Origin: Candidatus Poribacteria bacterium
GTDB lineage: Bacteria; Poribacteria; WGA-4E; WGA-3G
DNA length: 64,000 nt
Direction of reading: 5' to 3'
Assembly (NCBI GenBank): GCA_963663765.2
Contig: CAXXUA010000015.1
Coordinates: 32,001-96,000 of the forward strand
In this document: piece by piece, positions 1 through 64,000 of the stretch
How positions within the stretch are numbered: the stretch's first letter is position 1
Layout of the letters: every line of letters starts with the position of its first letter
Notes under the pieces: generated by a model
What the model saw: the letters and a program-made list of their open reading frames with translations, nothing else
What the model was told of the DNA's origin: nothing
Database searches by the model: none
Made by a program: the position numbers and the translations under genes

Positions 1-421
1 TCAAGGTGGTGGTGTAGGTCACTTGCTTCCGAATGTTGTTGATGGTAAATTTCAGCTACACGGTTTTGACATTATCCCTATTCCTGTTGAACACGGAAAT
101 GTTGATACTTTCGGTTATCGGATTGATGATTTTGGTTACTTGCCTGATGTTAAGACCTTACCAGAATCCTCACGACCACTTCTTGAAGGTATAAATATAT
201 TAGTCATTGATGCGTTAAGTTTCAATCCAAACCATCCAACACATCAATCAGTGGGACAGGCATTGGAAATTAGTGCTGCGTTGAAACCGAAGAAAACGTA
301 TTTTACTCACATTATGCATCGTCTTGACCATCGCTATTTTCCTGATCAATGTAAGGAGCAAAACATTGATTTACCTGACAATGCTTATCTTGCCTACGAT
401 GGTCAGGTTATAAGTTTCTGA
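1..421 (+). CDS. MBL-fold metallo-hydrolase (PhnP-like), 5'-truncated by window edge
   Basis: Motifs IPVEHG, GYLPDV, LVIDAL, HPTH, YFTHIMH and LAYDG are typical of the PhnP/YycJ-like C-terminal half. Confidence 0.85.
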   Translation, partial: QGGGVGHLLPNVVDGKFQLHGFDIIPIPVEHGNVDTFGYRIDDFGYLPDVKTLPESSRPLLEGINILVIDALSFNPNHPTHQSVGQALEISAALKPKKTYFTHIMHRLDHRYFPDQCKEQNIDLPDNAYLAYDGQVISF

Positions 422-600
422 CATACTCCCCAAGCTAAAGCATGGGGGTTCTTAGTTCTTATATTGGAAACAGTTTGAGTTGTTTCCAAACGACTTTTCC
501 TGCTTCCGTGTCTCGTGCCCTTTCCTGAACAGCGTTGGGTCTTATTTGCACTCCACAGGCGTGACTTTCGGTGTGTCCCACCGTACTTGGTTTCAAGTTT
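398..600 (-). ncRNA. predicted TnpB omegaRNA (reRNA) overlapping tnpB 3' end and IS right end, with guide from the flank
   Basis: Inferred from known IS605 architecture; boundaries approximate; guide would begin AAACTTATAACCTGACC. Confidence 0.55.
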
Positions 601-1839
601 ATTGCAGCGTTGACATCTCTATCTATAGACATATCACATTGACTGCAGTGATACATTCTTTCTGAAAGTGTTAGGTCTTTCTTTTTGTGTCCACAACCGG
701 AACAGGTTTTACTACTTGCAAAGAACTGATTTGCTTGTAATACAGGTATACCGCGCACTTCCGCTTTTGTCTTGAGTTTTAGCAGGAAACCGCCTAATGC
801 TGAATCTGACAATACTTTTGCGAGGTTTCTGTTCTTCAGCATATTAGTAACCTTGAGTGTCTCAATACCGATCGCAGATGCGAGGTTGACAATCTCTGTA
901 GTTGCTTTATGATGTGCATCGTTTCGGATACAAGCGATACGATAGTGGATACGTTCTAACTTGTGTTTCTGCTTGAACCAGTTGTTAGACTTGAAAACTT
1001 TTCTACTTAATCTACGTTGTTCTCTTGCTAACTTCTTTTCATATCGTTTCAGGGGTCTTGGATTATCATATTTCGTGCTATCACTCAAGGTGGCAAGGGT
1101 GTTTATGCCTACATCTATACCAATCACAGGGTGCGTTGAGTTATCAACTGCTTCGGTGTCCTCTGTTTCTATGGTGATAGATACAAACCAACGATGTGCT
1201 GTCCTTGAGATCGTCACTTTCATAATCTTACCCACAAAACGCAATGATTCAAACATGCTAATCCAACCAATCTTAGGAAGTTTGATACGCTTGCCTTCAA
1301 CTTCTACAGATTGATTATTTGTGGTGAATGCGTCCTTTTTGCCACGCTTCTTGAACTTCGGAAATCTCGCACGTTTACCAACCCAATTCGCAAGCGCAGC
1401 AGACAAGTTACCAAATATGCTTTTATTGGCTACAACCTGATCCATATCTTTAGTCCAAGCATGTGCTTTCTTAGCAATATTAAATCGAGTGTTTAACTTC
1501 GCAGCGGATAAGAACTCATCATTTGCCAATGCAGACTTGAAATCTGCTAATGCATGATTATATGCAAATCTCGCATAGCCACACTGTTGTGCAAACCAAT
1601 TTCGTTGAGTGTTATTTGGATTCAAGGCAATCTTATGTGTTTTTAGCATGATGATATTCCAGTCCTATGAAGATGTCAGTTCCCTCTACTAAAGGTGTGT
1701 AGGTGTTAGTAGCACCTACACTGAACTGGTATAATGAGTATCTCATGGTTTTAACCAAAAATCAAGTTTTTTCTTGACACAAGCACTTAGCACGACTACA
1801 TCCCACTACCTAAAGGTAGGGGTTTTGTCGTGATTCTTG
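418..1839 (-). mobile_element. IS200/IS605-family element, IS1341-type (tnpB only, no tnpA)
   Basis: Minus-strand left end TTAT|CAAGAATCACGAC...GTCGTG hairpin (1791-1839); right end GAACCCCCATGCTTTAGCTTGGGGAGTATGTCAG hairpin (418-451); joining 417 to 1840 restores an in-frame TTA TAA end for the upstream gene. Confidence 0.85.
459..1649 (-). CDS. tnpB: RNA-guided endonuclease TnpB
   Basis: N-terminal HTH, RuvC-I GIDVG, RuvC-II IETL, zinc finger CSGC...CSQC and RuvC-III DRDVNAAIN all intact. Confidence 0.95.
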   Translation of the reverse strand: MLKTHKIALNPNNTQRNWFAQQCGYARFAYNHALADFKSALANDEFLSAAKLNTRFNIAKKAHAWTKDMDQVVANKSIFGNLSAALANWVGKRARFPKFKKRGKKDAFTTNNQSVEVEGKRIKLPKIGWISMFESLRFVGKIMKVTISRTAHRWFVSITIETEDTEAVDNSTHPVIGIDVGINTLATLSDSTKYDNPRPLKRYEKKLAREQRRLSRKVFKSNNWFKQKHKLERIHYRIACIRNDAHHKATTEIVNLASAIGIETLKVTNMLKNRNLAKVLSDSALGGFLLKLKTKAEVRGIPVLQANQFFASSKTCSGCGHKKKDLTLSERMYHCSQCDMSIDRDVNAAINLKPSTVGHTESHACGVQIRPNAVQERARDTEAGKVVWKQLKLFPI

Positions 1840-1879
1840 ATAATTCTTACACTCCAAATTGGAATAATTGCAGACATTG

Positions 1880-3589
1880 TTATTTGCTGTTTTTCTGTGG
1901 GACTGCTGGTTCAACATAAAGCGTTTTTTCGTGTGTGTAATGCACATAGCCAGCAACATTTCCCTTACGTTTTACTACATACCGTGCCCAAGTATAGTCT
2001 ACCGGAACATAACTTGAATGATGTGCCTTGCTGTAAAAAGCAGCGAGTTGTGCGGCTTGTAATAGTGTTGGCATAGGAATGTCTGGACGGTTTTCGGGGT
2101 TGCGGATAATGACATGTGATCCGTGTATCTGCTTTGCATGCAACCACATATCTCGTGGTTTAGCAATCTCACGTAGTAGTAAATCGTTTGATTGACTATT
2201 CCGTCCAACATAGATGTGAAACCCGTTTTTTGAGACATATTTACGGAAGGGACCTTCAGCTTTTTCCTGCTGCTTTTTGTTTCGATTTTGTGTTTTTATG
2301 TATCCATTTTCTATCAGGACATCTTGTAGTTTGTTTAAATCTTTGAGGGAATTTGCTGAACCTAACCTGAGTTCATAGTTTTTCACTATCTCTTTTTCTG
2401 TGTCCAGTTCCCCTATTCTTTGTTGTATCTGTGATAACCCGCGTTTTGCTTTAGTGTATTTCTTGAAAAATGCTTGTGCATTTTCTGAGGGTGTCTGTAT
2501 CGGATTAAGTGAGATTGTAATGTTTTCCATCTCATCACTGTAATAATTCTGCAATTCTACTTCTTCTTGACCCCGAGAAATATTATGGAGATTTGCAAGT
2601 AAGAGTTCACCCAGAATTCGGTAATCTTCAGCTTTTTCTGATCGGTCTAAATCCTTGCGTAGACCTATTTCTTTCCGTTTAAGCAGATTTTTCTGTTTCT
2701 CCAGTGCCTGTTTCAGACCGTGTCTTTTTGATGTTAGGTTTTCTCTTAAGGTAACTGCATCATAATATGCGGAAAGAGCTTCACTCATTGAGGAAAATGA
2801 TTGAGAAGTGGTATCGGCGTATTGTGTTAATGGTAGTGGTGACACTGCAACAGGTTCGTTGTCTTTCATTATTAGTTCTGGTTCTGCATTCTTGGGGTCA
2901 AAATATGCAACGACTTGATTATATGCTTCCCAAAGATCATAATATTCTGTGCGCGCAATTATTTCCTTTGCAAGTGTTGGACTAAGACCATCAATCTGGT
3001 TAAAAAGAGATTTCCAGTTAAACTCTGTATCTACAAAAAGTTCTGAAAACGTTGCTTTGTCTATTGACAATGGATCTAACTTTTCTTGTTGTGGTGGCAA
3101 AGTGTATGTCTCACCTGGGAGTACTTCTCTATAACGACTCATTGTCTCGTCAATGTGTTTAAGACATTCAATGATCCTATCTTCAGTCGTATCAATCAGA
3201 ATGATGTTGCTGTGTTTACCCATGAATTCAGCGATGATTGCCTTTTGTGGTATTTGGATGGGTTCGTCAGAAACAGGTTGGATTGTTATTTTCAAAATTC
3301 TGTCACAACCCAGTTGTTGTATATCTACGATTTTTCCATGTTTTAGGTGTGTTGCAAGAAAGTCTGCGAAATAGGATTGTTTCTGTCCTGCGGGTGGTTT
3401 TTGAATGAGATGAGCGCGTGCATGAACAGAATGTGCTGATATTGTTAACCAGTGAGTTTGCTTATCTTTTAATATCTTAACGGAAAATGTTGTTGGGTTA
3501 GATTGTTCAATATGTCGAATTGTCCCACCAATCAGATTTTGGCGCAATTCATGGGTAACAATGCGTAGTGTTAGACTATCATAAGACAT
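1880..3589 (-). CDS. rqcH: NFACT/RqcH (FbpA-like) ribosome quality-control protein
   Basis: DRIL and EFMGKHSNIIL motifs, coiled coil, NFACT-R domain VGRN..SND...WLHA..IHGSHV, VPVDYT. Confidence 0.9.
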   Translation of the reverse strand: MSYDSLTLRIVTHELRQNLIGGTIRHIEQSNPTTFSVKILKDKQTHWLTISAHSVHARAHLIQKPPAGQKQSYFADFLATHLKHGKIVDIQQLGCDRILKITIQPVSDEPIQIPQKAIIAEFMGKHSNIILIDTTEDRIIECLKHIDETMSRYREVLPGETYTLPPQQEKLDPLSIDKATFSELFVDTEFNWKSLFNQIDGLSPTLAKEIIARTEYYDLWEAYNQVVAYFDPKNAEPELIMKDNEPVAVSPLPLTQYADTTSQSFSSMSEALSAYYDAVTLRENLTSKRHGLKQALEKQKNLLKRKEIGLRKDLDRSEKAEDYRILGELLLANLHNISRGQEEVELQNYYSDEMENITISLNPIQTPSENAQAFFKKYTKAKRGLSQIQQRIGELDTEKEIVKNYELRLGSANSLKDLNKLQDVLIENGYIKTQNRNKKQQEKAEGPFRKYVSKNGFHIYVGRNSQSNDLLLREIAKPRDMWLHAKQIHGSHVIIRNPENRPDIPMPTLLQAAQLAAFYSKAHHSSYVPVDYTWARYVVKRKGNVAGYVHYTHEKTLYVEPAVPQKNSK

Positions 3590-3610
3590 AGGAAAATCTC
3601 TGAAATTATA

Positions 3611-4549
3611 CTAATGGTATCGTTTCAAGTCTTGCGTGATTCTGCGAAGTTGTATCTGAATATCTTTTGGAACGCGTGGGTTGAATGGTGCACCGGTGCC
3701 TGCTTCAATATCGTCAAATTTACTTTGAATCATAGTTTCAACTACGGCAGAATAGTTAAATATTCTCTCGTTCATGAAACGTATTTCTTCAAGGAGAGAA
3801 ATGTCTTCCTCAATCTGAGCAGAGGTCTGATAATCACCTTTTCTTTGTGCATTATTTATTTCATCAGATGCGCGTGCGTAAGCAACTGCGATACCCGATG
3901 TATGTCCCTTTGTTCCTAACTGAGCAGCTCGCGTACATCTATCTCCAATGCCCCAGATAACAATGCCATTTTCTCCTACACCTTCAACGAGTGGAATAAC
4001 ACCATCTTCATCAGTTCCGATTTTTATACCGATGATATGAGGTGAATCGTTAATTAGTCTTATGACAGCCTTTATATCGCGTTTTTGTCTGAAATAGTAT
4101 AGAAATCTCGCATTACAATTACTTCCATAGTAATCAGTGAATTTCATATAAGTTTCATAGATACCATCAGGACTTGATATTCCCGATAATGGCATCAACA
4201 GATATACGTCAGGGGGTCTGTTCAATTCGCTCTGTGCTTCAATCAACTGACCAGCTTGCTTAATAGGATTTGGAACGATACCAGATATAAGGATACCATC
4301 AGTACCCATCTGCTTCCCAGTGGATTCAATCAGTCGTAACTGCTCAGTTTCAGCAATGTGGTGTATTAGGCTGGTACCAGCGATAGCGATAACACGTTTA
4401 CGTTCGTTATCAAGATAGTTATTAGACATCAGATAGTCAACGTTTTTTGCATGACCCACATAGTCAATTTTATCACCTTTGAATGGAATGATAGGTATGG
4501 TCGTGACTGAATTGAGTGCGTCTAATAAGTCGGGTAATTCAAATTCCAT
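3611..4549 (-). CDS. dihydrodipicolinate synthase/class I aldolase family protein
   Basis: TIPIIPF..D.ID, AGTS, IIGIKIG Schiff-base Lys, G..GHTSGIA. Confidence 0.75.
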   Translation of the reverse strand: MEFELPDLLDALNSVTTIPIIPFKGDKIDYVGHAKNVDYLMSNNYLDNERKRVIAIAGTSLIHHIAETEQLRLIESTGKQMGTDGILISGIVPNPIKQAGQLIEAQSELNRPPDVYLLMPLSGISSPDGIYETYMKFTDYYGSNCNARFLYYFRQKRDIKAVIRLINDSPHIIGIKIGTDEDGVIPLVEGVGENGIVIWGIGDRCTRAAQLGTKGHTSGIAVAYARASDEINNAQRKGDYQTSAQIEEDISLLEEIRFMNERIFNYSAVVETMIQSKFDDIEAGTGAPFNPRVPKDIQIQLRRITQDLKRYH

Positions 4550-4561
4550 TGCTTTCTCCAG

Positions 4562-5359
4562 TTAGAACTGCTTTCTAAGTACTAGTGCACTTTTTAGTTT
4601 ACCTGCATCAACATTTGTATCTAATTCTAATTGGAAATTACCTGCTTGTTGCATTTTTTGATTCCATCGTTTAGTCGTGATTCGTGCCTCTACTGCACTA
4701 AAAATATGATTTAGTATGACTAATCCTAACACGGTTCGTGCTTGTTGGAATGTGTCATTTGCATCTTGTCGTAAGTCATAAGCCTCTAATCTATATTTTG
4801 AGTCGAACTCAATGTCAGTATCCTTTTCATCCTTTAGCGATGGGTCAAGGTCTTTCCAATACCATTTCCCAGTGCGTGTTCGCGTTGTTGCAGAATCATA
4901 AACATGGTTCCAGTTTTCATATTGTGTTGCATGCTCAAAATCTTCAATGATGTCCCACGATTCAAACGAACCAGGACCTATGAAGATGACGTTGTCCCTA
5001 ACGACATCCCGATAATCGTCTCGCGTATTCACTGCACTGTTTCGTAGCAAAAAATAGGTAACAAGCAATCCGATCTCTGCTGCTGTATAGATGTAGCCAT
5101 GTTTTGCACCAGTGTAAATTTGCCCCATTCCTGGGATTGCAAGGGAATAAAGAAATGCTTCAGTAGGTGATTTTCGGGGAACAAGATTTTCCTCAGCATA
5201 AGTTGAAATTAGTGAGAAATCTGATAGAGTTCTAATACCAAGTTTTGAATCCAAATAGAATTCTGTTAGTGGGTTAGTATGGGTTGGATTGTCTGCTAAG
5301 CATATAGCGGACGTAAAACACAAAAAAGATATACAGATTAGTGTTGTAGTGTTTTTCAC
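4562..5359 (-). CDS. hypothetical exported/outer-membrane protein (DUF5683-like)
   Basis: Signal peptide, KSP..AFLYSLAIPGMGQIY motif, C-terminal Phe. Confidence 0.55.
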   Translation of the reverse strand: MKNTTTLICISFLCFTSAICLADNPTHTNPLTEFYLDSKLGIRTLSDFSLISTYAEENLVPRKSPTEAFLYSLAIPGMGQIYTGAKHGYIYTAAEIGLLVTYFLLRNSAVNTRDDYRDVVRDNVIFIGPGSFESWDIIEDFEHATQYENWNHVYDSATTRTRTGKWYWKDLDPSLKDEKDTDIEFDSKYRLEAYDLRQDANDTFQQARTVLGLVILNHIFSAVEARITTKRWNQKMQQAGNFQLELDTNVDAGKLKSALVLRKQF

Positions 5360-5383
5360 TGATAAAATAATTCCTATAAAAGA

Positions 5384-6544
5384 CTAAAATACAACGACTC
5401 CTGTTGCTTCAATAAGTCTTTCTTGGTTAGGACCAAATCGTGGACCATAGGTTAAGTCAAAACTAAATAGAGAATACTTTATGCCAATGCCGTAAGTCAG
5501 ATGATCCGTTAAATCTGGCAAGTTAATACCCGGTTCCGATTTGTATCCGACTCTTAGAGCCAACAAGTTTCCAAGCCAATATTCTAAACCAAGGTTTTTT
5601 TGCAGATGTCTCCATTCAAGAGAACGAAAACCTACACCTCGATCAGAAAGGAGTTGTTCCTTAGTGAGTTTATCGGTTCTATCAGCATTAAGTCTTTCCA
5701 AATCTGCTTCTAATTCAGTTTCATCTTCAGTGAGTTTATCAATATAAGCAGTTAACCCAGTAACGAACCGTAAATGATTGTACCTATCTTGATATAAACT
5801 GGTAGAAGTTCCGATTCTGAACATTCTTGGTAGTGGGTCTGCTTGGTTTTCATCTATAAATGAGATTCCTGGACCAATATTTTGAATAGCAAGACCGACA
5901 GTAGTTGGTATTGGTCTGAACGGAAGTAGATATTGTACACCCAAATCAACCGCATAGGAACTTCCATTCTCTCTGCCGAGTACCATTCGGATCATTTTCC
6001 CATTTATTCCAGCAGCCAAAGAATTCGTAATCTTATCTGCGTATGAGAATGTGATTGCCATGTTCGTACCAAGATTTTCCTCACGTAGCACATCTGGAGA
6101 ATCACTTGTTACTTGAATAGTTCCTTGTCCTTGCAATTGTAAAGTTGCTGCGACTGTGCCTATATCACCGAGAGGTAATGCACCGGAAACGAAAGTGTAG
6201 TATAACCCTTCACCAGCTTCTCCGAATGGTGCACTATAGTCAGTGTAAAACATTGAGGCTTGTGCTCCCTGCCTACCAGTACGTAATTTGCTTTCAGGCA
6301 TGACAGCTAAACCACTTGGATTCCACAAGGTGGTAGTTACATCACCAGACATAGCAGAAAACGCGTCACCCATTGCTCTTGCTCTGGCACCACCGCCTAA
6401 ATTTAGAATTTGTGCACCTGTTCTACCAGGGCCCGCAGATACTGTTGCTGGGATAGCGAATATTACCAGCATCAGTAATATAGATATTTTCTTCATTAAT
6501 CGTGTAGCTAATTGTTCGTTGAAATTCCATTTGAAATTCAACAA
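5384..6544 (-). CDS. PorV/PorQ-family (UPF0164/FadL-like) outer membrane beta-barrel
   Basis: GGGARARAMGDAF, WNPSGLA, DLGVQY, ADPLP, GLEYW...LALRVGY; terminal Phe; GGAGG RBS before TTG start. Confidence 0.8.
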   Translation of the reverse strand: MLNFKWNFNEQLATRLMKKISILLMLVIFAIPATVSAGPGRTGAQILNLGGGARARAMGDAFSAMSGDVTTTLWNPSGLAVMPESKLRTGRQGAQASMFYTDYSAPFGEAGEGLYYTFVSGALPLGDIGTVAATLQLQGQGTIQVTSDSPDVLREENLGTNMAITFSYADKITNSLAAGINGKMIRMVLGRENGSSYAVDLGVQYLLPFRPIPTTVGLAIQNIGPGISFIDENQADPLPRMFRIGTSTSLYQDRYNHLRFVTGLTAYIDKLTEDETELEADLERLNADRTDKLTKEQLLSDRGVGFRSLEWRHLQKNLGLEYWLGNLLALRVGYKSEPGINLPDLTDHLTYGIGIKYSLFSFDLTYGPRFGPNQERLIEATGVVVF

Positions 6545-6805
6545 ATAGCACCTCCAATGTACATTATGTGATTGTAAAGAAGTGTATATATTGTATAACG
6601 TAAAAAGGTTCGTTGGGTTTACATTGATATATTTGGAAATTGGTTTTTAATTGTATAATATGCAGGACTAATGCAGTTTACTCTTATAGTCTCCTTGATA
6701 TGTTAGAATGCGTAAATCCTGAATAAATAAGTTTTCTCACAAGTGTCAATCCATGTAAGAATCAAAAGTGTTAGCATTTCACTTGAGGGAGGGTTTCTCC
6801 TGTAT

Positions 6806-6909
6806 GAGGGGTTTGTAACCCCGATTATACAGGATTCAAATTGCTAAATCCGGATTGAAAACCCAGATCTCAAAGAACATGCATAACAAATCGGGGTTAC
6901 AAACCCCTC
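6806..6909. repeat. REP-like inverted pair
   Basis: GAGGGGTTTGTAACCCCGATT ... AATCGGGGTTACAAACCCCTC, perfect 21-bp inverted repeat. Confidence 0.8.
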
Positions 6910-7050
6910 TCACAAAGATGTATTGTGACAATTGAATACCTCTGCAAAATATACTTGCAAAATTTTCTCAAGTATGGTATCCTTATTCATTAAGAAAACA
7001 GTATGAAACCTACCCACATATTTTGACGTTAACTTCAAGGAGTCTATACA

Positions 7051-7476
7051 ATGGACGCAAGAACGCTATCACTACCGATTAGCACCCTTGATTACAAACA
7101 ACCTTCAACCGTACAAGAAGGCACTCCCGTTTCAGATGCAATAGACATTATGCAAGCGGAGGGATTCGGATGCGTCCTTGTCGTAGACAACGATCAACGT
7201 CTTGTCGGAATTATAACTGACCGTGATCTACTCGTTAATATTTGTGGAAAACGATTAGACCCTGAAGTAGTAAAAGTTGAAGAAATAATGTCAACGAACC
7301 CAGAATCTTTGCGTGCAAGTGACTCAATCGCTTTCGCTTTGAACCTGATGCATCTCGGACATTTTAGACATGTCCCACTCAGTATCTGGGACGATCAAAA
7401 TCAACAATTTCCAGTTGGACTTATTTCAACACGAGACATTTTAGACCACGTGGCAATTTTCATTGAGAACCAGTAA
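7051..7476 (+). CDS. CBS-domain protein
   Basis: Tandem CBS motifs (LVGIITDRDLL, FRHVP, GLISTRDIL). Confidence 0.9.
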   Translation: MDARTLSLPISTLDYKQPSTVQEGTPVSDAIDIMQAEGFGCVLVVDNDQRLVGIITDRDLLVNICGKRLDPEVVKVEEIMSTNPESLRASDSIAFALNLMHLGHFRHVPLSIWDDQNQQFPVGLISTRDILDHVAIFIENQ

Positions 7477-7490
7477 GGAGGCGAATAAAG

Positions 7491-8030
7491 ATGCTATACG
7501 AACACGCAATTGATGAAGAAATAGCACAGATGGATGAAGATATAGAAGCCTCTCAAAAAGCGTTGCAAGTCAGTGAAATTAAAGTACCACTTCGTAGTTT
7601 GATGCGCGGTTGCATTACAATTGATATAGGTGCTAGCACACAGAATGCTATTGATATACTCATCAAACATCGTATCGGTGCAGCTTCGGTCGTAGAAAAT
7701 GAAAAAATACGCGGTATCTTCGGTGAACGGGACGTACTACGAAAAATCCTAAATAAACAGGTCGGAGAACTCTCGGATATTCCTGTTACACATTTCATGA
7801 AAGCTGACCCACAAACGGCAAAACCCAATGATATGTTGGATATTGCAGTCCTTTACATGGCAAAAGGAGGATTCCGACATTTACCAATCGTCAATGAAGA
7901 ACAGCAACCCATTGGCATGGTTTCAATCCGAGATGTTATCTCCTATCTCGTGGATTTTTTCCCACAAGAAGTCTTGACATTGCCACCAAACCCGATACGA
8001 GATGCGTTGAAAGCACGAGAAGGAGCATAA
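7491..8030 (+). CDS. CBS-domain protein
   Basis: GIFGERDVL, GFRHLPIV, GMVSIRDVI. Confidence 0.9.
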   Translation: MLYEHAIDEEIAQMDEDIEASQKALQVSEIKVPLRSLMRGCITIDIGASTQNAIDILIKHRIGAASVVENEKIRGIFGERDVLRKILNKQVGELSDIPVTHFMKADPQTAKPNDMLDIAVLYMAKGGFRHLPIVNEEQQPIGMVSIRDVISYLVDFFPQEVLTLPPNPIRDALKAREGA

Positions 8031-8106
8031 AAATGGAAATGGTTTCTTATAGGTGCATACACCAGTACCACCTTTAACAATACGAACAAAAAAAGGTTGA
8101 ACACTG

Positions 8107-9936
8107 ATGCGTAAGCAAGTAGAACAAATCAAATCAGCAACCGTCCTCTTTGCTGGGGATTCAGGTGACGGGTCCCAAACAATCGGAACACAGATGACTG
8201 AAACCTCCGCTATTGTCGGAAACGATGTCGCCACGTTACCCGATTACCCTGCCGAAATAAAAGCTCCAGCAGGATCACTTGCCGGTGTATCCGGATTCCA
8301 ATTACACTTTTCCAGTGAAACAATTCACACACCAGGAGATAATTGTGATGTACTCGTCGTAATGAATCCTGCTGCACTAAAAGTCAATTTACACAAACTA
8401 AAAGATAACGGTATACTAATTGTCAATGCAGACAATTTCGCGCGAAAAAACCTACGACTCGCTGGATATGAAGAAAACCCGTTAGAAGATGATACACTCG
8501 CAAAATATCAGGTCTTTCAAGTTGAACTCACACGCCTGACTCGAAAAGTCCTTGAAGAAACTGACTTATCTTTTAGTGAACAAGATAGATGTAAAAACTT
8601 CTTTGCACTCGGAATGATACTCTGGTTATACAATCGTCCAATGGATTACACCTTCAGATGGATAAAAACAAAATTCGGTACAAAAAGTCCGCGCTACATC
8701 GAACCGAACATTTTAGCACTCCGAGCAGGAAATAACTATTGCGATATGACTGAGCAATTCGTTACCTCTTATGAGGTTAAATCCGCAAAATTTGAGCCAG
8801 GGAAATACAGAAATATTGAAGGAAATATGTCCACTGTTCTTGGACTTGTCGCAGCCGCACACAAATCCGGTCTAAAGCTTATATACGGTAGTTATCCAAT
8901 TACACCCGCAAGTGACATCCTTCACGGATTAGCAAATTATCGTAACTTCGGTATAATTACAATGCAAATGGAAGATGAAATCGCTGCTGTCGGAGTTGCA
9001 ATTGGAGCTGCATATAGCGGTGCACTCGGTGTCACAGGGAGTAGCGGACCCGGTCTTGCGCTCAAATCCGAAGCAATAAATCTCGCTATGATCGCTGAAC
9101 TCCCTATTGTCGTTTGCAATATACAAAGAGCTGGACCTTCTACCGGAATGCCTACAAAGACTGAACAAGCTGACCTGCTTCAGATGTTCTATGGACGAAA
9201 CGGTGAATCCCCAATACCCATAATTTCCGCATGCCGTCCAACCGACTGTTTCAATACCGTCTATGAAGCATGCAGAATAGCAGTGAAATACAGAACACCT
9301 GTCATCTTTCTGTCAGAATTATATATTGCTCTCGGGGCTGAACCTTGGCTGATCCCAAATGTGGATGATCTACCGAAGATTGAACCGAACTTCCAAGCAA
9401 ATACCAACGGCTTTGAACCGTACCTAAGGGACGACGCAACTCTCGCAAGACCATGGGCATTACCCGGTACACCCGGACTTGAACACCGAATCGGTGGATT
9501 GGAAAAATCTGATATTACTGGAAATGTCAGTTATGACGCAGAAAATCATGAAAATATGGTGAACATCAGAGCAGAAAAAGTTCAACGAATCACAAACGAA
9601 ATTCCACCTACCGAAATATATGGGGAACAGGAAGGGGACCTCCTTATGCTCGGTTGGGGTGGAACTTTCGGTGTAATCCGCACAGTCGTTGAAAACAGAC
9701 TTGAAGAAGGTCGCTCAATCGCTCACGTACACTTACGACACCTCAACCCATTACCAAGTGATTTAGGTGAAATACTAAAGCGATTCAAAACCGTTCTTAT
9801 TCCCGAACTAAACTCAGGACATCTGCTGCAATTAATACGCAGCAAATATCTTATTGATGCAGTGGGAGTCAACAAAATACAAGGACAACCATTCCACGTC
9901 TACGAACTGAATAACAAAATTGACACATACATTTAA
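8107..9936 (+). CDS. korA: 2-oxoacid:ferredoxin oxidoreductase alpha subunit (fused gamma-alpha)
   Basis: AGDSGDG, YPITPAS, QMEDEIAA, SGPG, QRAGPSTGMPT. Confidence 0.92.
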   Translation: MRKQVEQIKSATVLFAGDSGDGSQTIGTQMTETSAIVGNDVATLPDYPAEIKAPAGSLAGVSGFQLHFSSETIHTPGDNCDVLVVMNPAALKVNLHKLKDNGILIVNADNFARKNLRLAGYEENPLEDDTLAKYQVFQVELTRLTRKVLEETDLSFSEQDRCKNFFALGMILWLYNRPMDYTFRWIKTKFGTKSPRYIEPNILALRAGNNYCDMTEQFVTSYEVKSAKFEPGKYRNIEGNMSTVLGLVAAAHKSGLKLIYGSYPITPASDILHGLANYRNFGIITMQMEDEIAAVGVAIGAAYSGALGVTGSSGPGLALKSEAINLAMIAELPIVVCNIQRAGPSTGMPTKTEQADLLQMFYGRNGESPIPIISACRPTDCFNTVYEACRIAVKYRTPVIFLSELYIALGAEPWLIPNVDDLPKIEPNFQANTNGFEPYLRDDATLARPWALPGTPGLEHRIGGLEKSDITGNVSYDAENHENMVNIRAEKVQRITNEIPPTEIYGEQEGDLLMLGWGGTFGVIRTVVENRLEEGRSIAHVHLRHLNPLPSDLGEILKRFKTVLIPELNSGHLLQLIRSKYLIDAVGVNKIQGQPFHVYELNNKIDTYI

Positions 9937-9973
9937 TTTCACCCTATAATGTGCAAAAAAGGTAGGCACACTT

Positions 9974-11011
9974 ATGAGAAATGAAAAAGACCCAGGCATT
10001 CCACTCGGAGTACCGACCCTCACCTCAAATGATTTCAAATCCGATCAGGACGTACGCTGGTGTCCTCGGTGTGGAGATTACTCCATATTGGCTCAGACAC
10101 GTCGCATTATGCCAGAATTAGGTATCCCCAAAGAGAATATTGTATTTATTTCAGGCATTGGATGTTCAAGTCGGTTCCCATACTATATGAACACTTATGG
10201 GTTTCACACAATACACGGTAGAGCACCGACAATTGCGTCTGGAGTGAAAATGGCAAATCCTGACCTATCCGTATGGGTCATTACTGGGGATGGGGACGCA
10301 CTCTCAATCGGTGGCAATCATTTCATACATCTCATGCGTAGAAACTTTGATTTAAACGTATTGCTCTTCAACAACAGAATTTATGGTCTTACCAAAGGGC
10401 AATACTCACCCACTTCAGAGCAGGGAAAAAGCACATATTCGAGTCCTTTCGGATCGCTTGAAGCCCCTTTCAACCCTATTAGTCTTGCGCTTGCTGCAAG
10501 GGCAACCTTCGTGGCACGTTCACTTGACACAGATTCTACACACCTGCAAGCAACTATCAAAGCTGCGTTTGAACATAAAGGTACATCCTTCATTGAAATA
10601 TATCAGGACTGCTACGTCTTTAATGCACATGCATTCCAACTCTACACTGACAAATCAACCAAAGCTGACAATACTGTCAGACTTGAACATGGCGAACCGC
10701 TTCTCTTTGGTAAAGACAATGAACAAGGTATCCAATTGAAAAACTTCCAACCCGAAGTCACAACCGTTACAAACGGCACAGATGATCTTATCGTTCATGA
10801 TCAATATGCTGAGAACACAACATTAGCTAACTTTCTTGCACGAATGAGTGATATGCCTGATATGCCACACCCCATAGGCATCTTCCGAAGCGTTCAAAAA
10901 CCTTGCTACGAGGATATGATGGTTGACCAGATCGATTACGCAAAACAACAGAAAGGTGAAGGAAACATTCACGATCTCCTTAACGCAGGCGACACTTGGG
11001 TCGTTGAGTAA
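9974..11011 (+). CDS. korB: 2-oxoacid:ferredoxin oxidoreductase beta subunit
   Basis: WCPRCGD, SGIGCS, HGRA, TPP motif GDGD...NNRIYGLTKGQ. Confidence 0.92.
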   Translation: MRNEKDPGIPLGVPTLTSNDFKSDQDVRWCPRCGDYSILAQTRRIMPELGIPKENIVFISGIGCSSRFPYYMNTYGFHTIHGRAPTIASGVKMANPDLSVWVITGDGDALSIGGNHFIHLMRRNFDLNVLLFNNRIYGLTKGQYSPTSEQGKSTYSSPFGSLEAPFNPISLALAARATFVARSLDTDSTHLQATIKAAFEHKGTSFIEIYQDCYVFNAHAFQLYTDKSTKADNTVRLEHGEPLLFGKDNEQGIQLKNFQPEVTTVTNGTDDLIVHDQYAENTTLANFLARMSDMPDMPHPIGIFRSVQKPCYEDMMVDQIDYAKQQKGEGNIHDLLNAGDTWVVE

Positions 11012-11105
11012 TATTGACATAACCTACTCGTTGGAGGGGTTTCCAACCCCGTTTTGATTTGGATATTCGAGAGAAAATCCTGGTTCAGACAAAGGAAAAA
11101 TCTGA

Positions 11106-12593
11106 ATGGCAAAAAAACCAAACATCCTTTACATAATGACAGACCAACAGCGTTTTGACACTGTCGGTGCACTCGGAAATCCAATCATACAAACACCCGC
11201 ATTGGATAGAATTGTCCGTGAAGGAACAAGTTTTACCTCTGCATACTGTCCATCACCGGTCTGTGTTGCTTCCCGTTGCAGTTTCCTGCTAGGACAGTGG
11301 CCCCATCAAACGGGATGCACAACAAATTCTGCGATGCCGCAAGACCGAACTTCTGTTATGGATATGCTCAATGAAGACGGTTATCAAACACACGGTATCG
11401 GTAAAATGCACTTCACCCCACAAGGAAACAAATTGTGGGGATTTGAATCCAGAGATGTTTCAGAGGAAGGTTCTGGTAACAACGACTTTACGCAGTCACT
11501 ACGAGAAAACGGATATGACCATATTATCGCTCCCCACGGGGAACGAAGCGAATACTACTATATTCCACAACCTTCTCAACTCCCAGCAAGGTTACACCAT
11601 ACGCAATGGGTGGGTGATAAGACTTTGCAGTTCCTTTCACAACGCAATTCTGATAGACCTTTCCTGTGTTGGTCCAGCTTCATAAAACCGCATCCGCCGT
11701 TTGAATCACCTGTGCCATGGAACAGATTATACCGTACTGTAGAGATGCCGTTGCCATTCCTACCCCCAAACTATGAAGAACTGCACACACACTGGAATCG
11801 CCATCAGAATAGATACAAATACCGAGATCAAGGCATGGACATGAACCTTCTTCGGACAATGCGTGCAGCGTACTACGCAGCAATTTCGTATATAGATTAT
11901 CAGGTAGCACGCATGCTTGACTACCTTGAATCCGAAGGTGAGCTTGATAATACTCTGATACTATTCACTTCCGATCATGGGGAGCTGCTTGGAGACTATG
12001 ATTGCTACGGCAAACGTTCATACTTAGATGCTGCTGCCCGTATACCACTCCTTGTTCGGTATCCAGAAAGGTTTACTGCTAACAACCAGTGCGACACACC
12101 AACAAGTCTTGTGGATGTCCTCCCGACCTCTCTTGCTGCAGCAGGATTGACAACACCTTCAGATCGTTGCGGCACTGACCTTGCAGAAATCGGTTCAGGT
12201 AATGTAGAACGGGATGCAATTATCGGTCAGTTATCACAGGAAAGCAGAGGTTTATATGCGCTTATTACTAATGATTACAAATACACCTACTCCGCTGCTG
12301 ACCGAAAAGAGTGGCTATTCAGACGACTTGCCGGTAGACTTGATGAACGCAATCTTGCAGGCAACCCAGCTTATGGTAGAACGCTTAGAACCTATAGGGA
12401 TCGGTTAATTAGTTGGTTCCGTGAAGATGGTTATGACCTTCCTCTTGACGGAAATAGATGGCGTGAATTTCCACAACCCGTGGATAACGAAAATCCAGAT
12501 GCAGACCAACTTTTCCAAGATGGACGTTCTTCAACTGATCAATTTCCACCAGGATATTCGCCACATATCGATCCCATCAAAGGGCATACTTAA
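11106..12593 (+). CDS. sulfatase (formylglycine type)
   Basis: PNILYIMTDQQR, CVASR (CxxxR), GKMH, PHPP, SDHG. Confidence 0.92.
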   Translation: MAKKPNILYIMTDQQRFDTVGALGNPIIQTPALDRIVREGTSFTSAYCPSPVCVASRCSFLLGQWPHQTGCTTNSAMPQDRTSVMDMLNEDGYQTHGIGKMHFTPQGNKLWGFESRDVSEEGSGNNDFTQSLRENGYDHIIAPHGERSEYYYIPQPSQLPARLHHTQWVGDKTLQFLSQRNSDRPFLCWSSFIKPHPPFESPVPWNRLYRTVEMPLPFLPPNYEELHTHWNRHQNRYKYRDQGMDMNLLRTMRAAYYAAISYIDYQVARMLDYLESEGELDNTLILFTSDHGELLGDYDCYGKRSYLDAAARIPLLVRYPERFTANNQCDTPTSLVDVLPTSLAAAGLTTPSDRCGTDLAEIGSGNVERDAIIGQLSQESRGLYALITNDYKYTYSAADRKEWLFRRLAGRLDERNLAGNPAYGRTLRTYRDRLISWFREDGYDLPLDGNRWREFPQPVDNENPDADQLFQDGRSSTDQFPPGYSPHIDPIKGHT

Positions 12594-12599
12594 TAACTT

Positions 12600-12792
12600 C
12601 AGGACTTACGCAGTATTCTTGATTTAATCAAGAATTATGATGAAAATGATGCAATTATCAACATTTTTATGGGTTTCCGGCGCCAAATCAAGTAATCAAC
12701 GGTATGAATGCTATAAAGCGTTCCCCGGGTATGATTGCCTTTTGGCATTGCGCGCCTACAAAGCGCGCCTACCGTTGTGTGCGTAAGTCTTG
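12600..12792. mobile_element. family A MITE (CAGGACTTACGCA TIRs) with nested hairpin mini-elements
   Basis: TIRs caggacttacgca / tgcgtaagtcttg; flanks taactt / taacta. Confidence 0.8.
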
Positions 12793-12840
12793 TAACTAAT
12801 AATACTACTCCTCAATGTCAGGTTTAAACACTTTGTTGAT

Positions 12841-13923
12841 TTGAAATCAATCCATTCTTTTAATACAACTATTATTAATCCAGTAGTTCAACTTAGACAA
12901 CTACTCCGTGATCTATTGCCGTCGCTGCTTGCTATCTGCGGCTTTTTTCTTTTATGTGGCGTTGTATTGTATTGTAGTGGACGGAATCCTTTGGATTTTT
13001 ACACGACGATTTATATGAGTGGGTTCTCCAGTTTTGATGAATTTGGAGGCGTCCTGTTCTATGCAACTCCACTTATATTTACAGGACTTGCAGTTGCAAT
13101 TGGTTTCAATGGGGGTATGTTAAATATAGGTTGTGAAGGACAGTTAAATGTCGCTGCCTTTGCTGCTGCGTTGGTTGGTATACATATACAACTTCCCTTT
13201 ATGCTGTTAGTTCCTTTTTGCATTGTAGCTGCATTAGTTGCAGGTGGTACTTGGGGTGCGATTCCAGGATTACTGAAAGCGAAATTCGGTGCACATGAAG
13301 TTATCAATACGATAATGATGAACTTTATTGCAGCAATACTAACGAATTTCCTTATCACATCCATTTTTCAAGAACCTGGACAGATGAATCTGCAGACATC
13401 CCCGATTCAAGATACCAGTCGACTTCCACGTATATCTGGCGTATTGACCCTCCTGCCAGATGATAACTTGTTGAATGTCAGTTTCCTCCTTGCATGTGCC
13501 TGTGTGATAATTGTATACATATTTTTGAAGTGGACGCGTTGGGGATATGAACTCCGTTTAGTTGGTAAGGCACCAGAAGTAGCTGAATATGGAGGGATTA
13601 ATCCGCGTGTCGTGATTGTTTGGGTGATGTTGCTCAGCGGTGCAATTGCTGGATTAGCAGGTGTTGCAGATGTCATGGGATATAACTATAGATATGTATA
13701 TAGTTTCTCGTCGGGTTGGGGGTTCACGGGGATTGCTGTTGCACTATTGGGCAAAAATCATCCGTTTGGTGTATTTGCAGCTGCGCTCTTATTTGGTTTG
13801 CTTGATAAAGTAGCTTTGGATATTGAATTTCTGTTGGGAATACCTCGCGGTCTATTCTTAATCGGACAAGGATTACTAATTATTACATTGGTATGCCTTG
13901 AACGTCTATCTAAAAAAGTGTAG
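12841..13923 (+). CDS. ABC transporter permease (nucleoside/sugar type)
   Basis: LNIGCEGQ, HEVINTIMMNF, GFTGIAVALLG. Confidence 0.9.
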   Translation: MKSIHSFNTTIINPVVQLRQLLRDLLPSLLAICGFFLLCGVVLYCSGRNPLDFYTTIYMSGFSSFDEFGGVLFYATPLIFTGLAVAIGFNGGMLNIGCEGQLNVAAFAAALVGIHIQLPFMLLVPFCIVAALVAGGTWGAIPGLLKAKFGAHEVINTIMMNFIAAILTNFLITSIFQEPGQMNLQTSPIQDTSRLPRISGVLTLLPDDNLLNVSFLLACACVIIVYIFLKWTRWGYELRLVGKAPEVAEYGGINPRVVIVWVMLLSGAIAGLAGVADVMGYNYRYVYSFSSGWGFTGIAVALLGKNHPFGVFAAALLFGLLDKVALDIEFLLGIPRGLFLIGQGLLIITLVCLERLSKKV

Positions 13924-13925
13924 AT

Positions 13926-14768
13926 ATGATTTTACAATTATTATCAAGTACTTTACGAATGACAACGCCATTAGGTTATGCGGCGTTAGGTGGTATTTAT
14001 TCTGAAAGGTCAGGTATCATCAATATTGCTCTTGAAGGAATGATGCTGCTTGGTGCTTTTGGATTTGTTGTAGGTGCGCATGCGACTCAATCTGCGTGGA
14101 TTGGGCTATGTGTTGGTATCGGATTTGGTTTATTCATTGCTCTGATATTTGCTGTAGCGACAATATCCTTTCATGGTGAGCAGATTGTCACGGGGATAGC
14201 GATTAACCTTATAGCGTTAGGAGTCATCAAGTATGTCGTTCCAACGAACGAACGAGTATCTGGTTTGCCAGAAATAGGGTTGCCCTTTATAGGTTCATAT
14301 AGTATTCTCGTATATCTATTGCCTTTGTTAATGATAGTCAGCCATATATTGTTATTCAAAACACCATGGGGATTACGTTTACGTGCTGCTGGAGAATCTA
14401 CGGTAGCACTCAATACACTCAGTTTAAGTCGTCCAAAGTGGCAATATCTTGGATTAATTCTCAGTGGTATTCTTGCAAGTATAGGGGGTTGTTTCCTAAT
14501 TTCTGATAATCATTATTTTACTGAAAGGATTATTGGTGGCCGTGGTTATGTTGCGCTTGCAGCAGTGATCTTTGGGAATTGGAAACCTTATACATCTATA
14601 GCGGCGAGCCTTCTTTTTGGGTTCTCAATTGTTGTAGGTCTTGCAAATCAATGGAAAATACCAATCCAACTCATTGAAAGTGTGCCTTATGTATTAACTA
14701 TGGTTGTGTTGGCAGGTCTTGTGGGTAAGTCAAGTCCTCCGGCTGCTTTAGGTAAGATGGAATCCTAA
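13926..14768 (+). CDS. ABC transporter permease (nucleoside/sugar type)
   Basis: SERSGIINIALEGMML, GLRLRAAGE, GRGYVALAAVIFGNW. Confidence 0.9.
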   Translation: MILQLLSSTLRMTTPLGYAALGGIYSERSGIINIALEGMMLLGAFGFVVGAHATQSAWIGLCVGIGFGLFIALIFAVATISFHGEQIVTGIAINLIALGVIKYVVPTNERVSGLPEIGLPFIGSYSILVYLLPLLMIVSHILLFKTPWGLRLRAAGESTVALNTLSLSRPKWQYLGLILSGILASIGGCFLISDNHYFTERIIGGRGYVALAAVIFGNWKPYTSIAASLLFGFSIVVGLANQWKIPIQLIESVPYVLTMVVLAGLVGKSSPPAALGKMES

Positions 14769-14819
14769 TTTTGATTTCAGATAAGGATCTAATTGGATAC
14801 AAGAGTAATGTCTCAGCAA

Positions 14820-17201
14820 TTAACTTTGTTCATCTGTGAGTTCATAATAAGCGGAATGTCTGTTGTAATATCCATAGGATTTCGCGTATCTTGGATTTAT
14901 CATATTACACAACACACCAATGCCCTTTCCTGGTAGGACTTCCTTTAGGTGTTTTAATCCAGTTAGCAGATCGAATTTTTTGGTCTTGGTGATGTCAAAC
15001 ACATATATGACAGCGTCTGCGACAGTAGCCAAGATGACAGGATCTGCTACTGCACGTACTGGTGGGGAGTCAATGACAATAATATCGTATTCAGATTTAG
15101 CCTGTTCCAACCAATCTGTCATCATATCGGAATTTAGGAGTTCAATTGGGTTAGGTGGAATCGTTCCTCCTGGTACAAGGTGTAAATTTGCAATACCTGT
15201 TTGTCGGACAGTAGACATTAGGACATCATAACTATTCTCGGAGTTGATACTTATGAGAGCCTCACTCAGACCGGGTTTGCGCGGATCACTGTGCGTGATG
15301 TCAAAAGAATCGTGGGTACTATCGACATCGTCTTGGTCTGTTATTTGAAGGAGTTGCTCTGTTGGAAAAGCGGTGTGTTGTGTAGGTCTGCGCATATCTG
15401 CATCTATCAACAGCACTTTGTTACCTTTTTGTGCCAATGCAGCAGCAAGGTTGGATGAAACAGTGCTTTTTCCTTCACCACGGGTAGAACTCGTGACGAG
15501 TACAGTTTTTAATTCACTGTTAAGATTAAGGAATGGTAATTTTGCTACAAGTACGCGAAAAGCTTCAGATGATATAGAACTGGGCGCATCATTTACAATG
15601 AGCGGAATTCTGTAGGAACTACTTTTTTTGATAGATGGAATTACACCGAGAAAACTTGGTGGTTCTGGTAAGGAATCTAATTGTCGGACAGAATCCTCAA
15701 GTCGCAGATAAGTATCTTTGAAATAATTTTTTGCAACAGCAAAGGTCATTCCAAGTAAACCTCCGACCAACGCCCCTAAAACAAGATTTATTTTCATACG
15801 TGGTTTGATGGGTTCTTCAGGTATTCGAGCTTGATCTAATACTCTTAGACTGTCTGTTCTTGTTTCATTTATTATTTGGGATTCCTGTATTTTTTTTTCT
15901 AATTCTACGACTTGTGCGTTGTATAGTTCAACATCGCGCTTGAGTCTGTACATTTCCAATTGTTCATCCGACCACCCACCTAGTTTTGCGATTTCCTTGT
16001 TTATTTGAGCAGTAGTTTCCTTCTTTTGTTGTTGAAGACTATCAATAGCGGCTTGAGCTTCGTTTACCTTTTCTGATAATGCTTGGTGTAATGGATTAAA
16101 GGAGGATGTAGTACTTATAGTTTCTTTTTCCTCCTCTTTGAGTCGAGCTTCAGTTTCTTTTATTTTTTCAATTATAGATGTAATTTCAGGATGAGCAACA
16201 TCACCATATTTACCTATCAATGCTTTTTTCTCAATTTCATAGTCATTTAAATTATCTTGTAGCTTTGCATAATTAGGATTTCTTGATTTCGTTTCCGAGA
16301 TAAGGTTTTCTTCAATCTTGTTAAGTTCATCTTTATATGCCACGAGTCTCAATTGAGCGCCAACCAATTGACTTGCGATAGTATTTTCATTCAACTGAAG
16401 AGCGACAATGAGTTGTGCTAGTGTTCCACCTTCAGTGTTTAGGGTGAGTTCAGGATTTTTCAGCTGAAAATCGAAAAGATTTTTTTCAGCTTTCTCAAGG
16501 TTCTTTTTAGCGTCATTTAGCATGGTTTGTGGTAGAGGCTTCTCCCACCATTGCATTTTTTCAGCATCTTCAATTGCTACAGTATCTATAAGTACCATTG
16601 AAATTCTGTTACATAATAATTGGGCACGTTCCGAACTATGTTGTGTAATCTTGAGAGTAATTACGTTTCCATCCGTAGATTCTTCAATTTTCATATCTTC
16701 TTCAATCAATGTTTTAATGAAGAAGTCTTCCCACTCATCTATAGTTAGATCACCCTGTTCAGTTGCAGTATCGTCTACTTCAATATTGAATAGATTTGCT
16801 AACCAATTAGCTGTTTTGCTTCTGTAAGCAGGAAGTGGTTCAAGAAGTCCTTCTGCTCGAAGTTGGTGTACTGTGGGAGCAATCACTAAGTCGCGTGATT
16901 GTAGTATAGTTGCGTAAGTACTCAATGAAGTGTTAGAAAAAATTCCAGATAATGGTAGTTGCGAGAGCAGAGAGGAGGTTGGTTGTCCTTGAAGGATACG
17001 GATTGTTGTTTCTGATTGATATGTTGGTTGCGTAAAATCGGTTACAAGATAAGCTCCAACTATACAAAAAAAACAGATTGCAATAACACTCCATTTATTC
17101 CGATAAAGTATCCAAAAATAATCAGTAATTTTAATTTCAGTAATTTGTTCAAGTTGCTTATCGTCTTTTTCTGGCATTTTCTCCCTCATCATCGTATCCA
17201 C
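14820..17201 (-). CDS. wzc: Wzc-type polysaccharide co-polymerase / BY-kinase
   Basis: Two TM segments, coiled coil, Walker A GEGKS, IDADMRRP, IDSPP, C-terminal Tyr cluster YAKSYGYY...YY. Confidence 0.92.
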   Translation of the reverse strand: MDTMMREKMPEKDDKQLEQITEIKITDYFWILYRNKWSVIAICFFCIVGAYLVTDFTQPTYQSETTIRILQGQPTSSLLSQLPLSGIFSNTSLSTYATILQSRDLVIAPTVHQLRAEGLLEPLPAYRSKTANWLANLFNIEVDDTATEQGDLTIDEWEDFFIKTLIEEDMKIEESTDGNVITLKITQHSSERAQLLCNRISMVLIDTVAIEDAEKMQWWEKPLPQTMLNDAKKNLEKAEKNLFDFQLKNPELTLNTEGGTLAQLIVALQLNENTIASQLVGAQLRLVAYKDELNKIEENLISETKSRNPNYAKLQDNLNDYEIEKKALIGKYGDVAHPEITSIIEKIKETEARLKEEEKETISTTSSFNPLHQALSEKVNEAQAAIDSLQQQKKETTAQINKEIAKLGGWSDEQLEMYRLKRDVELYNAQVVELEKKIQESQIINETRTDSLRVLDQARIPEEPIKPRMKINLVLGALVGGLLGMTFAVAKNYFKDTYLRLEDSVRQLDSLPEPPSFLGVIPSIKKSSSYRIPLIVNDAPSSISSEAFRVLVAKLPFLNLNSELKTVLVTSSTRGEGKSTVSSNLAAALAQKGNKVLLIDADMRRPTQHTAFPTEQLLQITDQDDVDSTHDSFDITHSDPRKPGLSEALISINSENSYDVLMSTVRQTGIANLHLVPGGTIPPNPIELLNSDMMTDWLEQAKSEYDIIVIDSPPVRAVADPVILATVADAVIYVFDITKTKKFDLLTGLKHLKEVLPGKGIGVLCNMINPRYAKSYGYYNRHSAYYELTDEQS

Positions 17202-17222
17202 TAATCACGTTTTTTTAATAGT

Positions 17223-17380
17223 CAGGACTTACGCACCCAACGGTAGGCGGGGAATGCCTAAATGGCATTCATACCGTTGATTTGGTGCTTTGTAAGCGCG
17301 CTGGAAACCGAAAAAATGTTGAAAATTACACCATTTTCGCCATAATTCTTCATCAAATCATGAAAACTGCGTAAGTCCTG
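17223..17380. mobile_element. family A MITE between wza and wzc
   Basis: Perfect 13-bp TIRs, AATAGT direct repeats, 36-nt mini-element at 17249-17284. Confidence 0.85.
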
Positions 17381-17522
17381 AATAGTATAACATGAACATT
17401 GTAAAAGCTTTTGTAGAGCAAACTGTTAGTTTACGTTCCACAGATGTACAAACTAACAGTTTGTACATCTGTGGCTTACCTTGCTTAAGGGGTTTTAGTT
17501 TGCATAGATCTATTTTGTTTAT

Positions 17523-18704
17523 TTATCTGTATCTGAGCCAAACGGTTACGATTACATTTGTGAGTGAAGCGGCGAAACTCAACACACGCCAATCAATTCG
17601 TGTTCGTTCTAATATTCGTAGTTGATCGTTTGGGTGAAGGTATACTTCAGACTGTACTAGGTTGAAGTTTAGTTCTTCTTGTGTACCGTTTGCTCTGGTT
17701 AATATACATTTTTTTGAGTTTGCTTTTTCCTCGTCTAAACCGCCAGCCATTGCTACAGCATCTCTAAGGAGTGTTGGCTCGGTAATAACATATTGTGCGG
17801 GTTTATCTACTGCTCCGACCACACTAATTTTTGCTTCAGCAAGTGGAACATATAAAGTATCTCCTGGTGCTAAAGTTGCAGCTACATTTTCCGTAGTCAG
17901 GTCAACAGGAGTATTTTCATTATCAGTAATAATTTCTGAGTTCTTTAAATCTGCGAAATCTGATCTGGAACCTCCTGCGAGTTTTAATGCTTGATCAGCT
18001 GGTATCTGTTGGTTTGTAATCGGGTAAAAACCTGGAGTGACAACAGCCCCTATAACGCGAATTCTGCGCTGTTGATAAATTGATGGGACAATCACGACAT
18101 CGTAATTCTTCAATGGGAAATCAGTTTCGTTTGATTCAATTATATCTTGAAAATCAACAGTTTTTATAACCTTTCCATCTCGCAAGATAGCAATTTTGGA
18201 AAGGTCTGCAAGTTCATAGTTGATTCCCGCTGCAGCCAATGCTTGTACCAGATAAACTTGCCCAGTTTCAAAGACGTGTACATTTCCTCTGGCTTTCGGT
18301 TCAACAGCCCCGAATACCAAAATATATCGTTTTGGTTGCATGAGGGTAACAAAGACTCTTGCACTCGGTAGTTTTTTTGAAAACCCTTTTTGCATTTGTG
18401 CTTGTAGTTCAGAAATTGTCAAACCAGAAGCTTTTACAAGTCCAATTAGAGGATAGGAGATAAAACCGTCAAGTTGTAGCGGTACAGGGATACGGTCTTT
18501 AGTATATTCAGGAAAACCCTCTACAGTAACAACGATGCTGTCACCAACTTGCAATTTGTATGTAGAAGTTTCAGGATATTGGGGACTATCTGTAACAATG
18601 TTTTCGTTGGATGGTGGTTCTGCAAATATTGTAGATGTAATACTGAACTGACCCGTAAATATCAGGATAAGAAATAAAAAACGACAGTATGAAGTCAAGT
18701 GCAT
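17523..18704 (-). CDS. Wza-like polysaccharide export protein with SLBB domains
   Basis: YKLQVGD, DGFISYPLIG.VKASGLT, repeated V.GAV..PG.Y SLBB motifs. Confidence 0.88.
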   Translation of the reverse strand: MHLTSYCRFLFLILIFTGQFSITSTIFAEPPSNENIVTDSPQYPETSTYKLQVGDSIVVTVEGFPEYTKDRIPVPLQLDGFISYPLIGLVKASGLTISELQAQMQKGFSKKLPSARVFVTLMQPKRYILVFGAVEPKARGNVHVFETGQVYLVQALAAAGINYELADLSKIAILRDGKVIKTVDFQDIIESNETDFPLKNYDVVIVPSIYQQRRIRVIGAVVTPGFYPITNQQIPADQALKLAGGSRSDFADLKNSEIITDNENTPVDLTTENVAATLAPGDTLYVPLAEAKISVVGAVDKPAQYVITEPTLLRDAVAMAGGLDEEKANSKKCILTRANGTQEELNFNLVQSEVYLHPNDQLRILERTRIDWRVLSFAASLTNVIVTVWLRYR

Positions 18705-19198
18705 TTATTTATTGTTGCCTTTTAAGTGGATTCTTCTTACAAATCTTTTGATTAATTTAGTGTTTTGATGTTTTTGAATTATATATTCTTCATAAATTCT
18801 TGTGAATTTGTTTTATGTATTTTAGCAGGTATATGGATAGAATTCAAGTGAAAAGGTGTGGACAGAGTTATTCAGATTTACCCATTATTCACATATTTGT
18901 TCGTTTTTTGTGTAGATAAAATAGAATTTTGCACTTGATTTGTCGCTATTACGAATTCTGCAAAACTGAACACGTGGTCTGAAATAACATACCGTGGTAT
19001 TTTATAAAAATTGGTTTTTAAACCAGTCGTAGTAAGGTATGAAAGCGTTTTTTCTAATACGTAATATTTTTTTGTAAGTTTCTTGTATGTCTGTTTTTTT
19101 ACTGGTGTCGTTGCTTTTTTGTATTGCTCTTTTTTATGAGAGGAATCACTGCAAATTGTTTGTGCGTTTCTTGAGATTTCCTATGAATATGCTACTAT

Positions 19199-19226
19199 TA
19201 AAACCGTACCGTACGGTACGGTTTTA
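19199..19226. promoter_or_regulatory. 28-bp perfect palindrome, putative protein-binding site
   Basis: TAAAACCGTACCGTACGGTACGGTTTTA is its own reverse complement. Confidence 0.5.
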
Positions 19227-19417
19227 CCGGTTTGAGGTGCGGTTTTGAAAACATGGAATGCGTCCAGTATCTATAAGGATTTATCGGGGTTTTTGTTGTG
19301 TTTTTTTGCTAAATTAATTTCATTTTTTGGTGCGGTTATTTTTGTGATATTTTGAGTATGGGTGTTGGTTTTGCATAGTGTTTTTTTGTATGCTTTTCTT
19401 TATGTATATATTATAAA

Positions 19418-19600
19418 CAGGACTTACGCACCGAACGGTAGGCGGAGAATGCCTAAAGGCGAATGCGCGTATGGCATTCGCCATGATTCATACCGTTGAT
19501 TTGGTGCTTTGTAAGCGCGCTGGAAACCTAAAAAATGCTGAAAATATCATCATTTTTCGTCGTAATTCTTGACTAAAACATGAAAACTGCGTAAGTCCTG
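19418..19600. mobile_element. family A MITE with doubly nested hairpin inserts
   Basis: TIRs caggacttacgca / tgcgtaagtcctg. Confidence 0.8.
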
Positions 19601-19873
19601 ATATATGATCTTTTATGGGTTTTGTAGTTTTTTGGGTGTCTGTTTATTGGGATATCCAATAGATTAGCAATAGATATCCATTGGGTTTTGGTTAGTAGTA
19701 TTTTTTTGAGGATTTTCAATACAAGAAATCATCGGGATGTATGCCAAAATGCATTCCCGTATGGTATTCCTCGGATTACGTGGAGTGCACGGAGTGTGTA
19801 CGGAATCGCAGATTACGCTGAGATGATACCTGCATGAAGACGTATGGCATAAATGATGGTTTGTCTAATCAAT

Positions 19874-20028
19874 CAGGACTTACGCACCCAACGGTAGGCG
19901 TGCTTTGTAGGCGGGGAATGCCAAAAGGCATTCATACCGTTGATTTGGCGCTGGAAACAGAAAATGCTGAAAATTACACCATTTTCGTCATAATTCTTCA
20001 TCAAATCATGAAAACTTCGTAAGTCCTG
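19874..20028. mobile_element. family A MITE
   Basis: TIRs, TCAAT direct repeats, mini-element at second internal site 19913-19947. Confidence 0.85.
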
Positions 20029-20139
20029 TCAATTATACCAAAATAACGGAAATCATCTTATTTTTATGGTTGCTGGTGTCGTTAGGAAACCGAACCTACC
20101 GCCGTGTATAAGTAATTATGGATTTTAGTATAAACACAA

Positions 20140-20345
20140 GCGCATTCCTGATTAACTCTCAGACATCTTTTGGGTTGCCATCTAATTCGCCATTGTTATG
20201 ACCTAAAAATTCTTGAACGGTATTACCATTTATTGTTCCAGCATCAAATGACCAATACTAACAACGCCATCTTTATTGAATTGGGATTCTGAGTATTGAC
20301 AGAAATAACACTATAAACTGAGTATGAAAATAACAACAAAACAGA
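20140..20345 (-). pseudogene. degraded N-terminal fragment of a LamG paralog
   Basis: 20171-20272 aligns to 20991-21093 of the neighbouring LamG gene with mostly third-position changes and a 1-nt deletion. Confidence 0.7.
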
Positions 20346-20387
20346 TCGTTGAATGCTTAATTATTCCTCTTGTTCCTAAGACACAAT

Positions 20388-21179
20388 TTAGAATGATGCT
20401 TTTATTTTTCCCCAACTTGTAGTCAGTTTGTCTTTAGGCTGAACTGGAAGTCCTTCTGCAGTGTATAGTTGCATGACTTCGTTTTCGGTAAGAGCTCGAT
20501 CATAAATGACTACTTCATCAATCAGACCTATGAAACCCCCATCACTTGCTTTTCCGATTACAGTTTCTATACCCTCTGACTGCATTGGTCCGTTGTAATC
20601 GATATCGTTTTCTAATTTACCATCTGCATAGAGGTACTTCTTGTTTCCATCAACGATAGCGACAATATGGTGCCATTCATTTTTAGCAAAGAATGCTATT
20701 CCAAATCCGCTATCACCTTGCCAACTTGGCATTGTAATAAATTCGTACTCTTGACCAGCGTTTCGACCGTCAAAACGTAATGCCCAACTATTCAAATCCC
20801 TTTGTGCGACAATGTTCCCACAACACCCAGCAACAACACCTATGACTGGACTATCTTCTGCTGCATTGACCCAAGCTGCGACAGTCATCTCTTCAGCCCC
20901 GTTGAAATCAAGTGTATCAGTTCCTGGTATTATTACGAAGTTCTCACCATTGAATTCAAGAGCTTTGTCTACTTTACCTGTTACAACATTAGGATTTCCA
21001 TTCAATTCTCCATTGTTTTGACCTATAACGTCTTGAACGGTATTTCCATTTATTGTTCCAGAATCAAAAGGCCAATACCCAACAACTCCATCTGTAGGGA
21101 ATTGTGCGATTACAACCGGTGCGAATAGTATAAAATAAAAGATGCCAAATGTCGTGTTTAATATATTTTTTCTTGACAT
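20388..21179 (-). CDS. secreted LamG/concanavalin-like domain protein
   Basis: Signal peptide, YWPFD, ALEFNG, WHHIV, GLIDEVVIYDRAL, C-terminal VQPKDKLTTSWGKIK; likely start MSRKN. Confidence 0.9.
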   Translation of the reverse strand: MSRKNILNTTFGIFYFILFAPVVIAQFPTDGVVGYWPFDSGTINGNTVQDVIGQNNGELNGNPNVVTGKVDKALEFNGENFVIIPGTDTLDFNGAEEMTVAAWVNAAEDSPVIGVVAGCCGNIVAQRDLNSWALRFDGRNAGQEYEFITMPSWQGDSGFGIAFFAKNEWHHIVAIVDGNKKYLYADGKLENDIDYNGPMQSEGIETVIGKASDGGFIGLIDEVVIYDRALTENEVMQLYTAEGLPVQPKDKLTTSWGKIKASF

Positions 21180-21291
21180 AGATTTATCTCCTAATTTGAT
21201 GATAGTTTCATTCGTAGTTTGCGTATTAATCAACCTTCGGGTGGTTTTATGATTATACTATGGTTAGGTTTATGTGTCAATCATTTTATCC

Positions 21292-21979
21292 GGGTGTGTA
21301 AAGTGTTTGCACAGAGGTACTAACTTTTGTTCTCTTTAGTCCCGTAGGGACGCAATGTTTATAGAATGACGTTATCACATCCTCTCTCTTTAGTTCCGTA
21401 GGAACGATAGAGAAGGATAAACATATCGTCCCTACCAAATCAACGCCAAATGCGCCAAATCAACGGCATGAATGCCATTAAGGCATTCCCCGTATGGCAT
21501 TTGTCAGGACTAAAAAGACGTGGGGATATGTATTTCTATAAACATATCGTCCCTACGGGACTGAAGAATATGGTTAATATTAACAATATTTCTTTATATT
21601 GACACTTAATGAAGTTGACAATCAAAATCGGTAGTTGTATTCGTAGGGGTTGGGTTCCCCTACCCGTTTGGTTTTTGAGTTTGCGTAGATCATGTGTGGA
21701 AACAACGCCCCTACGAATACACAACTTGAACGTCAAAACTCATTAGGTCTCTCTGTGTCCGCAATCTCTCATTTAATCAGTTGCGGCGGGGCACAGAGAC
21801 CCGGGGAATGCCTAAAGAAGCATGCGCGTATGGCATGCTCCATGATTCATACCCGGGGAATGCCAAAAGGCATTCATACCCGGGGAATGCCAAGAGGCAT
21901 TCATACCGTTGATTTCTTGATTTCTTGATTTCGCCCTACAATGGAGAGTGGGATGTTTGTGCAAAAACTTTACACACCC
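21292..21979. mobile_element. non-autonomous composite MITE with ISKra4-like TIRs (copy 1)
   Basis: GGGTGTGTAAAG ... CTTTACACACCC ends match the IS at 56335; interior highly similar to 36084-36698; no TSD seen. Confidence 0.85.
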
Positions 21980-22056
21980 TGTTAAGTAAAATATGTTGAC
22001 AAATTTCCATATATTCACTAAAATAATCCCAATCTTTAGCAACATGGAGACAACCA

Positions 22057-22911
22057 ATGGAAAGAATACCGATTGTTGATACGCATGTTCATCTATGGCA
22101 TCCTAAACACCTGAGATATCCTTGGCTGAAGCAGGTTCCTGCGTTAAATAGACGTTATCTATTGAAAGACTATGGTGCTGCAACGGAGAATATAGAAGTA
22201 ACATCTTTTGTTTTTGTGCAATGTGACACACATCCTGATGATGGTTTGAAAGAGACTGACTGGGTTACATCACTTGCAGGAGTAGAACCGCGCCTTCGTG
22301 GTATCGTAGCCTGGGCACCGCTTGAAGAAGGACCGCGAGTCGCAGCATTTGTTGAGAAACTTGCTGAGGAAAAACTTGTGAAAGGTATCCGTCGGCTTGT
22401 TCAAGGTGAAAGTGTTGATTTCTGCATACAACCCAAGTTTGTAGAAGGTGTTAAAACGCTTGCAAAATATGGTTTGAGTTTTGATATCTGTATCTTTCAC
22501 CCACAACTTGCAAATGCGATACAACTTGTTGAGCAGTGTCCACATGTTCAATTTATCTTAGATCATATTGCAAAACCAGACATCAAGAACCAACTATTTG
22601 AGCCGTGGAAGCAAGAGATAAAGACACTTGCTGCTTTTCCAAATGTTTTCTGCAAAATATCTGGATTAGTGACAGAAGCAGACCATGAGTCGTGGACGCC
22701 AAGTGATTTACAGCCATATATTGAGCATGTTATAGATTGTTTTGGATTTAGCCGTGTCGTTTATGGTAGTGATTGGCCAGTGTGCACGCTTTCCTCTGAT
22801 TATTCACGTTGGGTGCAGACCTTGTATGATGCTGTTGAAGGCTGTTCATCTGAAGAAAAAAACAATCTTTTTTACGATAATGCTGTCAAGTTCTATAGAC
22901 TTGTAAAGTGA
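22057..22911 (+). CDS. amidohydrolase family protein (sugar lactonase-like)
   Basis: DTHVHLW, KGIRR, LDHIAKP, CKISG, GSDWPV. Confidence 0.88.
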   Translation: MERIPIVDTHVHLWHPKHLRYPWLKQVPALNRRYLLKDYGAATENIEVTSFVFVQCDTHPDDGLKETDWVTSLAGVEPRLRGIVAWAPLEEGPRVAAFVEKLAEEKLVKGIRRLVQGESVDFCIQPKFVEGVKTLAKYGLSFDICIFHPQLANAIQLVEQCPHVQFILDHIAKPDIKNQLFEPWKQEIKTLAAFPNVFCKISGLVTEADHESWTPSDLQPYIEHVIDCFGFSRVVYGSDWPVCTLSSDYSRWVQTLYDAVEGCSSEEKNNLFYDNAVKFYRLVK

Positions 22912-22940
22912 AATGTGTTTGAAGGACATCTGTAAAATTA

Positions 22941-23984
22941 TTAACGGCTAATGCGTACACTACCCGCTTGCATTGCTTTCTCTGCTTCTGCGGCAGTTGC
23001 CCAATTAAAGTCTCCTGGGAAAGTATGTGCCAACGCTGAATAACCTCCTGCAAAGTCAACTGCTTCTTGAGGAGTTTTCCCATTCAGTAGGCTATAGATT
23101 AGACCCGATGAAAAACTGTCTCCACCTCCAACTCTATCCACCAGTTCTAAGTTTTCATATATTCGAGAAAGGTAGAAGTTTTTACCGTCATAGAGGAGCG
23201 TGCGCCAATCATTTAGCCATCCGGTTTTGGCGTCACGAAGCGTGGTACCGATCATCTCAATGTTAGGAAATGCTTCTTTGACGCGTTGTGCAACTTCTTT
23301 ATAGCTTTCAGGTTCCAGTTTACTATATGATTCAGTTGTACCTTCAGCAGCAAATCCAAGAGATTTCTCAAAGTCTTCTTCATTTCCAATGAGAACTGAA
23401 ACGTGTTTCATCATTGGTCTGTTTATAACTTGAGCTTGTTCTGCAGTCCACAATTTGGAGCGGAAGTTAAGATCATAACTCGTTTTGAGACCAGCATCCT
23501 TGGCGGCTTGTAGTGCTTCAGCTGAAACAGCAGCTGCAGATTCTGATAATGCAGGCGTTATTCCACTCAGATGAAACCAGCGTGCATTAGCAAAAATGGA
23601 TGACCAATCAATTTCACCGGGTTGAACATTTGAGATTGCGGAATGTCCTCTGTCGTAGGTGACACTACTTGCACGAGGACCGGCACCCATTTCCAGATGA
23701 TAGAACCCATTTCTTTCAAAACCGACTCCGTCAAAATCAACCCAAACGATGTTGGACATATCTACTCCTAATTCCTGTCCCTTGTTTCGGATGTATTTTC
23801 CGGACCAATTATCAACGAGACGTGATACCCACGCAGTTTTTAAACCGAGTTGCGCAGCGTTGACTGCTACGTTCATCTCGGCACCACCTGCGGTAATTGC
23901 AAGTGATGAGACCTGCTCTAAACGCATGAATTCTGGTGCGGTGAGTCGGATCATTGCTTCCCCAAATGTAACTAAGTCATACAT
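22941..23984 (-). CDS. kdgK: PfkB sugar kinase, 2-dehydro-3-deoxygluconokinase-like
   Basis: FGEAMIRL, GGAEMNVA, DLNFRSKLW, DRVGGGDSF. Confidence 0.8.
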   Translation of the reverse strand: MYDLVTFGEAMIRLTAPEFMRLEQVSSLAITAGGAEMNVAVNAAQLGLKTAWVSRLVDNWSGKYIRNKGQELGVDMSNIVWVDFDGVGFERNGFYHLEMGAGPRASSVTYDRGHSAISNVQPGEIDWSSIFANARWFHLSGITPALSESAAAVSAEALQAAKDAGLKTSYDLNFRSKLWTAEQAQVINRPMMKHVSVLIGNEEDFEKSLGFAAEGTTESYSKLEPESYKEVAQRVKEAFPNIEMIGTTLRDAKTGWLNDWRTLLYDGKNFYLSRIYENLELVDRVGGGDSFSSGLIYSLLNGKTPQEAVDFAGGYSALAHTFPGDFNWATAAEAEKAMQAGSVRISR

Positions 23985-23988
23985 GTAA

Positions 23989-24252
23989 TTACTCTCCTGA
24001 TGAAATACTCATTATACTATTATATTCTTCTTGTAGTTCTTTGATACAATTTCCACAAAAACAGTAGATTTTACCGTAGGTACCAATCTCTTTTTCTACC
24101 AATTGGTTTAGTGGAAAATCATCTTGACAAATTGCACATACCTCTATGGGTTCGGTAGGATTTTCTTTATCGTCCTTTTTTTCTCTTGCATTGTAGAGCA
24201 ATATCAAAAAAACTAATGTTGGTAAGATAAAAATAAAAAAGATGAAATGCAT
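23989..24252 (-). CDS. small membrane-anchored protein with putative Zn finger
   Basis: N-terminal TM helix, CAIC ... CGNC. Confidence 0.6.
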   Translation of the reverse strand: MHFIFFIFILPTLVFLILLYNAREKKDDKENPTEPIEVCAICQDDFPLNQLVEKEIGTYGKIYCFCGNCIKELQEEYNSIMSISSGE

Positions 24253-24332
24253 AGCATATTCCCTATTTTAAAAAAGTGCATCTTGCTTTGTGTACTATAG
24301 TTGATAACGATGAATGTGTCAACGGAATTTGT

Positions 24333-24733
24333 CAGGGTTATTCAGTTTTAAGAATCTATCGTTATTCCAGTTAACTTTGGGTTAAAATTAGTGAATATAT
24401 AGGGATTTTTGATGTATTCTTTATTATTGTCAGAACCAGGATTTTCAAATCAAGAAATCAACGGTATGATTGCTATATAGCATTCCCCGGGTATGAATGC
24501 CGTATGGCATTCCCCGGGATTAGAAGACTATCAAGATTTCTTTCATCAAATCCTATTCCAAAAGAGGCATAAACGCATATAAAAAACCCTTGACGAGGTA
24601 AATCCTGAAAATCTACTAATCTTGAAAATCCTGGTTCAGACAAAGCATGAGTTAACTCCACAAAAATTAACTAATTTAAGGATTAACGACTGTGGTAGAA
24701 TTTACAAAATAAATTGAAATCTAAATAACACTA
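24333..24733. mobile_element. family B MITE (CAGGGTTATTCAGTTTT TIR)
   Basis: 9-bp TSD GGAATTTGT on both sides; interior similar to 53454-53966. Confidence 0.85.
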
Positions 24734-24838
24734 GGAATTTGTAGCGAGAATAGCATAATTTTGCTAAAATGTGGGTGTTAAGAGATTCATTCTAAACAGT
24801 TCCTGCAAGAATATGGAACAGTAGAAGGAAAATATGTT

Positions 24839-25966
24839 ATGAGCAAAATAGCACATGTGGATGTATATCCGATATCCATTGGTATGAAGGACAAATTTAC
24901 GATTGGAACCGGTTTTGTTGGAGATGCGGATTCTGCGGGTGACCATGTTTTTGTAAAAATTACAACAGATGACGGGTTCGTTGGATGGGGAGAACAACGT
25001 GCGCTCCCATCATGGAGTTACGAGACTACAGAATCTATAACATCTACGATTCGAAATTATATTACACCTCTTCTGTTCGGCAAAAATCCAATAAACCGAA
25101 ATGCAATTCACACTGCAATGTATCAAACATTAAAACCAGCAGTGAGTAATGGACATCCCTTTGCAAAGGCAGCTGTGAATATTGCATTGTGTGACATAAG
25201 CGGACAAATTCTGGGTGTACCTATTCATGTGCTTTTTGGGGGGAAGCGACACGATACGCTTCCACTCAGTTATGCGTTAAGTATTGATACACCTGAAATA
25301 ATGGCGTTGAAAGCTAAAGCGTTAGCACCTTGTACCTGTTTCAAGGTGAAAGTAGCAGGTGTGCCATCAGTAGATGAAGACCGAATACGTGCAATTCATG
25401 AAGCTGCACCCAATGCTAAACTTTGGATTGATGCGAATCAATCTTACACACCATCAAATGCGTTAGACTTACTTCATCGTGTGAAAGATATTGATACCAT
25501 CTACTGTATGGAACAACCGGTTGCAAGCCAAGATTGGTTTGGAATGAAACGTGTTAAAGAATCATCACCGATTCCAATTGCAATTGATGAAGGTTGTTTT
25601 AGCCATTATGATCTTGGTAAAATTGCACGTCTTGAATCTGCGGATGCTGTTGTCCTGAAGTTATGTAAGTCTGGTGGTCTAACAGAATGCCTGAGGAGTG
25701 TCAATGTTGCAGCAGCAAATGCGATTGAACTCTTAGGTAGTGGTTTAACTGAGGCGGGTGTAGGTTTCATCGCAAGTGTACATCTCTTTTCTACTATTGA
25801 TTTGGTGTTACCAGCAGAACTAAACGCACCTGTGTTCTTAGACAATATGGTTGTAGATGGTATAGAGATTAATGAGCATGAAGTAACAGTTCCAGATGCA
25901 CCTGGACTTGGGATTACTGTAGATGAAGAATATATCAAAGCGAATTTGTTGAAATACGATGTTTAG
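24839..25966 (+). CDS. mandelate racemase/muconate cycloisomerase (enolase superfamily)
   Basis: GWGE, FKVKV, IDAN, MEQP, IDEG, LKLCKSGG, PGLG. Confidence 0.88.
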   Translation: MSKIAHVDVYPISIGMKDKFTIGTGFVGDADSAGDHVFVKITTDDGFVGWGEQRALPSWSYETTESITSTIRNYITPLLFGKNPINRNAIHTAMYQTLKPAVSNGHPFAKAAVNIALCDISGQILGVPIHVLFGGKRHDTLPLSYALSIDTPEIMALKAKALAPCTCFKVKVAGVPSVDEDRIRAIHEAAPNAKLWIDANQSYTPSNALDLLHRVKDIDTIYCMEQPVASQDWFGMKRVKESSPIPIAIDEGCFSHYDLGKIARLESADAVVLKLCKSGGLTECLRSVNVAAANAIELLGSGLTEAGVGFIASVHLFSTIDLVLPAELNAPVFLDNMVVDGIEINEHEVTVPDAPGLGITVDEEYIKANLLKYDV

Positions 25967-27119
25967 CAGCGAGAACGAGTTGCGCGACCATAACAGTGAA
26001 GAACATTACTGCACACAGGAGATATGGGCTTTGCAGTCCCCAACCAATATCTGTAGAAATACCACCGAACAATGGACCTACCAGAATTCCTAACCCTAAT
26101 ACTGCTTCGTGCCAACCGCTTTTGTTTCCTTTATCAGTATGTCTGTGTAAACCGTAGTAAAGACTACTAAAATAGGTGACGGCTGCGGATAATCCGATAG
26201 TTGCAAAAGCACATATCCAGAGGATTGTATGTTGAAATTTCCATATTCCGAGGAAACTGAGCATTGCCAGAGTTTGTACAATAAGGATTGGACGCAATCG
26301 GTAATGCCATCGTGTGCAGAATCCGGATCCAAGACCAAGAAACGCAAAAGTTTGTACACCTCCAAGTGCAAGCATATAATTACCGTATATTTTGGGTGAT
26401 ATATTCATTTCCAGAATTAATTTCGGTGAGAGTCTGCGTAATATCCCTAAACCGAACCAGGAAGCAAAATTAGCACATCGTGCAATGTTGAGATGGAGAG
26501 ATCTTACTTCGGGAGTTGGGAAGAGTATTTCAACATTCTCACTATGTGCTTCAGTGGTTAGTAATTTCTTTTCAGTTTTATGAAAAGACAGCAATGCGAT
26601 TGTGTACACACTAAGAATAGCGGATATATGAAACGGTCTAAATGGGTTTTCATCATGGTATAGATAGCTTGATAGCGATGGACCTAAAGTTACACCGATG
26701 CTCCAAAACAGATTGAAGAGTGTTACACGTTGTATAAGTTTGCTTTCGCTTTCCTGTTCAGACAACCATGCTTCATAGGCGGGCCAAAAGAGTGCGAGAG
26801 AAACACCTAATATAGGGAAAGTAAGTAATAGAGAGATTTTACTTTTGCAAAATGGAAGCAAGAGACTTACTCCAGCTAAAACAACGCATGCAGTGTATAA
26901 CATACGTCGCCGGTCAACTCGATCCGATAGTTTTCCACATGGGATTGCAAGACATGTAAAACTTGCTGTAGCCATCGCCATCAAGACACCGACAAAGGTT
27001 GATGTAAGTTTTAGGTGATTACTATAAAATGATGAGTTGGTGAATACACTACTTAGGGCAAGATCTATGAGTAGGACAGGTAAGTAAACGGTGATTAAGT
27101 GTGTCGGTCTTATGTGCAT
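25935..27119 (-). CDS. MFS transporter
   Basis: About 12 TM segments, GKLSDRVDRR motif A. Confidence 0.85.
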   Translation of the reverse strand: MHIRPTHLITVYLPVLLIDLALSSVFTNSSFYSNHLKLTSTFVGVLMAMATASFTCLAIPCGKLSDRVDRRRMLYTACVVLAGVSLLLPFCKSKISLLLTFPILGVSLALFWPAYEAWLSEQESESKLIQRVTLFNLFWSIGVTLGPSLSSYLYHDENPFRPFHISAILSVYTIALLSFHKTEKKLLTTEAHSENVEILFPTPEVRSLHLNIARCANFASWFGLGILRRLSPKLILEMNISPKIYGNYMLALGGVQTFAFLGLGSGFCTRWHYRLRPILIVQTLAMLSFLGIWKFQHTILWICAFATIGLSAAVTYFSSLYYGLHRHTDKGNKSGWHEAVLGLGILVGPLFGGISTDIGWGLQSPYLLCAVMFFTVMVAQLVLAAKHRISTNSL

Positions 27120-27153
27120 TGATATGTGGGGCTTGCATTATCTGTATTGCAGT

Positions 27154-28146
27154 CTACGGGTCTACTATTTTTGCATCAACGGTATGATAACCTAATGCGC
27201 CAACAGGTTTAACTTTAAGGAACATTTCATCCTGAGTGACACCGCTATTTGTGGTAGCCCTGGCGTATATTTCAACTGGGTTGTTTTTCTTAGGTACTTT
27301 CCAAGTCCATTTCCAAAGCACCCATGCTAAAGGAGTATCCTTCGCCCAGATTTTTGCTTCATTCCAGTTTTCACCGTAGTCAATGCTAACTTCAACTTTC
27401 TTGATTCCCCCATGATGTCCAGCATCAAATGCAGCCCCACTGATGATGTAATCTTCACCTGCAATTATTTCTTCCTCTGAGGAGGGAGTACCGATTACAG
27501 TAGCGAGTTTGATATTTGCCACCGGATCCCATCCTTTTTCTTCCCAATAACTTGTATGTTTTTCTGCAAGTTGGATATTGACGATCCATTTTGGATTCTT
27601 CGTACCGTAGTGTCCGGGATTGAGCAATCGGACAGGGTAACCGTGGTCTACTGGTAAAGTTTCACCATTCATTTCATAAGCAAGGATAGTATCTTCATGT
27701 AATGCATCAGCGAGTGGAATTGCTGTATGGTATGAATCTGCACAACGGAAGACAACTACCTTCGCTTTTGGTTTTATTATTACTTTCTGAAGTAGGTCGC
27801 GCAATCGGACACCTTTCCATTTTGCATTCCCCATCTGTTCCGTACCGATTGGGTCACCGATGCATTTCAGAGTTCGCATTGTCTCAACAGCTTCCATTGC
27901 TTTAATCTCTTTTAGTTGCATCGGTGGCATGGGTTTTTCGACTAAACCTGTAATAACTAATCGCCAACCTGCTTCATTGAGTTCAGCGGGGTCATCGAGT
28001 TGAAGTATATAGAATTCATCATTTGGTGTAATCAGAGTGCGGGGTTTTAACAATGGTACATCTTCTTCTTGTGCTTGCAATTTAATCGGTAAAACCATGC
28101 CTGCGGCACTCATTGCGCTGATTCTTATGAAAGTCCTTCGTTTCAT
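27154..28146 (-). CDS. Tat-exported molybdopterin oxidoreductase (sulfite oxidase/SoxC-like)
   Basis: RRTFI Tat motif, LKC Mo-ligand Cys, LAYEMNGE.LP..HGYPVRL, GTKNPKW, C-terminal Ig-like domain. Confidence 0.88.
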   Translation of the reverse strand: MKRRTFIRISAMSAAGMVLPIKLQAQEEDVPLLKPRTLITPNDEFYILQLDDPAELNEAGWRLVITGLVEKPMPPMQLKEIKAMEAVETMRTLKCIGDPIGTEQMGNAKWKGVRLRDLLQKVIIKPKAKVVVFRCADSYHTAIPLADALHEDTILAYEMNGETLPVDHGYPVRLLNPGHYGTKNPKWIVNIQLAEKHTSYWEEKGWDPVANIKLATVIGTPSSEEEIIAGEDYIISGAAFDAGHHGGIKKVEVSIDYGENWNEAKIWAKDTPLAWVLWKWTWKVPKKNNPVEIYARATTNSGVTQDEMFLKVKPVGALGYHTVDAKIVDP

Positions 28147-28358
28147 TTTTTCTCCTTACTATGTGGGTGTTGATTTGGTTTTTTATTGCGCATCCGCATT
28201 GTGATTTTAACGACTCCTCGTATCATAATTGCAGTACCGAATGTAAGAAATAGTGTTAGACCCCAATTCCAAGAGAAGAAAAAATATGCAATAAAACAGA
28301 CAAGCATTGCAGATATGAGGATATTCAATAATGTTCTGTTTTCGTACCATGTGTTCAT
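28143..28358 (-). CDS. small 2-TM membrane protein
   Basis: Two hydrophobic helices; overlaps the next gene's start (ATGA coupling). Confidence 0.5.
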   Translation of the reverse strand: MNTWYENRTLLNILISAMLVCFIAYFFFSWNWGLTLFLTFGTAIMIRGVVKITMRMRNKKPNQHPHSKEKK

Positions 28359-29437
28359 TGTAATCTGAAGAATAGTGCGGGTTTCCGTCAGAATAGAAAT
28401 GGGTATAAAGATATAGAAAGTTTGGAAGTCTTGTAATGGAAAACAACATTTTATACAATGAAATGATAGCATATTTTGCTAATGGATTTCAAGTTATTTA
28501 TTGTCTGATTGGTGTGAAAATCCTTGTTCAGACACATGCCAAAAAACTTTTTAAGTTTTAACATGTGTCTGCCTATTTTTTTATCCTCTGCTGTTCACTT
28601 ACGGACGTGAGGGGTTGTATTTTTGGGTTTCTGCTACCAGAACGCCCCTGCTCCCTGCCCCTTGTGTGTGATGCGAAGCAAACACGATATACCGATAGGT
28701 TTGGATGAAAAACCATCAGAACACTGGACATCCGGTCAATATATGTGATATACTCCATTTAGACCGTCAGATAGGACACGAATACTCTTTGTTTGTGTCA
28801 TATCCAGAATCAAAAACATTTAACGGAGTAAGAATAATGAAATATTTTCAATGTTTTTCTGTAGTTGTCTTTATTGGCTGTACAATTTTTTTCATGGGTT
28901 GTGGGAAGGAAAGTCTTCCTATAGAAATAGAAACCGTTTTGACTGATGAAGAAACATCAGTAGAATTTCCTGATGTCAATTTAGCTCATGAAGTATGTAA
29001 GGCACTAAACTTACCTAAAGGTGCTGCTATTCCTAAATCAAAATTAGCAACATTAAAATCTTTAAGAATATACAGACAGAACGAGTCAACAGTGATAGAA
29101 AAGATATACGACCTAACAGGTATAGAACATGCAACCCAACTACACCGTTTAGACTTATGTGGTGTTGACATCAGTGACATCAGTCTACTTTCACACCTGA
29201 CACATCTGAAAGAACTAAATCTCTGGGGTAATGACATCAGAGACATCCGTCCACTTTCACACCTGACACGCCTGACAGCATTAGCATTAGACTACAATGA
29301 CATCAGTGACATCCGTCCACTTTCACACCTGGCACGCCTGAAAAAATTAGAATTAGACAACAATAGAATCAGTGATATTAGTCCACTCGCGGAATTAACA
29401 GAACTTAAAGAACTATTTCTCAGGAATAATAAAATTA

Positions 29438-30314
29438 GAGCGTATCTCATAAATATTTTAGTGACATACGTATGCAAGCAAGAAGTACAAAACCTAAATA
29501 ATTTTCAGCGTAGTATTCCCAACGAACAACTAAACGCCGATAATCCTCTAACCAACTGAAAAATCTTTCTACTTTGAAACGACGCTTATACCGTCGTAAA
29601 CGCCGACCATCCTGTGTAGCCTGTTTTTTACGATTCTTTTTATGAGGTGCTACCATTTCAATACCACGTTCCCTCAAAGAAGCATCTAAAGGATCAGAGT
29701 CATAAGCTTTGTCCCCAATCAACACTGCGGGGTTTTCGGATGTCCAACACGCATCCAATGCCGGTTCAACCAAGCGCACTTCATGACAAGAAGCCTTTGT
29801 AATCAGAACACTCACAGGTCTACCAGACTTTTCTGTAATCGCTACCAGTTTTGTCCCTTTGCCGCACTTCGTTGGACCAACACAAATGCCTCCTTTCTTG
29901 GCAGGAACGAATTTCGCATCAATACAACACTCACTCATATTTATTTTTTTTCGTTTTTCAAGCATTTCTGTGAGTACCATTTGAACTTTTTCAAGCGTTC
30001 CATCCGATGACCATTGCTGAAAACGACGATGACAGGTTTGATAGGGTGGATACTTTTCTGGTAAATCCCGCCAGGGAGCTCCTGTTCGCAACACCCACAG
30101 TATCCCATCTAACACTTCTCTATTACCACGCCAAGGTCTCCCCGGTTTATCCGATGGTGGTTCTGGCATTAGGGGTTCAATAATTTCCCATTCCTTATCA
30201 CTAAGTTCCATTCAAATCATCCCCTTACTTATAGTAGAAATAGATATAGTTTAGCAGAGATGATGAGAAATTAAAAGAAAAAATCAAACCATTTAATATT
30301 TATGAGATACGCTC
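29438..30314 (-). mobile_element. IS5-family (IS427-like) insertion sequence, 877 bp
   Basis: Perfect 20-bp TIR GAGCGTATCTCATAAATATT, TA duplication at 29436-37 / 30315-16. Confidence 0.92.
29447..30211 (-). CDS. IS5-family transposase
   Basis: LSD.EW..I.PL, LRTGAPWRDLP, CID, GDKAYDS, YKRR..VERFF.WL..RRL. Confidence 0.95.
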   Translation of the reverse strand: MELSDKEWEIIEPLMPEPPSDKPGRPWRGNREVLDGILWVLRTGAPWRDLPEKYPPYQTCHRRFQQWSSDGTLEKVQMVLTEMLEKRKKINMSECCIDAKFVPAKKGGICVGPTKCGKGTKLVAITEKSGRPVSVLITKASCHEVRLVEPALDACWTSENPAVLIGDKAYDSDPLDASLRERGIEMVAPHKKNRKKQATQDGRRLRRYKRRFKVERFFSWLEDYRRLVVRWEYYAENYLGFVLLACIRMSLKYL

Positions 30315-31369
30315 TAGTGACATCAGTTCGCTTTCAGAACTGATGCACCTGACAACATTAGCATTAGACAACAATGAAATTAGCGATATTAGTCCGCTTG
30401 CGGAATTATCACAACTTAGAGAACTATATCTCACGGATAATAGAATTAGTGACATCAGTTCGCTTTCAAAACTGACGCACCTGATAGAATTAACATTAGA
30501 CAACAATAGAATCAGTGATATTAGTCCGCTTGCGGAATTAACAGAACTTAGAGAACTATATCTCTGGGGTAATGACATCAGTGACATTCGTCCGCTTTCA
30601 GAACTGACAAACCTTAGATTTTTATATCTCACGGATAGTGAAATTAGTGACATCAGTTCGCTTTCAGAACTGACGCACCTGATAGAATTAGCATTAGGCA
30701 ACAATAATATCAGTGATATTAGTCCGCTTGCGGAATTAACAGAACTTAGAGAACTATATCTCTGGGGTAATGAAATCAGTGACATCCGTCCGCTTTCAGA
30801 ACTGACACACCTTAGTTATTTATATCTCACGGATAATAAAATTAGTGACATCAGTTCGCTTTCAGAACTGACGCACCTGATAGAATTACCATTAGACAAC
30901 AATGACATCAGTGATATTAGTCCGCTTGCGGAGTTATCACAACTTAGAGAACTAGGTCTCAGGGATAATAAAATTAGTGACATCAGTTCGCTTTCAAAAC
31001 TGACGCACCTGAGAAGTTTAAATCTCGGTGGGAATCAAATCAATGACATCAGTTCACTTACAGTCTTCACACAACTTAAAAACCTATTTCTCTGGGGTAA
31101 TAAAATCAATGACATCAATTCACTATCAGACTTGACACAGTTGACATTTTTGTCTATTGGGGATAATGACATTAGTGATATTAGTCCAATAACAGGATTG
31201 GTAAATCTTAGGTTTTTAACTCTTAAAGGAAATCCAATAACTGATAAGACACCACTCAACACACTACTTGAGAAAAATCCAGATGTAGATATTGATATTA
31301 ATGATTAACACCTTATCAGATATATAAAAAAGTTCACTCACGTTAACTCAGAATCAAATGTATTATAGT

Positions 31370-32115
31370 CAGGAACAGGGTTATTCAGTTTTAGGTATTT
31401 TTGATGAGTGTTTACTATAACGTTAACATTATGTATTGCCATCTTGTACATGTCTTTAGTGGTTCTTTCGGCAATTAATTTTAGCATAAAATAAAATTTC
31501 AATGCTGAAGAACTCAGTAGTCATCTGTTTAAGTAGTAGATCGTCAATGGAAACATATCAGGACTTACGCACCCAACGGTAGGCGTGCTTTGTAAGCGCG
31601 CCGGAAACCTAAAAAATGCTGAAAATTATATCGTTTTCGTCTTAATTCTTGATTGGATCATGAAAACTGCGTAAGTCCTGCATATAATAAATACTTAGCA
31701 AGAAAACCATTTAGTCCCGTAGGGACGATATGTTTATAGAAAAATGTTATCTACCCCTCTTGAGTTCCGTAGGAACGGCATAGAAGAATAAACATATCGT
31801 CCCTACGGGACTAAAGAACTGGGAAGGGTACTCGTTATCTATAAACATATCGTCCCTACAGGACTAAAGACCGATGTTCATGTTTCAATAATCTAAAATT
31901 GATGTGTAAGGTGCAGTTAGGAGACCTCATTTGGGTATTAACTATCAGTCCATCTCAATTACAGAAAACTTTTAAAACTAAATAACCCTGAGTCAGGACT
32001 TACGCAGTTTTCTTGATTTAATCAAGAATTATGATGAAAATGATGCATTTATCAGCGTTTTTATGGGTTTACAGCGCGCTTACAAAGCACGCCTACAGTT
32101 TTTACGTAAGTCCTG
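31370..32115. mobile_element. nested cluster: family A MITE interrupted by family B element (31376-31990) that itself holds a family A MITE (31559-31680) and a GTCCCGTAGGGAC REP cluster (31711-31868)
   Basis: TSDs ATAGT (outer A), AGTCAGGA[A/C] (B) and CATAT (inner A). Confidence 0.8.
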
Positions 32116-32181
32116 ATAGTCATACAGCAAGTCCTGGTGTGTAAATATTTTAGCAATTGTTAGTTCATTACTAAATATTAG

Positions 32182-32303
32182 CAGGACTTACGTAGTTTTC
32201 ATGGTTTGATGAAGAATTATGACGAGAATGGTGTAAATTTCAGCATATTTTCGGTTTCCAGCGCGCTTACAAAGCGCGCCTACCGTTGGGTGCGTAAGTC
32301 CTG
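32182..32303. mobile_element. family A MITE, empty 122-bp form
   Basis: TIRs; ATTAG TSD. Confidence 0.85.
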
Positions 32304-32531
32304 ATTAGATTTGAGTTTTAGTAGGCAGAGAGTGTCCACAATCTTTATAGGGATACCCAAAACCCACAAGGACGTTATACACTGATCAGACAGTATGAAT
32401 GGAATCTAAGATTAAAATAATGAAAAAAATAAAACTAAACCTTATATAGGCAGATGAAATAATATCCTTGAAAAACATAGAAAAATATACTATAATTCTA
32501 TTAGAATTCATTTTTATAAGAGGTTGTTCTT

Positions 32532-33194
32532 GTGAATTGCGAAATCAGCGAAACCCGTATGCGAATCCTACAGTTATTAAAGATGCGCTGTAGCATGAGT
32601 GTGAGTGAACTGACAGAGGCTTTGAATATTAGTGCTATGGGGATTAGACAACATCTTTCTATTCTTGAGGAAGAAGGTCTTGTAGAATATCAACGTGTAA
32701 AACAGGGACGTGGACGGCCGCATCATCGTTATACATTAACAGAAGAAGCGAACAGTCTTTTCCCTACCACTTATGCTAATTTTGCAGTTGGTTTGATGCA
32801 AGAGGTAGCAAAGTTCAATGGTCCAGGTTTCATCAATAAAGTTTTTCGTAGTCGTATGAAATCGCAATTACAGATGTATCAACAACGACTGACTGGCAAA
32901 GACTTACTTGATCGCATAAAAGAACTTACCCAGATACGTGATGAAGAAGGTTATATGGCTCGTTATGAAGAGAAGGATGAAGAATTTGTGCTGATAGAAC
33001 ATAATTGCCCAATTGCTGCGATTGCTCAGGAATATCCTCATGTTTGTGAGATAGAATTAGCCCTTTTTCGGCAATCATTAGGTACAAAAGTGTATCGCGT
33101 AGAACATCTGATGCAGGGTAGTCACAGATGTAGTTACTGCATTCCAAAATCTGAAAGTAAAAATCAGAATTTGCAGTCACTTTCAATTAAATAA
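32532..33194 (+). CDS. SufR-like HTH transcriptional regulator (Fe-S binding)
   Basis: HTH IRQHL..LE..GLV, GRGRP, C-terminal EHNCP...C..E...C. Confidence 0.8.
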   Translation: MNCEISETRMRILQLLKMRCSMSVSELTEALNISAMGIRQHLSILEEEGLVEYQRVKQGRGRPHHRYTLTEEANSLFPTTYANFAVGLMQEVAKFNGPGFINKVFRSRMKSQLQMYQQRLTGKDLLDRIKELTQIRDEEGYMARYEEKDEEFVLIEHNCPIAAIAQEYPHVCEIELALFRQSLGTKVYRVEHLMQGSHRCSYCIPKSESKNQNLQSLSIK

Positions 33195-33238
33195 TCCAAC
33201 CAGAATTAAGGATTTCGTTGAATCCAAAGGTTACTGCA

Positions 33239-33832
33239 ATGTCCGATGAGAAAGGCAGACGTGACTTTTTCAAGGAAGCTTTCCAGCAGATCATGAAACC
33301 TGTGGCGGAATTCGTTGACGACAGAATCGGCGATCAGGATCCTGTATATGATCTCAACCGTGTTATATTGAGACCACCGGGGGCTTTACCTGAACCTGAA
33401 TTTTTAGATAAATGTCTTCGGTGTGGTAATTGTGTAAAAAACTGTCCTGCTGATGCTATTCTACCCCTACAACACCGTGATCCTACTTTAGCAAATACCC
33501 CATTTATTGACCCTGATGAACAACCTTGTGTGATCTGTGATTCGTTGGCGTGTATGTTTGTTTGTCCGAGTGGTGCATTACAAACTGTGCTTGCTGAGGA
33601 CATTAGAATGGGCCTTGCGATATTCAATGTTGACACATGTCTGCGGTCAAATTCGGTTGATTGTACCTATTGTGTGGATAGTTGTCCTATTGGCAATTCC
33701 GCGATTAAGCTCACACCTGATGGAATGGTAGAAGTGATTGAACCTGGATGTACTGGATGCGGGGTTTGTCAGTACGCATGTCCGACAGATCCGAAGTCCA
33801 TTGTGGTAGAACCGTATACACTTTCCGCTTAA
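33239..33832 (+). CDS. MauM/NapG-like polyferredoxin (4Fe-4S dicluster)
   Basis: LRPPGA, CLRCGNCVKNCP, CTYCVDSCP, CTGCGVCQYACP. Confidence 0.88.
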   Translation: MSDEKGRRDFFKEAFQQIMKPVAEFVDDRIGDQDPVYDLNRVILRPPGALPEPEFLDKCLRCGNCVKNCPADAILPLQHRDPTLANTPFIDPDEQPCVICDSLACMFVCPSGALQTVLAEDIRMGLAIFNVDTCLRSNSVDCTYCVDSCPIGNSAIKLTPDGMVEVIEPGCTGCGVCQYACPTDPKSIVVEPYTLSA

Positions 33833-33836
33833 CGTC

Positions 33837-34367
33837 ATGGTATTTATTACCCAGATTCTGTTACAAACTCCAGTAAACCCTCAAAGTCTCCGCGATATCA
33901 AACCCCCTTTGGAAATTACCGAAAACCTCCTCTCCTATTACTTTATTGGTGTTTTCTTGCTGGTAATTGTTGGTGGTGTAATTTGGTTGTATCAGAAAAA
34001 ACGCAATTATAGGAAACCGTCTACTATAGTTGATGAAGTTATTCCGCGTCCACCCCATGAAATTGCACTTGAGAAGTTGAGAATGCTTGAGTCTTCTTCG
34101 TATGATATGTTTACTTTCCATAAGCGTATTTCCTATGTCATTCGTGAGTATATTGCGCTACGCTTCCAGATACCGGCATTGGAACTGACTACTACTGGTA
34201 TTGTACAATGGATGAACCGGAAACAGATTGATGATTCAATCATTGAACGTACACATGAGTTTTTTATCAATTGCGACCATGTTAAGTTTGCAAGACATCA
34301 ACCTAAATCCACTGAAGCAGAAACAAGAATGGTTGACGCTATGCGGTTTATTAATGAAACGAAATAA
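33837..34367 (+). CDS. BatD/DUF4381-like membrane protein
   Basis: LRDIKPP, single TM, PHEIALEKL, REYI..RF...ALELTT, D.VKFA. Confidence 0.65.
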   Translation: MVFITQILLQTPVNPQSLRDIKPPLEITENLLSYYFIGVFLLVIVGGVIWLYQKKRNYRKPSTIVDEVIPRPPHEIALEKLRMLESSSYDMFTFHKRISYVIREYIALRFQIPALELTTTGIVQWMNRKQIDDSIIERTHEFFINCDHVKFARHQPKSTEAETRMVDAMRFINETK

Positions 34368-34530
34368 CATTGAATAATTTTGTTAACGAATATTTCAAAC
34401 AATGTCACTCAAAGAATTGTCCAAATTATAGTTCTCAGATCAGGCGCTGTGGATTTCTAAAGAATGGGAACAGTTGACAATGATAAGACACGGTGGCTCA
34501 GTTCTACAACGCATGATGTCTCATTTGCTG

Positions 34531-35562
34531 TTATTCGTTTAGGTCCCATAATCGGAGTGTACCGTCCTCACAGCCACTTGCGAGTGTGTTACCATCCGGA
34601 TGATACGCTATTGACCGGACAATATCCGTATGTCCTGTGAGTGTGCGAATAAGATTACGCGAATTGACATCCCATAAAATGATTGTATTGTCATGACTTC
34701 CACTTGCGAGTACGTTGCCATTCGGACTAAACATTATTGACTCAACACCATCCGTATGCCCTGTGAGTGTGTGGAGATGTGTACCCGTTTCAGGATCCCA
34801 TATACGGATGGTATCGTCAGTACTGCTACTGAAGATTGAGTTTCCATCCGGACTATATGTTACTGTAGTGACAAAACTCTCATGCCCTGTGAGTGTGCGA
34901 AGATGTGTACCCGTTTTCACATCCCATAACCTTATGGTGCGGTCAAAACTACCACTGACGAGTATGTTACCATCCTGACTAAACGCTACGGACGACACTC
35001 CGGCCGTATGTCCTGTAAGTGTGTGTAGATGTGCACCTGTCATAGGATCCCATAAACGTATGGTGTTATCACCACTACCACTGGCGAGAGTTGCACCATC
35101 CTGACTAAATGCAATGCTAATAACCCCATCCGTATGTCCTATGAGTGTGCGTAAATGCGCACCCGTGTTAGGATCCCATAGCCTGACGGTTTTATCCCAA
35201 CTGCAACTGGCGAGTGTGTTCCCATCAGGATGAAACGTTACGGTCAAAACATTGTGCGTGTGTGCTGTGAGTGTGTGGATCACTGTACCTGTGTTTGTAT
35301 TCCATAACCTAACAGTGTAGTCCCTACTTCCACTGGCGAGTATTGTTCCATCAGGACTAAATGTTACGGACGAAACACTGTCCTCGTGCCTGTCGATTAT
35401 TCCAGTGAAAATTTCATCGGGTGGTGTTGGTTGTTGTGTTTCATCGGGTGGTGTCGGTTGTTGTGTTTCATCGGGTGGTGTTGTGTCAACACTATCATCC
35501 GCACCACAACCCATAATAGTAATGGAGAACAGAAAGGTGATTATATAGATAATTCTTTTCAT
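34531..35562 (-). CDS. WD40-repeat lipoprotein
   Basis: Lipobox MGC, seven GH...V.FSPDG..LASGS.D.T.RLWD repeats. Confidence 0.92.
   Translation of the reverse strand: MKRIIYIITFLFSITIMGCGADDSVDTTPPDETQQPTPPDETQQPTPPDEIFTGIIDRHEDSVSSVTFSPDGTILASGSRDYTVRLWNTNTGTVIHTLTAHTHNVLTVTFHPDGNTLASCSWDKTVRLWDPNTGAHLRTLIGHTDGVISIAFSQDGATLASGSGDNTIRLWDPMTGAHLHTLTGHTAGVSSVAFSQDGNILVSGSFDRTIRLWDVKTGTHLRTLTGHESFVTTVTYSPDGNSIFSSSTDDTIRIWDPETGTHLHTLTGHTDGVESIMFSPNGNVLASGSHDNTIILWDVNSRNLIRTLTGHTDIVRSIAYHPDGNTLASGCEDGTLRLWDLNE
35412..35482. repeat. 27-bp coding tandem repeat (TPPDETQQP linker)
   Basis: About 2.6 copies of tttcatcgggtggtgt(t/c)ggttgttgtg. Confidence 0.85.
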
Positions 35563-36083
35563 ATTTTTTCCTTTTTTGTTTCAAATCTATTGAAGATAAT
35601 AAACGTTGCTATAACACGGTCATTATGTCAATTTAGAGTTACACGTTCCACCATATAAGACACAAGGATGAAGTTCCTGTTGCACTTTCCCAGCTATATT
35701 TCAGATATTTTCCATGTCAGAACGGAAAAAATTTTCAACACACAAGATGAGATACACATGAATCCGCACACCAGGAGTTATTTGAAGATAAATACAAAAG
35801 GTACATACACGAATATAAAAAACATAGAGTGTTCTAACATATCAAACCTCAAAACAAACCACTGAATGTCATGAGTAGTTCATTTAATGTTCTGCTGGAG
35901 AAACTAAAAGTCATAATAATGAATTTGGGAATGCTTGTCAAGTGTATTATTTTGGTCTGACAGCAGGTTTATTTTTTGTGAATGAAAATTATCAGGACTC
36001 ACGCAAAAACGGTAGATAGAGAATTTGGGTTGAAAACCCCTCCTACAAGAGTACACAATAATTGAATATCTCTGATCAGTAGT

Positions 36084-36698
36084 GGGTGCGTAAAGTTTTT
36101 GCACAGAGGTACTAACTTTTGTTCTCTTTAGTCCCGTAGGGACGCAATGTTTATAGAAAGACGTTATCACATCCCCTCTCTTTAGTTCCGTAGGAACGGC
36201 ATAGAAGGATAAACATATCGTCCCTACCAAATCAACGCCAAATGCGCGTATGGCATTTGTCGGGACTAAAAAGACGTGGGGATATGTATTTCTATAAACA
36301 TATCGTCCCTACGGGACTGAAGAATATGGTTAATATTAACAATATTTCTTTATATTGACACCTAATGAAGTTTGACCATCAAAATCGGTAGTTGTATTCG
36401 TAGGGGTTGGGTTCCCCAACCCGTTTGTTTCTTGAGTTTGCGTAGATCATTTGGGGAAACCACGCCGCGACGAATACACAACTTGAACGTCAAAACTCAT
36501 TAGGACTCTGTGTCCACAATCTCTCATTTAATCAGTTGCGGCGGGGCGCAGAGACTCGGGGAATGCCTAAAGAAGCATGCGCGTATGGCATGCTCCATGA
36601 TTCATACCCGGGGAATGCCAAAAGGCATTCATACCTTTGATTTCTTGATTTCGCCCTACAATGGAGAGTGGGATGTTGTGCAAAAACTTTACACACCC
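36084..36698. mobile_element. non-autonomous composite MITE with ISKra4-like TIRs (copy 2)
   Basis: GGGTGCGTAAAGTTTTTGCAC ... GTGCAAAAACTTTACACACCC; 9-bp TSD ATCAGTAGT. Confidence 0.9.
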
Positions 36699-36997
36699 AT
36701 CAGTAGTGAATATGACTTGATTTATACTGATTACAGTGTTATAATGCAAAAAAGTATAACATACAAAGTGACCATGTTTTAGATTCACATAGGTTACATT
36801 TTAGAATTTATTTGGGTTTCATAAACTTTTTGGTCTGTATCGTAAACGAACAGATCATACGTATCGTTATCTGTAGAAATCAACAATAGCATAGTAAACT
36901 GTAAACGAAAAAAGGGTGTATTTCAAAAACTCATTGGTGTGGGTCTTGATAGATAAAGAAGAGAACATGAGAATAACAAGCAAGTGAGGAATAAATT

Positions 36998-37777
36998 ATG
37001 AAACGCGCAATACATGGCACAATCTTAATTGTAGTGGTGTTATTGTTTTTTCTTGGAATCATGAGTAAGGAAAGTGACGCAGAAGTTACAAGTTTGAAAA
37101 TAGAGATTTCGGATGTCGTGAGTTTTAGGGATGCAATACAGATTAGACGTTTGCTTGCTCCGTGGGCAGACCCAGAAGATATTACCTTCCATACGCCTAT
37201 AGGTAAGAATGGGAAGAAAAGAGTGTTTACGACAGTCGTTGAAATAAAACCGAGATCTGGAGTATCTAAATACCGTGAGACACATACTTTTGATGTCTAC
37301 AACATTACGCGTCAGTTGAGGGATTCACGTTATCGGGGTCGGCACGGATTAGGACAAGTTCGACTTTTGAAGACTGAAGCAGAAATCAGAGGTGACATGT
37401 TTACACATCCTGGTTTCTCACGTGGCGGTATACGAGAAATACCTGCTTGGGCGCGTTGGAGACCGCAGACTTCCGAGATACATCATGCTTTAAGTGTAGG
37501 TCGTAGCGGACAGAATTTCGTCTTTAAGTCAACTCCTGAATTTGATCAACTTCGGCATGATGTTGTGAATAATAATAATAATAAGGTAGAAATACAGGGT
37601 GAGATTACCGGTTTTGATGGTCCGTATCCGATCATGCGTGTTCGTAGATATAAAGTCGGTTTTCGCGCCAAACAGCAATCTAAACCTACTGAATCACAAC
37701 CGATGAATGGTGAGCAACCCTCTGAGGAGCAAAAACCGAAGTACGACTATATTGAATTTAATCAACCAGATCGGTAG
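36998..37777 (+). CDS. hypothetical secreted protein
   Basis: GAGG RBS, signal peptide, no recognised family. Confidence 0.7.
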   Translation: MKRAIHGTILIVVVLLFFLGIMSKESDAEVTSLKIEISDVVSFRDAIQIRRLLAPWADPEDITFHTPIGKNGKKRVFTTVVEIKPRSGVSKYRETHTFDVYNITRQLRDSRYRGRHGLGQVRLLKTEAEIRGDMFTHPGFSRGGIREIPAWARWRPQTSEIHHALSVGRSGQNFVFKSTPEFDQLRHDVVNNNNNKVEIQGEITGFDGPYPIMRVRRYKVGFRAKQQSKPTESQPMNGEQPSEEQKPKYDYIEFNQPDR

Positions 37778-37792
37778 TAATGGCCTTTTACG

Positions 37793-38067
37793 CAGGACTT
37801 TCGCAGTTATCTTGATTTAATCAAGATATGTGATGAAAATGATGTAATTATCAGCATTTTTATGGGTTTTCAGAACGCTTTCAAAGCACCAAATCAAGAA
37901 ATCAACGGTATGAATGCCTTTTGACATTCCCCGGGTATGAATGCCTTTTGACATTCCCCGGGTATGAATGCCTTTTGACATTCCCCGGGTATGAATGCCT
38001 TTTGACATTCCCCGGGTATGAATGCCTTTTAGGCATTCACCGCCTACCGTTTCTGCGAAAAATCTTG
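37793..38067. mobile_element. family A MITE with five tandem 27-nt hairpin units
   Basis: Degenerate TIRs; gggtatgaatgccttttgacattcccc tandem units at ~37908-38041. Confidence 0.8.
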
Positions 38068-38117
38068 GTATTATTCTGTGTATTTTGGTTATAGACTCAC
38101 AGTGTGACGGAATAGTT

Positions 38118-39269
38118 TTATGCTTGAAAGCCACCAGTGTTAAACAAGACAATTTGATCAGAAGGATTGATTATACCTTTTTCCAATAGTGGATTGAGTG
38201 CAGCGACTGTAGCTGCACCTTCTGGACAAGTGAGTAAACCTTCTGTTGTAGGCAGTACTTGCATAGCATTGTGTATTGCATTGTCCGAGACTGCAATTGC
38301 AGCCCCCTTACTCTTGCGAACTGCTTCTAATATCAGAAAGTCCCCGATCGCTTGTGGTACTCGCAAACCGCTTGCGATTGTTTGTGCATCTATCCACGGT
38401 TCAGCAGTTTGCATATCCTTTTCCCATGCCTTTACAATAGGTGCACAACCCGCTGCTTGAACAGAGATGAATCGTGGTCTTTTTTTGCCTATCCAACCGA
38501 TTGCTTCCAATTCGTTAAACGCTTTCCACATTCCAACTATTCCTGTACCGCCACCTGTTGGGTATACGATAACATCAGGTAGTTTCCAACCAAGTTGTTC
38601 CGCGAGTTCAAACCCCATTGTTTTTTTACCTTCCACACGATATGGTTCTTTTAGCGTGGAAACATCAAACCATCCGTTATCTTCTTTTCTTTCAGCAACT
38701 ATCTTACCTGCATCTGTGATGAGACCATCAATCAAGGTAACATTTGCCCTCGCAAGTTGACATGTCTTTATATTAAAGGAGGGTGTATCCTTAGGCATAA
38801 ATATGTGTGCGGGAATACCAGCACATGCAGCATAAACTGACAAGGCAGTTGCTGCGTTTCCAGCAGATGGTATCGCTAAGTTTTTAATTTCAAGCTCTTT
38901 TGCTTTTGAGACAGCCATCGCCAAGCCTCGTGCCTTGAAACTACCAGTCGGTAAACGGGATTCATCTTTGATCCAAAGTTCTGGCAAACCGAGTTGATTA
39001 CCCAGTCTTTTTGCATGAACAAGAGGTGTAATCGTTTCAGCAAGAGATACTATGTTTGTAGTATTACAGATTGGTAGAAGTTCGCGATAACGCCAGAATG
39101 ATGGTTCTCTGGCAAGGAGTGAATTGGGTTTCCAAGTATTCGTTAATTCATCAAGATTATATCGCGCAAACAACGGTTTTCCACATGAATAGCAAACGTT
39201 TTGGGGTTTCTCATGAGGATAGATTTCTTTACATTTGCTACATTCAAGATGTTGTAAATAGTGCTTCAT
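38118..39269 (-). CDS. thrC: threonine synthase (PLP, fold type II)
   Basis: N-terminal Cys pairs, PTGSFKAR, SAGNA, RVEGKKT, PTGGG, FNTG. Confidence 0.85.
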   Translation of the reverse strand: MKHYLQHLECSKCKEIYPHEKPQNVCYSCGKPLFARYNLDELTNTWKPNSLLAREPSFWRYRELLPICNTTNIVSLAETITPLVHAKRLGNQLGLPELWIKDESRLPTGSFKARGLAMAVSKAKELEIKNLAIPSAGNAATALSVYAACAGIPAHIFMPKDTPSFNIKTCQLARANVTLIDGLITDAGKIVAERKEDNGWFDVSTLKEPYRVEGKKTMGFELAEQLGWKLPDVIVYPTGGGTGIVGMWKAFNELEAIGWIGKKRPRFISVQAAGCAPIVKAWEKDMQTAEPWIDAQTIASGLRVPQAIGDFLILEAVRKSKGAAIAVSDNAIHNAMQVLPTTEGLLTCPEGAATVAALNPLLEKGIINPSDQIVLFNTGGFQA

Positions 39270-39330
39270 GCTAAGTATTACTTGGGTGTAATTGAAACTG
39301 TCAGAGTTGAGTGAGATCACCACTGATTTC

Positions 39331-40425
39331 TTATTCTGCAGTCAATGATGTCCCTGTTTCTGGATGGAATAGATGGATTTTGTCAACATCAAAACTGACT
39401 GTCAATGATGTGTTGTTTTGTGGTAATGTTGATTGGTTCGTTTGTACAACAAAACTGTTTTTCTCAGTTCGTAGATAGAGGATGGTGTGATTTCCAAGTG
39501 GTTCAACAAGTTCTACATGCGCTTGAATCTGATTGTTACCATTACCGTTAACATGTATGTCCTCTGGACGGATGCCGAGTGTAACTGAGTTTTCTGAAAG
39601 TTTACTTAGACAAGATTGCATTGCATGATTCATATCTACCGTAAACTCCTCAATCCTCAGTTTAGAAGTGCCTCCGTTTTTTTCAATGTGAGTGTTAATC
39701 AAGTTCATCGGTGGCGTGCCGATAAAACCAGCAACGAATTTGTTAGCGGGTTTGTGATATAGTCTACTTGGTTTCGCAATCTGTTGGATTTTCCCCTCAT
39801 TGAGCACGACAATCTGATCTCCCATCGTCATTGCTTCAACTTGGTCGTGTGTGACATAAACAATCGTAGCATTGAGCCGGTCATGTAGACGACTAATTTC
39901 CATCCGCATTTGAACACGTAGCTTTGCATCAAGGTTGCTGAGTGGTTCATCAAATAAGAACACTTTTGGTTGTCGAACGATTGCTCTACCGACAGCGACC
40001 CGTTGACGTTCACCACCTGATAGTTTTTTCGGTTTGCGGTTCAATAAGTGCGTTATACTAAGTATTTCTGCTGCTTCATTTACACGTTGATCAATTTCGG
40101 TTTTAGGATATTTGCGGAGTTTCAATCCAAACGCCATGTTCTTGTATACCGTCATATGCGGATAGAGTGCATAGTTCTGGAAGACCATAGCGATATCTCT
40201 ATCTTTCGGGGGGATGTCATTAACGTGTTCGTCATCAATATAGATATCGCCTGAGGTAATCTCCTCAAGTCCAGCGATCATTCGCAAAATCGTGGATTTA
40301 CCACACCCCGATGGACCGACAAGTACAGTAAACGATTCATCGGGAATGTGGATACCTGCTTTATCAACAGCAAGAACATCACCATCATATATTTTTGTGA
40401 TGTCTTTCAATATGACTTGTGCCAT
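39331..40425 (-). CDS. carbohydrate ABC transporter ATPase (UgpC/MalK)
   Basis: GPSGCGKS, FQNYALYPH, LSGG, DEPLSNLD, TOBE tail. Confidence 0.93.
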   Translation of the reverse strand: MAQVILKDITKIYDGDVLAVDKAGIHIPDESFTVLVGPSGCGKSTILRMIAGLEEITSGDIYIDDEHVNDIPPKDRDIAMVFQNYALYPHMTVYKNMAFGLKLRKYPKTEIDQRVNEAAEILSITHLLNRKPKKLSGGERQRVAVGRAIVRQPKVFLFDEPLSNLDAKLRVQMRMEISRLHDRLNATIVYVTHDQVEAMTMGDQIVVLNEGKIQQIAKPSRLYHKPANKFVAGFIGTPPMNLINTHIEKNGGTSKLRIEEFTVDMNHAMQSCLSKLSENSVTLGIRPEDIHVNGNGNNQIQAHVELVEPLGNHTILYLRTEKNSFVVQTNQSTLPQNNTSLTVSFDVDKIHLFHPETGTSLTAE

Positions 40426-40483
40426 TGTTCATCCTTTAGCAGATTTCTTGCGTTGAGAAATACGTAAATATGGGTCGGAAGAT

Positions 40484-40936
40484 CTACTTTTCTGCATTAA
40501 ACATCAAAGGTGTAAGAACAATGATAAATGGGATAATGAATATCAATGAATTTCTTGAGAGAAACGTTAATATATTGTCTTTTTTTCTCATTTTGATACG
40601 GTCAAAGATATCACCGCCGGGAGCAAGGACCTTAGATTTACCAACCCTCTCACCATACCCATCCTTAGAATAACTTACTGTGTAACGGCCAGCAGGTAAA
40701 TTCGCTAATTTGTACTCACCCTTTTTATCAGTTTGGGTAGTATATTCTTTTTCTGTCGCTAAAGATACAACTGTAACATTAACTCCGGGAATTGGATTTA
40801 ATTCAGGAGTTGTATCAACGACTGCACCTCTTATTGTTCCCCCGTTTACAGCCTTTACTTGTGCTGTCGTACTGCTATTTCCTAACAATATTATAAAAGC
40901 AACTAACATCAAGCTAGTAGCGTTACGAATAATCAT
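40484..40936 (-). CDS. carboxypeptidase-regulatory-like (CnaB-type) domain protein with C-terminal TM
   Basis: GTIRG.V.D, PIPGV.V, TD..G.Y, LPAGRYTV. Confidence 0.75.
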   Translation of the reverse strand: MIIRNATSLMLVAFIILLGNSSTTAQVKAVNGGTIRGAVVDTTPELNPIPGVNVTVVSLATEKEYTTQTDKKGEYKLANLPAGRYTVSYSKDGYGERVGKSKVLAPGGDIFDRIKMRKKDNILTFLSRNSLIFIIPFIIVLTPLMFNAEK

Positions 40937-42594
40937 TCTGTTTTCTCCTCCTGCTCATTTTCTGAGGTTATTTCTTGCTTTTCTGTTTCAGTTGAATTTG
41001 GTTGTTTTGCGAGGTTTTCCTTCACCAATTCTGCAACTGCAGTTTCAACATCAAAACCCCCGATACTCGCTGTTCGAATAGTACCTTCACCGTCAATCAG
41101 AAAAGCAGTTGGAATTCCTTTGACCCCAAATTCAGTTCTCACTTTACGGTCTTCGTCCCAATAATGAACCCACCCAAGTTCCTCTTTCTTAATGTAATCT
41201 TCAAGAGGTTGTTTAGTCTTATCAAGACTGATTCCGATAATCTGAAATTTCTGATCTTTGTGTTCTTGGAATGTCTTTTTGAGTTTTGGCATTTCTGCGA
41301 TACAGGGACCACACCATGTAGCCCAAAAATCAAGTAGTACAACTTGTCCACGATAGTCTTTCATTGATAGTTTATTGCCACTGATGTCCTTCACTTCTAA
41401 ATCAGGAACTTTTTTTCCAACCCATGCTTGCATTTTTTCCCTAAGTTGTTGCATTGAAATCGGATTCTGGGTTGTAGTTTCTTTTTTCTGTATCTTTAGT
41501 GCAGGTACTGACTTCATTTGTGTGCCTTTTGTAGGTAATTTGGATTCTGAGATAGCCGGTTTCGTAATATTCTCTTTCACCAATTTTGCGACTTCAGTTC
41601 CGAGTGCATCCCCACTAAGATTAGCTTTTCGGACAACACCTTTACCATCAATGAGAAACATTGATGGGATATCACTCACTTTATACTGCTGTGCAATTGA
41701 TTGGTTATGATCCCAATAATGTATCCAATTAAGACCTTCTTTTTTAATAAACGTATCAAGTTTTGTCTTTGAACTATCTAAACTAATCCCAATTATCTCG
41801 AATTTTTGATCTTTGTGTTTTTCATAAGTACGTTTCACGTTGGGTAATTCTGCGATGCATGGTCCACACCATGTAGCCCAAAAATCAAGGAGTATCACTT
41901 TTCCGCGATATTTTTCTAATGAGAGTTCTTTACCTTTTAGGTCTTTTACTTTAAAATCAGGTGCAGGTTTGCCTATTAAATTACTATTAGGACCTGCACT
42001 GACACCATCAGGTGTTGCCAATTTCCCATTTCTTTCAGACCTTTCCAGTATAAGAATCTGTTTTGCCTGCTTTGCATAAGATTTAGACCCAAATTTTGGG
42101 TGTTCTATCAGTTTGTTATAGATTTCATCAGCTTTATCGTGTTTACTCAGTTTGTCAAAAGCTAATCCTAATTCTAACAGACTGGGTTGGACATAGCGTG
42201 CATCAGGATGGTCTTTGATAAGTTTTTCAAAAGCCTTGATACCTTCTTTCACAAGTTCCATTCGGATATATCCGTTGCCAAGATAATAATATACCTCGTC
42301 AACACGTTTGTATTTAGGGAACATTGTGACGAAATTGTTTGCCTTATTAACTAAAACTGCTAAATCTTCAGGATCGTTTTCATTATTCAGTTTTTTGTAT
42401 ATAGCTTTTATTTCTTGATATGCAAAATTAATTTCTGCAGAAACTGCTTCTGTCTTTTCTGAAGTAGGTTCTGCGTGTATGGAATTGTTACTTAATCCAA
42501 TAGCCATAAGAATCACAAGTAAACTTAAACCTTTTACACATGAATTACACACATATTTTCTAATTTCGGTTGTTTTATAATGTAAATCCATCAT
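40933..42594 (-). CDS. TPR + two TlpA-type thioredoxin domains
   Basis: TPR helices; DFWATWCGPC twice. Confidence 0.9.
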   Translation of the reverse strand: MMDLHYKTTEIRKYVCNSCVKGLSLLVILMAIGLSNNSIHAEPTSEKTEAVSAEINFAYQEIKAIYKKLNNENDPEDLAVLVNKANNFVTMFPKYKRVDEVYYYLGNGYIRMELVKEGIKAFEKLIKDHPDARYVQPSLLELGLAFDKLSKHDKADEIYNKLIEHPKFGSKSYAKQAKQILILERSERNGKLATPDGVSAGPNSNLIGKPAPDFKVKDLKGKELSLEKYRGKVILLDFWATWCGPCIAELPNVKRTYEKHKDQKFEIIGISLDSSKTKLDTFIKKEGLNWIHYWDHNQSIAQQYKVSDIPSMFLIDGKGVVRKANLSGDALGTEVAKLVKENITKPAISESKLPTKGTQMKSVPALKIQKKETTTQNPISMQQLREKMQAWVGKKVPDLEVKDISGNKLSMKDYRGQVVLLDFWATWCGPCIAEMPKLKKTFQEHKDQKFQIIGISLDKTKQPLEDYIKKEELGWVHYWDEDRKVRTEFGVKGIPTAFLIDGEGTIRTASIGGFDVETAVAELVKENLAKQPNSTETEKQEITSENEQEEKTE

Positions 42595-42676
42595 ATCCCT
42601 CCAATAGTTGATTGTAAGAAATTGTGTTGTTTGTTGCCTAATTGGATGTTTTCAACAATTTCATTTTTCAATTGAT

Positions 42677-43684
42677 TTAATTTCGAGCATTTTCTTCTAT
42701 GAGTTGAGCAACAGCAGATGGAAGAGCACCTCCTTTGAGGTTTGTTTTGCGGACAATCCCATCGGTATCTATTAGAAAATTCGTTGGAATTTGCCTGACT
42801 CTATACATATTTGCAATCTGTCCATCTTTATCGTGATAGTGTAATCCTTTTATTGCATTTTCTCTAATGAAATCCTTTATATGTTCACTTTTTTTATCTG
42901 TAATTATACCAATAATCTGGAAATTCTGATTATTATATTTAGTATAGGTTTGATTGATAACAGGTATTTCCTTGATAAATCGGTCAGACCATGTTGCCCA
43001 GAAATATAGTAGAACAACGTGACCACGAAGTTGTGCTAACGATACTGTTTGACCCTTTGAATTTTCTATTTGAAAATCCAGAACAGGTTTATCAACAAAA
43101 TTCTCAGGATTGAATGCATCGGACAAGTCTGTTAATGCGTCTCTTCTGTCTATTAGAGAAGTTTCAAGCAATTGCTGCGCACCTTCAGCATATTTAGTTG
43201 CACTGTATTTGGGGTCAAGAACAAGTTTCTTGTAGGCTTCATCTGCTTTTTCATGTCTTCCAACGGTATCGTAAGCTATTCCCAAAGTTAGTAGACTTGG
43301 ACCAATTGATGGAGAACTTGGATAATCATTTATAAACGTTTCAAGGACCTCGACTGCTTCTGGTACGCGATCAGACTGGAGCAAGGCTGTACCAAGTATG
43401 AAGTATACCTCATCCACCTTGATAGATAAAGGTTGTGTCTTAATAAACTCCCTTGATTTCTCAATTAACATTTCAGCAACCGCACTTTCGCTGGAGTTTA
43501 ACAGATCTTTCTCAAGGACTTTAATTTCATTATACCTATCAATAGCACGGACGGTTGATGACTTTGTTGTTTCAGAGGCATTGTACGAACTTGTGACACA
43601 GGAACATAACAGTATCAAATTTGTGATGACTGCTAAATGATATAACCAACTATTTATCTTTCTTATCTTTTTTAGGTTATACAT
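42677..43684 (-). CDS. TPR + TlpA-like lipoprotein lacking CxxC
   Basis: Paralog of the neighbour; FWATWSDRF in place of WCGPC. Confidence 0.8.
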   Translation of the reverse strand: MYNLKKIRKINSWLYHLAVITNLILLCSCVTSSYNASETTKSSTVRAIDRYNEIKVLEKDLLNSSESAVAEMLIEKSREFIKTQPLSIKVDEVYFILGTALLQSDRVPEAVEVLETFINDYPSSPSIGPSLLTLGIAYDTVGRHEKADEAYKKLVLDPKYSATKYAEGAQQLLETSLIDRRDALTDLSDAFNPENFVDKPVLDFQIENSKGQTVSLAQLRGHVVLLYFWATWSDRFIKEIPVINQTYTKYNNQNFQIIGIITDKKSEHIKDFIRENAIKGLHYHDKDGQIANMYRVRQIPTNFLIDTDGIVRKTNLKGGALPSAVAQLIEENARN

Positions 43685-43728
43685 TGTAAGCCTATAATGT
43701 GTATAATATCATTCAACAAGCATAGATA

Positions 43729-44319
43729 TTATATTGCGTTTGAATAAGAATAAGCGAGTAACAACTTTATTTCCGCTACTTGTACTTGTTGCAAAAAACG
43801 GGTTACGTCAGAGTTGGTATTATTTTCGGCTGCCTCACACCAATCAATAAATTGATATGGGTCCCAATGTTCTGCTTTTTCAATAACTTGTGCGATCTGA
43901 TTGAGTTTATCGGATGGATTTGACTGTTCTTTGGCAATAGCAATTGCACGTTCACGAAGATCCGGAAAAATTGAATGTGTACCAACTCTCCCAAACCAAT
44001 ACTTAGCATTGCTGTAATCCGGTTCACGACGATGCATGATACCGTGCCAATAACTGCCAGTGTTATTACTTAATCCTTGTGAGATGTTGTGTGAATCATT
44101 TATAGCATCATTCCAGATGAGTAATCCACTTTTGAGTGCACCACCAAAGACTTCGTCCTTCACCGTTTGCCCTTGGAATAGATCATCAAGTGATGTGGCT
44201 AAGAGTTCCTCATTTAATTCATCACTCCAAGCGTTAGTTGCTACAAGTGGGGGTAGAGGGTTACCTGCTTCTAATTTTTCAATGACTTCGTTTATTGCTG
44301 ATGTGTATGTTACATCCAT
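43729..44319 (-). CDS. hypothetical protein
   Basis: GGAG RBS; motif-like segment SH.ISQ...YWHGIMHRREPDYSNAKYWF. Confidence 0.75.
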   Translation of the reverse strand: MDVTYTSAINEVIEKLEAGNPLPPLVATNAWSDELNEELLATSLDDLFQGQTVKDEVFGGALKSGLLIWNDAINDSHNISQGLSNNTGSYWHGIMHRREPDYSNAKYWFGRVGTHSIFPDLRERAIAIAKEQSNPSDKLNQIAQVIEKAEHWDPYQFIDWCEAAENNTNSDVTRFLQQVQVAEIKLLLAYSYSNAI

Positions 44320-44339
44320 AAGAAAACTCCTTTTTTACA

Positions 44340-44521
44340 CAGGACTTACGTAAAAACGGTAGGTGGTGAATGCCTAAATGGTATTCATACCGTTGGTTTC
44401 TTAATTTCTTGATTTCTTGATTTGGTGCTTTGTAAGCGCGCTGGAAACCCTTAATAATGTTGATAATTACATCATTTTCATCACAATTCTTGATTAAATC
44501 AAGTAAACTGCGTAAGTCCTG
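44340..44521. mobile_element. family A MITE
   Basis: TIRs; TTACA TSD. Confidence 0.85.
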
Positions 44522-44880
44522 TTACAATTGAATGTGTTGAATTTAGTTTAGCATTTTTTTCTATAGATTTCAAGTGATAATGTTTCTGTGGCATAGGTAT
44601 TCAATTGTCACGAAGTATCTTTATTAGAGGACATTTCAACAATAGAATCCCAATAGATTATACATGATTTTTATTGTTCTCAAAACAAGAAGCACAACAA
44701 AACCACACCACCATAAGGTATAATATAACCCATACACAGAAAATAAATTCCAAACTTTTGGTCTTGTACAAATAAGGTGCACCAAAATGACAGACAGACA
44801 GACAAATCAAAGAACAAAAAAGCAGCTGACAAGTCCAAAACAGATACAAAAATACACTGTAAAAAACGATAATAAATCCA

Positions 44881-45002
44881 CAGGACTTACGCAGTTTTCA
44901 CGATCCAATCAAGAATTAAGACGAAAACGATGTAATTTACAGCATTTTTTAGAGTTCCGGCGCGCTTACAAAGCACGCCTACCGTTGGGTGCGTAAGTCC
45001 TG
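44881..45002. mobile_element. family A MITE, empty 122-bp form
   Basis: TIRs; ATCCA TSD. Confidence 0.88.
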
Positions 45003-45333
45003 ATCCATTTAGTTGTTTTTTAAAATTACGTAAATTCAAAAAACCTTCATAAACCTATATCACAACAGTATCGAGAACATTTATGTAAAAAAACGCGCAA
45101 AAAACAACTAAAAATTTCCACAATGAGGACAGGATACACAAAATAGAGGTACTCAATTGTAGATTATTCACACACGCTAACATTATGATATTTCTGTAGA
45201 GGGAGAAAATTGGGGTAGTAAACTCCTACGACAAGAGTAAATTTCGACAATTGAATGTCTCTGTTTCTGTGGATATTGATTGGTTCAAAACTTTGTTGAT
45301 AAACAACTAAATGCGTGATAAACTAATGTCACA

Positions 45334-45825
45334 ATGGCACACGAAAAGATCTATCAAACTAAAGAGCTTGCTGTACTACTGGATGACTTGAAATCCAAGG
45401 GGAAAGTAGTCGTCACAACTAACGGCTGTTTTGATGTGCTGCATTTAGGACATTTGCGTTATCTCCAAGTTGCACGCCAACTTGGAGACCTGCTTGTCGT
45501 AGCAATCAATAGTGATAGTTCTGTACGTGAACTGAAAGGTGTAAATCGTCCGCTTGTACCCGAAACAGAACGTGCTGAAATGCTTGCAGGATTGGAATGC
45601 GTAGATTATGTTGTCATATTTCCAGAGTTAACACCAGTGAAAGTACTTGCTGATCTCAAGCCAATTATACATGTTAAAGGTGGTAACTATGAATTAGAAG
45701 AACTTGTCGAAAGAAAAGTCGTTGAAGCAAACGGTGGAAAAGTCGTTATTGGCTTAAATGTCCCTGGTAAATCAACAACGAACATAATTGATTTAATAAT
45801 CGAACGGTATGGAAATTCATTGTAG
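45334..45825 (+). CDS. rfaE2: ADP-heptose synthase adenylyltransferase domain (RfaE2/HldE C-terminal)
   Basis: TNGCFDVLHLGH, NSD.SV..LKG..RP, VKGG.Y, STT. Confidence 0.88.
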   Translation: MAHEKIYQTKELAVLLDDLKSKGKVVVTTNGCFDVLHLGHLRYLQVARQLGDLLVVAINSDSSVRELKGVNRPLVPETERAEMLAGLECVDYVVIFPELTPVKVLADLKPIIHVKGGNYELEELVERKVVEANGGKVVIGLNVPGKSTTNIIDLIIERYGNSL

Positions 45826-45867
45826 ACATTTTAAATTTATTTAATGTCTATTAAATTATGTCTCATT

Positions 45868-46281
45868 AGCTTCGGAGATCTGGTAGGAGCAACCTCCCGA
45901 TCGCGAACGGAAAGTCGCTCCCACAGAAGATGTGTATAATTATTTCAATAATTCACCATAAATAATCTTGCATCGTTGAGTATAAGTGTACGGGGTTATT
46001 CAGTTTTCCTAATTTTTGGATTTTTGAAAAAGAAACCCTGCGGTAGGAGCGACCTCCCGGTCGCGATTTTCTAAAGCTTCGGAGATCTGGTAGGAGCGAC
46101 CTCTCGATTGCGAACGGAAAGTCGCTCCCACAGAAGATGTGTATAATTATTTCAATAATTCACCATAAATAATCTTGCATCGTTGAGTATAAGTGTACGG
46201 GGTTATTCAGTTTTCCTAATTTTTGGATTTTTGAAAAAGAAACCCTGCGGTAGGAGCGACCTCCCGGTCGCGATTTTCTAA
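45868..46281. repeat. 207-bp tandem duplication containing GGTAGGAGCGACCTCCCGGTCGCGA REP-like units
   Basis: 45868-46074 nearly identical to 46075-46281. Confidence 0.9.
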
Positions 46282-46317
46282 GGAAACAGCAAAAATGCCA
46301 AAAACTGAATAACCCTG
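46198..46317. mobile_element. family B MITE, 120-bp form
   Basis: TIRs; 9-bp TSD ATAAGTGTA; similar copy at 55107-55226. Confidence 0.85.
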
Positions 46318-46465
46318 ATAAGTGTAGTTATAAACTGAAAAAAGTGCTATAATTTCTAGCATGGACGATTGTCTTTTGAAGATTTTGATTTGTATTTTCT
46401 TGATTAAGGACATTTGACCTATTTGTTCAAGTATTTTTACAAAGGTATTGATTAGAAGGAGACTT

Positions 46466-47665
46466 ATGAAATATAGAAACATCTCAATTTGCGTTTTGGT
46501 ATTGGCAATTTCTGCTATTTTAATATTTTTATCAGGTTGTGAAAGTATCCCAGATATAATGGATACTACAACGTCCCCAATGGACACCACAAAGGAAGAA
46601 ATCACAGTTGGTATCGTATTTCCTATGTCAGGTAGGCTTGAATTTTCATTTGGTTATCCGATGCATCGCACACTACAAATTGCCCTTAGAGAGGTTAATT
46701 ATTCAAAACTAACAAAAGTTAAGCTTAAGTTTATCTATGAGGATGATCAAAGCACCGTGGAAGGTGCGATAAATGCCTACAATAAACTAATTCATGAAGA
46801 CAAGGTTTCTATTATTCTTGGACCAGCAACTTCATCTGCAGCCAAAGAAACCTTCCCGATTGCGCAGGAAAATCAGGTTGTTGCGATTAGTCCGACATCC
46901 GCAGCCCGTGGACTCAGTGCAATAGGTGATTATGTTTTCCGTATAGCTCTTACCACTGATGTTTTGGTTCCGAATGGTGTTGAAAAAACGCATGCAATTC
47001 TTGGATATCAAAAGGTAGCAACGTTATATGATGAAACCGATGCGTTTTCAATTGATGGTGACGCAGCTACACAAGAAGCACTCGCTGCCAATGGAGTTAA
47101 TATTCTTCTAACTGAAACATTTCGTGGAGGTGAAACTGTTGATTTTTCTGAACTACTCACGCGGATTAATGAATTGAATCCTGATGCTATCTTTGTTTCT
47201 TCCTTACCGGGGGAAAAGTCTGAAATACTTATCAAAGGTCATGAACTCGGTATAACTGCTCCATTTATCATGCGAACGTTAACAGATGAGGATGTGGAAG
47301 CAGCTGGTGAAGCAGCGGAAGGTGCTATCACATTTGTTGGATGGGGTTCTAATGTAGATACGCCGGGAAATCAAACATTTATTCAAGAATATGGAAATTG
47401 CCAACCCTATGAAGATTGTGCAGTTGGATTTCCTGGACCGAAACCGAACAACTATGCTGCGCGCACTTATGCTGCGCTTTATGTCTTAGCAGAAGCAATT
47501 GAAAATGCAGTATCAACAGATACAGCAGATATTCGAGACGCACTCGCGAATATAAGTGATTATGATACCATTTTAGGTCAGTTCTCTTTTGATGAAAACG
47601 GAGACGCTGTTTATGATCCGAAAATTCTGATTGTCAAGAATGGTGAATTGGTCCTGTTTGAATAG
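46466..47665 (+). CDS. branched-chain amino acid (LivJ/K-type) ABC substrate-binding lipoprotein
   Basis: AAGGAG RBS, lipobox LSGC, EDDQS, ILGP..S, G.FSFDENGD. Confidence 0.88.
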   Translation: MKYRNISICVLVLAISAILIFLSGCESIPDIMDTTTSPMDTTKEEITVGIVFPMSGRLEFSFGYPMHRTLQIALREVNYSKLTKVKLKFIYEDDQSTVEGAINAYNKLIHEDKVSIILGPATSSAAKETFPIAQENQVVAISPTSAARGLSAIGDYVFRIALTTDVLVPNGVEKTHAILGYQKVATLYDETDAFSIDGDAATQEALAANGVNILLTETFRGGETVDFSELLTRINELNPDAIFVSSLPGEKSEILIKGHELGITAPFIMRTLTDEDVEAAGEAAEGAITFVGWGSNVDTPGNQTFIQEYGNCQPYEDCAVGFPGPKPNNYAARTYAALYVLAEAIENAVSTDTADIRDALANISDYDTILGQFSFDENGDAVYDPKILIVKNGELVLFE

Positions 47666-47746
47666 AGTTTGGTAGATCTATTTCAATCTACCGTTGGGTT
47701 CGTAAGTCCTACTATTATTTTGACAATAAATAACCAAAAGGAATTC

Positions 47747-48601
47747 ATGCAAGAATCCTTAGATCAATTTTACACTAAGCAAGAAATAGCAGTATCATGT
47801 TGGAAGCATTTTACTGATACGGTTTGCACACTCAACAGAGATGTCAACGACCTATTTTTTGTTGAACCTTCTGCCGGTACTGGTGCGTTTTTCAAACTCT
47901 TACCTCCAGAACGTAGGTTTGGGATAGATATCGCACCAAAATGTGATGAGGTAAAACCGCAAGATTTTTTTCAATTCTCTGATTTTCCTGCACATCCTAA
48001 AAATACAGTGATTATCGGCAACCCGCCTTTTGGTAAACGTGGTAAATTAGCAATGGCTTTTTTTAATCATGCTGCACGTTTTGCAGATATCGTTGCTTTT
48101 ATTGTACCTCTTACTTTTAGAAAATATACAGTTCACAAGAACCTTGATCCGAGTTTGCGATATATTAGTAAATTAATATTGCCGAGGGATGCGTTTGTGC
48201 TTGATAATGGAAACCCTTTCTCTGTCAATACAGAATTTCAAATATGGACACGCTTGTTGAGTGAACATCAGAATTTACGAGAACTTAGACCATTACCAAT
48301 TTCACATCAAGATTTTCAGTTATGGCAGTATAACAACACACCGGAATCTCTTAAAGTCTTTCATAATACATTTGATTTCGCTGTCCCGTGCCAAGGATGG
48401 CAAGATTATACTCGTAAGGAAACAGATGAAAAAAAATGCGAACGAAGCAAACAGTGGATCCTCTTGAAAGCAATTAATTCATCAGTTTTAGATCGGTTGA
48501 AGCACATTGATTATGAACGTTTGGCACGTGAATGTGCTACAGCAATTCCTGGTTTTAGAAAAGCTGACCTTGTGAAGGAATATTCAGAACTCTATGAGTA
48601 A
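47747..48601 (+). CDS. orphan SAM-dependent DNA methyltransferase (N6-adenine type)
   Basis: DQFYT, EPSAGTG (motif I), GNPPFG (motif IV). Confidence 0.8.
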   Translation: MQESLDQFYTKQEIAVSCWKHFTDTVCTLNRDVNDLFFVEPSAGTGAFFKLLPPERRFGIDIAPKCDEVKPQDFFQFSDFPAHPKNTVIIGNPPFGKRGKLAMAFFNHAARFADIVAFIVPLTFRKYTVHKNLDPSLRYISKLILPRDAFVLDNGNPFSVNTEFQIWTRLLSEHQNLRELRPLPISHQDFQLWQYNNTPESLKVFHNTFDFAVPCQGWQDYTRKETDEKKCERSKQWILLKAINSSVLDRLKHIDYERLARECATAIPGFRKADLVKEYSELYE

Positions 48602-48621
48602 AGTCAATGATCTGATTTAAG

Positions 48622-48790
48622 TAGGACTTACGCACCCAACGGTAGGCGGGGAATGCCTAAATGCGAATGCGCGTATGGCATTCGCCATGATTCATACCGT
48701 TGATTTGGCGCAGGAAACCGAAAAAATGCTGAAAATTACCCCATTTTCGTCATAATTCTTCATCAAATCATGAAAACTGCGTAAGTCCTG
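48622..48790. mobile_element. family A MITE
   Basis: TIRs; TTAAG TSD; nested hairpin insert. Confidence 0.85.
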
Positions 48791-48849
48791 TTAAGTATTT
48801 AGCATGAATCAATGAATTTTGTGGAATAGACATTCAGCATTGATAATTG

Positions 48850-49977
48850 CTACCTTCCAAACCGTTCTAACCGATACGGATTAAACCACTCCACACGTGC
48901 ACCATCAAGAATTTCCATTGTTGCCATCTCCCCTACTAAGGGAGCTAAAGTAACCCCACTGTGCATTAAAGCAATATACAGGTTAGGCACAGTTTTTGTA
49001 TATCCGAGTATTGGAAAACCATCAAGTGGCATCGGTCTATATCCAACAGGTGTAGGAATTGCCTCTGCAGTCCCTATAGCAGGTAGATAGGTTTTTGCTT
49101 GAGCAAGCAGCGAATCCGCATGTTTTTGTGAATCATCACGGTTAATTCCTTCTTGAGTTCCTTGTCCTATTCTGAGTGTGCCATCTGCTAATTGCCGTAG
49201 ATGTAGGTGTTGATGATTATCATTCACCGACGGAGCGTGAATGATAGCTACATTGTGTAAGACATTCGCACAAGGACTTGTCTTAATTACTATGCCGGGA
49301 CTGCGTTGTTGTGGTATGTGAACACCTACCAGAGCAGCAAGTTCAGTTGTCTTAACACCGGCTGCAAACAAAACCACATCACACTCAAAATCATCACCAT
49401 AAGTTACAACTGAAACAATTCTGCCTTTCTTGACGACAAAGTCTCTAACATGGAGCATGTTGTACACTGCAGCTCCGTTATCCATCGCACGATCCAAACA
49501 AGCAGTTATGAACTATTTTGTTTCTATGTGTATATCTGCTTCTGAATATGAGGCAGCTTCTACAGTCCCTGGGCTTAATTTTGGTTCGAATTCCAGCATT
49601 TCATCAGAATTGATAAGTCTGCATGGATATCCCCATTTTTGAAGTTTCTGAATTCGGTGTTGTAGTTCTGCAGCGCGTTCTTTATTATTCTCCCATCGCA
49701 TTTCGCCACCAGAATGTATTCCAATATCAACATTGAGTTGATGTGCGATCCTATACCACATATCTAACGCACACCGATTAAGGGCATGATAATTACGGGG
49801 GTCTTTCCCGAAAGCATTCACCCATGCAAACGAGTGTGCTGATGCAACCCCTTCTGATCCACTATCACGAATAATAGATATGTTGCAACCAAATCGTTTT
49901 GAAAGATTATATGCAATAACTGCACCGATAACACCTGCTCCGATTATAACGATTTTTTTGTTTTTTGCTGATGTCAT
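48850..49977 (-). pseudogene. FAD-dependent oxidoreductase (DAO/glycine oxidase family) with one in-frame TAG
   Basis: GAGVIG dinucleotide motif, GYRPMP.DG, HSGVTLAP; both halves share a frame: ACA AAA TAG TTC ATA ACT GCT TGT TTG. Confidence 0.8.
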
Positions 49978-50059
49978 CTTTAGTATAATTCTCTGATTCT
50001 AAGTAGAATGGGTATGCATGTGGTTGGAATGATAAAATTCCTTAGCAATAATTACTGGA

Positions 50060-50686
50060 CTAACGATGTGCTACAACAATAAATCCTGTCAATCCTGTCA
50101 ACAGCATTTGAAAACCTGTTTGATAAAATAACAAAAGAAAAGGTTGACAAAGAGAAATCAAACCGAGAGCTATCAATCCGATGGTGATTCGTTCACATAA
50201 TACCTTGTGTGAATTGGCAATTGAAAAAACAATAATGCTGGGAAGTAGCATAGGAAGTGCTGAAGCGTTGAGAGCTGGTATCGCGGATTGATAGAGGAAA
50301 CCGATCCCGATCAGGGTTCCAACTGCGGAGACAATCGTAGCCATTCGTGTTGCTGTGGTTGTCATACCAAACGCAATTGCACCTGCGAATAAGAGATGCA
50401 AAGCAGAACCGCTCAGGATTGATGGAACAGGTAGATATAGAAAACACAATCCAATAATCATTCCTATACCAGAAATAAGTGCGATTCGTTGTTTGTTATT
50501 AAAACTAACACTTGCAAGGATCGCGCTTATACTCATAAGCAGAAATGATAAACCTTTTAGTAGCACGTTGAGTTGTTTGATATTCTGAGACGTTCCAAAT
50601 ATATTTTCTAAGCTGAGATATAGAACGACTATGCTAATAAGTATAAAAGTGATGGATAATACCTGATTTCGTTTCCGTTTTTCCAT
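50060..50686 (-). CDS. hypothetical integral membrane protein
   Basis: Multiple hydrophobic helices. Confidence 0.7.
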   Translation of the reverse strand: MEKRKRNQVLSITFILISIVVLYLSLENIFGTSQNIKQLNVLLKGLSFLLMSISAILASVSFNNKQRIALISGIGMIIGLCFLYLPVPSILSGSALHLLFAGAIAFGMTTTATRMATIVSAVGTLIGIGFLYQSAIPALNASALPMLLPSIIVFSIANSHKVLCERITIGLIALGLISLCQPFLLLFYQTGFQMLLTGLTGFIVVAHR

Positions 50687-50768
50687 AATTCCTTTTACAT
50701 TTTGTTGATTAGCATTACCAACGTATTAGCATTTGTAGGTGCATGGTTTAGAATAATTACTAAAATGC

Positions 50769-51203
50769 TCATTTGCCAATTTTAAACAAACGGTCTTTCC
50801 ATGATTTTGATTGTTCGTCTTGCAAGTTGTTGATCTGTACTCGCAAATCGGCTCTTTCTTCTTGCAAGGATTTTACCTTGTCTTTGAGTGTAACGATTTC
50901 TACTTCCAATTTTTCATTGTTTTCACGAAGATAAGCAATGTGAATGATTTGACAGATTAGGTTCTCAATAATATCGTTTGTGGGTATATTGAAACTCAGT
51001 TGTGTAATCAATGGAGCTAAACCGTCAATCCGTAACTGAAGAATTGGTTTTGATTCTTCTGTCTCAGTATCATCTGAAGGTGCAGCGACAATTCTCAGAA
51101 AAGGTTCAATTTCCAGAGGTTTTCGTTCTAAAGTTTGTTTTATTATATCTTCATCAACACCGATGATTTCGGCAATATCAGAAGGATTCATATAGAGTTC
51201 CAT
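50769..51203 (-). CDS. hypothetical protein (possible HTH N-terminus, coiled coil)
   Basis: DIAEIIGV; heptad C-terminus ending SWKDRLF. Confidence 0.6.
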   Translation of the reverse strand: MELYMNPSDIAEIIGVDEDIIKQTLERKPLEIEPFLRIVAAPSDDTETEESKPILQLRIDGLAPLITQLSFNIPTNDIIENLICQIIHIAYLRENNEKLEVEIVTLKDKVKSLQEERADLRVQINNLQDEQSKSWKDRLFKIGK

Positions 51204-51296
51204 GTTATATACCCTAAGTTGATAGAATTATCTTATGTAATAGGCCACAGAAGTGAAGTCAAAATGTGTACTTAATCATAAAGGTCAATGGGCTGT

Positions 51297-51911
51297 TTAG
51301 GCTTGAACAGAATCTCTTTTAAGAACACGGATCATGTGTCGGAAATAACTGAAAAAGGAGATGAAGACAAAAATTATCGCTATACACAAACTATAGAACT
51401 CAATATTTTCTGGTAAAGGTTTATTCATGGAACGAAAAACATATAAAATAACCGTAATAGATAAAAGGAAACTGGTACATTTCCCCCATAAATTAGACCG
51501 TGTAATCATCTTTGCTTTGTAAGCGAGATATGCGTTCCCAATCACAATTGCAACATCACGAAGCACAACAAGGACAAATGCCCACATAGGAAATTCAGAG
51601 GTAGTTAGGACGAGTGCAAAGATGCCTGCGCCGAGTGCACATTTGTCAGCTATAGGGTCGAGAATATAACCCAATTCTGAATGTTGATTTAGGATACGGG
51701 CAAAAAAACCGTCTAATAAATCAGAAATAACCGCAATAGCCCCTACTAAAATTGCCAGTTTATAGTTCTCTTGGCAAATTGACCAAAAAAGGACAGGTAC
51801 AATCAGCAATCGAAAAGTAGAGATCATATTGCTGATGTATAGGAAATCTCTTGGTGAGATTTGGATTGTCCGCGTATCTGTGAATTGGTGTATAGATGCC
51901 TTAAGTGCCAT
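51297..51911 (-). CDS. CDP-alcohol phosphatidyltransferase (PgsA-like)
   Basis: SDLLDG..AR......LG..LDPIADK. Confidence 0.88.
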   Translation of the reverse strand: MALKASIHQFTDTRTIQISPRDFLYISNMISTFRLLIVPVLFWSICQENYKLAILVGAIAVISDLLDGFFARILNQHSELGYILDPIADKCALGAGIFALVLTTSEFPMWAFVLVVLRDVAIVIGNAYLAYKAKMITRSNLWGKCTSFLLSITVILYVFRSMNKPLPENIEFYSLCIAIIFVFISFFSYFRHMIRVLKRDSVQA

Positions 51912-52061
51912 GATCCTATTTGACAAATTGTTGTCATTATATATTTTCAATGTTACCAAAACCAATACTGGTGTATAACAGTTTTGGAACAACATTATAC
52001 GAAGTCATTACCTTATATTGATGTAATCCTCCGCACAGATCTTATTCTGATATTTTGTAAT

Positions 52062-52760
52062 TCAATTATTTCGTGCAGCTAATTGGAAAGCTATCTGTTG
52101 ATTTAGTTTTTTCAATATTTCAATTTCACGTCTAAGGAGTTCATCAAATGAGGTAATTTCTAATAGTGTCTGTTTTTCATCAAGAGATATGCGCAATCGC
52201 GTTCCGATACGGTATGCTAAGTGTTGTGGATGTTCTGGGTTTTCATCTGGCGGCTGCCATGTAAACATAAGGTGACTGGATAAAGTTTCATATTCAATAT
52301 ATAGTTCACGTGTTTCAGCTGCAATTTCCTTTAATCTTGGATCGGGTTCCGTATCCAAAGAATCAAGCATTCGGATACGTGCAACTAAGAACGAATGTTC
52401 GTCATTAAGATCCAATATTTCAAAACGTGTGTGTCCCGTTGTCATGATATTCATACGACCGTCTGGAAACCGATTAACATCGATTAAGTCAACCGCAGTT
52501 CCGATATTGCAGGGGACCGCCGTTTCTTCTACCTCTTCACCTTCTTTGATCATAACAACCCCGAATGAGGAATCGTTTCTGATACAATACTTCATCATTT
52601 CACGGTATCGTTGTTCAAAAATATGTAGCGGTAAAGATCCACCTGGGAATAGCACAACATTCAATGGAAAAATAGGTAGTTCTTGTTCTTCTGTGTGTTT
52701 TGTATCAACTTGCATTTTAAACACCTCATCTGAAGGTGTAATAATCGTATTTTTCACCAT
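52062..52760 (-). CDS. Lon N-terminal substrate-binding domain protein
   Basis: LPIFPL.VVLFPG..LPLHIFE.RY, DGR. Confidence 0.88.
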   Translation of the reverse strand: MVKNTIITPSDEVFKMQVDTKHTEEQELPIFPLNVVLFPGGSLPLHIFEQRYREMMKYCIRNDSSFGVVMIKEGEEVEETAVPCNIGTAVDLIDVNRFPDGRMNIMTTGHTRFEILDLNDEHSFLVARIRMLDSLDTEPDPRLKEIAAETRELYIEYETLSSHLMFTWQPPDENPEHPQHLAYRIGTRLRISLDEKQTLLEITSFDELLRREIEILKKLNQQIAFQLAARNN

Positions 52761-52906
52761 TTAGTCGTTTATTATAGAGATTATGGTTTTGCGTTAACAG
52801 AATTAGAAGGTGTATATTTATTTTTACACAAAACATTGAAAATGTCAAGGTTATAATTGCAAAAATATGTAAAGTACCTGAAAAATATTGACCTTGAATC
52901 AGCATT

Positions 52907-53089
52907 GGGTGTGTAAAGTCTGGGTTACTGTACGTAGGGGCGGGGTCTCCCCAGCCGAACAGAGGCTTTATGTGGGCGAGGAGACCCCGCCCCTACGATG
53001 TCCACAGTCCCCTAACGTCAAGTAATTTTTGATAGAAACTGGACAGCCTTCTTCTAATATCAGAGTTTCTACAAAAACTTTACAAACCC
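52907..53089. mobile_element. short element with ISKra4-like ends containing a GTAG REP pair
   Basis: GGGTGTGTAAAG ... CTTTACAAACCC; CGTAGGGGCGGGGTCTCC ... GGAGACCCCGCCCCTACG. Confidence 0.65.
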
Positions 53090-53098
53090 TGAAATGTT

Positions 53099-53446
53099 CA
53101 GGGTTATTCAGTTTTAAGAGTTTTCTGTTATTGAGATTTACTGAAAGTTAATACACTGGTTCATTTTCCTAGCCGAACTTTATGCATCAATTTTAGATTA
53201 TTGAAATATGAACATCGCTCTATAGTCCCGTAGGGACGATATGTTTATAGACAACGATTTATTTTCAGGTCTTTAGTCCCGTAGGGACGATATGATTATC
53301 TTTCTATGCCGTTCCTACGGAACTCAAGGGAGGTATGCAACATTATTCTATAAACATATCGTCCCTACGGGACTAAAGTTAAATATAAGATACCAAAATA
53401 TAACATTATCGTAATAGTAAAAATAAATGAAAACTGAATTACCCTG
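53099..53446. mobile_element. family B element with REP cluster (inverted homolog of 31376-31990)
   Basis: TIRs; interior is the reverse complement of the right part of the 31376 copy. Confidence 0.75.
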
Positions 53447-53453
53447 CTTATCC

Positions 53454-53966
53454 CAGGGTAATTCAGTTTTAAGAATCTATCCTTATGCCAGTAAACTTTG
53501 GGTTAAGATTAGTGGTTATATAGGATTTTCTGGTATTCTTAATTTTGGTCTGAACTAGGATTTTCATGATTAGTAGATTATCAATATATTTCTCATCAGA
53601 TCCTATTCCAAAAGAGGGCATAAACACATCATCAGGACTTACGCACCCAGTGGTAGGCGGTGAATGCCTAAACGGCATTCATACCCGGGGAATGCCAAAC
53701 GGCATTCATACCGTTGATTTCTTGATTTGGTGCTTTGTAAGCGCGCCGGAAACCTAAAAACTTCTGAAAATTGCATCGTTTTCGTCTTAATTCTTGATTG
53801 GATCATGAAAACTGCGTAAGTCCTGCACATATCAAAAACCCTTGACGAGGTAAAACCTGAAAATCTGGTAATCCTGAAAATCCTGGTTTAGAAAAAGAAC
53901 GGGTTAACTCAAGGATTAACAACTGTGATAGAATTTACTCAATAAATTGAAAACTGAATAACCCTG
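53454..53966. mobile_element. family B element with nested family A MITE (53633-53825)
   Basis: TIRs; CTTATCC repeated in the flanks; homolog of 24333-24733. Confidence 0.8.
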
Positions 53967-54047
53967 CCCTTATCCTACCCGATCTTTCCTTTTCTATAAG
54001 TTTCTGGTATAATAAACCTATTCAGTTTCAAAAAGGAGAAACCCAAG

Positions 54048-54510
54048 TTGAACAAAAGATTAGTATCGTTCTTGCTTATCGTATTGTTAATCCTAACAGT
54101 AACTTCAATATGTTCTGCTGCCGACCAGTTCGTTGTGCGAGTTTTATATTTTCAACCGAAAGTTGCAGAACCCGTAAATCATCAAAAATACGACACAATC
54201 ATCAAAAATATACAAACGTTCTTCAGGCAAGAAATGATCCGTCTTGATTTCGGTGATAAGACCTTCCGCATTGAAACAGACAACAGTGACGATTTGCTCA
54301 TTCATACTGTCCACGGTCGACATCCGGGAGATCACTACACAGGGGAAGTCTTCAACACATACTACCAAAAAATAGCAAAAGAGATACCTTTTGGACTCAA
54401 CAACACAACAAACAGATGGGAACAGGATAACATCTACATTATCCTACTTGGCGGTGTTGAGATCGTAAACGACGGGTTGGGGTCTCCTTGGGGAGGGACT
54501 TGGGGTTCTC
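54048..54510 (+). pseudogene. secreted protein, apparently 3'-truncated
   Basis: AAGGAG RBS, signal peptide, VRVLYF...FGDKTF; reading frame runs into the antisense strand of the convergent gene. Confidence 0.55.
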
Positions 54511-55015
54511 AGGTGTCTTCGGTATCGCCTTCTTTTTTCTTGCTATCATTCACAGATCCGCGCACAAACTCTGTTAGTAATTGCGCATTTCCTCCACCAC
54601 AATCAGACAAGTTCACGACAACGGCTTGAGCAGACTGCCTTGCACTTTCTTCACCTTCAATCTCAGCATCACGATAGAACGGGTCTTGTATCTTGAGCAA
54701 CCACTGGAACGCACCGATGTCTTCCTTTTTCTCTGCGATTTCGTGAATCCTGCTCAGATACCCAGCTTCCACATTCGTGCGAGCAACCTCCACACGAAGA
54801 TACAACTCCAATTCCCGTTTCTGTTTGGTATTGAGATCGCCTTTCCTTATCTTTCCATCTTCAAGCTGTTTCTGGTAGTCTTCTCCATCTCTCAACCAGT
54901 TCCGAAGCGTTTGATAAGTGATCCCACAAGAGGCCGCAATGCGATACAGCGGAAGTTTAGACACCTCTACAGCAGTCATGATTCGTTCTGCGATAGTCAC
55001 CGTAAGTTTATTCAT
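54509..55015 (-). CDS. HTH protein resembling phage small terminase subunits
   Basis: IAASCGITYQTLRNWLRDG HTH, helical segment ending AFQWLLK, acidic tail; TGcTATAAT 6 nt before the ATG. Confidence 0.55.
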   Translation of the reverse strand: MNKLTVTIAERIMTAVEVSKLPLYRIAASCGITYQTLRNWLRDGEDYQKQLEDGKIRKGDLNTKQKRELELYLRVEVARTNVEAGYLSRIHEIAEKKEDIGAFQWLLKIQDPFYRDAEIEGEESARQSAQAVVVNLSDCGGGNAQLLTEFVRGSVNDSKKKEGDTEDT

Positions 55016-55354
55016 GCTTATATTATAGCACATAAAAAAGCCGCCAACGCATGGCAGCTCTGAATTCTGTTTTCACAACTATATTTTAGATACAGATATT
55101 TGCTTCAGGATTATTCAGTTTTCCTAATTTTTGGATTTTTCCAAAAAGAACCCCGCGGTAGGAACGACCCCCCGGTCGCGATTTTCTCACAAATCGACTA
55201 AAATGCTTAAAACTAAATAACCCTGGCAGGATGTATCTCTTCATGAATACCAAAGACAGCATGCTCATGATGTGCTGCCAATACTAATACCTTGTCTTCA
55301 AGATACGGTTCAAGCGACCAATTTGGAAGTTGTATGTATTTATCCAATGTCTTC

Positions 55355-56165
55355 TTTTTGTTAATAGGGTACTAAAATTTTGAAAAACGCAAACATCCGA
55401 TAAAGCCTATGCCTACGCTATTGAGACCACATCACAGATATTTACTTTTTTAGGTTTTTAGGTTCTTAGAAGTTACCTCTCTGCCGATTTTTGTTGATAG
55501 GGTACTAAATTGAAATAGACGCAGACATACATAAAAGCCTTTACCTACGCCATTGAGACCGCATCACAGTTATTCTCATTTTTAGGTTTTTAGTAGTTGC
55601 CTCTCTGCCGTTTTTTGTTGATAGGGTACTAAAATTGAAATAGACGCAGACATACAAAAAACCCTTTGCCTACGCTATTGAGACCACATCACAGTTATTC
55701 CCTTTTTTATGTTTTTAGAAGTTGTCTCTCTGCCGTTTTTTGTTGATAGGGTATTAAAATGAAATAGACGCAGACATACATAAAACCTTTTGCCTACGCT
55801 ATTGAGACCACATCCCAGATATTTTCTTTTTTATGTTTTTAGAAGTTACCTCTTTCCCGTTTTTTGTTGATAGGGTACTAAAATTGAAATAGACATAAAC
55901 ATACATAAAACCCATTGCCTACGCTATTGAGACGACATGCCAGTTATTCCCTTTTTTATGTTTTTAGAAGTTACCTCTTTCCCGTTTTTTGTTGATAGGG
56001 TACTAAAATTGAAATAGACGCAGACATACATAAAACCCATTACCTACGCTATTGAGACCACATCACAGATATTTTCTATTTTATGTTTTTAGAACTTACA
56101 TCTCTGCCGTTTTTTGAGATGTTCAGTCACAATGGAGCACTAAAATTAATATAGACGCAGACATA
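55355..56165. repeat. non-coding tandem array of ~125-bp units (6 full + 1 partial)
   Basis: ATAGGGTA(C/T)TAAA anchors at 55364, 55497, 55621, 55746, 55870, 55995. Confidence 0.95.
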
Positions 56166-56334
56166 TCAAGTTTTCATAAAAACATTGCTGATTTCTTTGA
56201 AAATGATTTCGGAATTGGCAAAAAATAATTCAATGGCAACTGTCATGAATAACTGCGATACACTAATAGGTCTCTCGGTTTTAGAAGTCCAGAAGTCATC
56301 CAATGCAAAACAGTTGATCAGCATTTATTTGATT

Positions 56335-57792
56335 GGGTGTGTAAAGTTTTTGTCACAAGAATGTACTGAATACAGATCTTGCTTAGTATTAGGTTAAATG
56401 GTATCCTTCTAAAAAACACTTTTTTATCAGAGAGGATACCAATGTTTAGTATATCATTAGCAAGTTGTGAAGTCGAAGAGTTTAGAGAAGATGCAATCCA
56501 TTTTGTAGAAAAGATCAATAATGTTTTACACACCCTTAGTTCAGACAGTCTTTATGTAGACGCTATGGAGATAATAGCCTTAGAGACGATGCGTTCGTTA
56601 GGTCAAATGATGTTAGAAATGGGTGTTCTCAAACATTCCGTTGAACAAGTTTCTGGATCTGTTGAATGTCCACAATGTCAACAAGCGTGTCGTCCGTATC
56701 GTAAAAGAGAACGCCGTATTACGACGCTATGTGGTGTTATTCGTGTTGACCGTTGGGTGTATCGTTGTGCTTCGGGTCATTATCATTTTCCGTGGGATAC
56801 GAAAGAAAAGTTGAAAGGTCAATACACACATCGTGTAGCTGAAGTGATGTGTCGTATGTCTGCGCGTCTTGACTTCAGGGAGGCAGCAGAGGAGTTGTTT
56901 CGTCAAGGGATAGAAGTCAGTCATACGACCCTCAATCAAAATGTGCGTGAATGGTCAAAAGCGTTGCGGGATTCACAACAAGTGGAAACACAAAAACTTG
57001 AGGCAAATCAGCGTTGGTATGTGAGTTGTGATGGATGCCACACCAACTCACAAGAGGGGTGGAAAGAAACCAAAGTTGGTTGTATTTATAGAGATTATCC
57101 ACAACCTCCAAATAGTTCTGGTGCGACACCGAGTGCGAGAACACCAAGCATTCGTTATGTTGCGGAGCGTGAGAATGCTGCTCATTTCGGTAAAGCGTTG
57201 TATAAGTTAGCAACGCAGAGCGGCATCTATCAAGAAGATATAGGCACGCAAGAGGTCGTGTTTATCGGAGATGGAGCGGCGTGGATATGGAACTTAGCGG
57301 CTGAATACTTCCCGAATGCTGTAGAGATTGTGGATTACATGCATGCCAAATCACATCTTTATGATGTGGCTAAAGTTGCCTTTGGTGAGACAGAAACAGA
57401 AGACGTAGAAACTTGGGTCACAGAGACAGAACCCTTTCTTTTTGATGGCAACATTCCAGAAGTTGTCTCACGTATCCGTGCTTTAGCCACACAGCACCCA
57501 GACGTTTGTGAGATTTTAGTAAGAGAAACAGGTTATTTTGAAAAACACGCGAAACGGATGCAATATAAAACGTTTAGAGATAAGGGGTATCAGGTTGGGA
57601 GTGGTGTGATTGAGAGTGCGTGTAAACATGTTGTGGGACAAAGGTGTAAACAAGCTTCTATGAGATGGGAGAAACCGGGTATTAATGCTGTTCTAAGTTG
57701 GAGATGTCTGTTGAAGAATAATGCCTGGGACAGATATTGGTATCCAGACACAAAAGCCGCATAACACTTAGTGACAAAAACTTTACACACCC
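56335..57792 (+). mobile_element. ISKra4/ISLre2-like insertion sequence
   Basis: 22-bp perfect TIR GGGTGTGTAAAGTTTTTGTCAC; 9-bp TSD TATTTGATT. Confidence 0.92.
56442..57764 (+). CDS. ISKra4-family (IS256 superfamily) DDE transposase
   Basis: CPQC zinc ribbon, SCDG, GDGAAWIW, DYMHA, GSGVIESACK, MRW. Confidence 0.9.
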   Translation: MFSISLASCEVEEFREDAIHFVEKINNVLHTLSSDSLYVDAMEIIALETMRSLGQMMLEMGVLKHSVEQVSGSVECPQCQQACRPYRKRERRITTLCGVIRVDRWVYRCASGHYHFPWDTKEKLKGQYTHRVAEVMCRMSARLDFREAAEELFRQGIEVSHTTLNQNVREWSKALRDSQQVETQKLEANQRWYVSCDGCHTNSQEGWKETKVGCIYRDYPQPPNSSGATPSARTPSIRYVAERENAAHFGKALYKLATQSGIYQEDIGTQEVVFIGDGAAWIWNLAAEYFPNAVEIVDYMHAKSHLYDVAKVAFGETETEDVETWVTETEPFLFDGNIPEVVSRIRALATQHPDVCEILVRETGYFEKHAKRMQYKTFRDKGYQVGSGVIESACKHVVGQRCKQASMRWEKPGINAVLSWRCLLKNNAWDRYWYPDTKAA

Positions 57793-57966
57793 TATTTGAT
57801 TGACACTATAAACTTTTTTTGCTATACTTGATAAAGATTGATTTCAATACAATTCAGGTACTGACGCATTTCGTATTAGGAATATCAGTGGTTGTCAGAT
57901 TTCCATTTGATTGTATTCGCTTATAAGACTCCATCCATAATATTTTAGAAAGCATCGTTTAATCTA

Positions 57967-59901
57967 TTGAAACATATAAAACAGATCCTTATCCTCCCAG
58001 TTGCAGCAGTTTTGTGTGTCTTTATTCTTGCTGAAGTCAACTATCCGTTGCTAAAACCTCAATCTGCGTTAGCACTTTTTGCGATGTTTGGGTTGATAGT
58101 AGTATTTTTGAAATATCCTCTACACCCAAGTCTTGCTGAAAACCTCATCTGTGACATTTTTGATTACTTTCTTGTGGGTAGTGTAATATTCTGCTTTGGT
58201 TACGTTGTAATTCAAACTGAACCGATTTTTGATCGGTTTTGGTTAAAAGGTGTATTTCTGGGCAACCGCGCCACAGATGAACACATACTGGATTTCTATG
58301 TCGGAGGATTCGGTCTTCTATTGATTTTAGAAGCAACCCGCCGCGCTATTGGTCTTACACTACCATTACTGGCTATAGCATTTCTTTTGTATGCATATTT
58401 CGGTCAGTTTTTGCCAAGTTGGTTGTTTCCACACCGTGGTTATTCTATACAACGAATAATCGGTTCAACATACTTACATGGAGGTGTCTTTGATGTAGCA
58501 CTACGAGTTATGTTCACCTATGTGTTTCTATTTGTACTGTTTGGTGCTTTTTTGGAACGGACAGGTGCTACGGCATATATCCTAAATTTAGCAAGACGTA
58601 TATTCGGAACGAGTTCGGGAAGTCCTGCTAAGGTTGCTGTAATTGGAAGCGGTATGATGGGTTCTCTCTCCGGTTCAGCTGTGGCGAACACTGCGACAAC
58701 TGGTACATTTACGATTCCATTGATGCGGAGTGTAGGTTTCCAACCGGCTATTGCGGGGGGAATTGAAGCAGCTGCGAGTTCAGGGGGTGCATTAGTGCCG
58801 CCTATTATGGGGGCAGCTGCTTATATGATGTTGGAAATCGTTCAGCCTCCTGTCACCTATTTGGCAATCATCAGAGCAGCACTCATACCAGCAATACTAT
58901 ATTATACAGGACTGCTGCTCATGGTTCATTTTTATGCAAAACGATCCGTTAACCCATCCACTAACTCTGTCTACACAGTGGAACCAACCGAAGTAAATGG
59001 GAAATTAGAAGAACAAGTTTTGGACACGTCACAACACCCAGAAAGAGAACAAGATCAAGAGCATGCAAAAGTACACTCACCCAAAGAGAAACTTCCAAAG
59101 ATGCAAGGAATAGTTTTCTTTGCTGCGTTTCTAACATTGATTCTATTCCTACTCCTGGGTGCAACACCGTTTCGTGCGGTCAGTTGGAGTTTATTGGTCA
59201 TTATAATCGTTAGTCTATTTCATTCAAAAACCCGTGTGGGAGTTAAAGGTGTACTAAAAGCGATGGAAAACGCCGGACATAGTGGTGTTTCCCTAATAGC
59301 TGCTGCATCATGTGTCGGAATTATCCTTGGTGTTGTTACATTCACTGGCGTAGGATCAAAACTTCCAAGTGCACTCTTATCGCTTGCTGAAACAAACTTG
59401 ATTCTTGCATTATTATTACTGATGGTCTCTACTATCATATTGGGCATGGGTCTTCCGTCCTCAGTGTGTTATCTATTGATGGCAATTCTGATTGGAGAGG
59501 AGCTTACTGACTTAGGTGTCGTTCCGCTTGCTGCTCATTTTTTTATTTTTTATTTTGGTATGATGTCTATGGTCACACCACCGGTTGCGCTTGCAGCATA
59601 TACTGCTGCAGCGATTGCGGACTCTAACATCATGCAGACGGCGTTTGCTGCGTTTCGGTTTGCACTTGTAGGGTTTGCTCTACCTTATGCTTTTGTGTTA
59701 CGACCAGAACTCTTATTACTCGGAGGAGATGGGGGTGATCCTGAAATCTGGCGAGTTATTATGACCGTATCACTTACTTTAGGAGGAACAGTCGTCCTTG
59801 CGATGAGTGTCGCAGGATATGCTTTCAGGAACTTACGTTATTGGGAAAGGTTTGCGATGTTTTTTGCAGCAATGCTGCTCTTTTTTATTCCTCTCCCATA
59901 A
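57967..59901 (+). CDS. TRAP transporter fused 4TM/12TM permease
   Basis: GSLSGSAVAN, IEAAASSGG..VPPIMGAAA, LGMGLP, TPPVALAA. Confidence 0.9.
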   Translation: MKHIKQILILPVAAVLCVFILAEVNYPLLKPQSALALFAMFGLIVVFLKYPLHPSLAENLICDIFDYFLVGSVIFCFGYVVIQTEPIFDRFWLKGVFLGNRATDEHILDFYVGGFGLLLILEATRRAIGLTLPLLAIAFLLYAYFGQFLPSWLFPHRGYSIQRIIGSTYLHGGVFDVALRVMFTYVFLFVLFGAFLERTGATAYILNLARRIFGTSSGSPAKVAVIGSGMMGSLSGSAVANTATTGTFTIPLMRSVGFQPAIAGGIEAAASSGGALVPPIMGAAAYMMLEIVQPPVTYLAIIRAALIPAILYYTGLLLMVHFYAKRSVNPSTNSVYTVEPTEVNGKLEEQVLDTSQHPEREQDQEHAKVHSPKEKLPKMQGIVFFAAFLTLILFLLLGATPFRAVSWSLLVIIIVSLFHSKTRVGVKGVLKAMENAGHSGVSLIAAASCVGIILGVVTFTGVGSKLPSALLSLAETNLILALLLLMVSTIILGMGLPSSVCYLLMAILIGEELTDLGVVPLAAHFFIFYFGMMSMVTPPVALAAYTAAAIADSNIMQTAFAAFRFALVGFALPYAFVLRPELLLLGGDGGDPEIWRVIMTVSLTLGGTVVLAMSVAGYAFRNLRYWERFAMFFAAMLLFFIPLP

Positions 59902-60061
59902 ATTACTTTTGAAGATTGAAATTACACTGCTTGCAAGTGTTTTTGTCTTATACTATAATGATAAGAATTGTTTCTATCATATTAGCAATGATTATACCAA
60001 TTCAAATAAATCTTGTCTCATTAAGGAATTCTACTGTTTACTGGCAGTGGGTTACTCTCTT

Positions 60062-60179
60062 CGGTAGGAGCGACCCGGGGAATGTCATACGCGCATTCAT
60101 ACCCGGGGAATGCCTAAATGGCATTCATACCGTTGATTTCTTGATTTGCCGGTCGCGACCGGGAGGTCGCTCCTACCAG
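60062..60179. repeat. GTAG REP-like palindrome with nested double mini-element
   Basis: GGTAGGAGCGACC ... GGTCGCTCCTACC with insert at 60076-60148. Confidence 0.8.
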
Positions 60180-60324
60180 AGTTCCGCTGCTAATGAGACA
60201 TTATCACATGAAAATGGTATTAGTTTAGACAAGCCTAATGTGAATGTTCTTTTTGCTGATAAATGATGTTCCATTTTAAAGACTATACAATTTAGGAATT
60301 TATTGATTATACTGGTGAATAGTT

Positions 60325-60510
60325 ATGAATACTGCGCTCAGGAGGATTTTATATAGTTTATTAGTTGTTCTATATGTTCTGCATAACGACTTTTGGTTTT
60401 GGGGAACATCTACAATAGTTTTGGGATTACCAATCGGATTACTTTATCATATAGTGTTCTGTATTGCTGCATCTTTACTCATGTTTTCGTTAGTCAAATA
60501 TGTCATGTGA
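60325..60510 (+). CDS. DUF3311-like small partner of a solute:sodium symporter
   Basis: LHNDFWFW...VLGLP.GL.YH; directly upstream of the SSS gene. Confidence 0.75.
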   Translation: MNTALRRILYSLLVVLYVLHNDFWFWGTSTIVLGLPIGLLYHIVFCIAASLLMFSLVKYVM

Positions 60511-60549
60511 GTACGAGATTAATAGCATGTCATTCAAAAGGTTGAAGGA

Positions 60550-62010
60550 ATGATTCTTGTCGTCATCATAATCTATCTTGCCTTAGTGTTAAGTCTTGGT
60601 ATACTGAGTCACAGGTTTTTCCGTAATACAGGCGAAGACTATTTTGTAGCAAGTCGTAGCATTAGTTGGTTTATGTTGTTGATGTCACTTTTTGGTACAC
60701 ACATGACAGCCTTTTCCATTCTTGGTGCGTCAGGTGAAGCTTACCGCAAGGGTATTGGTGTTTTTGCGTTGATGGCGTCCTCCTCTGCGATTATTGTTCC
60801 GTGCGTTTTCCTTTTTATTGGCACAAGACTGTGGAAACTTGGCAAAAAATTTGGATATATGACGCAGGTACAATACTTCCGTGAACGTTGGGAATCAGAT
60901 GGGTTAGGTTTATTACTATTCATCGTCTTAGTGCTCTTACTCATTCCCTACCTCTTAATTGGCGTAATGGGTGGCGGAGACACATTAGCAAAAATAACAG
61001 ACAACACAATCCCTCAATGGTTGGGTGGACTACTAATCTGTGGTGTTGTTCTATGTTATGTAACATATAGTGGTATGCGTGGAACAGCATGGGTTAATAC
61101 GTTTCAAACACTTATATTCATGGTACTTGGGGGAGTTACATTTTTCGTCATCATGCATCGCATGGGAGGTATTTCCACTGCTCTTGCTAATGTAGACACA
61201 AGTCTATTGATGCAAAAAGATCACATTAAACCTTTGCAACTTTTAACCTATACCTGCATTCCACTTTCAGTTGGGATGTTTCCGCACATCTTTTCACACT
61301 GTCTAACTGCAAAAGATGTCAGTACGTTCCGCTATCCAATTATTTTTTATCCTCTATGTATCGCAATTGTGTGGGTACCGAGTGTATTACTTGGTATAGT
61401 TGGAAATGTAGATTTTCCTAATTTAGAAGGTGGCGAAGTCAATTCCGTACTCATAAAGCTGATTCACCAACATGCTCCTGGTGTATTAGCGGGTTTGTTA
61501 GGAGCAGGTGTTTTTGCAGCAATTATGTCTTCGTTAGATTCACAAACACTCTCGTTGGGTAGTATGTTCACAAACGACATCATTCGTCCGATCCTGAAAA
61601 AAAGAGGACAAAAACAGATTTCTGATAAACAACATGTATGGATTGGACGTCTATTCGTGATAGTTATACTTAGTATCACCTATATTATTTCTTTAATCGC
61701 AAAACCGAGTATATTTAAGCTGGGTATATGGTCATTTACAGGTTACTCAGGACTTTTTCCCATCGTGGTTGCAGCACTATTCTGGAAGGGTAGCACAAAG
61801 TCTGGTGTTTTTGCATCAATTATATCTGTTGTTGTCCTATGGCTTTATTTCTTTTTACGATATTGGAATACTACTGGTTATACTGTGGGGGGAATCGGTA
61901 TTATGCCTGTGACAGTTTTAATCTTAGTTTCCTCCATAACTCTGATAATTGTTTCTCTGTTTACGAAACCACCAACTTCAGAAACAATCGGTAAGTATTT
62001 TATCAATTGA
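60550..62010 (+). CDS. sodium:solute symporter
   Basis: DYFVASRS, SGMRGTAWVNTFQ, FAAIMSSLDSQ. Confidence 0.92.
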   Translation: MILVVIIIYLALVLSLGILSHRFFRNTGEDYFVASRSISWFMLLMSLFGTHMTAFSILGASGEAYRKGIGVFALMASSSAIIVPCVFLFIGTRLWKLGKKFGYMTQVQYFRERWESDGLGLLLFIVLVLLLIPYLLIGVMGGGDTLAKITDNTIPQWLGGLLICGVVLCYVTYSGMRGTAWVNTFQTLIFMVLGGVTFFVIMHRMGGISTALANVDTSLLMQKDHIKPLQLLTYTCIPLSVGMFPHIFSHCLTAKDVSTFRYPIIFYPLCIAIVWVPSVLLGIVGNVDFPNLEGGEVNSVLIKLIHQHAPGVLAGLLGAGVFAAIMSSLDSQTLSLGSMFTNDIIRPILKKRGQKQISDKQHVWIGRLFVIVILSITYIISLIAKPSIFKLGIWSFTGYSGLFPIVVAALFWKGSTKSGVFASIISVVVLWLYFFLRYWNTTGYTVGGIGIMPVTVLILVSSITLIIVSLFTKPPTSETIGKYFIN

Positions 62011-62065
62011 TAACTTAAGGGGAGATTTGCAGGTATACATATTTTTCTTTGCGAATAGTATTAAT

Positions 62066-63355
62066 ATGAAAGTTGCTTATATAACAGCTGGGGCTGCAGG
62101 CATGTATTGCGGTACCTGCATCCATGACAACACTGTCGCATCCGTTCTCAAAAAACAGGGGCATAATGTTGACCTAATTCCTACATATACGCCTACACGG
62201 ACGGACGAAGAAAATGTAAGTTTAAATCGGGTATTTTATGGGGGGATTAACGTATATCTTCAACAAAAGATTTCGCTGTTTCGTCATACACCTTGGACAT
62301 TAGATAGAATGTTGGACAGTCCGAGTTTGCTTAATGGATTGACTCGTTTCAGTTCCTCTACTGATGCACGGGATTTAGGTGAATTGACAGTCTCAATGTT
62401 ACGTGCGGAGGAAGGTTATCAAAAGAAGGAATTGTCGAAATTAGTCAAATGGCTGAAAGAACACGACAGACCGGATATCGTATATTTAACGAATTCCATG
62501 CTACTTGGTATGGCAAGAGAAATTAAGAAAGCATTGAATGTACCTGTCGTCTGTGCATTGCAAGGTGAGGACATATTTCTAAGAGGTTTGATTGAACCAT
62601 ACAAAGCAACAGCTCTATCACTGCTTGCAGAACGCGCTTCTGATGCAGATGGATTTGTCGCGCCTTGTAATTACTATGCACAATTCATGGCAGAGGCGTA
62701 CCTGAAAGTACCCGTTGATACGATTCACATTGTTCCACTCGGTTTGAAATTAGAGGGGCATGGAAATGTGATAGATAAACCGGGACCGCCACCTTTCATC
62801 ATAGGGTATTTAGCGCGTATTTGCCCTGAAAAAGGATTACATTTATTGGTAAACGCTTTTTATACATTGACAAAGGAGTTAGGAACAGATAATGTTGAAC
62901 TTCATGTCGCAGGTTATCTTGGTAAGAAGGATGAACCCTATTTTGAGGAGTTGGTTAATCAGATTCACGCATGGGGTTTATCAGATAGTTTTGTACATCA
63001 CGGAGAAGTCACACGATCTGAAAAGATTGATTTTCTTAATCGTCTACATGTATTTTCTGTTCCTACAGTTTACCGTGAATCAAAAGGATTATCCATTTTA
63101 GAAGCACTTGCGAATGGGGTGCCAGTCGTTCAACCAAAACATGGCTCATTTCCAGAAATGATTAAAGCCACCGAGGGAGGTATTTTAGTGGATCCAGAAT
63201 CCGTTGGTGCATTGGCTGAAGGAATACTCCAACTCTATAGAGATTCTGAAAGACGAAGACACTTGGGCAAAACAGGTAAGGCAAATGTTCATCAAAAGTT
63301 AAGCGATAAACAGATCGCACGACAGTTATTGGATGTTTTTGAACAGTATATATAG
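62066..63355 (+). CDS. GT4 family glycosyltransferase
   Basis: GMYCGTC, LARICPEKG, ESKGL..LEA...GVPVV....G.FPE. Confidence 0.9.
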   Translation: MKVAYITAGAAGMYCGTCIHDNTVASVLKKQGHNVDLIPTYTPTRTDEENVSLNRVFYGGINVYLQQKISLFRHTPWTLDRMLDSPSLLNGLTRFSSSTDARDLGELTVSMLRAEEGYQKKELSKLVKWLKEHDRPDIVYLTNSMLLGMAREIKKALNVPVVCALQGEDIFLRGLIEPYKATALSLLAERASDADGFVAPCNYYAQFMAEAYLKVPVDTIHIVPLGLKLEGHGNVIDKPGPPPFIIGYLARICPEKGLHLLVNAFYTLTKELGTDNVELHVAGYLGKKDEPYFEELVNQIHAWGLSDSFVHHGEVTRSEKIDFLNRLHVFSVPTVYRESKGLSILEALANGVPVVQPKHGSFPEMIKATEGGILVDPESVGALAEGILQLYRDSERRRHLGKTGKANVHQKLSDKQIARQLLDVFEQYI

Positions 63356-63454
63356 AAATCGGATATATATTGTTATTCGGTTTTAAGGTCTTTTCATACG
63401 AAATTATAGACCTTTAATAGGTTTCTGGAGAATTTAAAACGGAGGTGAGAATTA

Positions 63455-63976
63455 ATGGTAAAAACATGGATCATATTTGTTGTATTAACTGTTTCTGCAT
63501 GGGGACTATACGGTGTTTTGCTTCATAAAGGGATAAATGCTATGACAGATACTACAGTGGATGCTGATGAGGATGCAGCCCCAAGACGTTATAAATCGTT
63601 TCTATTTGTTGGTATTGCGTATCTTTTGGTAGCAGTAATCGGTTCCGCGGTGATGCTTTACTTCACAGGAGCTGAATGGACGTTTACTGGACAAGGAGTA
63701 AAATGGTCATTCCTTGCTGGGGTTGTTGGAGCAGTCGGTGCGTTTGGTGTATTACTTGCGTTTGGTGCTAATGGCAAACCTGCTGTTGTCATGTCTATCG
63801 TTTTCGCTGGTGCTCCGATTGTGAATGCTGTCGTTGCGATCCTGTCGCATCCACCCAAAGGTGGTTGGGGTGCGGTTCGTTGGCAATTTGTTTTAGGTAT
63901 ATTGCTTGCAGCAACCGGTGGATGTTTAGTAACATTTTTCAGACCTGGAGCAAACCCTCCTGGTACATCGCCATAG
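63455..63976 (+). CDS. hypothetical membrane protein (DMT/EamA-like)
   Basis: GGAGG RBS, 5 TM segments, WGLYG, VMSIVFAGAPIVN. Confidence 0.7.
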   Translation: MVKTWIIFVVLTVSAWGLYGVLLHKGINAMTDTTVDADEDAAPRRYKSFLFVGIAYLLVAVIGSAVMLYFTGAEWTFTGQGVKWSFLAGVVGAVGAFGVLLAFGANGKPAVVMSIVFAGAPIVNAVVAILSHPPKGGWGAVRWQFVLGILLAATGGCLVTFFRPGANPPGTSP

Positions 63977-64000
63977 AAAGGTCTCATCTCAGGTATTTAA

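Follow-up and report, generated by a model that had tools for sequence, protein, structure and literature searches.

On many separate occasions a non-coding hairpin unit of 35-36 nt, which we label E, has been gained and/or precisely lost in a Poribacteria genome, at exact C^G (or C^C) positions, where ^ marks the point of insertion, and in one orientation. These gains or losses took place inside unrelated host repeats, without target-site duplication (TSD) and independently of the amplification of those hosts. As E encodes nothing, whatever moves it acts in trans, and our preferred reading, to which we assign a probability of roughly 60%, is that of a trans-moved module that spreads within host families with the assistance of homology and makes rarer TSD-less jumps to new hosts.

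Anatomy and abundance of the E unit

The unit reads GGGGAATGCC-loop-GGCATTCATACC-GTTGATTT(G) and is composed of a 7-bp hairpin, a 5-nt spacer and a conserved single-stranded tail, GTTGATTT(G/C). Folded as DNA, it forms a hairpin of -7.0 kcal/mol (z = -3.5). In the window, by which we mean the whole stretch of 64,000 nucleotides that was analysed, the 20-mer GGCATTCATACCGTTGATTT has 14 matches at three mismatches or fewer against 0.02 expected, a number reached by 0 of 100 shuffles; they lie at 12693, 17264, 19483, 19726, 19927, 21457, 21896, 24455, 36624, 37899, 44380, 48687, 53701 and 60120, at the loci that the initial annotation had listed as about 12. The hairpin GGGGAATGCC-N3-6-GGCATTC has nine exact occurrences in the window, where none is expected. 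The 6.35-Mb genome holds about 460-620 copies of E (582 hairpins and 456 full units in the genome-wide count), and with 26 of the 582 hairpins inside ORFs by a crude ORF call, E is a high-copy extragenic hairpin. It has neither terminal inverted repeats (TIRs) nor a TSD, the two marks of a classical DDE MITE. The two orientations of E with respect to neighbouring ORFs are almost equally common (95:86 and 87:58), for which reason a role as a directional, terminator-like element was rejected. No Rfam family matches E, the two hits obtained having E-values of 0.1-0.2, far under the gathering scores.

The tail is common to E (475 copies) and to three further units, B (131), B2 (15) and B3 (12), while the stems, GAATGCC in E, CAAATGC in B, CAGAAGC in B2 and CGAATGC in B3, each pair with their own complement. 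Within E itself, compensatory changes are found at two stem pairs, in 22 and 37 copies. Judged by sequence, E, B, B2 and B3 are thus a small superfamily of one architecture and one tail, the stems of which have diverged yet stayed complementary. The 20-mer is found exactly preserved across two genera, and E could also be of use to the host cell, for instance as a site for protein binding, and not purely selfish.

Host repeats and exact junctions

The hosts of E are repeats only, of at least eight types in this genome: a 122-nt MITE, GTAG-type REP hairpins, B, a 689-nt element with TIRs and E itself, with two types of MITE among them. MITE-A, the 122-nt element, has TIRs and a 5-bp TSD that is exact in 147 of 241 copies. 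One copy in the window (17223..17380, plus strand; TIR CAGGACTTACGCA...TGCGTAAGTCCTG; flanked by an AATAGT duplication) comprises the 122 nt plus an E with a TAAAT loop at site 1 (GGTAGGC^GTGC), located at 17249..17284 on the plus strand, precisely as first annotated, and is identical at 122 of 122 host positions to an empty copy on contig C5. An E with an AAAA loop (19913..19946, plus strand), previously assigned to a second family A site, occupies site 2 of the same host (GCTTTGTAGGC^G). Empty family A sites also exist, as had been claimed, although the positions given for them (31559 and 44881) were 20-80 nt off: GTAGGC^GYGCTTTGTAAGC lies at 31579 (GTAGGC^GTGCTTTGTAAGCGC over 31579..31599, plus strand) and at 32076, 32263 and 44962 (minus strand). 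Inside another MITE-A copy, the 20-mer core at 37899..37918 (minus strand) is part of an array that combines five hairpin units with two octamers, and in the second MITE type two hairpin units and two octamers are found at AATCCC^GAAAATCCTGGTTCAGAC (24455..24515, minus strand).

Nesting is also seen in the 689-nt host element, which is non-coding and extends over 21291..21979 (TIRs GGGTGTGTAAAG...CTTTACACACCC). Here a 36-nt E on the minus strand (21456..21491; GGGGAATGCC-TTAAT-GGCATTCATGCC-GTTGATTTG, with one mismatch to the consensus; the copy that was folded) is placed in the loop of a 34-nt B at CATAC^GCGC and splits it into 21436..21455 and 21492..21505 (span 21436..21505, minus strand; GACAAATGCCATAC^GCGCATTTGGCGTTGATTTG). 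This B is itself inserted in a host hairpin, AGTCC(T)^GTAGGGACG, which occurs genome-wide 475 times empty, 44 times with B and 31 times with B and E. The copy of B at 36228..36261 (minus strand), which the initial annotation had set against it as lacking the insert, does lack E and lies in a paralogue of the same 689-nt element. At 21803..21931 (plus strand) the element carries an array in which three hairpin units are joined by three octamers. Unit 1 (21803..21853) has an inner, reverse-oriented mini-hairpin, AAGCATGCGCGTATGGCATGCT, in its loop, and a 60-nt class of this kind is found 12 times at REP_A site 1; units 2 (21855-21880) and 3 (21882-21907) are each preceded by a linking C, and the tail GTTGATTT is followed by two CTTGATTT octamers (21908..21931), after which host sequence picks up at CGCCCTACAATGG. 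Among six paralogues of the element, one internal site holds 0, 1, 2, 3 or about 11 hairpin units, and a second holds nothing, B, B+E or B+2E.

The junctions of E are C^G or C^C and show no duplication, in agreement with the first description; at C^G there is a 1-nt ambiguity, because E begins with G and a G comes after it. In the host ACAGAGACC C^C GCCCTAC a 35-nt insert separates the two C's and is without a terminal G, and host F is represented by 19 empty copies, ACAGAGACC-CC-GCCCTACAAT. The terminal base of E varies by host, being G in most and absent or C in hosts F and Gc. When junctions were compared with empty hosts across the genome, the check that the initial annotation had proposed, removing exactly GGGG..GATTTG from 184 of the 582 copies regenerated a 10+10-mer present elsewhere in the genome. 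REP_A site 1 is empty in 801 cases and filled with one E in 72, and the B loop is empty in 60 and filled in 39, counts that bear out the view of E as a very small unit inside other repeats with both filled and empty hosts; in REP_D the insert is not the only difference between filled and empty forms. All 117 E-bearing inserts in MITE-A have one orientation. In other species, 106 arrays occupy 78 distinct contexts, 93 of the arrays having C at -1; the last four flank bases vary (AGGC, ACCC, ATAC, TCCC and others), with only the C at -1 in common. Together with the eight or more host types here, these contexts are the opposite of a single fixed position inherited with the host, the pattern that had been named as speaking against mobility. 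Each insertion recreates C^G at the 5' junction and E contains an internal ATACC^G, which accounts for tandem E-E arrays and, roughly, for nested ones, in which the linking base is C where simple nested insertion of a 36-nt unit predicts G. Head-to-head palindromic rearrangements centred on the E loop are also present.

Genealogy of the hosts and distribution among species

The tree of 241 MITE-A copies that we used to compare E with its host was built with E removed and is unrooted, so that gain and loss count alike on it. The presence of E at site 1 requires 64 changes on this tree against 67.7 (sd 3.3) for shuffled labels (z = -1.1), whereas 22 of 23 control columns of MITE-A require 3-27 changes (z = -10 to -27). 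MITE haplotypes extend across both E sites, with r2 of 0.4-0.5 across them. Of the 65 copies filled at site 1 only, six match an empty copy throughout the host sequence and a further eight are one base off an empty copy. Host duplication does not account for the distribution of E. Seven public runs contain the stretch. In the short-read contigs of four of them, every repeat cluster (12645, 17251, 19444, 21325 and 24362) is a stopping point and no contig spans an E site; the joints found in them are cross-joins between repeat copies.

Subtypes of E are associated with particular hosts. The TAAAT loop occurs 92 times in A1, 12 in B and 12 in F, the AAAA loop 37 times in A2, 11 in D and 8 in A1, and 15 of 20 copies with an AATA loop lie in one host, Gc; several subtypes can nevertheless occupy one site. 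At MITE-A site 2 the state of E also goes with a base 3 nt upstream: 26 of the 27 copies with TAGGC^GCGC are filled, as against 8 of the 187 with TAAGC^GCGC. This A/G column needs 30 changes on the tree against 32.1 when shuffled and is as unlinked from the tree as E, while keeping it in the tree produces clustering at site 2 (25 changes against 40.6). From the host-site-specific subtypes and the base that changes with E we infer homology-assisted copying within a host family; together they suggest such copying plus rarer jumps to new hosts, and they fit it better than free cut-and-paste. As the change from A to G turns site 2 into site 1, the flank base could also reflect a strict need of the cut for GTAG, and such a need could favour a GTAG-recognising enzyme, such as a RAYT, over gene conversion.

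E is found in 23 of 23 congeners, at 2-468 copies, and in 8 of 8 genomes of a sister genus, at 1-80 copies; in other families of the order one of 47 genomes has a match, in a single copy. Among the 80 matches listed in a scan of genome contigs with the 20-mer, 79 bear a Poribacteria title and one is labelled 'uncultured bacterium'. Among the genomes searched, the superfamily of E, B, B2 and B3 turned up in one Poribacteria family. Counts of E and of REP_A are decoupled, with 120 E and 2 REP_A in one genome (G001) and 82 E and 0 REP_A in another (G004). The closest species is 85-90% identical over long syntenic blocks (71-81% in two), and of eight spacers compared, six are repeat-free stretches of 28-89 nt in that species where the present genome has repeat clusters of 300-3900 nt; its remaining two spacers (354 and 811 nt) contain neither E nor the same repeats. 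In this comparison of orthologous spacers, entire clusters are seen to turn over rather than E by itself. A literature search on Poribacteria repeats returned nothing relevant.

Candidate mobilisers, known systems and rival readings

The initial annotation had attributed E to HUH (Y1/TnpA/RAYT) chemistry, an attribution that the gene content does not support. This genome has six Y1 matches, namely four IS605-type tnpA genes, one intact RAYT and one frameshifted RAYT, and none of the six is a gene with E on both sides in the RAYT-REP fashion. The flanks of the intact RAYT (contig C4, 621598-622074) carry its own REP and those of the frameshifted one (contig C10) REP_A arrays, and the RAYT-flanking REPs here and in congeners are GTAG-tagged and distinct from E. 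In the search for RAYT/TnpA genes flanked by the hairpin, which had been suggested at the outset, the single weak case is the frameshifted RAYT fragment, which lies at a contig end, after a REP_A array with an E in its first unit. No E lies within about 1.5 kb of 10 Y1 loci in four congeners, and 91 E-bearing loci (684 kb) encode no RAYT or TnpA. Nor do Y1 counts track E counts: Y1 matches number 0-4 in five genomes rich in E and 2-21 in five that are poor in it, and a one-contig genome with 186 E copies (G064) has no PF01797 match. The four IS605-type copies start TTAACACTATTCCGTCAAATCCCC.. and have ends unrelated to E. On its reverse strand (..CAACG-GTAT-GAATGCC..) E has GTAT by the stem and no GTAG or GTGG tetranucleotide 5' of the hairpin, while true REPs of this genome carry GTAG. 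PF02371 (Transposase_20, IS110; DEDD) has no match in this genome, against 6 of 14 genomes in a control search, and PF04986 (IS91/ISCR Y2) has none here and likewise none in the 14 control genomes. A search for a long autonomous element with E ends yielded nothing beyond other MITEs and an IS of 1.7 kb that had inserted into E loops. E is weakly biased against the local GC skew in its orientation (odds ratio 0.57, p = 0.01).

The closest known kind of element appears to be the small dispersed repeats (SDRs) of cyanobacteria, of which, by analogy, we would rate E another member. Elhai et al. 2008 (Genome Res 18:1484) are said to have described SDR1-8 in heterocyst-forming cyanobacteria, with units of 21-27 nt. 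As SDRs are commonly portrayed, the two share an ultra-small, non-coding and dispersed hairpin unit, exact positions without target duplication, nesting in themselves and in mini-transposons with empty sites available, and adjoining short tandem repeats, reportedly heptamers at SDRs and octamers at E. They differ in phylum, Poribacteria as against cyanobacteria, and in size, 35-36 nt as against the reported 21-27 nt; the test on a host-MITE tree and the flank base that changes with the insert are new for E. We know of no transposase assigned to SDRs. SDR5 is located precisely between nucleotides 3 and 4 of HIP1 (PMC4390886), and SDRs are taken up in PMC3116915.

E also displays individual features of several better-known families. 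RAYTs recognise the GTAG tag of their REPs; E resembles a REP in being a high-copy extragenic hairpin found in mosaics with other short motifs, but it has no GTAG tag, flanks no RAYT gene and does not track Y1 content, and it is an insert inside REPs rather than a REP itself, the GTAG-tagged REPs here being among its hosts. REP/BIME/REPIN sequences with RAYT (TnpA_REP) genes are described as high-copy extragenic hairpins in mosaics with other short motifs (PMC3116915, PMC6006769, PMC3733652), and some RAYT subclasses as flanked by REPs with 5' GT[AG]G (PMC6006769). Like IS200/IS605 elements and PATEs, E has no TIRs and no TSD and is strand-specific; its hairpin is subterminal and the putative cleavage site lies some 10-14 nt away on the 3' side, to follow the usual account of the IS. 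In the IS200/IS605 mechanism, as worked out on IS608 and ISDra2, the cleavage site lies 3' of a subterminal hairpin and insertion is strand-specific. E differs from that family in having one hairpin instead of left-end and right-end hairpins, no evident conserved 4-5-nt target 5' of the insert and only a weak replication-strand bias, and the local IS605 copies have unrelated ends. IS1397/ISKpn1 and the IS110/IS1111 family are insertion sequences that target REP hairpins and, as E does, insert at defined positions in palindromic repeats; they are full IS of more than 1 kb with a transposase, whereas E has none and no Transposase_20 is found in this genome. On such REP-targeting elements, Tobes and Pareja 2006 is cited in the reference list of PMC3116915. 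By analogy only, the transfer of E from a filled to an empty homologous site, at one exact position and with a nearby flank base carried along, would resemble the homing of group I introns and inteins, but E encodes no endonuclease and is not spliced. Homing in those elements involves co-conversion of flanking markers.

We tentatively propose the following course for the spread of E. Within a host family, most spread would be copying from filled to empty sites, by homing or short-patch gene conversion. Less often, E would reach a new host by inserting, without a TSD, into DNA that forms hairpins, and the enzyme responsible would probably act on single-strand DNA and be specific for both structure and sequence. 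A hairpin with a 3' tail is the layout used by HUH enzymes; this layout notwithstanding, the searches for Y1, IS110 and long elements tied no enzyme to E. A rather doubtful variant would make E, B, B2 and B3 homing-type elements, with a hairpin- or ssDNA-specific host nuclease cutting empty C^G sites and a filled paralogue serving as template for repair. The nuclease could be a RAYT acting on GTAG-tagged hosts, or another protein, and repair would copy the 36-nt module plus a few flanking bases.

Set against our preferred reading of homology-assisted spread with rarer jumps is a purely transpositional one, by which a Y1 enzyme in trans (a RAYT or an IS200/IS605 TnpA) would excise and insert the non-autonomous E as ssDNA, all copies arising by cut-and-paste or copy-out. 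The exact TSD-less junctions, the hairpin with its conserved 3' tail and the fixed orientation are what this would produce. For many targets the site falls in the loop or stem of another hairpin and would be single-stranded once that hairpin is extruded; the genome does possess Y1 genes, one of them by REP_A arrays, filling of site 2 goes with GTAGGC, in which GTAG is the tag of RAYT-flanking REPs here, and the bias against GC skew, weak as it is, points the same way. That E flanks no Y1 locus, that RAYTs have other REPs as flanks, that Y1 matches are absent from a genome rich in E and more numerous where E is scarce, and that GTAT takes the place of GTAG, the IS605 ends are unrelated and the four flank bases vary all argue against it; moreover, host-specific subtypes are unexpected from one shared pool of excised circles. 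We regard such an HUH mechanism as unlikely, though less so than the homing-type variant.

Less probable than either is that no dedicated enzyme exists and that E spreads by ectopic gene conversion among host repeats, with rare illegitimate recombination, or template switching at hairpins during replication, carrying it to other hosts. This would agree with the host-specific subtypes and co-varying flank base, with the searches that found no mobiliser and with the head-to-head rearrangements centred on the loop. Against this, the range of contexts combined with a near-constant C at -1 and exact ends is more site-specific than random illegitimate events, the conservation of sequence and tail over two genera while stems co-vary points to recognition by a trans-acting factor, and unbiased conversion does not explain an expansion from 2 to 468 copies. 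As for the view that E has never moved by itself, having entered each host family once and multiplied with it, some combinations of host and E do look clonal, as with the AATA-loop copies in Gc, and site 2 does cluster when the A/G column is in the tree. MITE-A site 1 contradicts this view, its state being scattered at random over a MITE tree by which ordinary columns are very well resolved; filled and empty copies can be identical at all host positions, single sites hold more than one subtype, the 689-nt paralogues are unlike in E content, and E and host counts are decoupled between species; we hold this view to be highly improbable.

To our knowledge, mobile DNA shorter than about 50 nt, without inverted repeats, target duplication or an assigned enzyme, has been described mainly in cyanobacteria, as SDRs. 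E appears to be a rare kind of ultra-small mobile DNA, from an unrelated, uncultivated phylum of sponge symbionts. Its hundreds of copies, clear empty sites, a MITE genealogy as control and a 200-fold range in copy number among congeners provide a clean comparative system for finding the mobiliser. Much of the intergenic DNA here is recent nested repeat, which is relevant to the assembly and annotation of Poribacteria MAGs. If the homing-type reading is true, E would be parasitic on other mobile repeats while coding for nothing, and would owe its spread to templated repair instead of transposition; the same mechanism could also account for the SDRs of cyanobacteria.

Anatomy and distribution of the hairpin module

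Module E, the 35–36-nt non-coding hairpin-plus-tail unit that is our subject here, is real and far beyond chance in the window. The 20-mer GGCATTCATACCGTTGATTT has 14 matches against 0.02 expected at up to three mismatches, at the positions at which the initial annotation had listed the motif, and the hairpin GGGGAATGCC-N3-6-GGCATTC has nine exact matches against 0 expected. A 36-nt copy on the minus strand (21456-21491) splits a sister unit, B, whose 34 nt (GACAAATGCCATAC|GCGCATTTGGCGTTGATTTG) lie on the same strand within 21436-21931. On the plus strand at 21803-21931, an array of three hairpin units, the first of which carries an inner reverse mini-hairpin, is followed by GTTGATTT-CTTGATTT-CTTGATTT. 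Filled and empty hosts do occur together in the window, as had been claimed: B is without E at 36228-36261, and the family-A sites at 31579, 32076, 32263 and 44962 are empty.

Across the whole genome (6.35 Mb, 15 contigs, ~41% GC) we counted 582 hairpins and 456 full E units in 160 distinct 8+9-nt contexts. Each unit comprises GGG, a 7-bp stem (GAATGCC/GGCATTC) enclosing a 4-5-nt loop and, after the spacer ATACC, the tail GTTGATTT and a terminal G, a base that varies with the host; folded as single-stranded DNA it reaches -7.0 kcal/mol (z = -3.5). The tail is common to the sister units B (131 copies, stem CAAATGC/GCATTTG), B2 (15 copies, CAGAAGC/GCTTCTG) and B3 (12 copies, CGAATGC/GCATTCG), and compensatory changes are found at two stem pairs of E, in 22/629 and 37/629 copies, so that what is conserved is the structure and the tail, not the sequence of the stem. 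An Rfam search with E matched no family. Arrays of hairpin units and octamers mostly hold one of each (282), followed by one hairpin with two octamers (89), two with two (69) and two with one (5). Simple nested insertion of a 36-nt unit predicts G as the linking base in nested arrays, whereas the base between successive hairpin units or octamers is C, at 21854, 21881, 21916 and 21924 as in arrays genome-wide.

An exact 20-mer scan over 185,579 species genomes matched at least 91 stretches; among the 80 matches listed, the titles of 79 name Candidatus or uncultured Poribacteria and that of the other reads 'uncultured bacterium'. At up to one mismatch in an order-level sample of 81 genomes, the motif is present in 23/23 genomes from the genus of the window, at 2 to 468 copies (most in the window's own genome), in 8/8 of a sister genus (1-80 copies), in 0/2 of a third genus and, as a single copy, in only 1/47 from the other three families of the order. 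Its count is uncoupled from that of REP_A, a REP hairpin that hosts it: 120 E against 2 REP_A in genome G001, 82 against 0 in G004 and 468 against 1069 in the window's genome. The empty REP_A hairpin has 164 and 464 matches (at up to two mismatches) in G092 and G093, which belong to genus g16 of the same family.

Hosts, junctions and empty sites

For 184 of the 582 copies, exact removal of GGGG...GATTTG restores a 10+10-mer that the genome also contains at another place, with a 1-nt ambiguity at G in placing the junction by exact deletion. Site 1 of REP_A (G[TC]AGGC^G[TC]GCTTTGTA) is empty 801 times and holds one E 72 times, and its larger inserts consist of E plus one extra octamer (~25), E with an inner hairpin (12) or two hairpins with two octamers (~18). 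The loop of B (CATAC^GCGC) is empty in 60 copies and filled in 39, and the host of B itself (TAGTCCC^GTAGGGACG) is found empty (475), with B (44) or with B and E (31). Host F (ACAGAGACC-CC-GCCCTACAAT; 19 empty) has 35 nt between the C's when filled and is then without the terminal G. The loop of REP_D, another REP hairpin, reads TCCC in 531 empty copies and C-E-CC when filled, a change that goes beyond a clean insertion.

The family-A repeat proves to be a 122-nt MITE, MITE-A, with TIRs CAGGACTTACGCA...TGCGTAAGTCCTG (17223-17380 in the window), an interior GTAG-tagged hairpin GGTAGGCGCGCTTTGTAAGCGCGC and well-resolved subfamilies; of 241 copies parsed genome-wide, 147 have an exact 5-bp TSD. 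A second type of MITE carries E at AATCCC^GAAAATCC. A 689-nt non-coding element with TIR GGGTGTGTAAAGTTTTTGCACA and 8-9-bp TSDs, packed with smaller nested repeats, occupies all of 21291-21979; at least six copies of it exist at 80-95% identity (21291-21979 and 36084-36698 in the window; C4:982888, C5:1377370, C7:104514 and C6:77820 on other contigs). Among 91 loci from other Poribacteria we found 106 arrays in 78 different contexts; the -1 base is C in 93 of the 106, and many lie in the loops or centres of other palindromes. In another species, at locus L109 of G001, E occupies a further kind of host, in which CGCGTAATC is repeated in tandem, and the junction is once more ..AATCC^GCG...

The loops of E are themselves targeted. 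Within one E loop, TTAAT brackets a 1.7-kb insertion sequence (TIR CCTACACTCCGCAGTT), and several E loops contain a small MITE (TIR GAAGATTAATTTATTAAT); insertions of this kind are located at C15 258145-259890 (minus strand), C2:89667, C4:1092169 and C5:995043. Perfect head-to-head palindromes, GGTAGGC-GGGGAATGCC-ATTTA-GGCATTCCCC-GCCTACC, at C6:317058, C6:204524, C5:661080 and C5:1162766 mirror half of E and its host flank about the loop, as if by hairpin-primed template switching.

Independence from host lineage and mode of spread

The initial annotation had set independent insertion against inheritance of E with its host at one fixed position, and it is independence that the MITE-A tree supports. 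On this tree of 241 copies, built with all inserts removed from a short alignment of 123 columns and unrooted as to gain versus loss, E at site 1 (81 filled) is near random, needing 64 changes where shuffled labels need 67.7 ± 3.3 (z = -1.1). The column controls came out well: when each of 23 polymorphic columns was withheld and then placed on a tree computed from the others, 22 needed 3-27 changes against 30-76 shuffled (z = -10 to -27), and the tree thus resolves the MITE subfamilies well while E ignores them. MITE-A haplotypes extend across both insertion sites (r2 0.4-0.5 for column 14 versus columns 53, 65 and 103), and for E at site 1 |phi| exceeds 0.21 with none of the MITE-A columns. 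Six of the 65 copies filled at site 1 only, including the window copy 17223-17380, match an empty copy at all host positions, and a further 8/65 are one base off.

The same picture is seen when six copies of the 689-nt element are compared, of which two have clear 8-9-bp TSDs of their own: the F site holds 0, 1, 1, 2, 3 or ~11 hairpin units, and the other site is empty or carries B, B+E (three copies) or B with a double E. A given host position is taken by several E subtypes and each subtype is found in several hosts, and all 117 E-bearing inserts in MITE-A share one orientation. Gene order is kept between window positions 14818-45844 and contig C256 (loci L120 and L121) of G016, the species nearest to this one, whose long syntenic blocks show 85-90% identity, with 71-81% in two. 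Six of eight orthologous spacers compared are 28-89 nt and repeat-free there, against 300-3900 nt of nested repeats in the window's genome; the remaining two (354 and 811 nt) are without E and without the same repeats. Either repeats have invaded the window's genome massively and recently, or G016 has been purged of them. We therefore take E to have undergone many independent gains and/or precise losses, gain not being separable from loss.

Loop subtypes segregate strongly by host: mostly TAAAT (92) at MITE-A site 1, only AAAA (37) at site 2, mostly TTAAT (44) in the B loop, and AATA in a further host, Gc (15/20 such copies). At site 2 the -3 base tracks E, TAGGC|GCGC being filled in 26/27 copies and TAAGC|GCGC in 8/187, and this A/G column is the sole control column near random on the tree (30 changes versus 32.1). 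Host-specific subtypes, together with a -3 base that goes with E, argue against free cut-and-paste from a single pool. It is possible that the enzyme strictly requires GTAG, since the change from A to G makes site 2 the site-1 10-mer, GTAGGC^GCGC. However, such a requirement would call for ~27 independent A to G mutations and a near-saturated site 2, yet at site 1, where the motif is identical, the filled share is just 14-39%. Because of these difficulties we favour the reading in which the G was copied in with E from a paralogue already filled, by homing or short-patch conversion. Under homology-assisted copying, E would spread within a host family from copy to copy, and rarer non-homologous insertions may found new host families. 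Each insertion recreates C^G at the 5' junction, and this accounts for the direct E-E tandems, of which there are 35 cases genome-wide.

Candidate enzymes and related elements

Substrates of HUH enzymes (IS608, RAYT, relaxases) have a hairpin-plus-3'-tail layout, no TSD and strand specificity, and E resembles them in all three. The proposed mobilisation in trans by a Y1 enzyme (RAYT/TnpA) failed every test of a link to E. The window's genome has four nearly identical IS605-type elements with tnpA and tnpB (C5:688634, C3:287718, C5:550867 and C5:353059), all after TTAAC and one truncated by another insertion sequence, with ends unrelated to E. An intact RAYT-like gene (C4:621598-622074, HUH motif PDHIH) has its own GTAG-REP arrays (GTAGGAGGGAACTCCGATTCCCGA) on both sides, a frameshifted one cut by the contig end (C10:24997-25277) lies behind a REP_A array, and there is one further fragment. 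In two congeners, a different GTAG-REP again borders the RAYTs; E was present at 0/10 Y1 loci of congeners, and RAYT or TnpA genes at 0/91 E-bearing loci (684 kb). PF01797 matches number 0-4 in five high-E genomes and 2-21 in five low-E genomes, and there are none in G064, whose single contig holds 186 E copies. Searches of the window's genome for an IS110-type transposase (control search positive) and for a long element with E-like ends returned none. The orientation of E is weakly biased with respect to GC skew (odds ratio 0.57, p = 0.01) and shows no bias with respect to flanking genes, as judged from crude ORF calls.

E differs from MITEs in being without TIR and TSD, and from REP/REPIN in being without the GTAG tag and RAYT linkage; nor is it recognisable as an IS200/IS605 derivative. 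Within the literature covered, nothing relevant turned up on REPs or mobile repeats in Poribacteria, and no later mechanistic work under 'small dispersed repeat'. E behaves like the SDRs, the 'very small mobile repeated elements' reported from Nostoc and its relatives. SDR5 is placed precisely between the third and fourth bases of HIP1 (PMC4390886), SDRs are counted among unexplained short repeats (PMC3116915), and an HUH survey mentions such repeats in general terms only (PMC6006769). We place E with the SDR kind, in a new phylum and with unusually clean evidence of independent gain and loss.

Follow-up and report, generated by a model that had tools for sequence, protein, structure and literature searches.

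Derivatives of IS200/IS605, the palindrome-associated transposable elements, carry near their end a hairpin with a fixed short sequence beside it, insert directly 3' of a preferred sequence without duplicating the target and form tandem or nested copies if the target is recreated. Self-nested MITEs of plants (Tourist and Stowaway) are small non-autonomous elements which insert into their own copies, so that the nesting order gives the relative age; they have terminal inverted repeats, target-site duplications and known transposase superfamilies. Small dispersed repeats (SDRs) are non-coding, hairpin-forming dispersed repeats of 20-30 nt whose units nest within units, and we know of no enzyme that moves them; SDR1-8 of Nostoc punctiforme and relatives were reportedly described by Elhai et al. 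in 2008. According to passages in later papers, SDR5 sits between the third and fourth bases of HIP1 (a citing paper, among PMC4390886, PMC5861425, PMC3116915 and PMC3733652) and SDRs are found only in Nostocaceae (PMC5861425). REP and REPIN sequences are, in the passages that describe them, mobilised by RAYT (Y1 HUH) transposases (Bertels & Rainey 2011, PMC3116915; Di Nocera et al. 2013, PMC3733652). Very small gene-less repeats are common in bacteria, and how they move is mostly unknown.

The window, i.e. the whole 64-kb stretch of Poribacteria DNA that was analysed, contains at 21803-21931 an array which direct reading resolves into three hairpin units, one long form of 51 nt and two of 26 nt, followed by three 8-nt tails. 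The sequence-only reading had counted three units of 27 nt and three tails here; the counts hold, but the first unit is a 51-nt variant. This outermost, long hairpin L (21803-21853, plus strand as is the whole array; direct reading and tokens) has the short-form arms GGGGAATGCC...ATTCATACC with a second hairpin within the loop, contains a match to a family-A-like hairpin (21818-21841, minus strand) and has about 60 near-full-length copies genome-wide. A junction base C (21854, direct reading) separates it from the middle hairpin GGGGAATGCC-AAAA-GGCATTCATACC (21855-21880, 26 nt; direct reading and pattern match), and a second junction base C (21881, direct reading) is followed by the innermost hairpin (21882-21907, 26 nt, loop AAGA; direct reading and sister comparison). 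The three tails are the innermost, GTTGATTT (21908-21915), the second, CTTGATTT (21916-21923), and the outermost, again CTTGATTT (21924-21931). The array lies in a composite host repeat (21300-21980, plus strand), which has paralogues elsewhere in the genome with 80-89% identity, seen as own-genome matches to query positions 1-680, and also holds a module at 21457-21491 on the minus strand. Empty forms of this host site (ctx6) read ...GAGAC-CCC/CT-GCCCTACAATGG.

A paralogous host copy carries a sister array one level shallower (36558-36651, plus strand), consisting of a long hairpin, C, a short hairpin, TTTGATTT and CTTGATTT. The two sisters had been said to differ by exactly one hairpin plus one tail and, indeed, the difference is a single 35-nt block, CGGGG...CATACCGTTGATTT. 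The innermost tail at 21908-21915 goes with the innermost hairpin as part of the block missing at 36558, and the first base of the second tail, which is C in the array at 21803-21931, is T in the sister. Since the hairpin at 21882-21907 is absent from the sister, it is probably the newest unit of the array.

These observations are best explained, in our view probably correctly, by nested entry: a module is copied into many sites, including the hairpin/tail junction of resident modules, and the newest copy lies innermost. The basic unit would be a non-coding module of about 35 nt, comprising a hairpin with a 7-bp stem, GGGGAATGCC-loop-GGCATTCATACC, a junction G and the tail TTGATTT. Primary sites would lie directly 3' of a C, within or beside other small hairpins, the main hosts being GTAG-tagged REP/REPIN-like repeats and the loop of a related hairpin, family A; the hairpin/tail junction of a resident module would be a further favoured site. 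With each entry, a new hairpin together with its own tail would come to lie inside the resident unit, after the old hairpin and before the old tail, and arrays would take the form (C-hairpin)n G TTGATTT (C-TTGATTT)n-1, in which the innermost unit is the newest. Later slippage among tandem 27-nt hairpins or 8-nt tails would alter the counts, and because loss or duplication of hairpins would be commoner than change of tails, the tail run should be the truer record of depth, with tails equal to or exceeding hairpins.

The hairpin/tail counts given earlier for other loci of the window (1/1, 2/2, 5/2 and 1/4) were the same on re-reading. Single modules lie at 17249-17283 (plus strand, site GGTAGGC^GTGC) and at 19913-19946 (plus strand) in a second site of the same REP, TGTAGGC^GCGC. 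Two-level arrays with two hairpins and two tails were found on the minus strand at 12685-12753, with the inner tail variant GTTGATTA, and at 24447-24515, and on the plus strand at 53659-53728, in a GGTAGGC^G REP site, and at 60077-60147, in a REPIN-like loop, GGTAGGAGCGACC. The array at 37891-38041 (minus strand) has five hairpins, four of them identical, and two tails, as expected from slippage on top of a two-level array, and the one at 44365-44423 (plus strand) has one hairpin and an excess of tails (four, two of them degenerate). Further 1/1 modules, beyond those listed before, start at 19444, 19726 (minus strand), 21457 (minus strand), 36229 (minus strand, family A) and 48648. The hairpin pattern matched 13 times in the window and not once in 100 shuffles; STTGATTT occurred 48 times, compared to 11.2 +/- 3.3 by chance.

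Genome-wide, 642 hairpin units and about 500 modules were found, and one related closed genome has roughly 300 junctions. Between Poribacteria genomes the copy number varies widely, with a single junction in G003 and 300 in G017. Among 496 simple arrays, hairpins and tails were equal in number in 353, tails exceeded hairpins in 108 and hairpins exceeded tails in 35. One tail was found in 267 of 375 one-hairpin arrays; 81 of 103 two-hairpin arrays had two tails and five had one. The two-by-two table (one or two hairpins by one or two tails: 267/70/5/81) gives an odds ratio of 62, a p-value for which overstates the association since copies spread along with host repeats and are therefore not independent events. 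The proposed equality of the two counts thus stands for 71% of the arrays, but the deviation is one-sided, with tails equal to or exceeding hairpins. Against nested entry, the match is weak at three or more levels (three-hairpin arrays had two tails in six cases and three in four), and of 140 two-tail arrays in five other species no more than 55 had a hairpin-hairpin junction. The tail excess demands either frequent loss of hairpins or addition of tails alone.

If the 27-nt and the 8-nt tandem repeats slipped independently, matched counts would be a coincidence or a matter of ascertainment. Slippage clearly occurs: apart from runs of identical hairpins such as that at 37891-38041 and long tail runs (up to six), there is a seven-hairpin array with six identical units and there are tandem module arrays of about ten units. 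Adjacent hairpins were identical in 14 of 36 pairs in hairpin-excess arrays versus 12 of 92 in balanced arrays, which bears out the slippage suspected for the five-hairpin array. As a general account, independent slippage is scarcely credible, given the strong count association, the absence of hairpin excess in the other species examined, the differences between neighbouring hairpins in 80 of the 92 pairs of balanced arrays, the linkage of hairpin and tail subtypes in mirror order and the C at the start of the second tail, which slippage of GTTGATTT-G cannot yield. Independent slippage is already contradicted by the junction bases and the mirror-order linkage.

The hairpins themselves bear on the order of arrival. 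Loops of single modules are specific to the host context (CTTAATG in 35 of 50 in ctx2, CTAAATG in 51 of 65 in ctx1, CATACGC in 28 of 34 in ctx1c). In double arrays the outer hairpin keeps this context type (9/10 in ctx2, 13/18 in ctx1, 11/11 in ctx1b); the inner hairpins are mostly CAAAAG, CATAAG or TTTATA. For 11 double arrays a close single paralogue was available, and its hairpin corresponded to the outer one in seven cases and to the inner one in none, with four ties. Furthermore, arrays whose innermost hairpin is of the GAATACC..GGTATTC type have TTGATTA as first tail in 10 of 14 cases, compared to 11 of 160 otherwise (Fisher, 5e-8), and two deeper arrays (BBBTTT and BBBBTTT, the latter with two identical units collapsed) have the GAATACC-type hairpin in the middle and TTGATTA as the middle tail. 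Compensatory double changes preserve the stem: 27 units have A-T in place of G-C, and 37 have T-A in place of C-G. The earlier expectation that inner units are less diverged than outer ones was not borne out: the divergence did not differ (0.42 vs 0.46, p 0.72), and arm mismatches, a cruder measure confounded by the compensated stem subfamily, were higher in inner units (0.95 vs 0.54). That nesting depth records successive insertions is supported instead by the outer hairpin being the resident type, by the mirror-order linkage and by the 35-nt difference between the sisters; if an older unit takes up newcomers at the joint between its hairpin and its tail, depth follows the succession of arrivals.

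Alternatively, a few founder double or triple arrays could have spread passively with copies of the host MITE/REP or as whole blocks, in which case equal counts would reflect common descent. Host repeats are multi-copy, arrays of the same state cluster by host family, the junction bases are uniform and some pairs of outer and inner hairpins recur (TTAAT/AAAA seven times). We regard this as highly improbable: doubles are known from eight or more host contexts, where their ratio to singles is similar, the host context predicts the outer but not the inner hairpins, near-identical host paralogues differ in being single or double with an identical outer hairpin, and the outer/inner combinations are many and varied, the commonest loop pair accounting for 7 of 65. 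An empty orthologous site was sought in the nearest species, G016, which has 87-89% identity in the flanking gene; its intergenic DNA is not alignable and, therefore, orthologues give no polarity. In four public runs the contigs end at each repeat (12645/12760, 17251/17355, 19444/19987, 21325/21953 and 24362/24612); no array was bridged, and no polymorphic array site was seen in these contigs. A joint of 21802 to 21932 was present in contigs of other samples; its depth is that of a multi-copy sequence, and empty paralogues are its most likely source.

The junction bases are highly regular. The first tail begins with G in 237 of 241 single modules and the two tails of BBTT (two-hairpin, two-tail) arrays begin with G and then C in 61 of 65, confirming that the innermost tail starts with G and outer tails with C. 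The spacer between hairpins is C in 64 of the 65 BBTT arrays and in 115 of 124 adjacent hairpin pairs genome-wide. In genomes of five other species, a hairpin-hairpin junction followed by a canonical inner hairpin and a first tail continued into C-TTGATTT nine times and into a non-C base in no case. Of the 241 single modules, 224 have a C immediately 5' of the hairpin, with no longer word in common. For the entry into host repeats, filled and empty sites could be compared. The site ACGGTAGG-CG-TGCTTTGTA was empty in 127 copies and held a single module in 35 and a double array in 11; the second REP site was empty in 175, single in 12 and double in 7, and the family-A loop site was empty in 61, single in 37 and double in 9. 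At all three of these abundant sites the module is a clean gain of 35 nt between C and G, and no target-site duplication was found in filled/empty pairs. The two sisters had been called MITEs; MITE-like repeats are among the hosts, but most hosts are GTAG-tagged, REP/REPIN-like hairpins.

Some features of the junctions count against nested entry. To get from C-H-G-t-G to C-H-C-H-G-t-C-t-G (H, hairpin; t, tail) no single clean insertion suffices, as the junction G must turn into C, and the product expected without a C between the hairpins was found at one of 124 junctions. The sequence-only reading had proposed ATACC^GTTG as a target carried by the element itself; as a clean target this has to be given up, the junction G being replaced by C-unit-C. 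Its rule that the junction base changes to the complement matches the nested site and is a possible reading of the three common host sites, but at least three further contexts contradict it. Filled flanks are unlike every empty copy in four host contexts (TCC to C..GC, AGC to C..C, TG to C..G, CT to CC..C), and across these altered flanks the net gain is 33-35 nt and thus not constant. One-base target duplication, staggered CpG cuts and P-nucleotide-type models, worked through by hand, did not yield both the primary C..G G and the nested C..C joints; integration of a circle at G^TT, also by hand, would give tandem and not nested arrays.

That the module is mobile at all, and by what agent, we infer. 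Quite possibly, though short of probably, it moves as a single strand, guided by the hairpin and with catalysis in trans by an enzyme that the searches did not reveal, a route which does not account for the G-to-C change at nested sites. No enzyme that moves the module was identified. In four IS200/IS605 tnpA(+tnpB) copies the left end bears another hairpin, the ends are unrelated to those of the module and no module lies nearby, and a RAYT-like gene (C4:621661-621987) is flanked by GTAGG REPs and not by the module. Around five Y1 genes checked (six matches, the sixth being a truncated match at a contig end) no hairpin/tail motif was present within 900 nt, and a full-length element bounded by module ends at recurrent spacing was not found in the genome. 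The two ends of the module are unrelated to each other; rare fully palindromic variants exist. As to a bias relative to replication, module orientation could be weakly biased by region: G005 had strand counts of 18:6 and then 6:21 among the matches listed, with a split chosen after seeing the data, and in G000 strand correlated with GC skew (rho -0.34 over 44 bins, p 0.02). A near-pure strand switch seen among the matches listed for G017 was dismissed, as the complete set of one subtype gave 44 forward and 44 reverse copies mixed along the chromosome. There was no bias relative to the direction of the neighbouring gene (98 same, 98 opposite).

The agent may also, and this we hold with some reserve, be enzyme-free templated copying from existing copies. 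Spelled out as a rival, nesting would proceed through repair or template switching at hairpins, guided by homology or microhomology, a gene-conversion-like homing that carries along flank bases of the donor, and the C...C nested arrangement would have arisen once or a few times and been re-copied via homology in the hairpin 3' arm and the tail. Such copying would fit the uniform C...C junction at all nested sites and the C 5' of the hairpin even where all empty copies read T or AG, the left flanks then being donor-like (...ACC-C, ...TCC-C or ...GTAGG-C). The left joint stays constant in the REP family ...CTGTAGG-AGC-GATCTCC, whose right joint is changed by one base in another species; filled copies of the second REP site have TAGGC in 36 of about 47 and TAAGC in five, compared to TAGGC in one of about 315 empty copies. 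The near-restriction of the GAATACC-type hairpin with TTGATTA tail to nested sites, and the failure to find an enzyme or a full-length element, point the same way. On the other hand, the exact ends (GGGG start, TTGATTT end) recur in more than 10 unrelated contexts here and in many more in other genomes, which microhomology-driven switching is unlikely to reproduce. Moreover, 73 complexes lie outside the nine recognised host classes, so that donor-like flanks are not evident there, the flanks are unchanged at the three abundant sites with their clean 35-nt gains, and flank associations could also reflect the choice of target or shared descent with the host repeat. As an overall explanation, we consider this rival unlikely.

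Among the matches listed for the exact junction 18-mer, 77 of 80 were Poribacteria records, which speaks for a Poribacteria-like genome and against a cyanobacterial one of the Nostoc type. Genomes of the same genus carry the module, and it occurs in many Poribacteria records and many further contexts. Rfam gave no family match in 12000-26000 and has no SDR entry; in the literature on Poribacteria repeats nothing relevant was found, and print may still hold some. Under nested entry, the architecture is an internal clock with polarity, the outer units being old, the inner new and each hairpin having its own tail; owing to this pairing and polarity the order of events is readable from sequence alone. 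Any mechanism has to account for the exact ends, for entry beside hairpins on the 3' side of a C, for the lack of a duplication and for the rewritten junction base. Since uncultivated sponge symbionts carry many copies of the family, strain-resolved metagenomes could catch events in progress. Should the copying prove to need no enzyme, the family would clearly exemplify the spread of repeats through repair at hairpins. A bolder view, which we find rather doubtful, is that this 35-nt module, among the smallest mobile units, homes into its own one-base hairpin/tail joint and leaves a stack-like record, last in innermost, in which tails persist as fossils after hairpins collapse; the change from G to C on both sides would then reflect a joining chemistry or copying route undescribed for bacterial transposons, due to a Poribacteria enzyme or a repair pathway acting on hairpins.

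Compared to known systems, the module is like self-nested plant MITEs in that self-insertion gives relative age, but lacks terminal inverted repeats, a duplication and a known transposase. With IS200/IS605 derivatives it has in common a hairpin near the end and may share the absence of target duplication and entry directly 3' of a preferred base; unlike these, it has one hairpin per unit, a single-C target, a replaced junction base and no matching TnpA-bearing parent among the four copies in the genome. Like REP/REPIN sequences, as the passages on them portray these, it is a short extragenic hairpin with hundreds of copies and compensatory changes, and the single-strand hairpin is probably the substrate. 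It differs from that portrayal in that C-GGGGAATGCC...GGCATTCATACC-G has no GTAG or CGTC tag and forms no inverted doublets; rather, its hosts are the GTAG-tagged REP/REPIN-like hairpins (GGTAGGCGYGC..., GGTAGGAGCGACC...), and the module is a passenger inside REPs. The closest analogue would seem to be the SDRs of Nostoc, which in the passages describing them are likewise very small, non-coding and hairpin-forming and insert precisely at fixed positions, including positions within other repeats. The module, in contrast, occurs in Poribacteria, another phylum, and was compared with SDRs by these partial descriptions and not by sequence. As SDRs are described in the citing passages, the module is further set apart by its two parts, hairpin and 8-nt tail, and by its secondary site, which is its own hairpin/tail junction; it is this two-part unit together with the own-junction site that would give rise to the architecture of a hairpin run followed by a tail run and to the exchange of C for G at the junction.

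The array at 21803-21931 (plus strand) was read directly: an outermost hairpin in the 51-nt long form starts at 21803 and is followed by C, then come a middle 26-nt hairpin, GGGGAATGCC-AAAA-GGCATTCATACC, again followed by C, an innermost 26-nt hairpin with the loop AAGA and, at the downstream end, three tails in the order GTTGATTT, CTTGATTT, CTTGATTT. The sequence-only reading had claimed that hairpins and tails are equal in number through self-insertion at ATACC^GTTG, nesting depth recording successive insertions. Its readings of the other named loci were confirmed by direct reading, and five additional single modules (hairpin, junction G and tail) were found in the window. The hairpin pattern matched 13 times in the window and never across 100 shuffles, the tail word 48 times against 11.2 +/- 3.3 by chance. 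The sister arrays at 21803 and 36558 have like flanks and are indeed one hairpin and one tail apart, the difference being a single 35-nt block, C-hairpin-GTTGATTT; directly after the block position, one copy has C where the other has T.

The arms of the long form (21803-21853, 36558-36608, 19444-19494, 48648-48698) are those of the short form, and its loop contains an inverted hairpin like that of the related family A (minus-strand matches at 21818-21841, 36573-36596, 19459-19482 and 48663-48686), which makes a further type of nesting, located within the loop and not at the joint. The array lies in a 680-nt composite of several small repeats (21300-21980), which recurs as a whole block with 85-89% identity and occupies four genomic positions, the present one counted. 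Arrays are therefore also copied passively within larger blocks, and descent of whole arrays is regarded as a minor contributor, not as the explanation.

Genome-wide, 642 short hairpin units were found with at most 2+2 mismatches allowed in the arms. The genome was split into four token kinds, short hairpin, long form (about 60 near-full copies), family A hairpin and the tail common to short and family A hairpins, which gave 646 complexes, 496 of them simple runs of hairpins then tails. Counts were equal in 353 of these, tails exceeded hairpins in 108 and hairpins exceeded tails in 35. Arrays with one hairpin carried 0, 1, 2, 3, 4 or 6 tails in 18, 267, 70, 12, 7 and 1 cases, those with two hairpins 0, 1, 2, 3, 4 or 5 tails in 1, 5, 81, 10, 5 and 1 cases, and those with three hairpins 0, 2, 3, 4 or 5 tails in 1, 6, 4, 1 and 1 cases. 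The claimed match is one-sided; it is strong in arrays one or two levels deep and weak in those with three levels. A 2x2 table of hairpin by tail count gave an odds ratio of 62, with an overstated p-value since the copies spread along with host repeats and are non-independent. Mixed strings of tandem and nested units were balanced in 10 of 21 cases (manual count).

The array formula is (C-hairpin)n, G, TTGATTT, (C-TTGATTT)m-1, usually then G. Of the 124 pairs of adjacent hairpins, 115 had C as spacer, the tail of single modules began with G in 237/241, and the tails of double arrays began with G then C in 61/65, as had been noticed for innermost and outer tails. A C-initial second tail cannot be obtained by simple slippage of GTTGATTT-G. 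Two long arrays in REPIN/other contexts hold about ten whole modules in tandem (hairpin-tail-hairpin-tail, strings of 9-10), with G, not C, between tail and following hairpin. One 100-kb bin of the source genome (contig C6, 300-400 kb) carries 46 units on one strand.

When single and double forms are compared, their longest shared prefix and suffix fall short of meeting by exactly the junction base; the G is therefore replaced by C-unit-C, which contradicts ATACC^G as a clean cut. Hairpins without intervening C, the product that the rule at primary host sites would predict, were seen at 1 of 124 junctions. Single modules have loop types that go with the host: CTTAATG in 35/50 at the family-A loop, CTAAATG in 51/65 at the first REP site and CATACGC in 28/34 at a TGCAGGC site. 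The outer hairpin of double arrays retains the host-typical loop (9/10 at the family-A loop, 13/18 at the first and 11/11 at the second REP site) and the inner hairpin is mostly of another type, e.g. CAAAAG in 7/10 and 7/18. Close paralogues were defined by 70+70-nt host flanks aligning at >=93% over >=125 nt (225 pairs); among 11 double arrays with a single-module paralogue, the hairpin of the single equalled the outer one in seven and the inner one in none, with four ties, three of which had identical outer and inner hairpins.

The compensated stem subtype GAATACC..GGTATTC associates with the tail variant TTGATTA, which is uncommon in single modules (2/241): where the subtype was innermost, the first tail was TTGATTA in 10/14 arrays, against 11/160 otherwise (Fisher 5e-8). 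Two arrays with three or more levels (BBBTTT and, once two identical units are collapsed, BBBBTTT, with B for hairpin and T for tail) have both subtype and variant tail in the middle. A seven-hairpin array also has TTGATTA as middle tail, with the subtype at every position save the outermost. This mirror linkage matches the prediction of a stack, where each hairpin and the tail belonging to it lie at mirrored depths. The expectation that inner units are the less diverged ones was not borne out: inner units lay 0.42 and outer units 0.46 from the closest of the 12 most frequent variants (p 0.72), and mismatches to the majority arms were higher in inner than in outer units (0.95 vs 0.54) because of the compensated subfamily. 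Of the claim that depth records successive insertions, the resident outer hairpin, the mirror linkage and the 35-nt sister block speak for the succession; the clean-cut target and the younger inner units did not hold. New units would enter one by one at the hairpin/tail joint and slippage would afterwards alter the counts, which is probably the best account of the architecture, irrespective of the agent.

Independent slippage of hairpin and tail runs is regarded as a minor contributor, not as the explanation. Identical adjacent hairpins made up 14/36 pairs in hairpin-excess vs 12/92 in balanced arrays, which supports the slippage proposed for 37891-38041. Tail-excess arrays retain the G,C,C... 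pattern (G,C in 63/65 arrays with one hairpin and two tails), and some hold a TTGATTA tail without matching hairpin type. Slippage between tandem 27-nt units would account for this pattern if it removed a hairpin and left the tail as a footprint; the remaining hairpin is mostly of the resident type, a feature that such a loss explains only in part.

Primary host sites were analysed by setting filled copies against empty paralogues from the host repeats concerned, which on direct reading are GTAG-tagged REP/REPIN-like hairpins (compare the extracts of PMC3733652) and MITE-like repeats. The site ACGGTAGG-C^G-TGCTTTGTA was empty in 127 copies and held one module in 35 and a double array in 11; the numbers were 175, 12 and 7 for the second REP site, which lies within the same hairpin, and 61, 37 and 9 for the family-A hairpin loop. 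At these three abundant sites the module is a clean 35-nt addition between C and G. Four rarer contexts have filled copies whose flanks are unlike those of every empty copy (TCC to C..GC; AGC to C..C; TG to C..G; CT or CCC to CC..C), with a net gain of 33-35 nt. No target duplication was found in any filled/empty host-site comparison. The proposed complement rule for the junction base applies to the nested site (G to C) and, conditional on writing the unit as C-hairpin-G-tail, also describes the change from C to G at the three common primary sites; it does not hold in the four rarer contexts. Filled copies of the second REP site, GCTTTGTA-AGC^GCGC, had in the source genome TAGGC in 36 and TAAGC in 5 cases, empty copies TAAGC in 295 and TAGGC in 1, i.e. 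TAGGC in 36 of about 47 filled vs 1 of about 315 empty copies. The A-to-G change makes a GTAG word beside the entry point, and the association could reflect target choice, flank co-transfer or descent.

At each position of the 7-bp stem, 90-99% of units retain it, and double changes from G-C to A-T (27 units) and from C-G to T-A (37 units) preserve pairing. In single-strand folds the hairpins form and the tails stay unpaired; between hairpins, the C gives rise to CCCGGG (e.g. 21850-21858), which is predicted to lengthen inner-unit stems, and with three or more hairpins the predicted extension by this palindrome amounts to 6 bp. Rare fully palindromic versions (C4:719080, C4:107367, C5:581182, C4:1165446 of the source genome) have an inverted tail and a GGTATGAAT arm instead of the GGGG arm (AAATCAAC-GGTATGAATGCC...GGCATTCATACC-GTTGATTT), and some of them carry a series of inverted tails on their left side; the outer words of these versions may resemble the inverse-core/core sites of integron attC.

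The ends of the module, exact across many unrelated contexts, the conserved stem and the clean additions at three sites favour a single-strand event guided by the hairpin and catalysed in trans by a putative enzyme, an agent that we propose tentatively. The transposase content of the genome comprises four IS200/IS605 copies and one RAYT-like gene. The near-identical tnpA copies (C5:688634, C3:287718, C5:550867, C5:353059) share one left-end hairpin unrelated to the module; three are followed by an identical reading frame, putative tnpB by appearance, the fourth by different DNA. The RAYT-like Y1 transposase gene (C4:621661-621987; 252-aa frame, E 4e-10 to PF01797) is embedded in arrays of GTAGG-tagged REPs (900-nt flanks), of the same family as one module host site, and is not flanked by the module. 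Templated copying without an enzyme, in which existing copies serve as donors and short stretches of flank are transferred along, is a somewhat doubtful, still credible alternative: rewritten flank bases match donor flanks, nested junctions are uniformly C...C, one hairpin subtype is almost confined to nested sites, and the TAGGC/TAAGC association and the failure to find an enzyme in the genome agree with it. Inverted module-end pairs at a recurrent distance were not found in the genome, and Rfam gave no family match in 12000-26000. Module orientation bore no relation to neighbouring genes (98:98), and regional bias was weak and inconsistent: the chromosome of another genome, G005, had 18 forward and 6 reverse units up to 2.05 Mb and 6 and 21 beyond (split post hoc). 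An apparent perfect strand switch in G017 proved to be an artefact of an incomplete set of matches, and one subtype there had no G005-like pattern.

An exact 18-mer spanning the hairpin/tail joint was found in at least 88 stretches (one genome per species), and 77 of 80 loci among the matches listed were in records titled Candidatus or uncultured Poribacteria, which led to rejection of a Nostoc-type cyanobacterium as the source; same-genus genomes contain the family, and a sponge metagenome is among the public runs containing the window. Within one genus, two species had 1 (G003) and 300 (G017) copies of the joint 18-mer, a contrast that could help to identify a gene co-varying with it. Where a hairpin-hairpin junction was combined with a canonical inner hairpin and first tail, in five genomes of other species, C-TTGATTT followed in nine cases and another base in none. 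Two-tail joints, paired manually from listed coordinates, had a hairpin-hairpin junction 26-27 nt upstream in 21/31 (G017), 17/68 (G016), 9/11 (G014), 3/8 (G005) and 5/22 (G002); two hairpins therefore imply at least two tails, and two tails imply two hairpins only in 55/140.

A targeted literature search on Poribacteria repeats found nothing relevant. Going by the extracts available, the nearest analogue is the small dispersed repeats (SDRs) of Nostoc, very small mobile modules inserted precisely into HIP1 and described from Nostocaceae only (PMC4390886, PMC5861425), to which the Poribacteria module does not belong by taxon. Unlike REPs it is without their defining tags, and unlike MITEs without their inverted repeats and duplications. 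Compared with SDRs as portrayed in citing descriptions, the two-part unit, the homing to its own joint, the mirrored record of hairpin run and tail run and the rewritten junction base are new.
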